Positions 1 to 40,141 are shown, counted from the first letter of the stretch. The stretch is 40,141 bases of DNA from a virus (IMGVR_UViG_3300005805_000187:1-40141), one strand, 5' to 3'. The notes: generated by a model not told the origin, from the letters alone. Program-made: numbers and translations.

Positions 1-137
<137 letters not shown>

Positions 138-138
138 G

Positions 139-164
139 AGAGGGTCGCAAGGCCCTCTTTTTTT
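139..164 (+). terminator. Intrinsic terminator after psbA
   Basis: AGAGGGTC-GCAA-GGCCCTCT hairpin followed by a T run. Confidence 0.85.
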
Positions 165-446
165 ATGAACCTAATTAAATACAATCACCGTTATGATTAT
201 GGGCATGACTGGTATGTTCAAATTTTAAACACTGGAAGACATGTTCCTAGTCCATTCAAAGACTGGTCATTGATTCAAACTTCGGTAAGTTGGAATGATT
301 ATGCTTCATGGCCATATCTTCAGATAAAATGTGGATGTGGTGGTATGATCAGCGTAGTATTCTGGTTGTATAAGTTTGGATTTGATATTGGATTCTTTGA
401 GCGCACATGGAATTTTGATTATCTGGAAAGAGATGATGAACAATGA
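165..446 (+). CDS. Hypothetical protein
   Basis: 93-aa aromatic-rich ORF directly after the promoter/terminator; first gene of a tightly overlapping run. Confidence 0.7.
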   Translation: MNLIKYNHRYDYGHDWYVQILNTGRHVPSPFKDWSLIQTSVSWNDYASWPYLQIKCGCGGMISVVFWLYKFGFDIGFFERTWNFDYLERDDEQ

Positions 447-741
447 TATGCCTTGGGTTAATCTAACTCAAAAAGAAATTAATGAACTTCGTGATAAGAA
501 GTTTGAACTCACTCAATATGGTAAAGACAAACTGAGAGAACTTATGAACAATCAAGAGCCATATCCTGATGCTATGTTTGAAGAAGCAGAGCGTCGTGAA
601 AGAGCAAATGAATTATATCAAGATGCTCTACATGAATTAGATTACATCGCTGCTGGAGGGCAGGATATGGAAGAGTTTATGAATTCTTATTTGGTTATTC
701 AAACAGCACTAAAAGTAGCATTAGGTGAAGAAGATGTCTGA
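433..741 (+). CDS. Hypothetical protein
   Basis: ATG at 433/436 (MNNDMPWVNL...) overlaps the upstream gene end; more plausible than the TTG at 376. Confidence 0.65.
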   Translation: MMNNDMPWVNLTQKEINELRDKKFELTQYGKDKLRELMNNQEPYPDAMFEEAERRERANELYQDALHELDYIAAGGQDMEEFMNSYLVIQTALKVALGEEDV

Positions 742-1246
742 TCAAGTAATGAAAATTGCTATGGAAGGTATCCATGAGTATGATGGAGCACTGAAAGAAC
801 TTGCTGCCACAGAGAAAGAAGAACTAAAACAACAACTGGAAGAACTGAAGAAAGAGAATTTTCAAAAGATTGCTGAGTGTTGTATAGAAGAATACAATCA
901 AAAATATAGTGATCATAAAGAAGATCCATACTGGGTCTATATGATTTCTGAATACTTTGCCACTGGTGAAGGACAAACTGTTTGTCTAATGATCACACAG
1001 GGACTACCATATGGCAATGACTTTGGACCTGATGACAATTACAATCCAGTTACCACAAAACATTATCGTGCTGTGAGAGAGTTTCATGAGAAGTTTGGGA
1101 CATGGCATTTACATGGTATTCGCTTCCTATCCAAAGAAGCATTCTATACTGAGTGTGCTTACTTCATCCCACCTGTGATGATGAAACTCTCCAATGCCAA
1201 GTGCTATAAAAACTTTTACACTCAAGTTCACTATAACTTCTCATGA
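734..1246 (+). CDS. Hypothetical protein
   Basis: Long ORF coupled to both neighbours; start set at ATG 734. Confidence 0.7.
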   Translation: MSDQVMKIAMEGIHEYDGALKELAATEKEELKQQLEELKKENFQKIAECCIEEYNQKYSDHKEDPYWVYMISEYFATGEGQTVCLMITQGLPYGNDFGPDDNYNPVTTKHYRAVREFHEKFGTWHLHGIRFLSKEAFYTECAYFIPPVMMKLSNAKCYKNFYTQVHYNFS

Positions 1247-1428
1247 GCATAACTATTGAAAATCCAGATGAAATTGTAATGAAAGGTGTTGAAATGTTTC
1301 ACCTTGAAAGTATGAATGAACGCAGTTTGTGGTGTGGTATTTACGGACAAGATGGTAAAATTTACCACTTGAATATTTCTGCTGATGGTGATAAACTGAG
1401 ATACTACTGGAGTGATGAAACGGCATGA
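1243..1428 (+). CDS. Hypothetical protein
   Basis: ATGA start/stop overlaps at both ends. Confidence 0.7.
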   Translation: MSITIENPDEIVMKGVEMFHLESMNERSLWCGIYGQDGKIYHLNISADGDKLRYYWSDETA

Positions 1429-1766
1429 GATTTGAGACACAATCCAAGTGGCAAAACTTTCTAGATGGTTTTCGTAATGTTCTGTACATCCTAGATTGTT
1501 ATGATGATGGTGATGAGTGGGGATATGGTGAGTTCTGGGAATCATTAAGTATTGGATGGTTTCAAGAATACATTTATCCATATGATGATCCATACAATCT
1601 AACTATCAGTCCAGAACGCAAGTTGAGATTGTCACAAGAACTACCAAAGATTCTACTCTCAGTAGAAGATTATGATGAACTTGTGAGACGAATCAATGAA
1701 CCACAAGACCCTGCTGTAACAGAAAGAATAAAAGAACTGATGAATCGTAAAGCACCATGGGACTAA
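1425..1766 (+). CDS. Hypothetical protein
   Basis: ATGA overlap with the upstream gene; 113 aa. Confidence 0.7.
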   Translation: MRFETQSKWQNFLDGFRNVLYILDCYDDGDEWGYGEFWESLSIGWFQEYIYPYDDPYNLTISPERKLRLSQELPKILLSVEDYDELVRRINEPQDPAVTERIKELMNRKAPWD

Positions 1767-1770
1767 ACAA

Positions 1771-1956
1771 ATGAAACAACTACCTGATAAAAAACAACTG
1801 GATATTATGTGGACGGTGGCCACTAGTGGCGCTTTAGAAACTGGCACACGCCCCCACCACGGGTTTGCTGACCTGCTGTATGATTACCTTACAGACAGAA
1901 CGCTCAACAAGTACGGAGTAGAACTTTGTTATGAGAAAGGTAGTAGTCAAACCTAA
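1771..1956 (+). CDS. Hypothetical protein (contains an internal promoter motif)
   Basis: 61-aa ORF filling the gap between neighbours. Confidence 0.5.
   Translation: MKQLPDKKQLDIMWTVATSGALETGTRPHHGFADLLYDYLTDRTLNKYGVELCYEKGSSQT
1838..1884 (+). promoter_or_regulatory. Putative phage promoter: AAACTGGCACA element plus -10 box
   Basis: AAACTGGCACA(1838-1848) and TATGAT(1879-1884); nearly the same geometry as the promoters at 9237 and 26643. Confidence 0.55.
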
Positions 1957-2167
1957 GAGTAGCAAGGCAAAGAATCGTCTTGCTAACACGATGGAGGGCA
2001 ACCCCGTTTGTGTTGTGGAGCAGGATACTGGTGGCGAGTTGTTCCTTGCTGCCGAGAATCGTAAATACTTCTTTTGGGTCAGCACTCGCACTGGAACTAA
2101 TCGTTTCGGTGACAAAGCTGACGCACACTGGGAAGTTATCACTGAAATTAAGGATGTAATCTTATGA
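1931..2167 (+). CDS. Hypothetical protein
   Basis: 78-aa ORF preceded by GGAG and coupled to the next gene. Confidence 0.7.
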   Translation: MRKVVVKPKSSKAKNRLANTMEGNPVCVVEQDTGGELFLAAENRKYFFWVSTRTGTNRFGDKADAHWEVITEIKDVIL

Positions 2168-2349
2168 TGAAAGCAAAGACTAGAGTGATTCTTGAGGAAG
2201 CACTTGAAGAGGGTATCCGTATTGGATATCGTAGGGCATTCAAGCATAGTGATACTCCAGAAGAACATTGGATACTAGAAAATATCCAGAATGAGATTAT
2301 GAATTGTATTGATTTGCGTTTTGATTTTGTAGAGGAGAATTACCAATGA
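2164..2349 (+). CDS. Hypothetical protein
   Basis: ATGA overlaps at both ends. Confidence 0.7.
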   Translation: MMKAKTRVILEEALEEGIRIGYRRAFKHSDTPEEHWILENIQNEIMNCIDLRFDFVEENYQ

Positions 2350-2645
2350 GCGGAGGACATTTTGGAGACTGTGGATATGATTACTATAAGGTAGCACAGT
2401 TTGCTGATGAGTTAGAGGTAGAAATCTCTAACAATGGCAGAGAGAGAAATGAAGATCGCACTTACGGTGAGCGATGGTATCCTAACCACGACCCTGATGT
2501 GATTGATGTTTTACGGGAGCAGATACCCAAACTGCGTAAGATGGCAGAGATTATGAAGCACATTGACTATCTCTACAGTGGTGACATTGGTGATGATAGT
2601 TTCCTGCTGCGTATGAAAGAAACAGAAATTAAGTATGACTTTTGA
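2346..2645 (+). CDS. Hypothetical protein (MSGGHF... type)
   Basis: GAGGAG RBS and ATGA overlap; 99 aa. Confidence 0.75.
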   Translation: MSGGHFGDCGYDYYKVAQFADELEVEISNNGRERNEDRTYGERWYPNHDPDVIDVLREQIPKLRKMAEIMKHIDYLYSGDIGDDSFLLRMKETEIKYDF

Positions 2646-2673
2646 TTAAATAGTAAAAGCAATCTTCACAATT

Positions 2674-2931
2674 ATGAAAATAGAAATCTATACAATTCCT
2701 GGATGTATGTGGTGCTCTAAAACAGAAAAATTATTACAGAGAGCAAATATTAATGACTATAAAAAATACATTGTTGGGAAGGATATTGAAAGAACTACCG
2801 TACAAGAAAGATTTCCATTCGCAGATGGATACCCCATTATTGTTGTTGATGATGAAGTAATTCCCGGAATTGTGGACTTAGCAAAATTGTTTGTTAAAAA
2901 AGGACTAGTATCTTCTAAGAAAAATGAGTGA
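2674..2931 (+). CDS. nrdC: Glutaredoxin (NrdC-like)
   Basis: IYTIPGCMWC CxxC active site, YPII cis-Pro motif, 85 aa. Confidence 0.85.
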   Translation: MKIEIYTIPGCMWCSKTEKLLQRANINDYKKYIVGKDIERTTVQERFPFADGYPIIVVDDEVIPGIVDLAKLFVKKGLVSSKKNE

Positions 2932-3082
2932 GGATTTACAAATAAATAAAGGTGTGGAGCTAATGCTCAGGAGGTCGGAAAGAGAACCAAAAAGAAGTGG
3001 TCTCAAGGTTAGGCAAACATTCACACTTCTGAGTAAAATCATCTCTTTTAGATTAGAGTTTACTTGGGAGGATCGTAAGTAA
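2924..3082 (+). CDS. Small hypothetical protein, 52 aa (not in ORF track)
   Basis: Manual translation MSEDLQINKGVELMLRR...FRLEFTWEDRK*; fills the gap exactly. Confidence 0.65.
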   Translation: MSEDLQINKGVELMLRRSEREPKRSGLKVRQTFTLLSKIISFRLEFTWEDRK

Positions 3083-3098
3083 ACTCCGGAGAAAGAAA

Positions 3099-3338
3099 AT
3101 GGATTCATCTTTAACGCTCTTGTTAACATCCTTCATGGTCCTAGGTTCGTTGGTTTTAGGAACCACTATTGGGTGGATCGCAAACGATGTCTTCGCAATC
3201 TATCTCCAAGCACAACAACCACAGGTTCAAATGCATCCTGAGATGTATGATGATGATGGTGTTATGATTCGTGAGGAACTTTATTCAGTCCGCTTTACCG
3301 CAGCAGATGAAGAAGAGTACTACGATGATGAGGACTAA
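3099..3338 (+). CDS. Small membrane-anchored protein
   Basis: GGAG RBS; N-terminal hydrophobic helix, HPEMYD motif, acidic tail. Confidence 0.75.
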   Translation: MDSSLTLLLTSFMVLGSLVLGTTIGWIANDVFAIYLQAQQPQVQMHPEMYDDDGVMIREELYSVRFTAADEEEYYDDED

Positions 3339-3363
3339 ATATTAATACACACGATGAACTGAT

Positions 3364-3798
3364 ATGAAACTATTAATTTCAGAAATTCTACAGAAAGTCA
3401 GCAACGCAAAGACTAAACCTGAGAAAGTAAAACTTCTTCAACAATATAACTCCCCAGCACTTAGAGCAATTCTCATCGCAAACTTTGACGAGAGTATTAT
3501 CTCTGAATTGCCCGAGGGTGATGTTCCCTATACTCCAAACGATGCTCCTGAAGAGACAGAGCACACAACTCTCTATCAGGAGTATCGTAAACTATTTTAT
3601 TTCTTTAAGGGTGGAGCACCACAACTCCAACAAACCAAGAGAGAAATGATGTTCATTCAGTTGCTGGAGAATCTTCATGCTAAAGAAGCAGAACTTATCT
3701 GCCTTGTAAAGGATAAAAAAATCAGTAAGCGTTGGAAGATTACCAAGCAATGTGTAGAGGAGGCGTTTCCCCAGATTGTATGGGGAGGACGCAGCTGA
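3364..3798 (+). CDS. Conserved T4-like phage hypothetical protein
   Basis: 144 aa with LPEGDVPY and KREMMFIQLLENLH motifs recognised from T4-like phages. Confidence 0.8.
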   Translation: MKLLISEILQKVSNAKTKPEKVKLLQQYNSPALRAILIANFDESIISELPEGDVPYTPNDAPEETEHTTLYQEYRKLFYFFKGGAPQLQQTKREMMFIQLLENLHAKEAELICLVKDKKISKRWKITKQCVEEAFPQIVWGGRS

Positions 3799-4100
3799 TG
3801 AATTATAATGCTGAACAGATTAGAATCCTAGAAAGTTATGCGATAAAAATTCTTTCACAAAATTGTTCTCCTGAGGCAGCAAAAGATAAGTCTCTTCCTA
3901 GAGATAGTTATCTTATGACTTTGGACAATGGAGAAGTCTCTTGGTTTGATATTGCGAAAGGAACTCGTAGTGATATTTTTGATGCCTATTACGATACGTT
4001 TGGTGGCGTCATTCAGTCTATGGAATGGACTGATGGAACTGTGCCAGCAAAGACATGGGGCAATCAAAATCAAACTAAAGAGGTCAAGAAGAAAAAATGA
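3798..4100 (+). CDS. Hypothetical protein
   Basis: TGATG overlap gives start MNYNAEQ at 3798. Confidence 0.7.
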   Translation: MNYNAEQIRILESYAIKILSQNCSPEAAKDKSLPRDSYLMTLDNGEVSWFDIAKGTRSDIFDAYYDTFGGVIQSMEWTDGTVPAKTWGNQNQTKEVKKKK

Positions 4101-4426
4101 TGGGCAAGCATTATCTATTAAACCTATACGGGTGCTCGTTGGACTTATTGGACAACGAGTTTTTTCTGTGTGATCTATTAGAAAATGCTGCTGAAGCATG
4201 TGGAGCACACGTATTACAAACAATGTCACATCAGTTTGATCCGCAAGGAGTGACTGCGATTTGTTTGTTATCTGAATCACACATCTCTATTCATACTTGG
4301 CCAGAGAAAGGACAGGCAGCAGTTGATGTCTTCACATGCGGAGAATCTAATCCAAAGATTGCTTGTGATATAATCATTGAGCAACTCTATGCCACCAATT
4401 TCAACTTGGATTATGTAGAAAGGTAA
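4097..4426 (+). CDS. speD: Pyruvoyl-dependent S-adenosylmethionine decarboxylase-family proenzyme
   Basis: GKH, F-x-PQGVT, LLSESHISIHTWPE self-cleavage motif and DVFTCG. Confidence 0.93.
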   Translation: MMGKHYLLNLYGCSLDLLDNEFFLCDLLENAAEACGAHVLQTMSHQFDPQGVTAICLLSESHISIHTWPEKGQAAVDVFTCGESNPKIACDIIIEQLYATNFNLDYVER

Positions 4427-4430
4427 ATTC

Positions 4431-4462
4431 TGTATCAGATTTTACAAAACATATAGTATAAT
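4431..4462 (+). promoter_or_regulatory. NtcA-type box overlapping a promoter
   Basis: TGTA-N8-TACA at 4431-4446; TATAAT at 4457-4462. Confidence 0.7.
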
Positions 4463-4468
4463 TAATCA

Positions 4469-4525
4469 TACGTTCATTCGCTATTCTCAAATAGCGAACG
4501 GAAGTAGGGGAACCGAAGGAACGCA
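4469..4525 (+). ncRNA. Glutamine riboswitch (glnA RNA motif)
   Basis: P1 CGUUC/GAACG, P2 UUCGCUAUU/AAUAGCGAA, GGAAGUA and GAAG E-loop strands, short P3; lies upstream of a DUF4278-like gene. Confidence 0.88.
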
Positions 4526-4551
4526 CTTTACACAAGTAAAGGAGGAATCCC

Positions 4552-4710
4552 ATGTCAATCGCAACCTATAGAGGTTGTCAGTATAATACTGACACACCTA
4601 AAGATGAATACCAAAAGTGGTATTCAAGAACCCATGCTCCAGCACATCCACAAAATACTTATCGTGGTGTTGCTTATCGTCCTTGTAAGAATGAGGAGGT
4701 AGGAAAATGA
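4552..4710 (+). CDS. DUF4278-family small protein, 52 aa (not in ORF track)
   Basis: AAGGAGG RBS; two TYRG-x-x-Y motifs (TYRGCQY, TYRGVAY). Confidence 0.85.
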   Translation: MSIATYRGCQYNTDTPKDEYQKWYSRTHAPAHPQNTYRGVAYRPCKNEEVGK

Positions 4711-4790
4711 ATTGGTTGAACCTAATCCGTAAACAAATAGAAAAGAAAAGAAAATTAGAGATTGCTCAATATCATATGGCAACTCTATGA
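4707..4790 (+). CDS. 27-aa basic peptide (not in ORF track)
   Basis: GGAGGT upstream, ATGA overlap; MNWLNLIRKQIEKKRKLEIAQYHMATL* ends just before the terminator. Confidence 0.6.
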   Translation: MNWLNLIRKQIEKKRKLEIAQYHMATL

Positions 4791-4796
4791 TGATAC

Positions 4797-4821
4797 AAGA
4801 GGGCATAAGCCCTCTTTTTTT
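4797..4821 (+). terminator. Intrinsic terminator
   Basis: AAGAGGGC-ATAA-GCCCTCTT followed by a T run. Confidence 0.88.
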
Positions 4822-4854
4822 ATAGATATTAGTATAATGTTGCGATAGATACTA

Positions 4855-5001
4855 GTGGAAAGAAGACAACTCAAAGATATTCTACACAAGTTAAAAGAAG
4901 TAGTAGAAGAATTGGAAGTAGAAATATACGCAGACACAGAATCTTATATGTCTGGACCCAGATACATTTCTGGTGATGACGACGACGGATACGCGGATTG
5001 A
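4855..5001 (+). CDS. Small acidic hypothetical protein, 48 aa (not in ORF track)
   Basis: GTG start; MERRQLKDILHKLKEVVEELEVEIY...DDDDGYAD*. Confidence 0.6.
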   Translation: MERRQLKDILHKLKEVVEELEVEIYADTESYMSGPRYISGDDDDGYAD

Positions 5002-5026
5002 CAAGCACTCCTGATGGTGCTACAAT
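4998..5026 (+). promoter_or_regulatory. sigma70-type promoter
   Basis: TTGACA-N17-TACAAT, with TG upstream of the -10. Confidence 0.8.
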
Positions 5027-5050
5027 ATGAACACATTGATTTGAAACACA

Positions 5051-5326
5051 ATGGCATTACAAACGTTTGATGTAAAGAAGCAAATTAAACTTATCAAAAG
5101 AGCACTGAAGGCTGAATTTCTTTATAGTACTGAAGAGATTCACAAGCTGAAGACAGACCTTCGTAACCTAGAGAAGACTCAAGAACTGGTGAGGCAGTAT
5201 CAAAGCAATGGTTTTGGTCAGTACATCCGCCAACCAGTTGTGGTAGAGTCCACTGCTGCTCCTGTTGTGGAACCGGAGGTGGTAGAATCTGTTGAAGTTG
5301 AAGTCATGGAGAGTGCTGATGTATGA
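5051..5326 (+). CDS. Hypothetical protein
   Basis: 91-aa ORF directly after the promoter. Confidence 0.75.
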   Translation: MALQTFDVKKQIKLIKRALKAEFLYSTEEIHKLKTDLRNLEKTQELVRQYQSNGFGQYIRQPVVVESTAAPVVEPEVVESVEVEVMESADV

Positions 5327-5516
5327 AACCCTCACAGAGTTTGAAAGGGCACTCGCTCGTTTTGGTGATAAAGTTGGTCTCATTGCGGGACTTGAAATCG
5401 CAGACAAAATCTCTCCTGAAGAAGCTTATCAGCAAATCAAAGAACTCTATAAAGAACTTAAGACTCTCCGTAAACGAGAGAAATCTGAATGGGATGGTGA
5501 TAACATCCCAAACTAG
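5319..5516 (+). CDS. Hypothetical protein
   Basis: GGAG RBS; ATG 5319 (MYETLTEFERAL...). Confidence 0.75.
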   Translation: MYETLTEFERALARFGDKVGLIAGLEIADKISPEEAYQQIKELYKELKTLRKREKSEWDGDNIPN

Positions 5517-5640
5517 AATTTGTTCTAAATGTTTTGAGGAAAAACCACTTGACAAAGAACATTATCAAGTTGTAAAGTCTTTTAAATACGGACATTCATA
5601 TTATTGTAATGAGTGTAATAAACCAAAACCAAGAAATTAA
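5494..5640 (+). CDS. Small zinc-finger-like protein
   Basis: 48 aa with CSKC and CNEC pairs; start reassigned from 5323. Confidence 0.6.
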   Translation: MVITSQTRICSKCFEEKPLDKEHYQVVKSFKYGHSYYCNECNKPKPRN

Positions 5641-5644
5641 CAAG

Positions 5645-6307
5645 ATGAATACAAAATTAATTGCTATCACTCAAGGTGCTGGTGATCTGATTGAACAGAA
5701 TGCTCAAGAAGTAATCTCTTTCATTGCCCGTGTCAGCAACCCAAACAACCAACTGAACTTTGAAAGTGCTGCTGGATTGCTTCGGTATTGTATCAAGCAT
5801 GAGCATTGGAGCATCTTTGAACATGCTTTCATGACCCTTGAGATCAACACTACCAGGGGTATTGCTGCTCAGATCCTCAGGCATCGTTCCTTCACCTTCC
5901 AGGAGTTCTCACAGAGGTATGCTGACACGAATCTCCTGGCTGATTCTCCAAAGACTCCGGATCTTCGTAGGCAAGACACAAAGAATCGTCAGAATTCTAT
6001 TGATGACTTCGGTGACTATGTAAAGTTGGGATTACAGGGAGAGATTTCTGAATACTTTGCTCAAGGTCAGATGCTTTACAACAGACTGCTTGAGAAAGGA
6101 GTTGCTAAAGAGTGTGCTCGTTTCGTTCTTCCTCTTGCTACACCAACTCGTATCTACATGACAGGTTCATGTCGTTCATGGATTCATTATATTCAACTGC
6201 GTTCTGGTCATGGAACTCAGAAAGAACACATGGATATTGCTAAAGAATGTCAGTGTGTTTTTGCTGGTCAGTTTCCTAACGTTGCTGAAGCATTGGAGTG
6301 GATTTAA
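5645..6307 (+). CDS. thyX: FAD-dependent thymidylate synthase
   Basis: HWSIFEH and RHRSFTFQEFSQRY (RHR-x7-S-x-R) motifs. Confidence 0.97.
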   Translation: MNTKLIAITQGAGDLIEQNAQEVISFIARVSNPNNQLNFESAAGLLRYCIKHEHWSIFEHAFMTLEINTTRGIAAQILRHRSFTFQEFSQRYADTNLLADSPKTPDLRRQDTKNRQNSIDDFGDYVKLGLQGEISEYFAQGQMLYNRLLEKGVAKECARFVLPLATPTRIYMTGSCRSWIHYIQLRSGHGTQKEHMDIAKECQCVFAGQFPNVAEALEWI

Positions 6308-6984
6308 TGGAAGAAATTATAGAAAATAATTTGGAGCAAACCGACGAAGAATTTTCGTACAGTTTTGTATTTCCGGCACCATTTGTTTGGTGGAAAAAAC
6401 TTAAAGACCATGAAACAATAAAAGAAAAATATCTACCTTTAATAGAGGAAGATTATAATCTCAACAAAGATTTTTATAATTCTAAAAATAGTTGGAATTG
6501 TGATGTTACGACTAGTTTCTTTGAGGAATTAAAAATATGTCCTTTGTTTGACGATAATTTTTGTAACGATGTCATCTGGAATCCTATTGACGAAATGTTG
6601 GCGGATATGACAGATAGGTTAGATGGTATTAGAATGCCAATAGAATCAAAGGTAAAACAACTTTGGTATAATAGATATCAACCTGGAAACTGGCAAGAAA
6701 TTCATAACCATCAGGTACATTTTTCCATGGTATCCTTTTCGGGAATTTATTTATTAGATTTAAACGAAGAAAATACAACCACATTTTACACAACGCAAGC
6801 AAATTATAGTTGTTATTCTCCAGATTATAATCCTCTTTGTGTGTTCAAAACTAATCACATTCCCGAAGGTTCTATCATAATATTTCCCTCGGAATTATCA
6901 CATTATGTCAATCCCTGTGTAAATAGTAGGACCACAATTTCATTTAATATAGTATCTAATTATGGCGACTTACCCAGTAGTTAA
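6307..6984 (+). CDS. Putative 2OG-Fe(II) oxygenase superfamily protein
   Basis: WYN, QEIHNH, FSGIYLL, FPSELSHYV and RTTISFN jelly-roll motifs. Confidence 0.8.
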   Translation: MEEIIENNLEQTDEEFSYSFVFPAPFVWWKKLKDHETIKEKYLPLIEEDYNLNKDFYNSKNSWNCDVTTSFFEELKICPLFDDNFCNDVIWNPIDEMLADMTDRLDGIRMPIESKVKQLWYNRYQPGNWQEIHNHQVHFSMVSFSGIYLLDLNEENTTTFYTTQANYSCYSPDYNPLCVFKTNHIPEGSIIIFPSELSHYVNPCVNSRTTISFNIVSNYGDLPSS

Positions 6985-7228
6985 TAATAAGACTGGTGAA
7001 CAAAAGGAAGTGACAATGAGTGTCACTGAATGGGACCAGTGGAAGATAGATAATCCTGAGTGGCAGAGAGACTGGAGTGATCCATCTACTGTTCCAGGAT
7101 CAACCGAAATGGTTGGTGATTGGAGAGACAGGATGAAGAAAACTCATCCAGGATGGTCCGACATTATGAAAAATAAAATCATTCCTAAAGCACCTAGGAA
7201 CAAAACTATTACCGATAAATGGAGTTAA
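6962..7228 (+). CDS. Conserved cyanophage hypothetical protein
   Basis: MATYPVVN...TGEQKEV, Trp-rich; typical position before phoH. Confidence 0.75.
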   Translation: MATYPVVNNKTGEQKEVTMSVTEWDQWKIDNPEWQRDWSDPSTVPGSTEMVGDWRDRMKKTHPGWSDIMKNKIIPKAPRNKTITDKWS

Positions 7229-7233
7229 TTTAA

Positions 7234-7995
7234 ATGCCAAGAGCCAGAAAGTCACGCAGCGCACAGCAACCAGTAGCGAATGGTTACAATCGTAAGCAGA
7301 TGAAGAGACGCAAGCCAATCTCTGCTGAGTATATTGAAACAATTGAACCTTTGACTCCAAGACAGGAACAATTCTTTGAGGAGTATGGTAAAGGTCAGAA
7401 CATCTATGCCTATGGTTGTGCTGGAACAGGTAAGACATTTCTGGCACTTTACTTAGCACTCAGAGAGATTCTGGATGAGTATAGTAACTACGAGAAACTA
7501 TACATCGTTCGTTCTCTTGTTGCTACCAGAGAGATTGGATTCCTACCAGGCACACATGAAGATAAGGCAGACATCTATCAGATTCCTTACAAGAATATGG
7601 TAAGGAACATGTTTGATTTCTCTACAGATGCTGACTACGATAGTCTTTACGACAATCTAAAAGCACAAGAGACAATTAGTTTCTGGAGCACATCCTTCCT
7701 TCGCGGCACCACTCTAGATAATGCTATCATTATTGTAGATGAATGCCAGAACTTAAACTTCCACGAACTTGATTCAATCATCACCCGTGTTGGTCAAGAC
7801 TCTAAGATTATTTTCTGTGGTGATGCTAGACAGAGTGATCTGATCAAAACAAATGAGAGAACAGGTATCGTAGACTTCCAGCGCATTCTGGATAACATGG
7901 ATGAGTTCTCATTGATTGAGTTTGGCGTGGAAGATATTGTTCGCTCCGGTCTCGTCAAGTCTTATCTCTTAAGTAAAATTTCCCTTGGTATGTAA
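7234..7995 (+). CDS. phoH: PhoH-family ATPase
   Basis: GCAGTGKT Walker A, IGFLPG, LRGTT, DECQN and GD-x-x-Q-x-D motifs. Confidence 0.96.
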   Translation: MPRARKSRSAQQPVANGYNRKQMKRRKPISAEYIETIEPLTPRQEQFFEEYGKGQNIYAYGCAGTGKTFLALYLALREILDEYSNYEKLYIVRSLVATREIGFLPGTHEDKADIYQIPYKNMVRNMFDFSTDADYDSLYDNLKAQETISFWSTSFLRGTTLDNAIIIVDECQNLNFHELDSIITRVGQDSKIIFCGDARQSDLIKTNERTGIVDFQRILDNMDEFSLIEFGVEDIVRSGLVKSYLLSKISLGM

Positions 7996-8000
7996 TTAGT

Positions 8001-8684
8001 ATGTTTAATCATGTAGTATTGCCGGATGTATTTGAAGTTGAAGCTGTCACAGCAGATGGGTCTAGACATTACCCATGTCCCAAAGGTAACTATCCGTCAG
8101 TTACTACAGTGATTAGTAACAATCCCCAAAAGATTGCTGGCATTCAACGCTGGCGTAAGAGAGTTGGGGAGGAGAAAGCAAATCGTATCTCCAAGAGAGC
8201 AACGGGAAGGGGGAATGACTTTCACCTGATGGCAGAGATGTATCTAAAAAATACATTGAACGAGCAGGACTTTACACATTCCCCCTTGTCTGCTATGATG
8301 TTTGAGTCTGCGAAGGAAACTCTAAACAATATAAATAATATATACTTACAAGAGGCAGTTCTCTATTCTGACATCCTTCAAATCGCAGGTCGCGTTGATT
8401 GTATTGCTGAATATAACGGAGAACTGGCAATCATAGATTTCAAAACGTCTGGTTCACCTAAAAAAGAATCGTATCTCTATGACTATTACGTTCAGGAACA
8501 AGCATACGCATGTATGTTCTATGAAATGTATGGTCTTGCTGTTAAGAAACTCGTAACCATTGTTGCTTGTGAAGATGGAGAAACACAAGTCAAAGTAAAT
8601 CGTCCTCTTAAGGAATATTATTTAAAACTACAGGAATACATCGCAGAATACCACAAAAATGCTAGAAGAAAATCTGGAGGATAA
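8001..8684 (+). CDS. PD-(D/E)XK exonuclease
   Basis: YPSVTTV, AGRVD, IIDFKTS and Q-x-x-AY motifs. Confidence 0.9.
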   Translation: MFNHVVLPDVFEVEAVTADGSRHYPCPKGNYPSVTTVISNNPQKIAGIQRWRKRVGEEKANRISKRATGRGNDFHLMAEMYLKNTLNEQDFTHSPLSAMMFESAKETLNNINNIYLQEAVLYSDILQIAGRVDCIAEYNGELAIIDFKTSGSPKKESYLYDYYVQEQAYACMFYEMYGLAVKKLVTIVACEDGETQVKVNRPLKEYYLKLQEYIAEYHKNARRKSGG

Positions 8685-8910
8685 ATTTATGAGTGCTGCG
8701 AAGTTTTCGCAGGATGTTGAGCACCTCGTCTTTCATAATGAAGATATGAATTACATTGATGCGATTATACATTATTGCGAGTTGAATGAAATTGAATTGG
8801 AAAGTGTGTCTAAACTTATTTCTAAACCATTAAAAGAGAAACTTAAACTGGACGCACAAAAGTTAAACTACATAAAGAAAACAAGTAGATCAAGGTTGAT
8901 GTTGGTATGA
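8659..8910 (+). CDS. gp33: Late transcription coactivator gp33
   Basis: YIDAIIHYCE and LKEKLKLDA motifs; synteny with gp32. Confidence 0.88.
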   Translation: MLEENLEDKFMSAAKFSQDVEHLVFHNEDMNYIDAIIHYCELNEIELESVSKLISKPLKEKLKLDAQKLNYIKKTSRSRLMLV

Positions 8911-9257
8911 GTGACTTCTTCACATCTGAAATGGTTCGCGGTGATCTACAAGAGATTACTGATCTTCAAATGTATTGTGTGCGGGCATCTTCTATGCTGC
9001 CCGCACTTTCTCCAGAAAGACTACTAGAATATTATGATGTCCTAATGACATTAATTGACAAACAAAAAACATTTTATGCTAGACTTGCTCTAAGTGATGA
9101 TCCTGAAGCCAAAGAGATGGCAGATCTAATGAGAGACATGACGATTATGTTAGGAGCAAATCCAAACGAATCCATGTATGCTATGTTTGATGAACTCATT
9201 TCTCGCGTTCAGGAGATGAAGCAGCAGTTGCTTGACAAACTGGCACAGGAGCCTTGA
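8907..9257 (+). CDS. DUF1825-like protein
   Basis: FF-x-SEMV and R-x-x-LSDDPEAKEM motifs. Confidence 0.75.
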   Translation: MSDFFTSEMVRGDLQEITDLQMYCVRASSMLPALSPERLLEYYDVLMTLIDKQKTFYARLALSDDPEAKEMADLMRDMTIMLGANPNESMYAMFDELISRVQEMKQQLLDKLAQEP

Positions 9258-9282
9258 CCCACCCCTGTGCCTGTGTTATGAT
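9237..9282 (+). promoter_or_regulatory. gp32 promoter with upstream element
   Basis: AAACTGGCACA(9237-9247), then TTGACC(9254)-N17-TATGAT(9277). Confidence 0.75.
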
Positions 9283-9346
9283 GAATAAGTGAACGGGTCA
9301 CACCAAACAAAATCCAAGTAACATCCAAGTAAATCCGAGGTATCAT

Positions 9347-10231
9347 ATGTCTTTTGCTGATCTTAAGCGCAGTTCTTCTAGCGACTTCTCTTTCCTTCAG
9401 AAGGAATTGGAGAAAGCATCTACCGATTCTAAAGGTGATGAGCGCATCTGGAAGCCTGCTCTTAACGAAACTGGTAACGGGTATGCCGTTATTCGTTTCC
9501 TCCCCCGTCCCGCTAACGAACCTAAGCCACTCGTTAAACTTTACTCTCACGCATTCCAAGGTCCAGAGAACGACTGGTTCATTGAGAATTGTTTGACCAC
9601 GAATGGTGAGAAGTGTCCCATCTGTAACTCCAACAGTGTTCTGTGGAAGAATGGTGATGAGGATACTGCCCGTGAACGCAAGCGTAAGCTGTCTTACTAC
9701 TCCAACATCTATGTTGTGAAGGACACTGCTAACCCTGACAATGAAGGTAAGGTATTCCTTTACCGCTATGGCAAGATGATCTTTGATAAGATTGCTGCTG
9801 CCATGAAGCCTGAGTTTGATGATGAGAAACCAGTCAATGTGTTTGATCTTTGGGAAGGTGCTAACTTCAAACTGAAGATCAAGATCAAAGGTGGTTACTG
9901 GAACTACGAAGCATCCGAGTTTGATTCTCCTGCTGCTCTCAGCAACGATGATGATGAACTGGAAGCAGTCTACAACCAGTGCTACTCTCTTCAGGAACTT
10001 GTTTCTCCTGACCAATTCAAGTCTTTCAGTGATCTTGAGAAGCGTATGGATGAAGTTCTAAATCCTTCCAAGCGTCGTGCCTCTGCTGCTCAAGCAGAAG
10101 AGGAAGCAGATCCTATCTCGTCTGACGATGATCTGTTTGATGAACCTGTAGCAGCACGTCCTGCTCGCTCGTCTAACATCCCGTCAGAAGATAAGGGAGC
10201 AGACTACTTTGCTTCCCTGCTTGAGGATTGA
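9347..10231 (+). CDS. gp32: Single-stranded DNA-binding protein gp32
   Basis: MSFADLK start, GYAVIRFLP, His/Cys zinc ligands (YSH, NCLTT, CPIC), acidic tail. Confidence 0.97.
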   Translation: MSFADLKRSSSSDFSFLQKELEKASTDSKGDERIWKPALNETGNGYAVIRFLPRPANEPKPLVKLYSHAFQGPENDWFIENCLTTNGEKCPICNSNSVLWKNGDEDTARERKRKLSYYSNIYVVKDTANPDNEGKVFLYRYGKMIFDKIAAAMKPEFDDEKPVNVFDLWEGANFKLKIKIKGGYWNYEASEFDSPAALSNDDDELEAVYNQCYSLQELVSPDQFKSFSDLEKRMDEVLNPSKRRASAAQAEEEADPISSDDDLFDEPVAARPARSSNIPSEDKGADYFASLLED

Positions 10232-10236
10232 GAATA

Positions 10237-10304
10237 CAAAATTGAATAGTTGATTACATCAATCCCGGAAAAATTTTTCCGGGATTTTTTTATGTCAAAA
10301 GTCG
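10237..10304 (+). repeat. 68-bp intergenic element, copy A (includes terminator-like palindrome 10261-10291)
   Basis: AATCCCGGAAAAA/TTTTTCCGGGATT palindrome plus T run between convergent genes; 46/68 ungapped identity to 13955-14022. Confidence 0.75.
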
Positions 10305-10306
10305 CG

Positions 10307-10972
10307 TCAGATTGATGTGCGCTTTAACTTGGTTGAGATAAAGTCTGATGAATCTGTGTACTGACTTTGCTTTTTGAACGCACTCACAAATGATCTCAAG
10401 TACTTTGATTTAAGTATGTAAATGTTTCTTTTCTTTTCATTGAGACTCATTTCATGCTCATACACAGTGACTGGATACGATACTTGATTTCCTGGTACAT
10501 TAATGTGAGTTGAACCTGTCCAGTATGTAAATTGTCCGTTGTAAAACTCTTCACTTACAACCAGTCCACCTTTGAGAGCAACAACATCAATATCATCTAG
10601 TTTATATCCAGCAAGCACTTCTTTTGTTTCGTAATGATGTATGGTTGTATATGGATCATCCATCATCGCATCCATCTTGGCATTGAAACTTTCATTATCT
10701 AGGGGCCAATCATAAATTCCATTGATCATGTTGTTTGTAAGAATGATCACCCAATCATAAAATGGATCTCCATAATAATCTTCAGCAAGAAGATCTAATC
10801 TATCATCGTCTGTAATTGTATACTTGTTGAAGAATACGCTGTAAGAAAATACCTTTTCATCTAATTCGTATCTCTTAAAGAAATTTTTCGCAACAACATA
10901 ATCAGTTTCAGAGAATGGAAACTGAGTTGGTTTGTTTGCGTACTCTATGTCTGGAAGAATGTTGAAATACAT
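10307..10972 (-). CDS. gp53: Baseplate wedge subunit gp53
   Basis: MYF start, LysM-like RLDLLAEDYYGDP...WVIILTN, DWP, IHHYET. Confidence 0.9.
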   Translation of the reverse strand: MYFNILPDIEYANKPTQFPFSETDYVVAKNFFKRYELDEKVFSYSVFFNKYTITDDDRLDLLAEDYYGDPFYDWVIILTNNMINGIYDWPLDNESFNAKMDAMMDDPYTTIHHYETKEVLAGYKLDDIDVVALKGGLVVSEEFYNGQFTYWTGSTHINVPGNQVSYPVTVYEHEMSLNEKKRNIYILKSKYLRSFVSAFKKQSQYTDSSDFISTKLKRTSI

Positions 10973-12120
10973 TAGTATGATGGTCCCTGATCGTATATAT
11001 CTTCTCTGTAAATTAGTTTTGTTTCAGCAAATCCGATCTGCATTACTACCGCTACTGGAGCACCATCACTATATGTGGAGTATGCTCCATCTGGAGTATA
11101 ATTTACATTCAGAGATGTAATAGCACATGGTTTAAACTGAGTTACATATGGATTTTCTCCAGATCCTTTCATAAAAGAAACTTCAACTAAAGATGGAACT
11201 CCAATAAAATTTTGAACGTCACCTGCTCCAGTAGCAGTATCTTGACCGCTTCCTGTCTGTCCTCTCTGATTAGTTTGTCCATTGTCTGCCGCTGGGGTTG
11301 ATGTCTTAGTTTTATTTCCAGTGTCTATCTTTGGCAGCATTGCTCTTTTAAAATTTGTTATTATTTGCTTAATTTCTATAGCCTCTGGACCATTTCTTGC
11401 TACCATTTTGAATGTGAGATTGAATGTTCTTAAATCAAATCCCTGAAAAAGCAGTTCAGTATTTGGATTTAATACCACACCAGTTGTTGAACCAAGGACA
11501 TCATTTATTCCCAAACCTTCTCCCTGTCCAGTTTTCTGTAAATTTTCTAATATTGTAGATACTCCTTTAGTAAAAGCAGATTCAGTTACACTTCCAAGTC
11601 TGTCTCCAGGGTCTGTAATTAATCCCATCAGATCACCTTCGGAGGCACTTCCAAGTGCTTGTAAAATACCACCCGTCATCATTTGAATTGATTTGCCACC
11701 CCATTGAGCACCATATTGTGCTTGTATATCTTCAGGCATGTATAAAAATATTTTAGGTAAGTATTTGTCAGTTTTTAAATCTTTTGTGTTTAATAGTCCA
11801 ACAATACTAGCATTGTATCCTCCTTGATTTCCTCTTACTTGAGCAGCTCTAAATGGCGGTGAATATTCTTTAAAAATAAATCTAACGTAATCTGTATCCG
11901 AAGAGGCACCTCCCTTAAGATCTCTTGGATATGATAATACTTCAGATGGACCTTGCCCACGTTTGAAATCAGTAAATGATAAAGTTTCCGCAATGTTATT
12001 CTGTGTTCCAGATGGTTGAGTGGGTTGAGGACTTGCTGGGTTACTTCCAGTTCCTCTACTTGGAGGAACATTTGGATTTCTTCTACTCCCTGGTATGTTA
12101 GGACTATTATTACTCGGCAT
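10972..12120 (-). CDS. gp48: Baseplate tail tube cap gp48
   Basis: LYMP, NPNTELLF and LRTFNLTFKM motifs; synteny. Confidence 0.88.
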   Translation of the reverse strand: MPSNNSPNIPGSRRNPNVPPSRGTGSNPASPQPTQPSGTQNNIAETLSFTDFKRGQGPSEVLSYPRDLKGGASSDTDYVRFIFKEYSPPFRAAQVRGNQGGYNASIVGLLNTKDLKTDKYLPKIFLYMPEDIQAQYGAQWGGKSIQMMTGGILQALGSASEGDLMGLITDPGDRLGSVTESAFTKGVSTILENLQKTGQGEGLGINDVLGSTTGVVLNPNTELLFQGFDLRTFNLTFKMVARNGPEAIEIKQIITNFKRAMLPKIDTGNKTKTSTPAADNGQTNQRGQTGSGQDTATGAGDVQNFIGVPSLVEVSFMKGSGENPYVTQFKPCAITSLNVNYTPDGAYSTYSDGAPVAVVMQIGFAETKLIYREDIYDQGPSY

Positions 12121-12803
12121 TACTTCGCCATCTCCTTACTCTCTTTGGTTCCATATCCTTTGATCATTCTAGTCCCTTTAATTTTGTCGTAAAATTTATC
12201 GTTGGTTTCTTTCCACACATCTTCTTTTTTGTATGGAAACTTGAATCCTCTTACATCTTTAACAAAATTTTCAACAGGAAGAAGAATGGCAGTGTCCCAT
12301 TCATCTTTGTGAAGATCAAGCATGTAACCTTGGACATGATTCAGAATGTATTTATGGAAGCATACCTTAGGCATGTCTATTCGGTTGCTCATTAAATCTT
12401 GTATAACTTTCACTCTACGTTTTGGATTCATATAGTGGAGATTTGCTCCAATAAATTCGTTGTCATCAATAATTTTAATGACATAGACTAGAGGAAATGT
12501 GTCATAGTATGGCAACCATTTCATCTTTGCTTTGTATTCATACATGTAGAGATGTCCTTCAACTGGAAAATGTCTAAGAACATTTCCATCCGAGGTCTCT
12601 GTAGCACCATCTTTTATTTCTCTATCAAGTAATTTAGTCGGAACTTTTTTGTATTCTGAAGCAAGTGATGCTACCTTTGCTCTGAACCAATCATAACTTT
12701 TCTTTTCACCTTCAGTTGCTTCAGTTACCTTCTCAAATATAGTTTTGTATCCTGTCTTCTTTTTGGGATTATTCCTTTGTATTTCTGAGAAACCTGTGGC
12801 CAT
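12120..12803 (-). CDS. gp2: DNA end protector protein gp2
   Basis: LPYYDTFPLV and GANLHY motifs. Confidence 0.88.
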   Translation of the reverse strand: MATGFSEIQRNNPKKKTGYKTIFEKVTEATEGEKKSYDWFRAKVASLASEYKKVPTKLLDREIKDGATETSDGNVLRHFPVEGHLYMYEYKAKMKWLPYYDTFPLVYVIKIIDDNEFIGANLHYMNPKRRVKVIQDLMSNRIDMPKVCFHKYILNHVQGYMLDLHKDEWDTAILLPVENFVKDVRGFKFPYKKEDVWKETNDKFYDKIKGTRMIKGYGTKESKEMAK

Positions 12804-12807
12804 TGTC

Positions 12808-13245
12808 CTATACCTTTAAGTGATCTTCGGTGAGTATCTTAAATTTCATCTGCCGATCCTCACAGAAGTCCTCAGCCGCATCCCATTTAGCGCGGTTCTT
12901 GATATAAGTTAGAACTTCTCGTTTCCAAGTGGCAGTCTTACGTTTTGGTTTGTCATTCGGTTTGATTGTCTGTCGTTTTGGTTTAATTTCAATGATGTAT
13001 TTCTCATACTTACCTTCCTTTGTTTTTACTTTGATGTAAAAATCAGGATAGTAACGATGAACTCTACCATCTATAGGAGACCTGTAAGGAATGATTACTT
13101 CCTCACTACCCCACTCTATAATTGATTCTGTATGATCACAGAAGATCATAAACTTCTTTTCCCACATGGACCTATAAATGATCCTAGTAGGGTTTCCACG
13201 ATACTTCTGTGGGTTCACTGGTTTATACAACCCAGAGTATGCCAT
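12808..13245 (-). CDS. gp4: Head completion nuclease gp4
   Basis: MAYSG start, NPQKYRG, YRSMWE, HRYYPDF and EIKP motifs. Confidence 0.93.
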   Translation of the reverse strand: MAYSGLYKPVNPQKYRGNPTRIIYRSMWEKKFMIFCDHTESIIEWGSEEVIIPYRSPIDGRVHRYYPDFYIKVKTKEGKYEKYIIEIKPKRQTIKPNDKPKRKTATWKREVLTYIKNRAKWDAAEDFCEDRQMKFKILTEDHLKV

Positions 13246-13248
13246 AAA

Positions 13249-13280
13249 TATAAATATACACCTCAATACCTCTATTTATT
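13249..13280. promoter_or_regulatory. Overlapping T4-type late promoters for the divergent gp4 and gp54-like genes
   Basis: TATAAATA on + (13249-13256) and AATAAATA on - (13273-13280) within a 35-nt gap. Confidence 0.8.
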
Positions 13281-13949
13281 GTGGCAAAATCAGTTCAACA
13301 ATTTATAACAAAGATTGGTAAGGGCATGGCAATGTCCAACCAATATGAGGTAAAGTTTGAAATCAATCCAGCTGGATTGAGAGGAGCACTATCTAATGCT
13401 TTAAGCAGTAGAGCGTCATCTGCTTTTTTTGGGGATGGTTTAATTACTTTGTTATGTAACGAAGCTCAGTTGCCTAATGTATCTTCGTTAACCGGACAAA
13501 CAAACGGAGTTTATCTTGGAGAAACACAGGTAAACTATGCTTACGGTAGATTGTTTACTGATATTAGTTTAGGATGGATGTGTGACGTTGACATGACACC
13601 ACTTAAATTTTTACAGGAGTGGCATAATTATATCTATTCTTCTGGACAAGGAAATTTACTATTTTCTACTAACGGAGCACAACTTGAAGATAGTAGTGTA
13701 AGAAGTAATATTTCCAGAGCATTGCCAACAAGGGTTAGATATCCAGATGAATATCAAGCAACAATCAGAATTACTAAACTTGATTTAGGAAAGGGTAACG
13801 ATAGAAAGTCAATGAGTTATGTTTTACTTAATGCCTTTCCTCATAGCATTGATGCCACACCTCTGTCATATGGAGCATCGCAAGTAGTAAATGTCTCAGC
13901 AAGTTTTTACTACTCAAAATATTATGTCTCGTATGACAACGAAGTTTGA
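13281..13949 (+). CDS. Tail-tube-fold baseplate protein (gp54/gp19-like)
   Basis: LLC-x-x-AQLP, F-x-x-W and L-x-NAFP motifs; divergent from gp4. Confidence 0.7.
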   Translation: MAKSVQQFITKIGKGMAMSNQYEVKFEINPAGLRGALSNALSSRASSAFFGDGLITLLCNEAQLPNVSSLTGQTNGVYLGETQVNYAYGRLFTDISLGWMCDVDMTPLKFLQEWHNYIYSSGQGNLLFSTNGAQLEDSSVRSNISRALPTRVRYPDEYQATIRITKLDLGKGNDRKSMSYVLLNAFPHSIDATPLSYGASQVVNVSASFYYSKYYVSYDNEV

Positions 13950-13954
13950 AATTT

Positions 13955-14022
13955 CAAATTTGAATTTTTAATTCCATAAATCGGCAAAAAAATTTTCCGA
14001 CAATTTTCACCTCAAAAAGTTG
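13955..14022 (+). repeat. 68-bp intergenic element, copy B
   Basis: Ungapped alignment with 10237-10304; core TCGGCAAAAAAATTTTCCGA. Confidence 0.7.
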
Positions 14023-14027
14023 AGCTA

Positions 14028-14035
14028 CATAAATA
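14028..14035 (+). promoter_or_regulatory. Late promoter
   Basis: CATAAATA about 20 nt upstream of gp26. Confidence 0.7.
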
Positions 14036-14054
14036 TAGAACTTTTGTTAATATT

Positions 14055-14768
14055 ATGACATTACCAGCACCGTCTACACCAACCTACGAGTTGACTTTAC
14101 CATCAACTGGCAAAAAAATTAAATTTAGACCATTTTTAGTCAAAGAAGAAAAAATTCTTCTTTTGGCAGAACAATCTGAAGATGAAAATGAGATCAAAGG
14201 AGCAATTAAATCAGTTATAGAAAATTGTCTTATAACTAAAGTTAAAATTGAAGATTTGTCTTACTTTGATTTTGAATATATCTTTCTACAACTTCGCGCA
14301 AGATCAGCAGAAGAACATTTAGATCTTGTAATTACATGTAAAGATGACAATAAGACAAAAGTTGATCATAGAATTGATTTGCTTAAAGTTCAGGTAGAAA
14401 AGTCTAAAAAGTCTGATAACAGAATTATGCTATCTGATGATATGGGTATTGTTCTCAGATATCCAGGAATTGATGAATTTGTGAGATTTGCGATGATGGG
14501 CAAAACATTACCTGATAGTGAAGTTGTTGAATATGTCGCATCTAAGGTCAGTCAAATTTTCCAAGGTGAAGATGTTTGGGATTCTGAAGATCTTACACAA
14601 GAAGAAATTATTGAATGGCTGGATAAACTCACCCAGAAACAATTTGTTGAGATTGGAGAATTTTTTGAAAATCTTCCAGTTTTGCGTCATAAATTTAAAG
14701 TCAAAAATCCAACAACTGGTGTTGAAAGTGAGTATGTTCTGGAGGGATTACAGAATTTTTTCGCCTAG
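14055..14768 (+). CDS. gp26: Baseplate hub subunit gp26
   Basis: YELTLPSTG, FRPFLVKEEKILL and EYIFLQLRARS motifs. Confidence 0.93.
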   Translation: MTLPAPSTPTYELTLPSTGKKIKFRPFLVKEEKILLLAEQSEDENEIKGAIKSVIENCLITKVKIEDLSYFDFEYIFLQLRARSAEEHLDLVITCKDDNKTKVDHRIDLLKVQVEKSKKSDNRIMLSDDMGIVLRYPGIDEFVRFAMMGKTLPDSEVVEYVASKVSQIFQGEDVWDSEDLTQEEIIEWLDKLTQKQFVEIGEFFENLPVLRHKFKVKNPTTGVESEYVLEGLQNFFA

Positions 14769-14953
14769 TGATGTCCTATAATAATCTAGAAAATTATTAT
14801 AGGACAAACTTCATGTTGATGGAGGAACATAAATATTCTTTGACGGAAATTGAAAATATGATTCCGTTTGAAAGACAAATTTATGTCCTCCTTGTGAATG
14901 AGTATATCAAGAAAAAAGAAGAAGAACTCAAGCAAAGGCAACAAGGCATATGA
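14768..14953 (+). CDS. gp51: Baseplate hub assembly catalyst gp51
   Basis: HKYSLTEIENMIPFERQIYV motif; follows gp26. Confidence 0.88.
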   Translation: MMSYNNLENYYRTNFMLMEEHKYSLTEIENMIPFERQIYVLLVNEYIKKKEEELKQRQQGI

Positions 14954-17900
14954 TTCCACAGAAAGCTATAAAAAAGTTTTCAAAACCTTCTCATAGAGAG
15001 ATTGCGGTTGGAATTTTAGTATCATATGGTCTATTTCCACAAACTAATGATGGAATAGCGCAAGCAAAAAAATTAATTGAAGGAGCATCTAATTGGATAT
15101 CTCCTTCCAATTTGCCTGAGTATTATGATGGAATTGATAGTGATCTCATTACAGGAAGAGAAACTCCAGGTATTCTGGCAATCAGAGAAACATTAAAGAA
15201 TTTTTACTTCGGAACCCCAACAACTACAATTGACGAAACTCCAATAGAGGAAATTCCAGTTGAAGTAGAAATTAAAGAAGTTGAAAAATTACCAGATCCT
15301 GTTCCGCAACCTGATCCAACACCAGAACCAATAAAGATTGAAATTGAGGTTCCTGTTGAAAAACAGGCAAATGCTCCGCGAAGAATTAAACTTCCTAGAG
15401 CAAAGAATCGTTTTGTTCGTAAAAGAGTAAAACCACTTTCTCAAAGGATGGCAGAATCCTTTGATAAAAATTTACTAGATCCTCTCATAGAGGAAATTAA
15501 AAATCCAAAACCACTACCAGAATCTGAAAAAAAAGGTAAAAAAAGCGGAACAAAAAAGCAAGTATCTAAGAAGATTTTTTCTGGAAAACAATCTGCTGCT
15601 AAATTTTCTTCAGGTGGTGGAGATCTAATTGATAGATCATTTTCCAAAATTAGAGCATCTTTTGGACTCGCAGCTGCGTCAAGAAAAGCATTCAAAGAGT
15701 CCGGTGGTGATCCTCGCTCTCTGAGACGCGGGTATTTCCTCTTCAAGGCACTTGGAGCAGAGTTCGGTGGGGATTTCCGTCGCAGGACCAGAGGCACCTT
15801 CTCGCGCAATCCAGACGCCACTCAGGATCCTGGCATGAGCAAGGAGGAGAGGTTTGCTGAGGTGGTCAAGCGTGATCTTGCCAATCGCCCACAAATGATG
15901 AAGCAGGGCGAAATATTTGATGTAGACAAATATACAGATAAAACTGCCCTACAATCAATTACGGATCTTGCTAAAAAGACAGCAGACAAGATTCTTGGTC
16001 TAGAACCAGGATTTGTTAGAATTGAAAAAAGTCAAACGGAGACATCCAAAGCATTTGTCAAGATTACTCAAAATTTAACTGAAGTCAAGAATACGTTTGT
16101 AAAGACAGCAGATAACTTCAAAGAATTTGTTGACAATAAAGAAGAAGTTATCAAGATTAAAACTAAAATCAGAGAAGTTCTTAGAAAGGAGCAAGAGGAA
16201 AACAAAAGATCTGCTGCTGAACAACAATTAGAGATGCTTAATGATGTTGCTGGAACTACTGATGTAGAGGAAACTGATCAAGGTTTTGATACTGAAGATG
16301 GACAAGATAATGGAGAAGATGGTGGTGGAGGAGGATTTGATTTACCTGATTTCAGAAGACCTAGAATTAGAGGAAGATTGAGATTATTGAGAAGAAGATT
16401 TGGTAGATTTGGTCGTGGAATTAGTAGGAGATTAGGTGGACTGGGTAGAGGATTGGGTAGAATTGGGCGTGGAATTAGTGGATTTGGTAGAGGATTGGGT
16501 GGAGTTGGTAGATTTATCGGTGGTCGTGTAATAGGTCCAGTTATTGGAGACATGTTATTTCCAGAAGGTGCCGGAGTATCTGAACCACAGATGGGACCAG
16601 ATGGTAAATTTAGAACTCCTGATGGTAAATTAGTTCCAGAACCAGGAGCACCTAAACCTAAATCAGTAGCAAGTAGAGTGGGAAATCTTGCGGAATCTGG
16701 TAAAGGTTTAATTGGAAAGGGAAAGGGAGCGATTGGAAAAGTTGCTAGTAAAATCGGATCAAAAGTTGGCGGTGGATTATTAAAATCTATTGGTAAAAAG
16801 ATTCCTGGTGTTGGATTAGTTATTGGTGGACTGGCAGCAGCAGATAGATTTAGTAATGGTGATATTATTGGAGGTATTGGAGAACTTGGATCTGGAATTG
16901 CTTCTCTTGTTCCTGGCGTGGGAACAGCAATATCCCTAGGTATTGATGCCCTGCTGATGGGTAAAGATGTTGCTGCTGAGGCATCTAAACCAGAAGCACC
17001 AACAAAACTATCAAGTGGCGGAATCGTTGCTGGTGAAGCTGGGCATGAAGCAGTAATCCCTCTTACAACGTCAATTGGCAAGAAAGTTGTCAGTGGAATT
17101 AAAGATGATATGGCATCTGGAGGAATGGGAGCAATAGGATCTGTTGCTCCAATGCTGTCAGCAATGGCAGGAATTGTCAGAAATCCTTTATATGGTTCAA
17201 TTCTAGGTCCAGTTGTAAATCCAATACTCAAACCATTGATTTCGGAATATAAAATTCCTGTATTTTCTGGTGAGTTGGGAATGGTAAAAACTTCCAAACT
17301 TCAATCTGCTTCTACTCAAGCAAAAGGAAAATCAGATTCAATGGAGAAGTCTGGCGATAAAGAAGATGGTGGTGGATTCTTTGGGAATTTATTTAAAGGT
17401 ATTGGGGGAGTTTTCAAAGGAATTAGTGGATTTTTTGGTAGATTATTTGGTGGAGATAGAAATAAAAAAAATCGTGGTAGAAACGTTCGCGGTGTTCCCT
17501 TAGGTGCTGGAGAGACGGCTACTGGTTCAACAATTATGAATGGACTCGTAAAAAGAGGGTTTACAAAAGAGGAAGCAGCAGCAATTGTGGGAAATTTATG
17601 GGCAGAGTCTTCATTCAGAACAGGAGCTCTAAATTCAAAATCTGGAGCATTTGGTTTAATGCAATGGGCATATGGAAGAAAAGATACCCTCTTAAGAAGA
17701 GCATCCGAATCTGGTAAGGATCCAACTGATTTAGAGTTTCAATTGGATCATATTGCTTGGGAACTTCGTGGCGGAAGTAAATATGAAACTTCTCAATTTC
17801 AAAAAGCAATGGCATACGGATCTGATGTCGCTTCAAAAACCAGAGGATTTGCCTATGAAGTTGAGAGGGCAAGTGATGCTGAACTATCTTCTTCAATGCC

Positions 17901-18285
17901 TAAAAGAATTGGAGCAGCTGAATCTGTATATAAAACCAGAGCATCAGGTGGTACACCAGCTATCACTCCGGCACCAGGAGAACTACCAGAAGCAGGAGGA
18001 TCGTCGCGGCCGCGTCCTGCTTCTGGAATGAATGGAGGACGAGGATCCAGAGCGTCAAAACCTACACCTGTTCAACCTGTGGCATCAAGACCTTCCACTC
18101 CTATATCTCCAGTAGCAATGTCTCCAGAATTGAGGGATGGTAATTCTTATAACAATGTTGGTGATTCTTCTGCTGTAGCGTTAGCAGCATCCAATACTAC
18201 ACAAACTCAGTATGTATTTTTTGGTAAATCCAAAAATGATGGGGTAACTCCTAGAGAAATTCAAAGATTAATCTTAAACGCATGA
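14950..18285 (+). CDS. Large tail/baseplate (tape-measure-like) protein with C-terminal phage tail lysozyme domain
   Basis: Coiled-coil and Gly-rich segments; AAAIVGNLWAES, GAFGLMQW and FQLDHIAWEL match the Phage_lysozyme2 pattern. Confidence 0.75.
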   Translation: MIPQKAIKKFSKPSHREIAVGILVSYGLFPQTNDGIAQAKKLIEGASNWISPSNLPEYYDGIDSDLITGRETPGILAIRETLKNFYFGTPTTTIDETPIEEIPVEVEIKEVEKLPDPVPQPDPTPEPIKIEIEVPVEKQANAPRRIKLPRAKNRFVRKRVKPLSQRMAESFDKNLLDPLIEEIKNPKPLPESEKKGKKSGTKKQVSKKIFSGKQSAAKFSSGGGDLIDRSFSKIRASFGLAAASRKAFKESGGDPRSLRRGYFLFKALGAEFGGDFRRRTRGTFSRNPDATQDPGMSKEERFAEVVKRDLANRPQMMKQGEIFDVDKYTDKTALQSITDLAKKTADKILGLEPGFVRIEKSQTETSKAFVKITQNLTEVKNTFVKTADNFKEFVDNKEEVIKIKTKIREVLRKEQEENKRSAAEQQLEMLNDVAGTTDVEETDQGFDTEDGQDNGEDGGGGGFDLPDFRRPRIRGRLRLLRRRFGRFGRGISRRLGGLGRGLGRIGRGISGFGRGLGGVGRFIGGRVIGPVIGDMLFPEGAGVSEPQMGPDGKFRTPDGKLVPEPGAPKPKSVASRVGNLAESGKGLIGKGKGAIGKVASKIGSKVGGGLLKSIGKKIPGVGLVIGGLAAADRFSNGDIIGGIGELGSGIASLVPGVGTAISLGIDALLMGKDVAAEASKPEAPTKLSSGGIVAGEAGHEAVIPLTTSIGKKVVSGIKDDMASGGMGAIGSVAPMLSAMAGIVRNPLYGSILGPVVNPILKPLISEYKIPVFSGELGMVKTSKLQSASTQAKGKSDSMEKSGDKEDGGGFFGNLFKGIGGVFKGISGFFGRLFGGDRNKKNRGRNVRGVPLGAGETATGSTIMNGLVKRGFTKEEAAAIVGNLWAESSFRTGALNSKSGAFGLMQWAYGRKDTLLRRASESGKDPTDLEFQLDHIAWELRGGSKYETSQFQKAMAYGSDVASKTRGFAYEVERASDAELSSSMPKRIGAAESVYKTRASGGTPAITPAPGELPEAGGSSRPRPASGMNGGRGSRASKPTPVQPVASRPSTPISPVAMSPELRDGNSYNNVGDSSAVALAASNTTQTQYVFFGKSKNDGVTPREIQRLILNA

Positions 18286-18293
18286 AATAAATA
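18286..18293 (+). promoter_or_regulatory. Late promoter
   Basis: AATAAATA in the intergenic gap. Confidence 0.6.
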
Positions 18294-18313
18294 ACAAGGG
18301 TGGATACTATTAA

Positions 18314-20665
18314 ATGGCAGCCGGAACGATTCAAGTAAGTCCAGTTGGTCAACAACCAACAAGAGACATATTCAATATAATCGGAGAGAAAGTCAAGAAG
18401 GCCAAAGAGCAAGCGGTGGAAGCTCGCCAAGAAGCAGATAAGAGAATTGAAGATCTTGAGAAAATTCCAGATGATGAAAAAACACAAGATGATATTGTTG
18501 AGTTAGATTCACTCAAACAAAAAAGAAGTGAGAACGCATATTTTTTTAAGAAGGCATTAAGATTTCAGGCAACTGACAAAATTAGAACAACAATGGGTAA
18601 GTTCCAGAGAGATCCGGAACTACAAAATGATCCAGCAGCAACAGAGAAAGAAAGATTTTATGCCAAGACTGGAATGTTTAGACCTGGCGAAATGCCAGAT
18701 ATGTCTGATAGAGAAGGTAGTAAAGATGTAGTGAGTTATGTTGGAAAGGGATTCCAACTTATCATGGATGCGATTGACAAAATCAAAGCAAGAGTAAACA
18801 AAACAGCATCTAGCAGTGAACAAACAGCATCCACTGCTTCATCTACAGAATCAAAAACTGATGGTGTAAAAAATTCTACAGAGAATTTAAATAATACTAC
18901 AGAAACAATATCAAATGTTTCCAAGGAAGAACTCAAAGTTCAGCAAATGGAGTTGGACTTTGAGCAGCAGGCAGAACAGGAAAGAAATAGAGCAGAGGCA
19001 GAGGCAAGATCTGAAGCACAATCAGATTCTGCTGGTGCCACAGATGTTAAAGAAACTGGTCAGGGGTTATCTCCAAAGAGCGGAGGATTATTCTCATCCA
19101 TATTAAACATAGGAGGTCAATTACTTAGTGGTAGAGGTGGTGGAAGATTAGGTGGGTTTGCTCGTAGAGGTAGAGCATTTGGAAGACTAGGTAGAATGAG
19201 AGCAGGAAGGATGATGAATCCTGCTAGAAGAAATAGACAATACACTGCTCCAATTGGTCCACAACCAATGAATTCGCCTACACCATGGGCAGCAGAAGGT
19301 GGTGGATTTGTTCCTAGGATGCCATCTAGTAATATAAATCTGTCTGATGGTGGAATTATTGCTCCAATTAAACCAGGAAAACAAAAGAAATTAGCAGATG
19401 GCGGAATTACTGGTCTAATTTCTAAATTTCTACCACCACCATTGGGTCCAATGCTCAGCATGATGATCAACCCAGGTGGAGCAATGGGTGGAATTGGTAA
19501 AGCAATGGGTGGAATTGGTGGTGCCGTTAGCAGTGGATTCCAGATGCTAACTAATCCAACAAAATTGATTGGTGATGGATTGAAAGCTGTATTGCCAATG
19601 AATCGCAATATTGGTAAAGATTTATTTGGAGGTGGAGATAAAAGGAAGACAGAAAATATAACAAAAGTATTGACAGATCTTCCACAAATCTTTGCTGGTG
19701 GAGCATTAGCAGGATTTATTGGCATGGTTGCTAGATCATCTCCAATTCTTGGATTAATGTTGAATGCTGCTAAACCTGTAATAAAACCATTACTTGACGC
19801 AATTGGACTTCCAGCATCAATATTGGGAGCAATATTTGGAGGGTCTGCTTCCGCCGCTACAATGCCTCCAAATTTTGGTAATGAAGAAGATGATAATGAT
19901 AATGGTGATGATACTAATCCTACTACTGATCCTGTTGATCCATATACTGGACCAATAAGTGGCGAAACTTTTAATCCTCTTCCAGGTGGATCTGCTGGAA
20001 CAGGATCTGGGCAAGTATTTGGTGCTTCTAGAGATGGGGGAAGTAGGTCTCATGCTGGAGTTGATATGACAGAACATAGGCAAAAAGATTCTAGGGCTCC
20101 AATAGTTGCCTATAAAACTGGAAAATTGATAAAGGTAGTTGCTTCAGATCAATATCCTTATGGCGATATGGAAATAGATCATGGAGGTGGGTTAATTACA
20201 AGATATTTACATGTAATTCCTAGATCAGGATTGAAGAAAGGTGATACAGTATATGGAGGACAACAAATAGGAAAATTATACAGATATTTTGATGGGAGTA
20301 CGGAACAAACTCATTTACATTTTGAAGCATATAAAGATGGAAAATTATTGAATCCAACATCAATGATTAGTAGCGCAAAAAATAATACTTCTGCCCCTCT
20401 TTCCGATATAAGAGCCAAAGAACTAGCCGGTGTTTCCCCACAATCTCCTACAGCAGCTTCTCCTAGACAAGATACATCAACTTCAAGATCATCACAATCT
20501 CAAAACAGAGGTGGACAAAGAGGTGGCGGAACATCACCAGGAAGTGTTAGAGCAGCTGCTAGTGGATCTTCTGGTTCTTCATCACCAACTGGACCATCTT
20601 CATATTCAGCAAGGCCAAGCGAAGGCATTCATACATATTATGGCGGTGGGTTGCAAGGAGTATGA
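18314..20665 (+). CDS. Large tail/baseplate protein with M23 metallopeptidase domain
   Basis: HAGVD (HxxxD), YLH and HLHFE motifs. Confidence 0.82.
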   Translation: MAAGTIQVSPVGQQPTRDIFNIIGEKVKKAKEQAVEARQEADKRIEDLEKIPDDEKTQDDIVELDSLKQKRSENAYFFKKALRFQATDKIRTTMGKFQRDPELQNDPAATEKERFYAKTGMFRPGEMPDMSDREGSKDVVSYVGKGFQLIMDAIDKIKARVNKTASSSEQTASTASSTESKTDGVKNSTENLNNTTETISNVSKEELKVQQMELDFEQQAEQERNRAEAEARSEAQSDSAGATDVKETGQGLSPKSGGLFSSILNIGGQLLSGRGGGRLGGFARRGRAFGRLGRMRAGRMMNPARRNRQYTAPIGPQPMNSPTPWAAEGGGFVPRMPSSNINLSDGGIIAPIKPGKQKKLADGGITGLISKFLPPPLGPMLSMMINPGGAMGGIGKAMGGIGGAVSSGFQMLTNPTKLIGDGLKAVLPMNRNIGKDLFGGGDKRKTENITKVLTDLPQIFAGGALAGFIGMVARSSPILGLMLNAAKPVIKPLLDAIGLPASILGAIFGGSASAATMPPNFGNEEDDNDNGDDTNPTTDPVDPYTGPISGETFNPLPGGSAGTGSGQVFGASRDGGSRSHAGVDMTEHRQKDSRAPIVAYKTGKLIKVVASDQYPYGDMEIDHGGGLITRYLHVIPRSGLKKGDTVYGGQQIGKLYRYFDGSTEQTHLHFEAYKDGKLLNPTSMISSAKNNTSAPLSDIRAKELAGVSPQSPTAASPRQDTSTSRSSQSQNRGGQRGGGTSPGSVRAAASGSSGSSSPTGPSSYSARPSEGIHTYYGGGLQGV

Positions 20666-22098
20666 GTAGTTTAAAAGATTTTAAACCTGTTAAAATTCTT
20701 ATAACATCTGTAATAGATGCTGGTAAAACATATGATATTACATCTCTGTGCTCAGCATTTAGATATTTTGAAGATATTGATATGCCATTTGTGATGGGAG
20801 AATTATCAGTTATTGATAGCGGATTGAATCTGATAAAAACTCTACCTATTCAAGGCGGGGAACAAATCACAGTCACTATGGAATGTGCGTCTTCAACAAA
20901 TGGAACAAATCCATCTGTTCAAGAAATTACATATGATCTTCATGTTTGGAAAGTTCAGAATAGAAATTTTACAGCAAAAATTCAAGCATATACATTATTA
21001 CTATTGCCAATAGAAGCATTCGCAAATGAATACTCTAGAGTTATCAGAAAATTAACAGGTCATCCTGATGAGATTGTAGAAAAATTATTGAAGGAAGAAT
21101 TAGAAACAGAAAAGAAAATTATGGTGGAGAGAACAAAAAACAAAGTATGTTTCTTTCCAGCAAGAAAAAGTGTTGTATCATTAATTCAATCTTTACAGAT
21201 TAGATCAATATCAGAAAAAGCATCTCAAAGAAAAACTGATGCTAAACCAGCAACAACAAAGAGTTCAAAAAATTCTGAAAACAGTGAAAACGACGCTCAA
21301 GTATCTGGAACAGCAGGATATTTTTTCTTTCAGAATAAAAATGGATTTACATTCAAATCTATTGACTTAATTTGTGCCGTAGGTAATCAAGGTTCTTTTC
21401 AAGGATCTGATGTCATTGGAACTTACTATGCCAAACCTGGAATGGATCCAGATAATCCTGAAAATTATTTTATCATATCAAATTATAAATTTTCGGATGA
21501 AATAGATATACTTGACAAGCTCAGAAGAGGATCTTATTCAACTAAACTAGTATTTTATAATATATCTACTGGTGATTGTGAGGAAATAGTTTACTCTTTA
21601 AATGACACATTTAAAGATATGGTGAAACTCGGCAAACAAAGTAAATTGCCAGATTTTCAGGTCAAGCAGTCGGAAAAACCAACCAGAGTTATGTCAATGG
21701 TTATTGATCATGAGACCTGGCACTACGATGAAAACGTAGCAGATCCTGAAGATGAAAAAACACCAGGAAATACTGAATTTGTTGACAATAGTAAATATTT
21801 GATTGCTCAAGGTATAGCAAGAAGAAGTTCTTTAGAGTTACAAAAATTAGAAATATCTGTTCCTGGAAATTCCGAACTAGTTGTTGGCGAAAAGATTAAA
21901 GTATATCTACCAAACATGGCAAATGAAGGAACTAGAATTAGAGACCCATGGGACAAAGAATCTAGTGGAAATTATTTAATTTCTAAGTTATCACATAATT
22001 ATATGATGGCAGTTGAAACTGGTCCTAAATTTACAACTTCTCTTGAACTAATTCGTGATACATATGGTATGGAAGAAGAAGCGAGTGGTGTAAAATAA
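20662..22098 (+). CDS. Putative baseplate hub protein (gp27-like)
   Basis: YFEDID, LPIQGGE, YFFFQ, VPGN and SGNYLI motifs; directly upstream of gp5. Confidence 0.65.
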   Translation: MSSLKDFKPVKILITSVIDAGKTYDITSLCSAFRYFEDIDMPFVMGELSVIDSGLNLIKTLPIQGGEQITVTMECASSTNGTNPSVQEITYDLHVWKVQNRNFTAKIQAYTLLLLPIEAFANEYSRVIRKLTGHPDEIVEKLLKEELETEKKIMVERTKNKVCFFPARKSVVSLIQSLQIRSISEKASQRKTDAKPATTKSSKNSENSENDAQVSGTAGYFFFQNKNGFTFKSIDLICAVGNQGSFQGSDVIGTYYAKPGMDPDNPENYFIISNYKFSDEIDILDKLRRGSYSTKLVFYNISTGDCEEIVYSLNDTFKDMVKLGKQSKLPDFQVKQSEKPTRVMSMVIDHETWHYDENVADPEDEKTPGNTEFVDNSKYLIAQGIARRSSLELQKLEISVPGNSELVVGEKIKVYLPNMANEGTRIRDPWDKESSGNYLISKLSHNYMMAVETGPKFTTSLELIRDTYGMEEEASGVK

Positions 22099-22099
22099 T

Positions 22100-25000
22100 A
22101 TGGATCCCGTACTATCCAGTTTATTCCCAACATACAAAATCGGAAGCGATGGTTTTTCGTGGTGGATTGGTCAGGTTGAGAATAACAAAGATATTAAAAA
22201 TAGCGGAAGAGTTCAAGTAAGAATCGTTGGTGTTCATCACAAAGAAGGTGGTGTAACAGGCACTGATGAACTTCCATGGGCACATGTAATGATGCCAGCA
22301 AACGTTCCATATGTTGATGGCGGAACCACTGGCGCTACAAATAATTTACAGATTGGTTCTTGGGTTGTTGGATTCTATCTTGATACTGATTGTCAACGTC
22401 CGTTAGTCATTGGATCAATTGCTCATACACAAGCATCAACAACTAAAGCACTTCAGGATTACAAACCAGGCACTAAAAGTCTTGGACTTAGACCAACTAG
22501 AGCAATTGGTGTAAATCCAGCAGTACATAGATCAGCAAATGAGCAGTCTGGAACTAATCAGCAGGGAGCAAATACTGAGGGTGGAGAACCAGCTGCCAAA
22601 AAATCAACAGAAAGAGCATCGTGTCCCGCTATTCTCGGAGCACTGGCAGGTGAAAATTCGGAGACAAACCCAACTGGAGGTAAACAGTGTGTTGAACTTG
22701 CTGATGCTAATTGTGACTCAAAAGATTTAGGAACTGGAATTAAAAAAATTATTGGAGATTTGCTCAAAAATAATCAACAGTCCGGCGGACAAATAGGAAC
22801 TTATTATGTTTCTCAAGCAAACGGATTGCTTTATAGTGCTGTAGATATTCCAAGAAAGTATATTGATAAAGTTAGTAGACTAATCACTTCATTTTCACTC
22901 AGAATTAAAGCAGAAATTGTGTATGGAATTCGTGAAGGAATTGAAGCACTGATTAAATTGATCATGGGGGTTCAAACTGCTAAAGCTACGACCGAAGCAG
23001 CTGCTGATAAACCAAAATCTCCATTAGGATCTTATGTTCCGAATACGGAGCGTGGTAACTTCCTGAAGAGTGTATTGGATGCTATCAATAAAGTTCTGAA
23101 TGAACTTGGTTGTAGTTTTACCAGGACTTTAGATCAATTGATTCAATATATTATTGATTTAATTATGGAATATTTACAAGATGCTTTCAACGCGGCATTT
23201 TGTCTTGTTGATAGTATTGTTGATAAAATTTTAAAATTTTTAGAATCATCTTTTGGTACTTTAATTTCAACAGTCCTAGGTCCACTACAAGATATTCTAG
23301 GTCAGGCAGGAAGTTTCTTAGATATTATTGGTGGAGCAATCAACAGAGTTCTTTCAATACTTGGTATTAGTTGTACTGGTGTAAATAATGATTGTAACAA
23401 AAATAAAACAAAATGTAGTGATGGTGGAACAGAGGATAAGAAAGAGAATGAGAAAGATTTTCTTGATAATTTGATTGATGAAATTGAAAATGGAAGTTTG
23501 ACTGGAAAGAAACTTGGACCAGTTACTAGGGGAGTTTGTAATGATGCTAAAACAAGATCACCTCTAAGACCAACGCAAGTTAATTTTGTTGGTGGAGTTC
23601 CAAATAAACCAGTTACTAGTGATTATGTCGCTACTACAACAACAATACCAGATATTCCTATTCAGCAAATTGATTTTCCTGAATTTACTGATCTTCCAAA
23701 TGCTATAGCTACACCAGATGCTACTAGAGATGATTCTAATCAGGTGGAATATAGAATCACAGCAGTAGAACCAATTATTAAGGAGGGAGAAACCGCAGTA
23801 TTTGAAGTTGTTGGACCTTTAAGAAATGGTGTGCTACAAATAGAGATACTAGGATCGTCAACAATACCAGCAGAAGCAGGAGAAATTTATGAACCTTGTT
23901 TGATTGAAAGTGGAGACGGATTGGCTACTGGATTTGAAGTTCAGGTATCAAGAAATGGAATTGGTGTTCCATTAGTTAATATTTTAACAGGTGGTAGAGG
24001 ATACTTAGTAGGAATGGAATTTACCTTGAATGGATCTAAAATTGGTGGATCTGATATAGCTGATGATATTAAGATTAGAATTACTGTGGTCGGTGAATTA
24101 ATTAATTATAGAATATTTGGAGATGTTTATGATAAAAATTTACTAGATTTTGATCTTTATCCAGAATTTGGATCATTTACATACACTGAACCAAGATCTT
24201 TTTCATTCCCAATCATTGATGATGTTGGCAATCAACAACCATCGTTTATTGGATTGGAATTTTTACAAAAAAGAGCATCTGATAGTATCATTATTTGGGA
24301 TGAAGAACCATCGGAAACTTATCCAGAAGAAGAAAGAGATAATAGTATAATTAATTTGACCTCAGATAAAAATTCCTATCAAGAAGGGGAAAATATAATT
24401 TACACGGTCACAACTGAAAATATATTGGATGGAACTGTATATGAATATGCTATATTTGGAACTGTAGATTCTTCCGATTACTTAACAGTTGGGGAGCAAA
24501 AAATTACAATCGCAAATTCTGGTGCTAATTTTATTATATCAATAAATGAAGATTTTGTGAAAGAAGAGCAAGAATCGCTAACGGTTTTGCTTCTAGGTAA
24601 AAATGAAATTGGAGAGTTTGTAGTTCCTGTGGCATCATTAACTGTTAGTATAGTTGATAATATTGATCAGAAAGATGTAGCATCACAATTTACATTAACT
24701 CCAAATACAACACAACAACAATTGGAAGATTATCTAAATTCTGTTGGTACTACCGTTTCTACTGATTTTGGTAGCGTAACTGTACAACTACCTCCAGATC
24801 TTGGAGCACTTCAACCAAATGATAACTTTGATAGTGAACCAGACATCTTTGAACCTCCAATTGCTGGAGATCCGATTGTTGATGAAGATGGATCTATTAT
24901 CAGTATTCCTATTGTATATCCAGGAAATCGTTCGTATCAAATTCCACCTAAGGTAGACATTTCCGGAGAAGGTTATGGTGGTGCTGGAATTGTATTACTT

Positions 25001-25387
25001 GATAATAAAGGATTTGTATCTGAAATCAGAGTGACTAGAATTGGAACTGGATATGTTCCCAATTTACCAGATACAAATGGATTACAATGTGTAATTGATT
25101 CATTTACTATTGTGAGACCTGGATTTGGATATACTGAACCACCAACAGTTTACGTTGATGATGATCCAGATGTTGCTGAAGTAACTATTGATGAGAATGG
25201 ATTTATCAATGGCGTGAGAGTGTTAAATAGAAGTAAGTCTTATGACACCATTCCCAGAATTCTTGTAATTGGTGGAGGTGGAGCAGGAGGATTTATTCTT
25301 CCAAGTTTAGTTTGCTTACCACCTGTTGAACTTGAACAGAAGGGATACGTCAAGATTGGTACTGGTTCTTACATTGATTGTCCATAA
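22100..25387 (+). CDS. gp5: Baseplate hub/spike protein gp5 (OB-fold N-terminus; no lysozyme domain evident)
   Basis: WWIGQVE, GRVQVRIVGVH, LPWA, WVVGFYLD and P-x-VIG motifs. Confidence 0.88.
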   Translation: MDPVLSSLFPTYKIGSDGFSWWIGQVENNKDIKNSGRVQVRIVGVHHKEGGVTGTDELPWAHVMMPANVPYVDGGTTGATNNLQIGSWVVGFYLDTDCQRPLVIGSIAHTQASTTKALQDYKPGTKSLGLRPTRAIGVNPAVHRSANEQSGTNQQGANTEGGEPAAKKSTERASCPAILGALAGENSETNPTGGKQCVELADANCDSKDLGTGIKKIIGDLLKNNQQSGGQIGTYYVSQANGLLYSAVDIPRKYIDKVSRLITSFSLRIKAEIVYGIREGIEALIKLIMGVQTAKATTEAAADKPKSPLGSYVPNTERGNFLKSVLDAINKVLNELGCSFTRTLDQLIQYIIDLIMEYLQDAFNAAFCLVDSIVDKILKFLESSFGTLISTVLGPLQDILGQAGSFLDIIGGAINRVLSILGISCTGVNNDCNKNKTKCSDGGTEDKKENEKDFLDNLIDEIENGSLTGKKLGPVTRGVCNDAKTRSPLRPTQVNFVGGVPNKPVTSDYVATTTTIPDIPIQQIDFPEFTDLPNAIATPDATRDDSNQVEYRITAVEPIIKEGETAVFEVVGPLRNGVLQIEILGSSTIPAEAGEIYEPCLIESGDGLATGFEVQVSRNGIGVPLVNILTGGRGYLVGMEFTLNGSKIGGSDIADDIKIRITVVGELINYRIFGDVYDKNLLDFDLYPEFGSFTYTEPRSFSFPIIDDVGNQQPSFIGLEFLQKRASDSIIIWDEEPSETYPEEERDNSIINLTSDKNSYQEGENIIYTVTTENILDGTVYEYAIFGTVDSSDYLTVGEQKITIANSGANFIISINEDFVKEEQESLTVLLLGKNEIGEFVVPVASLTVSIVDNIDQKDVASQFTLTPNTTQQQLEDYLNSVGTTVSTDFGSVTVQLPPDLGALQPNDNFDSEPDIFEPPIAGDPIVDEDGSIISIPIVYPGNRSYQIPPKVDISGEGYGGAGIVLLDNKGFVSEIRVTRIGTGYVPNLPDTNGLQCVIDSFTIVRPGFGYTEPPTVYVDDDPDVAEVTIDENGFINGVRVLNRSKSYDTIPRILVIGGGGAGGFILPSLVCLPPVELEQKGYVKIGTGSYIDCP

Positions 25388-26466
25388 TGGCTCAAAATTA
25401 TAAACAACCTACAAACGCAGCGGATTACTTAGGAAAGATATCCGAACCTACTGATGGTAGAGGTACTCCGTATAATTTAAAATTTTGTACTGGGGATATA
25501 CAGGTTATAGGAGTTCACCTGGGATTTTTGATTGGAACTTACTCAAATAAGGATGGTTCTGGTGGTCTCTTTATTACTAATGGATCAAGTTGTTTTCATG
25601 TAGACCAAAATAGAAATATTCACATCAAAACAGGTAAATCAGCAGAAGATGGAGCAAAGGGAGGGAACATACAGTTAAGATCTGATGACTTTATTCAGAC
25701 TGTAACTGGTGGGTATGCTTTAGAAATTTCCGGAACAGATGATAAGACAACTGCCAGTAAAGATGGAAAGAAGCAGGAAAAGGAACCAGCATATTCAGTT
25801 GTAGTTTATGGAAATGTAGACATTGTATCTAAAGGTGGAGACTTAAAACTTGCCGGGGACAACATTTTATTGAATGCCAAAGAGCAAGTAAAAATTCAAG
25901 CAGGAAGTCAGATACTAGCAACAGCAGGAGACGGATCTGGAAAAATAGATCTATTGGCTGGAGAAGTAAAGACAACTGCTAAGTTTGCTAAGTTTGATCT
26001 CACTGGAGCATTTACTGTAGATGGTGCTGAGGAGATTGCTCTTAACCAAAAACTTGCTGTTGATCCCATTTCTGGAGGTGTAAAGATTAACACTCCTGGT
26101 GCTGCTACTGCTGTTAATAGCATGGGCAGTAAGAGTAGTGTAATTATTGGTCCTGAAAAGATTACATCGCTTGGAAATCTTCAATTAGAGGGATATAAAG
26201 TTATATCTCAAAGCATCGGTGGAATTGGTAATTTAACATTGGGTCCGATTGCTGAGTATACTTTATCACAATACTATGGAACATTTGTCGGTACTCCTAG
26301 AGAAAATTCAATATCATTAAACGCATATGATTTGTATACAGGTGGAACTATTGGTACATCATACAAGCTAACTGGCATGGATGTCAACCTTGATTCTCTT
26401 GGAACTATTACAGGACGTGCTGTATCTATCGTAGACTTTATTGGTACTCTAATTCTACTTAACTAG
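25387..26466 (+). CDS. Putative structural protein, beta-strand rich (spike-like)
   Basis: TAATG coupling to gp5; Gly/Thr/Ile-rich periodic strands. Confidence 0.55.
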   Translation: MAQNYKQPTNAADYLGKISEPTDGRGTPYNLKFCTGDIQVIGVHLGFLIGTYSNKDGSGGLFITNGSSCFHVDQNRNIHIKTGKSAEDGAKGGNIQLRSDDFIQTVTGGYALEISGTDDKTTASKDGKKQEKEPAYSVVVYGNVDIVSKGGDLKLAGDNILLNAKEQVKIQAGSQILATAGDGSGKIDLLAGEVKTTAKFAKFDLTGAFTVDGAEEIALNQKLAVDPISGGVKINTPGAATAVNSMGSKSSVIIGPEKITSLGNLQLEGYKVISQSIGGIGNLTLGPIAEYTLSQYYGTFVGTPRENSISLNAYDLYTGGTIGTSYKLTGMDVNLDSLGTITGRAVSIVDFIGTLILLN

Positions 26467-26472
26467 GGGGGG

Positions 26473-26501
26473 TTGACAAACCTCAGAAAACGGCCTAGAA
26501 T
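26473..26501 (+). promoter_or_regulatory. sigma70-type promoter
   Basis: TTGACA-N17-TAGAAT. Confidence 0.8.
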
Positions 26502-26527
26502 AAGCTTGTCCGGTAAAGATGAGACCT

Positions 26528-26677
26528 ATGAAGCTTAAAGTAACCAAGAGAAATTTCACTGATTCTAATGGAAATAGTTGGGAATGGGAAGAGACTGCCG
26601 AGACTCTTCAAGCACTCAACGTCCTCCATGGGGTCACTCCCAAAACTGCCACACCCCCCTTGACAAGACCCACCTAA
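26528..26677 (+). CDS. Small hypothetical protein, 49 aa (not in ORF track)
   Basis: MKLKVTKRNFTDSNGNSWEWEETAETLQAL... directly after the promoter. Confidence 0.55.
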   Translation: MKLKVTKRNFTDSNGNSWEWEETAETLQALNVLHGVTPKTATPPLTRPT

Positions 26678-26688
26678 CCTGTTATTAT
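26643..26688 (+). promoter_or_regulatory. tRNA-operon promoter with upstream element
   Basis: AAACTGCCACA(26643-26653), then TTGACA(26660)-N17-TATTAT(26683). Confidence 0.8.
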
Positions 26689-26722
26689 ACATACATACAA
26701 ACGACGAGGTTAAACGGGAGCG

Positions 26723-26845
26723 ATGAAAGTTCCAAACTGGCAACACCATTCCAAGAAAGAACAGAAACGCTCCCTTAAACCTCAAATGTTGAGGGCAGCA
26801 AAGGCTAAACGTCAAGCACTCAAACGTAAGTTGTCGCTGGTTTAG
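26723..26845 (+). CDS. 40-aa basic peptide (not in ORF track)
   Basis: GGAG RBS; MKVPNWQHHSKKEQKRSLKPQMLRAAKAKRQALKRKLSLV*. Confidence 0.65.
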   Translation: MKVPNWQHHSKKEQKRSLKPQMLRAAKAKRQALKRKLSLV

Positions 26846-26908
26846 CTATCTGGTGAAAGCACCCGACTCATAATCGGATATAGGTGGGTTCAATCCCCTC
26901 AACCAGCA
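26836..26908 (+). tRNA. tRNA-Met/Ile2 (CAU)
   Basis: GCTGGTT/AACCAGC acceptor stem, CT-CAT-AA loop, TTCAA T-loop; lacks the initiator GGG/CCC stem. Confidence 0.85.
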
Positions 26909-26995
26909 TTTGGACTCCAGCAAGGTGCTTGCTAGGATATAAACAACTGACGCCTCCCTCTGCGGAAAGAGTAACCATCAGGTCAGTGTCCAAAT
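26908..26995 (+). ncRNA. Unidentified structured RNA between tRNAs
   Basis: ATTTGGAC/GTCCAAAT closing stem with AGCAAG/CTTGCT, ACTGAC/GTCAGT and CTCT/AGAG helices. Confidence 0.65.
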
Positions 26996-27000
26996 TATAT

Positions 27001-27082
27001 GTCGATGTGGCGGAATTGGTAGACGCGCTGGGTTTAGGTTCCAGTGAATTAATTCGTGGAGGTTCAAGTCCTCTCATCGACA
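27001..27082 (+). tRNA. tRNA-Leu (UAG)
   Basis: GTCGATG/CATCGAC acceptor stem, TT-TAG-GT loop, variable arm. Confidence 0.95.
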
Positions 27083-27085
27083 TTT

Positions 27086-27172
27086 GGAGGATTGGCTGAG
27101 TGGCTTAAAGCAGCAGTTTGCTAAACTGCCGAAGGGGCAACCTTTCCGTTGGTTCAAATCCAACATCCTCCG
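27086..27172 (+). tRNA. tRNA-Ser (GCU)
   Basis: GGAGGAT/ATCCTCC acceptor stem, GCT anticodon, long variable arm, G73. Confidence 0.95.
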
Positions 27173-27178
27173 CCTCAT

Positions 27179-27253
27179 TCTGAGGTAGCCAAGTGGTAAG
27201 GCAGCGGGTTTTGGTCCCGCCATTCGTGGGTCCGAATCCTACCCTCAGAACCA
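27179..27253 (+). tRNA. tRNA-Gln (UUG)
   Basis: TCTGAGG/CCTCAGA acceptor stem, TTG anticodon, encoded CCA. Confidence 0.92.
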
Positions 27254-27254
27254 A

Positions 27255-27327
27255 GGGTCTGTAACTCAGTTGGTAGAGTAGCGGGCTTTTAACCTGTAAG
27301 TCGTCGGTTCGATCCCGACCAGACCCA
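27255..27327 (+). tRNA. tRNA-Lys (UUU)
   Basis: GGGTCTG/CAGACCC acceptor stem, CT-TTT-AA loop. Confidence 0.95.
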
Positions 27328-27329
27328 TT

Positions 27330-27401
27330 GGAACCGTAGCTCAGCGGTAGAGCACTCGGCTGATAACCGAGCGGTCACAAGTTCAAATCTTGTCGGTTCC
27401 A
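27330..27401 (+). tRNA. tRNA-Ile (GAU)
   Basis: GGAACCG/CGGTTCC acceptor stem, CT-GAT-AA loop. Confidence 0.95.
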
Positions 27402-27402
27402 C

Positions 27403-27431
27403 TTGACAACCATCCATTCACATGGTATGAT
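27403..27431 (+). promoter_or_regulatory. sigma70-type promoter inside the tRNA cluster
   Basis: TTGACA-N17-TATGAT, with TG upstream of the -10. Confidence 0.8.
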
Positions 27432-27446
27432 TGTCCTATCCCGAAA

Positions 27447-27521
27447 GGGACTGTCGCCTATTGGTTAAGGCCCACTGCTTATAACGGTGTGAACTGAGTT
27501 CAATTCTCAGCAGTCCTACCA
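27447..27521 (+). tRNA. tRNA-Ile (UAU)
   Basis: GGGACTG/CAGTCCT acceptor stem, CACTG-CT-TAT-AA-CGGTG anticodon arm, encoded CCA. Confidence 0.9.
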
Positions 27522-27522
27522 A

Positions 27523-27605
27523 GCGAGTATGGTGGAATCGGTAGACACACCAGACTTAAAATCTGTTGGGCATTGCCCGTGGGAGTTCAAGTCTCCCTAC
27601 TCGCA
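27523..27605 (+). tRNA. tRNA-Leu (UAA)
   Basis: GCGAGTA/TACTCGC acceptor stem, CT-TAA-AA loop, variable arm. Confidence 0.95.
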
Positions 27606-27639
27606 TCCACACTAAATAACATTGTGTGGAAATTCAAAC

Positions 27640-27906
27640 ATGAAATACCATCTATCACAATCTTATGTCTTCTACATGGGAGAAGTGGTGCGTATGTATT
27701 TCATACAGGGTATTCCTTATACATTTGATGAACTTCCTCAAATTATACAGGATCACCCATCAGTTCAAACAGAAGCATTGTCCAATCGTGACTTTGATGA
27801 TGAAGATATGTATTTGGCATCTAATTATTTGGTGACAGAAGCAGCACATCCACTTATGTTTGAACTGGAAGTAGACGATCCAGAACTTTTACCTAAAGAT
27901 GATTGA
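27640..27906 (+). CDS. Conserved cyanophage hypothetical protein
   Basis: ATG 27640 (MKYHLSQ...VRMYFIQGIPYTFDEL); CTAAATA late-like box upstream. Confidence 0.7.
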   Translation: MKYHLSQSYVFYMGEVVRMYFIQGIPYTFDELPQIIQDHPSVQTEALSNRDFDDEDMYLASNYLVTEAAHPLMFELEVDDPELLPKDD

Positions 27907-28399
27907 TGAATTTCGTAATCGCTTAATTGGCACATTTGAGAACAAGCGTCAAGCATTTCGTAATCCTTCGCGGTTTGCGTATGTTAGAATTGTTCACAAG
28001 GATGTAGACGGATCTCTGATCTATGGCGAGCAAGCATATCACTACATGCTACATTCTCCTTATCGGAAGTTTGTCCTGGAACCAGTTGAAGATAACGGAA
28101 GACTAGTAATTAAAAATTACTCAGTCGTTGATCATAATCTTCCTCTTACGAAAGATAATTTATCTTATCGTGATGGTTGTGACATCTATTTTAATCTAAT
28201 TGATGATGTCTTTGTTGGATCCTCAGAAGGATGTAATTGTTATGTCATGAGAGGTGAGAAGAAAACATTCTTCTCTACAAAGACACAACTTGGACCAAAC
28301 TATTATCATGTCATTGATCGTGGTTTTGATCCAGAAACTAAAAAGCAAATCTGGGGAACTGAATATGGTCCCTTTGAATTCTCTAAAGTCTCTATATAA
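27899..28399 (+). CDS. cpcT: T-type phycobiliprotein (bilin) lyase, CpcT/CpeT family
   Basis: F-x-N-x-x-QA-x-x-NP, EQAY...PYR, GC, DRGFDPET-x-x-QIWG and GPFEF motifs. Confidence 0.92.
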   Translation: MIDEFRNRLIGTFENKRQAFRNPSRFAYVRIVHKDVDGSLIYGEQAYHYMLHSPYRKFVLEPVEDNGRLVIKNYSVVDHNLPLTKDNLSYRDGCDIYFNLIDDVFVGSSEGCNCYVMRGEKKTFFSTKTQLGPNYYHVIDRGFDPETKKQIWGTEYGPFEFSKVSI

Positions 28400-28419
28400 T
28401 TTGGAAGGCGGTAAAAGTT

Positions 28420-28890
28420 ATGGACTACCCAGACCCGTATAAACCAGTTCTAGTATTGAATAGTTCTTACGAACCAATCAACATCACAAATTGGAAACGA
28501 GCAATCGTTCTACTTCTCAAAAATAAAGCACATATGCTCTCTAAGAGAGTGATCAGGTTGGTAAATTACATTGCTCTCCCTCTTAAAAAGATGAGAGTAA
28601 CTCAACCAACTCGTAATATGATCTACCAGCGAGACGACAACAAATGTCAGTATTGTGGATCTACTAGACATCTTACGATTGATCATGTAATTCCACGATC
28701 TAAAGGTGGTGGAGATACTTGGGAAAATATGGTGGTGGCTTGTTCCTCATGTAACATGAAAAAGAGTGATAAATATCTTGAACATACTGGCATGAAATTG
28801 ATGAGGAAACCTAAAGCACCAATCAATGCTATGTTCCTAACCTTAGAAAAATCTAAGGATCCGGAGTGGACAGAATACGTCTTCGTATGA
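28420..28890 (+). CDS. HNH endonuclease (McrA-like)
   Basis: VLVLNSSYEP, RD-x-x-x-CQYCG, TIDHVIPRSKGG and WEN-x-V-x-AC-x-x-CN motifs. Confidence 0.93.
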   Translation: MDYPDPYKPVLVLNSSYEPINITNWKRAIVLLLKNKAHMLSKRVIRLVNYIALPLKKMRVTQPTRNMIYQRDDNKCQYCGSTRHLTIDHVIPRSKGGGDTWENMVVACSSCNMKKSDKYLEHTGMKLMRKPKAPINAMFLTLEKSKDPEWTEYVFV

Positions 28891-28896
28891 TATAAT
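28867..28896 (+). promoter_or_regulatory. Putative promoter for the second tRNA block
   Basis: TGGACA-N18-TATAAT with extended -10 (TGA-TATAAT). Confidence 0.55.
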
Positions 28897-28943
28897 ATGA
28901 GAGGGAGTACAAAAGGTCCGAATAGCAGGACGCCCTCTTTCTT

Positions 28944-29015
28944 GCCTAATTAGCTCAGTGGTAGAGCACTCGCCTTGTAAGCGAGCGGTCGTCAGTTCAA
29001 GTCTGACATTAGGCT
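28944..29015 (+). tRNA. tRNA-Thr (UGU)
   Basis: GCCTAAT/ATTAGGC acceptor stem, CT-TGT-AA loop. Confidence 0.95.
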
Positions 29016-29017
29016 CT

Positions 29018-29059
29018 CGCTTTCACATGGACTGGAAATATCTGGTCGTCGTGATAGCG
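29018..29059 (+). ncRNA. Unidentified rod-shaped hairpin RNA
   Basis: CGCTTTCAC/GTGATAGCG outer stem and GACTGGA/TCTGGTC inner stem. Confidence 0.45.
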
Positions 29060-29065
29060 TTTATT

Positions 29066-29156
29066 GTAGGTGCCAAAACCGCTCCTCATCCCGAGTATTC
29101 TGTGGGTGAGTGAATGTAAAGAGTGGGGACATAGGTAAAGTTCCCAACGCCTACCA
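29066..29156 (+). ncRNA. Compact manA-like structured RNA
   Basis: GTAGGTG/CGCCTAC closing stem; GTGCCAAAACCGCTC and AATGTAAAGAG segments recalled from the manA RNA motif; tRNA-cluster context. Confidence 0.65.
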
Positions 29157-29158
29157 TA

Positions 29159-29231
29159 GGGGAATTAGCTCAGTTGGTAGAGCAGCGCCTTTGCAAGGCG
29201 AAGGTCAGCGGTTCAAGTCCGCTATTCTCCA
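29159..29231 (+). tRNA. tRNA-Ala (UGC)
   Basis: GGGGAAT/ATTCTCC acceptor stem with G3:U70; TGC anticodon. Confidence 0.95.
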
Positions 29232-29232
29232 T

Positions 29233-29275
29233 GGGTAGTTTGCGCTGGAGCTGATAATCCAGAATGCCGCTACCC
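29233..29275 (+). ncRNA. Unidentified hairpin RNA with anticodon-like loop
   Basis: GGGTAG/CTACCC and CTGGA/TCCAG stems; loop GCTGATAA. Confidence 0.5.
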
Positions 29276-29280
29276 TTTAA

Positions 29281-29352
29281 TCCTCTGTAGCTCAGCGGTA
29301 GAGCGGTCGGCTGTTAACCGATTGGTCGCAAGTTCGATCCTTGCCGGGGGAG
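29281..29352 (+). tRNA. tRNA-Asn (GUU)
   Basis: TCCTCTG/CGGGGGA acceptor stem, CT-GTT-AA loop, G73. Confidence 0.95.
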
Positions 29353-29369
29353 TTATTTCTTATATAAGT

Positions 29370-29540
29370 ATGAAAATTAATCTTTGGTACTGCGAATCTT
29401 TCAAACAATGGAGGTGGACTCTTACAGATGATCATCGTCCAATTTTGAGGCAAGAATCCGGTCAACGACCATTTCTTCGTGATGCTATGGAAGATATAGC
29501 AAATACTGTTGAATATATGTTAGAAGCTCAACAATCATGA
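29370..29540 (+). CDS. Small hypothetical protein
   Basis: ATG 29370 (MKINLWYC...QWRWTL); the track's start lies inside tRNA-Asn. Confidence 0.7.
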   Translation: MKINLWYCESFKQWRWTLTDDHRPILRQESGQRPFLRDAMEDIANTVEYMLEAQQS

Positions 29541-30253
29541 ATATAGATAATTTTTATTCAGAAAATTCTATTGATGATTGGAAATTAATATTGGGAGAAA
29601 ATCTTCATTATCATGCTGGGTCGCAATCGGATAAAGATATATTTGAGCAAGCAGTAAAAAATCTTTTTTGTTACATACCAAAAAAATCTAAAATTCTGGA
29701 TTGTGGTTGTGGATGGGGAGGACCAGCAAAATTATTGATAAATGAATTGGAGTGCGATGTAACTGGAGTCACAATATCAAAACAGCAGCAAAAATTTATT
29801 GATCAATTTGTAGTTTATTATGCTGATTTAAATCAATACATTCCCCATGAATATTATGATATAGCGTTATTTGTAGAATCATTTTGTCATCTAAAACAAC
29901 CAAAACAAGTACTACATAATTTTAAAAATAAAGTAGGTAAAATAATTATAAAAGATTATCTTTGGGATTTTGATTGGTATAATGATATTTGGGGCATGTA
30001 CATGAGAAGTAAATCATCGTACATAAATTTATTAGAATTTTGCGAATATGAAATCATTTCTATTGAAAATGATAAAACAACGGATATTAAATCTACATGT
30101 AAATATTGGTTTAATAATTTTAAATTGCTAGATAAGAATAAAATTACTGGTCAATTAAAAAATTTGTATAATTTGTGCGCTAGTGTTTTAGCACAAGATT
30201 CTTCAGAAAACAGTTTTATTGATACAGTTGTCATAGTTGCTAGACCAGTATAA
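29537..30253 (+). CDS. Class I SAM-dependent methyltransferase
   Basis: LHYH, ILDCGCGWGG, VTGVTIS-x-x-Q and ESFCH motifs. Confidence 0.88.
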   Translation: MNIDNFYSENSIDDWKLILGENLHYHAGSQSDKDIFEQAVKNLFCYIPKKSKILDCGCGWGGPAKLLINELECDVTGVTISKQQQKFIDQFVVYYADLNQYIPHEYYDIALFVESFCHLKQPKQVLHNFKNKVGKIIIKDYLWDFDWYNDIWGMYMRSKSSYINLLEFCEYEIISIENDKTTDIKSTCKYWFNNFKLLDKNKITGQLKNLYNLCASVLAQDSSENSFIDTVVIVARPV

Positions 30254-30256
30254 ATA
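30249..30256 (+). promoter_or_regulatory. Late promoter
   Basis: Perfect TATAAATA about 30 nt upstream of the giant ORF. Confidence 0.85.
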
Positions 30257-30287
30257 ACTCAGAAGAATTACCAGCAGCGCAATAATT

Positions 30288-33200
30288 ATGTCTCTTACAA
30301 GACTTGATAACCTGTATTCCAGCAAAACAGGAAAATATCTCTATGTCTCTCCTGATGACTTTAACGCTACAGATACCTTAGATAATAGAGGAAACTCTCC
30401 TCTACGTCCTTTTAAGACTATTCAGAGAGCATTCTTAGAGGTAGCACGTTTCTCGTATCAGCCTGGCGCTAATAATGATCGTTTTGATCAATTTAGCATC
30501 ATGCTTATGCCTGGTGATCACTATATTGATAACAGACCTGGACTGGTAAACTACAGTATTGGTGGTAATAATGTAGATAGAAATAGATATTATGATGCTG
30601 GTAATCTGATTGAGTCTAACAAGCAGTTCATCGCATATGAAGCATATGCTAAAATGCTTGATAATAACCCAGGATTCTCTACACCAACTGGGTTAGCAAT
30701 TGATTGTATTGATGATGTACTGGATATTCTTGACGCTGTAATTTATAACATTAAATTTGGCGGTAATGATAAAACTTTTGACGCAGCATTGGTATATCAA
30801 AATGATCCTGACCTGATTGCGAATGAACAGGCAGAATCACTTGAAGTTTATGCTAACGCTCTAGAAATTGTTAAGAAAGTAATTGCTCAGGCACCAGTAG
30901 AAGTACTGTATCAGGATTCATATTTAACTGAACTGAATATTGAAGAACCATTTGTTCAGGAATATGATGGAACAATTTTAACTGGTCCTACTGTTTATGG
31001 TGATTTGGGAATTGATGTTCCTTACGGTCAAGTAGAAACTTGTGCTGATGTGAAATCTGCCATTGATGTTCTTTTTGCTATTATTGAAGATGGTATCAAC
31101 CAGAATCTTGATCTAGAAGATCGTCAGGAACCAGAAACATTTGGTGAATTACCTGTATTCAATTTTGATCAGGAAACTGGTCAATGGAACGATACTTCAA
31201 TCGTTGATCTAAGAAGTCCTGATAACATTTATTGGAAGTTTAATGCTTCTACTGGTGGTGCTATTGTTCCTAGGGGTTGCTCACTGGTTGGTTACGATCT
31301 TCGTAGAACAATTGTAAGACCTCTGTATGTTCCTGATCCTGCTGATTCAAATCAGGGAAGAACATCAATCTTTAATCTAACTGGTGGATGCTACATCTGG
31401 CAGTTTACAATCAAGGACGGAGATCTTTCAAGTAATTCTCCTCTGTTTGATGCTGCTGATAATGTAGGTAAAGTCTACTACCAGAAAGGCAATGTGTCTA
31501 CTCTGGCAGTTCCTGAGTATTCGCACCACAAGATTTGTATCATGGAATATGCTGAGCTGAAAGAGCTTGACGCATATTATGAGAAAGTTGGTATTGCTTT
31601 CTCCAAGTATCAACCAACAATGGATGATGCTGGCGAATTTGATTCTCTGGTTCAGGAGAACAGAATCGTTGGTCCTCTGTCTGATACTAGATCAATTGAA
31701 AGTATTAAGGCAATTGACACAAATCTTGGTCAACCAAATCAAAAATTAGTTCTTCAAGTTACAACTAAAATTGATCACGGTTATTTCAAAGATCAGTATG
31801 TTGCTATTCTGAATACTGGTCTTGATGAAGAAACAAACGGAACATTTAAGGTTGCCAGTATCAGTCAGACAAATCCAAGACTGTTTACCTACGAGATTCC
31901 TGGTAAAGTTGCTGCTGGTCTGGGTCTAACTGCGAACCAAACCTATCAGGTTGGTGCTGGACTGAGCAACAATGCTGTAGCACAGGCAGAGATTGACTCT
32001 GTTGAATCAGCATCGCCATATGTGTTTAACTGCTCTATCCGCTCTACATGGGGTATCTGCGGTATGTGGGCGGACGGTGCGAAGGCAACTGGATTTAAAT
32101 CCATGGTTGTCGCACAGTACACTGGTGTATCACTACAGAAAGACGATAGAGCATTCATTCGCTACGATGAGTTCACTAACACTTGGAATCAGGCATCACT
32201 AAGCGATTCATTTGCCACTGTTCCTTATCACACCAAAGGTGACGCATATTGGAAAGATGATTGGAGAAACTTCCACATTCGTGCTTCTGATGACGCATTC
32301 GTTCAGTGTGTGTCTGTGTTTGCTGTGGGATTCTTTGACCACTTCCTGATGGAGTCAGGTGGTGACATGTCCATCACCAACTCCAACTCAAACTTTGGTA
32401 ATACTTCACTACACTCTGTAGGATATAAAGGATTCTCCTTCAACCAGGATAAAGGTGGATACATCACTGATATTATTCCACCTCAGGAATTGTCTGGTGG
32501 ATATGGTGCGAATCCAAACATTGCTTCAACAAACTCAACTAAGATTCCTTATTATCCAATTGACATTGTAGCGTCAAACGACTTAGATAATAAAACTAAA
32601 TTATTCCTTGGATCTGATTCTGTATATGATCCAGCATCTAGACCAGCTGCTACACTGAATGGATATAGAATTGGTGCTAGACCTGATGAAAAACTATTCC
32701 TGAAATTGGAAGAAGAATCACCAGGATCTGGAGAAAATTTCTCGGCAACTTTAACTCCTACAGGTGTTGAAACATTTACGGTTGGGGTTGATTTCTTAAA
32801 TCCAACAGGAATTTCAATCAATCAGAAGGCACAAGATGCTGCCAACCTCATTAATGTAAACAAGGAGTTTATTCAGGATGAAGTTTATGGATACATCACA
32901 ACAAAGTATCCTCAACTTCTAACAGATCCAGATCTTACAATGTCTCTCTGCCGTAGAGACGTAGGATATTATGTTGATGCTGTTGTTCAAGACCTGAAAC
33001 TTGGTGGAAACATCAACACTATTCAGGCAGCAGAAGCATATTTTGTTGGCGGTCAGTTAACCTATATTCAAAACGAAAGAGATCAAACAATTGATGCTCT
33101 CGGTGTGACTAGAGATCTGTGTATCGCAGCAATGCGTAACTGGGATTATCTGCTAACTGGTTGTTCATCCGTAAACAACAGCAGCATTATCACAGTTCCC

Positions 33201-36200
33201 ACAACACAGGGTCTGGTTGTTGGTATGAAGGTCGCTTCATATAATAGTATCAATCCATCAAATAACTCAGAACCAGCTGGAACACCATCTACCACAATTC
33301 CTGCCAACTCTTATGTTGTTGAAATTATTGATGGAACTTCATTTAAGATTGGTGAAAAGGGAGAATGGAAATTTGGAACCTATTCATATGATCCATCTCC
33401 AACAAACAAAGTAGCAACTCAAACTGTTACTGCTAGTGGACCAGGAACAGGTCTTAAACTGTTCTTTACAATGAGAGATGAAACTGCCTCAACATCACAA
33501 GGAAATGTTGTTGCTGTAAGAGATGGTATTTTCTCGACCAAGAGAACTGTATATGATGACACTGTGATTCAAGATGTCATCAATCTTTCTTCTGGCGAAA
33601 CAGAGTGTAGCGATGTTGAGTCAATTATTGCTGGATATTTTGTTGATATTGCTACTATTCTTTCTGCTCCATTTGGTGAAGATGGTGTTGAACGAATTGA
33701 ACCAGATACAGATTTTTCTGCTCTATCCAAGAGGGCAACTATCTTTACTGTAACTGGTGGAAATCCACATGAGATGGAAACTGGAACTCCTATAAGATTA
33801 GTTCCAAAACCAAGACCAGGAACAAATCCGGATCCAAGAGTTGTTAGACTTCCAAAAGGATTTAATACAAATACTAAGTATTATGTAATTTCACCTGGAA
33901 GAAGAACTTCTCCTGAAGATTATTCTTCCACTACCGCTTTTAATGGTGAGGATCAAACTGTATTTTTACTTGCTTCAACTCTTGAGAACGCAAGAGCTGG
34001 TAATTATATCTATTCTCCAGAAACAGAAGCAATTGATCCAGACGTAATTATTGAAATTAATAAGTATATTATTGATCAATCTTATGATCTGTATCAGTAT
34101 AAAGGAAATGTTGCTATTGGTGCCGGTAGTGGCGTCATTGAAACAGATCTTTCACACTCGTTTGATCTTCCTGTTGATGGAATTGAACCACAGACTGTAT
34201 TCTTCCGTCAGATTGACGTAGATACTCCTCTACCAAGCAGAACTATTCAAATTGGAGCAACTTCTTTCCAAGTTCCCTTAGATCCACAAGATGTATTCTA
34301 TACTCGTTATATTAATAATAACTTGTTCGCCATATATACAACATTTGAAGATGCTAGAGATGATAACAATAGAGTTATTTTAAATGGATCACAGAAGTTT
34401 TTAGTCTTTTCTAACAAAAGATTTTCACCACTTAAATTTGATCCATCACCAATTAGTTACGGTGTCAGAGTTAATCAAACTGGTCAGTGGTATCTACAAG
34501 TTAAAGATGAAACAACTTCACCAACTAATATCGTAAGAAGACTTACAATTCCTGAAGATACTACTTACTCTGGATCTTCTCCATCCGCTACAAGAAGTAA
34601 TGACACATTCTTTGAGCGTGTTAATGATAAGAGAATTGCTGAGGATAGAGTTTATAAACTCAGATATGTAATTCCTAGATATCTTGAAACCGTTAGAGAT
34701 CCTCTGAATGGATTTGTACTTAAAGTCAGAACAGATACTAAGAGAAGACTAAGACCACAGAAATTAGTTCTGAAACCAGTTAATAATAGTTTCCATAGTA
34801 CTAACGAAAGTTATACTTCAACTTCTGTTGCGACTTTCATCAACAATGGCACATTTGATCCAACAGGTGTATTTGTAAATACAGCAGAAAAACTGGGTAG
34901 ATCACAAACCAGTTATACAACTCAGAGTGTAACACCAGTTTACGATCCTTACATTAACCCTAAAATTGTTGAAACTAAAGATGGTAAAATTGCCTTCTCC
35001 ATTCAGGCAGCAAAAGTTGTAACTGAAAATAGAATTGAAGATGGGCAATCTGTAGGATACAAATATCTTGAAGTTGTTGCTTTTGACCATACAATCAACA
35101 ACCAGGCAATCAAAAATGAGAGACTCACAGTTGTTCAAATTACCGCTCCTGATGGTATTGGATTTACCGCAAATGCCACTCAGAATACTCCTAGCAACCT
35201 GATTCAGTGGAGTGGTAATAGTTCTGGCACTGGATACTTACATGGATACTTTACAACATCAAATATAACTGCCAATCCTAAGACCAAAGATCCACAGAGA
35301 TACTATCTAATTATTAAAAATATTACTGATGGGGAAATTAATTTTAACTCCATCATTCCAACAACGTTCTTCCAGGGTGGAACAACTCCAACTGGAGCAC
35401 TTGTAACAGCAGATCTGATTGGAAAACCGGATAGTATTGGAGATCCAAAAGGAAAGAACAAAGCTGCGAGAGAAGATTATCTCTACTCAGTACAAGGATC
35501 TAATGTATATACTCTTGTTCCTGGTGATGTTATCACTGATGACACTGGCAATGACTACTACATTGATTCTGTTGATGATGTTGGCGAAATTGAAGACACT
35601 TTCTATATCTTTGATATTCAAGAGATCAAAGAAAGAATTCCTGGTCAGCAAGATGGTATTTACTATCTGATTTGTCTGAAAGGAAACGTATCACCATATC
35701 CAACTGGTCCTGGTGTTGGTGAGAACTTCAGAAACTTCAAGTTCTCGCAACCAATTTCTTATCTGTACCCACAAGATTACAAGAACGATCCATTCTGGTT
35801 CAAGCAGATTGATTCTAACCTGAATGATCCCCCAGCAACATATTCTGCTGCTGACAACTATGTTCATGGTCTGGTTACAGTCAATGATGCTCGTTACAGT
35901 GAGACTAAGGAAGCAGTCCAATTTATGATTGATAATCCTGTTCTTGCTGAGTACAACTATGATAATGATATTCAGGCAGGAATTGATGCCAGACTGAGAG
36001 CACAGTCTGGCAACGCTGTTGCTGGTGCTGAGGACCGCAAGATTCCTATCAAGGGTATTAATCCGTACCCAACTGATTCCAGACTCTATGTGGAACTTCG
36101 TAGACCATCTATTGCTCGCTCTGGAAACCACACCTTTGAGTATCTTGGATTCGGTCCTGGTAACTACTCAACTGGTTTCCCACTACGTCAGGAAGTTATT

Positions 36201-39200
36201 CTTACCGATAAGCAAGACTTCTATGCCCAGGCAAAGAGGGAAAATGGTGGTATTGTATTCTATACTGGTCTAAATTCCAATGGCGATCTTTATATTGGTA
36301 ACAAGAAAATCAACGGTATTACTGGTGAAGAGTCATTCTTAGAATCAGCAGAATTGATTGGTTCTGGAGATGAGGACGATCAAGTTGGAGATACACTTGT
36401 AACTACATTTGAATCTCCAGTAACCTTTAATAATAAAATTACTGTAAATGGAGCTGCTAATTTTACAAAACCAGTAACAATTGCTGTTGACGCAATTGAT
36501 GCTCTTCCTCCGCAGCAATCACTTAGAATTCAAAGTTTAATTGATTCTGTAAATCTTGGCGAAGACATTACTCTTTCAAGATCTTCATTCTCAAATAGAG
36601 CATTAGGCGACATTACACTGAGTAAAAATAGAATTCAGTCAGCAATTTATGGCATTAATCCTAGAGGAAATACCGCTTTTTCTGGACAGGAATATTCCAT
36701 TAGAACACATTATGCTGTTGAATCTGATGAAAATGGAGCATTTACAGTTCCAAGACCAAGTAATATAACACCAGAACAATCACCATTAATTTTTGATTCT
36801 GGAAATCCACTTTCTTTATCTTCAAATAAATTATTTTCAAATCAACAAGTATATTATGGAAATATTAATAATGTTCCATCTCCCGGAGATTTATTACTTA
36901 AAGGAAAGGAAGTAGGAAAATCTGGATCCTTGGGGTGGATATATGCCAATACATTCTTAGACATTCCTAATAGTCTTATAGAATTGGTAGCAACTCCAAA
37001 GAGAAATGAATTAGACCAATTAGTTATTGGAGCTGGTACTGGACCCGAACTAACCGCAACTAATTTAGTTAGATTAATTTGGAAAACGGTTGATGGAGCT
37101 ACAACTACAAATAATCAAGTATCTCAAAATTATGGATTAACTGTTAATTCTTTAATTCGTATTGTTGGAATAACTGGAGATTTGTCTAATGTTGCTAACG
37201 GAACATTTACAATAAATGATGGAACATTTTCATTAAATTCATCGTTTATTGATATTGAAGTTAATTCAAATATCGCATCCGTTGATATACTAGAAGATTG
37301 GTCCACCTATCAACCAGACGCGATAGTATCAATATCAAATTCTTCTTGGAAAGAAGTTGGCGTAATCGGATCAGAAGCAATTAGAACTGAAACTAATAAT
37401 TTAGGTGAATACAAAGTTGGTATTAACACAGTTGCTAGATCTCCTCATAGTGCTTATTTGTCTGGATTTGTTGATTCTTTAACAACGGATCCAAGAGCAA
37501 ACTTAGATGTTGTTGGTAATATTTTTATTAGTGGAAGAAATATTTCTAACTATAGATCACAATCAAATCCATCTTTAAGAACCGTAACCAATTTAAATAA
37601 TGCTGTTCTTGTTGGAGGAGATGCTTATAATCCAAATAATTCCTCTGTCTTTAGAATTTCAACAACAAATAATGGTCGTGTTGGCATTAATTTGACAAAC
37701 GATCAATTAAATGGAACTGCGGACGCTACAATCTATAATAGAGCATTCTCTGTACAAGGAAGTTCGACAATTAGTGGAAATTTACGGGTTGAGCAAAACG
37801 TAGAAATAAATGGAGCACCAAACTCAACTTATAATGGAACTTATACAACCGCTAATTTAACTTCCAGAGCAACGACATTTAATTTATTGAATACTGCTAC
37901 TGGTAATAATGTAACTACGTTGAATATGGGTGGATCAATGACATCCATTTCGATGTTCCATAATACGACTGGATCGCAGACAATAAACATCGGTACAAAT
38001 GCTGCTAATGATACTTCATCTACAAATACTACAACATTAAATATACACACTTCTTCTCGTAGTTCTATTGTAAATCTTGGAACTGTATCTAACGTTCCTG
38101 GAAATACATCAAGAATTACAATTGGTGGAGCTATCCAAACTAGGAATAATTCTGAATTTTTAATTAAAAACTTTAGAACTACTTTAGAGGGTAAATTAAT
38201 TATTCGTGGTAATGGAAGTGATACTGGAGATGTTGGATATATTGAGTCCGAAGGAGTTCAAACATTTAATATGTTCCCAGAAGGAGTTAAAACTCTTAAT
38301 ATTGGACAGAGAGTAGGAACTCTTAATATTGCTGGATCTTCTGGAACTACTACTATTAGAAACAGTTTAAATGTTAAAGGATCGGCAAAAATTGAATCTG
38401 ATATAACTTTAGATGGTGGATTGAGAAACAGCAGTGTTGGCATTGTAAGAAATGTATTTGGTACTATTTCCGTAATTTCTGCCACTAGAACAAACAATGT
38501 TACAACATTAATTACAGCGTCTCCACATGGATTGAGTAATGGACAACAAATTACGGTTTCTCTAAGTGATGAATCTTTCTCAACCACAGGAACTGTAGTT
38601 GCTACTGTTGTTAACTCAACCACAATTACATATCCCAATTCTGGACTTAATCAATCCACTATTACACTAACTGGAAGAATTTTAACTGGAATTGGAAATA
38701 CACAATCTGTTGGAAATCTTGAAGAGAATAATTTAAACGTCGATTATTACGCAGTTTCCAATCAAATTGCTCCACCTAGAAGAATAAGCACGGTTAACTC
38801 TGAATATAAATTACTGTTTGATTTTAATTATTTTTCCGAGAATGATCCAGTTGAATTTTTAGATGTTGGTAATTTAACATCAGTTGCTGTTGGAACGGTT
38901 TATTATGTTCTTTCTTCTGATGCTACTGGATTGATTTTAAAAACTTCTCTTGGTGGAAATACACCAATAACTATAGGTCTTCAGTCTGGATCAACTGATG
39001 CTGGAAATGCTAGAATGATATTAGCATTTACTTCTGTAGATACGCAAGGAGATTCTCCATGGGGAGGTGCTACATTCTTAAATCCAGATGGTAGTTATAG
39101 ATTGTATGTCAACAATCCTTCGGGACTTGCGGCAAACCAATATATTTTAATTAATACTGAAGTATTATTCATACAATCAGATCCTTCACCTCTTTTCCCA

Positions 39201-40141
39201 TATTATGTTGATGTTTTGAGAGGAAGAGATGGAACAGTACCCATAGCTCATCCCGATGGAAGTAGAATTTTCTTACTTTCTAGAGAAGTTGGAGCTACTT
39301 ATATTTTCCCATCTCCAATTACTGGAACACAAACTAGTTTAAATTTGGGTGAATTTACTGCCCCAATTAGAATTGGAGATTTGTTTAGATTAAATCCGGG
39401 AACAACTGCTGATGAATGGGTTAGAATATCTACAGTTAATTTATCTAATGCTCAAAGATTAACAGTAAATAATGGTGATTTTGGAAACGAGATTGATCCT
39501 AGAGATCCAATTGAAGTATTTAAGGTTGTTAGTACAACTGGTAATACTAGAATTATTGGCGATTTGACAATTGGATATGACACTAATTTGACATCTTTAT
39601 TAGACGATGATGTTGTAAATACAACAAATATTTCACAATTAACCGGACTTAATTCAAATTTATCAACTGGTGGTGGATTAAGTGAGACTGGTGGTGGAAA
39701 TCTTAGAGTTCACAACTCCGTTGAAATTTCCGGTAATCAAATTTCTACCTTACCGGGGAGACAGTATTTCTTAATTACAAATGGACAAGTTCCAAGATTT
39801 TTTGTTGAAACTAATTCTGGAGACACTACATTATTTGGAGGAGCAGACTTAAGAATTTTTGCTGATAATTATTATACTACTGGTGGATGGACAAAAACTA
39901 GAACAAATTCGGCAACTAATCTTAAATTTGAAGTTCTTGGTGATACTGGTAATACAAAAATTGGCGGAACATTGAGGGTTGGTAATGATTTCGATATCGG
40001 AACACTTGTCGATAGTGAAATAATTGAAGGTGGAAGTAATTTCTTTACTTCTAGATTCTCTGTTGATGCTCAAACTGGATCCACGATTGCTGGACAATCT
40101 TTAACAATTACTGGACAACTTAGCGCCACTCCAAGTGCTGG
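30288..40141 (+). CDS. Giant putative virion/tail-fibre protein, partial (>3280 aa), with two phycobiliprotein-like domains
   Basis: ATG 30288 MSLTRLDNLYSSKTGKYLYVSPDD...PFKTIQRA. The same frame reads open at spot checks and at the window end (...GQLSATPSA). The track would have listed it had a stop occurred. Confidence 0.88.
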   Translation, partial: MSLTRLDNLYSSKTGKYLYVSPDDFNATDTLDNRGNSPLRPFKTIQRAFLEVARFSYQPGANNDRFDQFSIMLMPGDHYIDNRPGLVNYSIGGNNVDRNRYYDAGNLIESNKQFIAYEAYAKMLDNNPGFSTPTGLAIDCIDDVLDILDAVIYNIKFGGNDKTFDAALVYQNDPDLIANEQAESLEVYANALEIVKKVIAQAPVEVLYQDSYLTELNIEEPFVQEYDGTILTGPTVYGDLGIDVPYGQVETCADVKSAIDVLFAIIEDGINQNLDLEDRQEPETFGELPVFNFDQETGQWNDTSIVDLRSPDNIYWKFNASTGGAIVPRGCSLVGYDLRRTIVRPLYVPDPADSNQGRTSIFNLTGGCYIWQFTIKDGDLSSNSPLFDAADNVGKVYYQKGNVSTLAVPEYSHHKICIMEYAELKELDAYYEKVGIAFSKYQPTMDDAGEFDSLVQENRIVGPLSDTRSIESIKAIDTNLGQPNQKLVLQVTTKIDHGYFKDQYVAILNTGLDEETNGTFKVASISQTNPRLFTYEIPGKVAAGLGLTANQTYQVGAGLSNNAVAQAEIDSVESASPYVFNCSIRSTWGICGMWADGAKATGFKSMVVAQYTGVSLQKDDRAFIRYDEFTNTWNQASLSDSFATVPYHTKGDAYWKDDWRNFHIRASDDAFVQCVSVFAVGFFDHFLMESGGDMSITNSNSNFGNTSLHSVGYKGFSFNQDKGGYITDIIPPQELSGGYGANPNIASTNSTKIPYYPIDIVASNDLDNKTKLFLGSDSVYDPASRPAATLNGYRIGARPDEKLFLKLEEESPGSGENFSATLTPTGVETFTVGVDFLNPTGISINQKAQDAANLINVNKEFIQDEVYGYITTKYPQLLTDPDLTMSLCRRDVGYYVDAVVQDLKLGGNINTIQAAEAYFVGGQLTYIQNERDQTIDALGVTRDLCIAAMRNWDYLLTGCSSVNNSSIITVPTTQGLVVGMKVASYNSINPSNNSEPAGTPSTTIPANSYVVEIIDGTSFKIGEKGEWKFGTYSYDPSPTNKVATQTVTASGPGTGLKLFFTMRDETASTSQGNVVAVRDGIFSTKRTVYDDTVIQDVINLSSGETECSDVESIIAGYFVDIATILSAPFGEDGVERIEPDTDFSALSKRATIFTVTGGNPHEMETGTPIRLVPKPRPGTNPDPRVVRLPKGFNTNTKYYVISPGRRTSPEDYSSTTAFNGEDQTVFLLASTLENARAGNYIYSPETEAIDPDVIIEINKYIIDQSYDLYQYKGNVAIGAGSGVIETDLSHSFDLPVDGIEPQTVFFRQIDVDTPLPSRTIQIGATSFQVPLDPQDVFYTRYINNNLFAIYTTFEDARDDNNRVILNGSQKFLVFSNKRFSPLKFDPSPISYGVRVNQTGQWYLQVKDETTSPTNIVRRLTIPEDTTYSGSSPSATRSNDTFFERVNDKRIAEDRVYKLRYVIPRYLETVRDPLNGFVLKVRTDTKRRLRPQKLVLKPVNNSFHSTNESYTSTSVATFINNGTFDPTGVFVNTAEKLGRSQTSYTTQSVTPVYDPYINPKIVETKDGKIAFSIQAAKVVTENRIEDGQSVGYKYLEVVAFDHTINNQAIKNERLTVVQITAPDGIGFTANATQNTPSNLIQWSGNSSGTGYLHGYFTTSNITANPKTKDPQRYYLIIKNITDGEINFNSIIPTTFFQGGTTPTGALVTADLIGKPDSIGDPKGKNKAAREDYLYSVQGSNVYTLVPGDVITDDTGNDYYIDSVDDVGEIEDTFYIFDIQEIKERIPGQQDGIYYLICLKGNVSPYPTGPGVGENFRNFKFSQPISYLYPQDYKNDPFWFKQIDSNLNDPPATYSAADNYVHGLVTVNDARYSETKEAVQFMIDNPVLAEYNYDNDIQAGIDARLRAQSGNAVAGAEDRKIPIKGINPYPTDSRLYVELRRPSIARSGNHTFEYLGFGPGNYSTGFPLRQEVILTDKQDFYAQAKRENGGIVFYTGLNSNGDLYIGNKKINGITGEESFLESAELIGSGDEDDQVGDTLVTTFESPVTFNNKITVNGAANFTKPVTIAVDAIDALPPQQSLRIQSLIDSVNLGEDITLSRSSFSNRALGDITLSKNRIQSAIYGINPRGNTAFSGQEYSIRTHYAVESDENGAFTVPRPSNITPEQSPLIFDSGNPLSLSSNKLFSNQQVYYGNINNVPSPGDLLLKGKEVGKSGSLGWIYANTFLDIPNSLIELVATPKRNELDQLVIGAGTGPELTATNLVRLIWKTVDGATTTNNQVSQNYGLTVNSLIRIVGITGDLSNVANGTFTINDGTFSLNSSFIDIEVNSNIASVDILEDWSTYQPDAIVSISNSSWKEVGVIGSEAIRTETNNLGEYKVGINTVARSPHSAYLSGFVDSLTTDPRANLDVVGNIFISGRNISNYRSQSNPSLRTVTNLNNAVLVGGDAYNPNNSSVFRISTTNNGRVGINLTNDQLNGTADATIYNRAFSVQGSSTISGNLRVEQNVEINGAPNSTYNGTYTTANLTSRATTFNLLNTATGNNVTTLNMGGSMTSISMFHNTTGSQTINIGTNAANDTSSTNTTTLNIHTSSRSSIVNLGTVSNVPGNTSRITIGGAIQTRNNSEFLIKNFRTTLEGKLIIRGNGSDTGDVGYIESEGVQTFNMFPEGVKTLNIGQRVGTLNIAGSSGTTTIRNSLNVKGSAKIESDITLDGGLRNSSVGIVRNVFGTISVISATRTNNVTTLITASPHGLSNGQQITVSLSDESFSTTGTVVATVVNSTTITYPNSGLNQSTITLTGRILTGIGNTQSVGNLEENNLNVDYYAVSNQIAPPRRISTVNSEYKLLFDFNYFSENDPVEFLDVGNLTSVAVGTVYYVLSSDATGLILKTSLGGNTPITIGLQSGSTDAGNARMILAFTSVDTQGDSPWGGATFLNPDGSYRLYVNNPSGLAANQYILINTEVLFIQSDPSPLFPYYVDVLRGRDGTVPIAHPDGSRIFLLSREVGATYIFPSPITGTQTSLNLGEFTAPIRIGDLFRLNPGTTADEWVRISTVNLSNAQRLTVNNGDFGNEIDPRDPIEVFKVVSTTGNTRIIGDLTIGYDTNLTSLLDDDVVNTTNISQLTGLNSNLSTGGGLSETGGGNLRVHNSVEISGNQISTLPGRQYFLITNGQVPRFFVETNSGDTTLFGGADLRIFADNYYTTGGWTKTRTNSATNLKFEVLGDTGNTKIGGTLRVGNDFDIGTLVDSEIIEGGSNFFTSRFSVDAQTGSTIAGQSLTITGQLSATPSA

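Follow-up and report, generated by a model that had tools for sequence, protein, structure and literature searches.

A lyase encoded by a virus raises the question of what it modifies. T-type phycobiliprotein lyases are described as site-specific for the β-155 position (PMC2327270). Phage copies of the lyase gene cpeT rank among the most frequent 'auxiliary' genes of cyanophages; they were reported in 12 of 16 genomes, and in the literature consulted their role appears as unresolved or host-directed (PMC3037559, PMC13041748). We found no substrate for any phage CpeT copy in the open literature. The 40,141-nucleotide stretch of viral DNA analysed here as a whole (hereafter the window) carries such a lyase gene upstream of a giant tail-fibre-like ORF. 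A previous sequence-only reading had suggested that the two could form an enzyme-acceptor pair, which would make the lyase a virion maturation enzyme.

Genomic setting of the lyase and the giant ORF

The window covers part of a T4-like cyanomyovirus genome, as indicated by its genes for gp32, the baseplate, the tail tube and gp5, and contains 11 tRNAs. Its nearest isolate in a gp32 tree is S-PM2, and an IMG/VR record, G001, has a gp32 nearly identical to that of the window. The gene order in S-PM2 (gp5, a small ORF, cpeT, small genes and the giant short-tail-fibre gene) matches that of the window (Table 1). The distance of about 1.9 kb previously given between the lyase gene and the giant ORF was confirmed as 1888 bases, which are occupied by an HNH gene, three tRNAs, a 57-residue ORF and a methyltransferase gene. 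The giant ORF runs past the window end with 3284 residues visible; the full form (P0001) consists of 3451 residues.

Table 1. Features of the lyase unit and the giant ORF (positions in the window)
Feature	Position	Strand	Basis or remark
CTAAATA, candidate late-promoter-like box before the two-gene unit	27612..27618	+	also in the relative G001
88-aa ORF, phrog_4134, function not assigned	27640..27906	+	E 1.9e-39; overlaps lyase start; same order in S-PM2
T-type phycobiliprotein lyase (CpeT/CpcT family)	27899..28399	+	Pfam, phrog and Nostoc CpcT alignment
Canonical late-promoter box TATAAATA ahead of giant ORF	30249..30256	+	sequence match
Giant tail-fibre-like virion protein	30288..40141	+	phrog_4527 short tail fibre, E 0
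Phycobiliprotein-β-like domain 1, residues ~94-278, without N-terminal X/Y helices	30567..31121	+	profile, model and structure match
Cys140, β-84-like, domain 1	30705..30707	+	kept in 6/10 close orthologues
Cys252, β-155-like, domain 1; best candidate acceptor	31041..31043	+	kept in 10/10 close orthologues
Domain 2, N-terminal part, residues ~841-953	32808..33146	+	sequence likeness
Cys888, β-84-like, in CxRD motif, domain 2	32949-32951	+	kept in 10/10 close orthologues
~137-aa insertion splitting domain 2 just ahead of last helix	33147..33557	+	approximate boundaries
Predicted last helix of domain 2	33558..33662	+	likeness to PDB β-subunit ends
Cys1107, β-155-like, domain 2 last helix	33606-33608	+	kept in 7/10 close orthologues

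The phage lyase

The 166-residue product of the lyase gene matched the Pfam CpeT family (PF06206) with an E-value of 1.8e-33 and a score of 116 bits, above the curated cut-off of 21. It also matched phrog_488 (E 1.5e-38) and, with an E-value of 2.7e-19, CpcT from Nostoc (All5339, PDB 4o4o), which acts on Cys155 of CpcB/PecB. In the alignment with Nostoc CpcT, seven residue positions are kept, Y55, R56, C94, C114, R118, D140 and W152 of the phage lyase corresponding to Y65, R66, C116, C137, R141, D163 and W175, whereas Y28 and F58 replace H33 and R68. Y55 and D140 are invariant in 14 of 14 phage rows; their counterparts Tyr65 and Asp163 are reported to be catalytic residues (Zhou and colleagues, 2014). 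Unlike Nostoc CpcT, the window lyase is encoded by a phage, is shorter, and has as its proposed acceptor a domain of a virion protein.

P-HM1 CpeT (PDB 5hi8; phrog_488) belongs to the same family (E 6.3e-5 to the window lyase), but the window lyase is of the longer S-PM2/S-CAM1 type (~40-46% identity). In the work of Gasper and colleagues from 2017, P-HM1 CpeT reportedly bound phycoerythrobilin without transferring it to the host CpeB, and assisted the host CpeS in vitro. This behaviour is compatible both with a lyase acting on a phage protein and with the alternative that the tail-protein domains receive bilin from host lyases or by spontaneous addition, the phage lyase being a host-directed auxiliary or a carrier that passes bilin on to the lyases of the host. 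We regard this alternative as unlikely, even with the reported aid to CpeS in its favour, for reasons given with the distribution data below.

Phycobiliprotein-β-like domains in the giant ORF

The proposed pairing drew on two C-x4-S-x-I-x3-F sites said to resemble the β-153/155 acceptor. The giant ORF contains exactly two matches to this motif, at Cys252 and Cys1107, and the resemblance extends beyond the motif, since both sites are the ends of phycobiliprotein-β-like domains. Two matches were never reached in 5000 shuffles of the protein (mean 0.005 matches), a rarity overstated by the shuffles because the motif was set after the sequence had been viewed. No more than 6 of the 45 full family repeats match the motif exactly; what the family shares is the domain as a whole. 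The β-84-like Cys140 and Cys888, like the TATAAATA box of the giant ORF, were absent from the summary of the sequence-only reading.

We searched the PDB with a profile (A2) built from an alignment of 24 repeats. The best 60 matches were all phycobiliproteins, the first 23 being β subunits, with a best E-value of 1.2e-6. The first conserved cysteine of the profile aligns with β-84 and the second with β-155, the latter in a separate, non-significant stretch. The AlphaFold model of domain 1 (pLDDT 87.7) found its best match (VIA) in the phycoerythrin β chain 5aqd_M, with a Z-score of 15.1 and an r.m.s.d. of 2.8 for 149 aligned residues (chain residues 29-184). The matches listed by Foldseek for this model were likewise all phycobiliproteins, the best at E 2e-3 and none passing E 0.001. 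The domain 1 model thus has a globin-type core superposable on phycobiliprotein subunits. A single-sequence fold of domain 2 reached a pLDDT of 31 and was not used, so that the assignment of domain 2 rests on sequence likeness.

Matches to the phycobiliprotein family PF00502 depended on the query. The multi-repeat protein P0027 passes the cut-off as a whole protein with 61 bits, and a precomputed match exists for 8 of 23 homologous giant proteins. Domain 1 scored 14.9 bits, below the gathering cut-off of 22.2. Among the single repeats none passes, 8 of the 24 rows matching at E <=0.1 with a best E-value of 2e-4, and a Pfam scan of the whole giant ORF gave no match. The single-sequence PDB search found phycoerythrin β for domain 1 only at E 0.25, and nothing for domain 2.

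The structural alignment starts at chain residue 29-33, and the N-terminal extension by which β subunits form α-β oligomers was not found in the domain. It is therefore a globin core without the oligomerisation helices, which are reported to drive oligomerisation in host subunits (PMC2327270). It shares with the CpcB/CpeB β subunits (PF00502) the globin core and both the β-84-like and the β-155-like cysteine, but differs from them in its low identity (~18%), the missing X/Y helices, its repetition within phage proteins of 900-8500 residues, and a last helix that can be separated by insertions; the window also contains neither an α partner nor linkers. On this basis the domain would work like a β core and is not an antenna subunit. 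The fold likeness to host subunits, with nothing more direct, favours the view that the domain is a phycobiliprotein mimic acting in the cell or at its surface, by docking on antenna parts, lyases or NblA or as a bilin sink, rather than a pigment carrier of the particle. The lack of the helices that drive oligomerisation in host subunits argues against a mimic, which we consider very unlikely.

Among the 45 full repeats, the β-84-like cysteine is kept in 38 and the β-155-like cysteine in 35. Five cysteines outside the domains are likewise conserved in all 10 close orthologues, so cysteine conservation is not specific to the domains. Such equal conservation would suit a pigment-free structural module derived from phycobiliproteins, in which the cysteines serve disulfides or structure and the link to cpeT reflects shared descent. 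The same holds for repeats without either cysteine (P0023) and for the very large insertions that split the domain beside the β-155-like site; splits comparable to that of domain 2 measure 1230 residues in P-SSM4 and ~2700 residues in S-CAM7. We judge such a module to be quite improbable, because the two cysteines were lost independently of each other (P0002, P0010-P0012, P-SSM4 and G012), unlike a fixed pair. These independent losses also make it less likely that the two cysteines of the domain are joined in a fixed disulfide.

Distribution of the domain and virion location of homologues

A tblastn search with domain 1 matched 53 of 50,697 phage records, all of them named cyanophages, and the domain-bearing genes in this set are annotated as gp7 baseplate wedge, short tail fibre or virion structural protein. 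The wider domain family includes 1512 representatives at E <=0.001, some with more than 30 matched stretches. All of the best 149 of these 1512 carry the β-84-like cysteine, and the β-155-like helix was detected in 40 of them. In these 149 distant proteins the β-84-like cysteine is kept in 1450 of 1485 N-halves, 1377 times as CxRD, which speaks against a purely structural module.

In S-SCSM2R, we located the domains in ORF104 and ORF112, both reported as detected in purified virions under the name 'large exoproteins' (PMC12801897). By analogy with these homologues, the domains of the giant tail protein are probably virion-borne. That the domains belong to baseplate and fibre proteins detected in virions also counts against a mimic acting in the cell. 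Comparable proteins outside antennae are the BBAG globins, which bind bilins, carry CxRD (PMC10151467), and differ from the phage domain in being cellular and stand-alone. In the available parts of their description and of that of phage hemO-pcyX cassettes, which resemble our case in providing bilin synthesis without a known acceptor, neither a β-155-like site nor a virion location is described (PMC10151467, PMC11480375). BBAG globins are reported to bind bilins without lyases (PMC10151467), a point for spontaneous or host-assisted loading of the phage domains.

Co-occurrence of lyase and domain

We compared 26 isolate genomes, a non-random, hand-picked sample of which six came from lyase matches and the others were chosen to span the group. 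Both lyase and domain are present in 12, the domain only in one (S-SKS1), the lyase only in none, and neither in 13, i.e., the domain occurs in 12 of 12 lyase-bearing isolates and in 1 of 14 without the lyase. The sample includes the podovirus S-B28 as 'neither'; without S-B28, S-CBWM1 and HTVC008M the counts are 12/0/1/10 (both, lyase only, domain only, neither). At least one β-155-like cysteine is found in all 12 lyase-bearing isolates. P-SSM4 lost the β-84-like cysteine in all three of its domains and kept one β-155-like cysteine, located 1230 residues downstream of its N-half. Beyond the 26 genomes, S-SSM5 has lyase and domain, as does ACG-2014f by tblastn.

The co-occurrence called for by the sequence-only reading is thus one-way and complete in the sample, including the β-155-like cysteine, but it offers only few independent contrasts. 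In a gp32 tree covering 24 isolates, the well-supported branches yield no more than 3 independent pairs with a difference in the lyase; 2-3 of these are concordant and 0 discordant (sign test p 0.25-0.5). The naive Fisher p of 2.7e-6 therefore mostly reflects shared ancestry, and the pattern, albeit consistent, is not statistically independent of descent. So small a number of contrasts is also what a structural module linked to cpeT by descent would allow.

Both S-SKS1 and S-T4, the latter chosen for its domain and having the domain only, keep both cysteine sites, and no phage T-type lyase was found in either. These two phages favour loading by host lyases, whereas the complete lack of lyases without a domain (0 of 12 isolates) argues against it. 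The neighbourhood of the two genes, which had served as an argument for the pair, proved lineage-specific. The lyase lies less than 2 kb from a domain gene in only 1 of the 12 isolates (S-PM2, 1.7 kb) and at 30-58 kb in the other 11, and we rejected adjacency as general evidence.

S-type lyases have also been reported in phages (PMC10665884). The idea that phages with an S-type lyase carry domains with β-84-like sites only was rejected, as S-CBWM1, S-CREM2, S-B68 and S-N03 gave no domain match. The IMG/VR set was uninformative for co-occurrence, most gp32 contigs being short. We chose 29 contigs for their length among the first 80 of the 160 pattern loci; one has a lyase, one a bilin reductase and none an S-type lyase, with a single contig more than 90% complete. 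In seven of the 29, a β-155-like helix lies in the retrieved stretch and a lyase was not found; the longest of these seven is 52% complete.

Bilin supply and hosts

A gene for PebS (E 1e-68 to 2vck) is present in G001, the near-identical relative, which makes phycoerythrobilin the likely pigment. Among lyase-bearing phages, a bilin reductase is encoded by all six isolated on Prochlorococcus and by none of the seven isolated on Synechococcus. A bilin reductase also occurs in P-SSM2 and S-SSM7, which have neither lyase nor domain. The only phycobiliprotein of the Prochlorococcus strain MED4 is reported to have a single site, Cys82 (bioRxiv 2020.03.31.018853). P-HM2, a phage of MED4, encodes the lyase together with four β-155-like cysteines in virion proteins. 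According to this report on the host, P-HM2 thus carries a T-type lyase without a β-155 acceptor in MED4, which argues against a host-directed lyase.

Why phages of non-photosynthetic hosts make bilins is described as a puzzle (PMC11480375). The large phage genome G012 (328 kb, 92% complete) contains 18 repeats with the β-84-like cysteine and adjacent hemO and pcyX genes; at this completeness, no β-155-like cysteine, psbA, T-type lyase or S-type lyase was found. This single genome fits a pattern in which the domain tracks bilin synthesis and the T-type lyase tracks the β-155 site. It weighs against all three alternatives: β-84-only repeats without any lyase found are not what the host-lyase alternative would favour, the hemO-pcyX pair where psbA was not found is at odds with a pigment-free module, and related repeats in such a genome speak against a mimic of host antenna proteins.

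Promoters and timing of expression

A late-like promoter before the lyase unit had been taken as a sign of late synthesis. The CTAAATA box differs by one base from the late consensus NATAAATA (PMC2984593), and its TAAATA core lies 27 bases ahead of the ATG of the phrog_4134 ORF; both CTAAATA sites of the window are 27-28 bases ahead of a start codon. At the matching position, S-PM2 carries the canonical TATAAATA. The box and its conserved position hold, but the timing that it implied is not seen in P-HM2 or S-SSM5. RNA-seq of P-HM2 places cpeT in the middle class and both domain genes in the late class (PMC5082946, S2 table), and no TAAATA was found within 1500 bases upstream of P-HM2 cpeT. 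In S-SSM5, sampled from 2 h, cpeT is assigned to an early cluster and its level hardly changes (log2 RPKM 9.4-10.3), the capsid and baseplate genes being late (PMC9723779).

Late expression was accordingly dropped as a general argument, as cpeT is middle in P-HM2 and early in S-SSM5. Neither profile is the early-only pattern that had been named as refuting the pair, although expression alongside middle or early genes is a point for a lyase directed at the host. It is plausible, by analogy, that the lyase is made before its substrate. T4 gp31 and gp63 are precedents for an enzyme made ahead of its substrate.

A proposed model for bilin attachment to the giant tail protein

Taken together, the phage lyase probably chromophorylates the virion domains of the giant tail protein, ligating bilin to the β-155-like cysteines. 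This reading retains the notion of a virion maturation enzyme on the grounds of the β-subunit homology, the 12/12 co-occurrence, the retained β-155-like cysteines and the virion homologues, and gives up adjacency and late timing as its supports. The lyase would be made from middle infection onward, bind bilin made by the host or the phage, and ligate it to the late-made tail protein ahead of assembly, with Cys252 as the first and Cys1107 as the second proposed acceptor. At the β-84-like sites, bilin could be added by host S-type lyases or attach spontaneously. A host that makes a T-type lyase itself would render the phage copy superfluous, in agreement with S-SKS1 and S-T4. Attachment of bilin to the tail-protein cysteines implies that the finished virion would carry pigment. 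The phage lyase may have a host-side role as well.

What the pigment would be for is the part of the model with the least support. Photoprotection may be one use; our first guess is control of adsorption by light. P-HM1, P-HM2 and S-PM2 are reported to adsorb only in light, and P-SSM2 to adsorb in the dark, less well; light-sensitive receptors or tail fibres have been put forward to account for the light-dependent adsorption of cyanomyoviruses (PMC6628666). The domain is present in the three light-requiring phages P-HM1, P-HM2 and S-PM2 and absent from P-SSM2, a comparison of three phages with one. Another dark-infection study reports P-HM2 transcripts at a low level. We tentatively suggest, as a doubtful extension of the model, that most marine T4-like cyanophages and the wider group of hemO-pcyX-bearing large phages build pigment-bearing virions in which the bound bilin senses light and gates adsorption, and that the chromophorylation of tail and baseplate domains is what phage lyases and bilin reductases are for; both parts of this suggestion share the same low confidence.

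In the open-access literature, we found no description of phycobiliprotein-like domains in phage virion proteins. We know of no earlier case of a virion-borne biliprotein paired with a phage lyase; the component families themselves are known. With an acceptor on the virion, cpeT, perhaps together with pebS, pcyA and pcyX, would become a virion-maturation rather than a host-metabolism gene, and the light-dependent adsorption of cyanomyoviruses gains a candidate cause. A phage-encoded acceptor gives the long-unexplained cpeT, and phage bilin synthesis, a testable target.

Genomic neighbourhood of the lyase gene

The T-type lyase gene of the window lies within a tRNA cluster that includes a tRNA-Ile with the TAT anticodon, and an HNH gene comes after it. 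The phrog_4134 ORF, which has the same position in S-PM2, is a possible partner of the lyase. The slot directly before the giant ORF is occupied by a SAM methyltransferase gene with a low G+C content (0.27 versus 0.38) in the window and by a 2OG-Fe(II) oxygenase gene in S-PM2, because of which the methyltransferase gene looks exchangeable.

Features in the window and in other phages
Feature	Source	Position	Remark
11 tRNA genes	Window	26836-29352	Clustered around lyase unit
phrog_4134 ORF	Window	27640-27906	Overlaps lyase start
SAM methyltransferase	Window	29537-30253	
Domain insertion	Window	33147-33557	
PebS gene	G001 (L212)	10304-10924	Beyond tail genes
cpeT	P-SSM4 (L147)	16633-17073	
cpeT and PcyA-like bilin reductase	P-SSM7 (L213)	13407-14535	Reductase directly after cpeT
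hemO-pcyX pair; 18-repeat protein	G012:C1 (L378, L379)	163526-164702; 315550-325524	

Bilin genes and lyases in other phages

The near-identical relative G001 encodes PebS, and no heme oxygenase gene was found in its record (76% complete). P-SSM7 also carries a bilin reductase gene. The presence of cpeT in P-SSM4 is contrary to a passage of a 2010 review stating that this phage lacks it (PMC2984593). S-CBWM1 and S-CREM2 possess S-type lyases (L157-L159), and the phycobiliprotein-beta-like domain was not detected in either genome. In the 328-kb phage G012, hemO adjoins pcyX, and one protein of 3849 residues contains 18 phycobiliprotein-like repeats with a CxRD motif; psbA and T- and S-type lyases were not found in this phage.

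Repeats and insertions in the domain

The wider family of giant proteins (P0024-P0172, the best 149 of 1512 representatives) shows up to 34 tandem repeats, in which only the beta-84-like cysteine is kept, and about 2800 stretches in IMG/VR fit a single repeat pattern. Just upstream of its last helix, the domain tolerates insertions of approximately 137 residues in the window, 1230 in P-SSM4 (L187) and about 2700 in S-CAM7 (L198), like a node with the fibre looping out of it.
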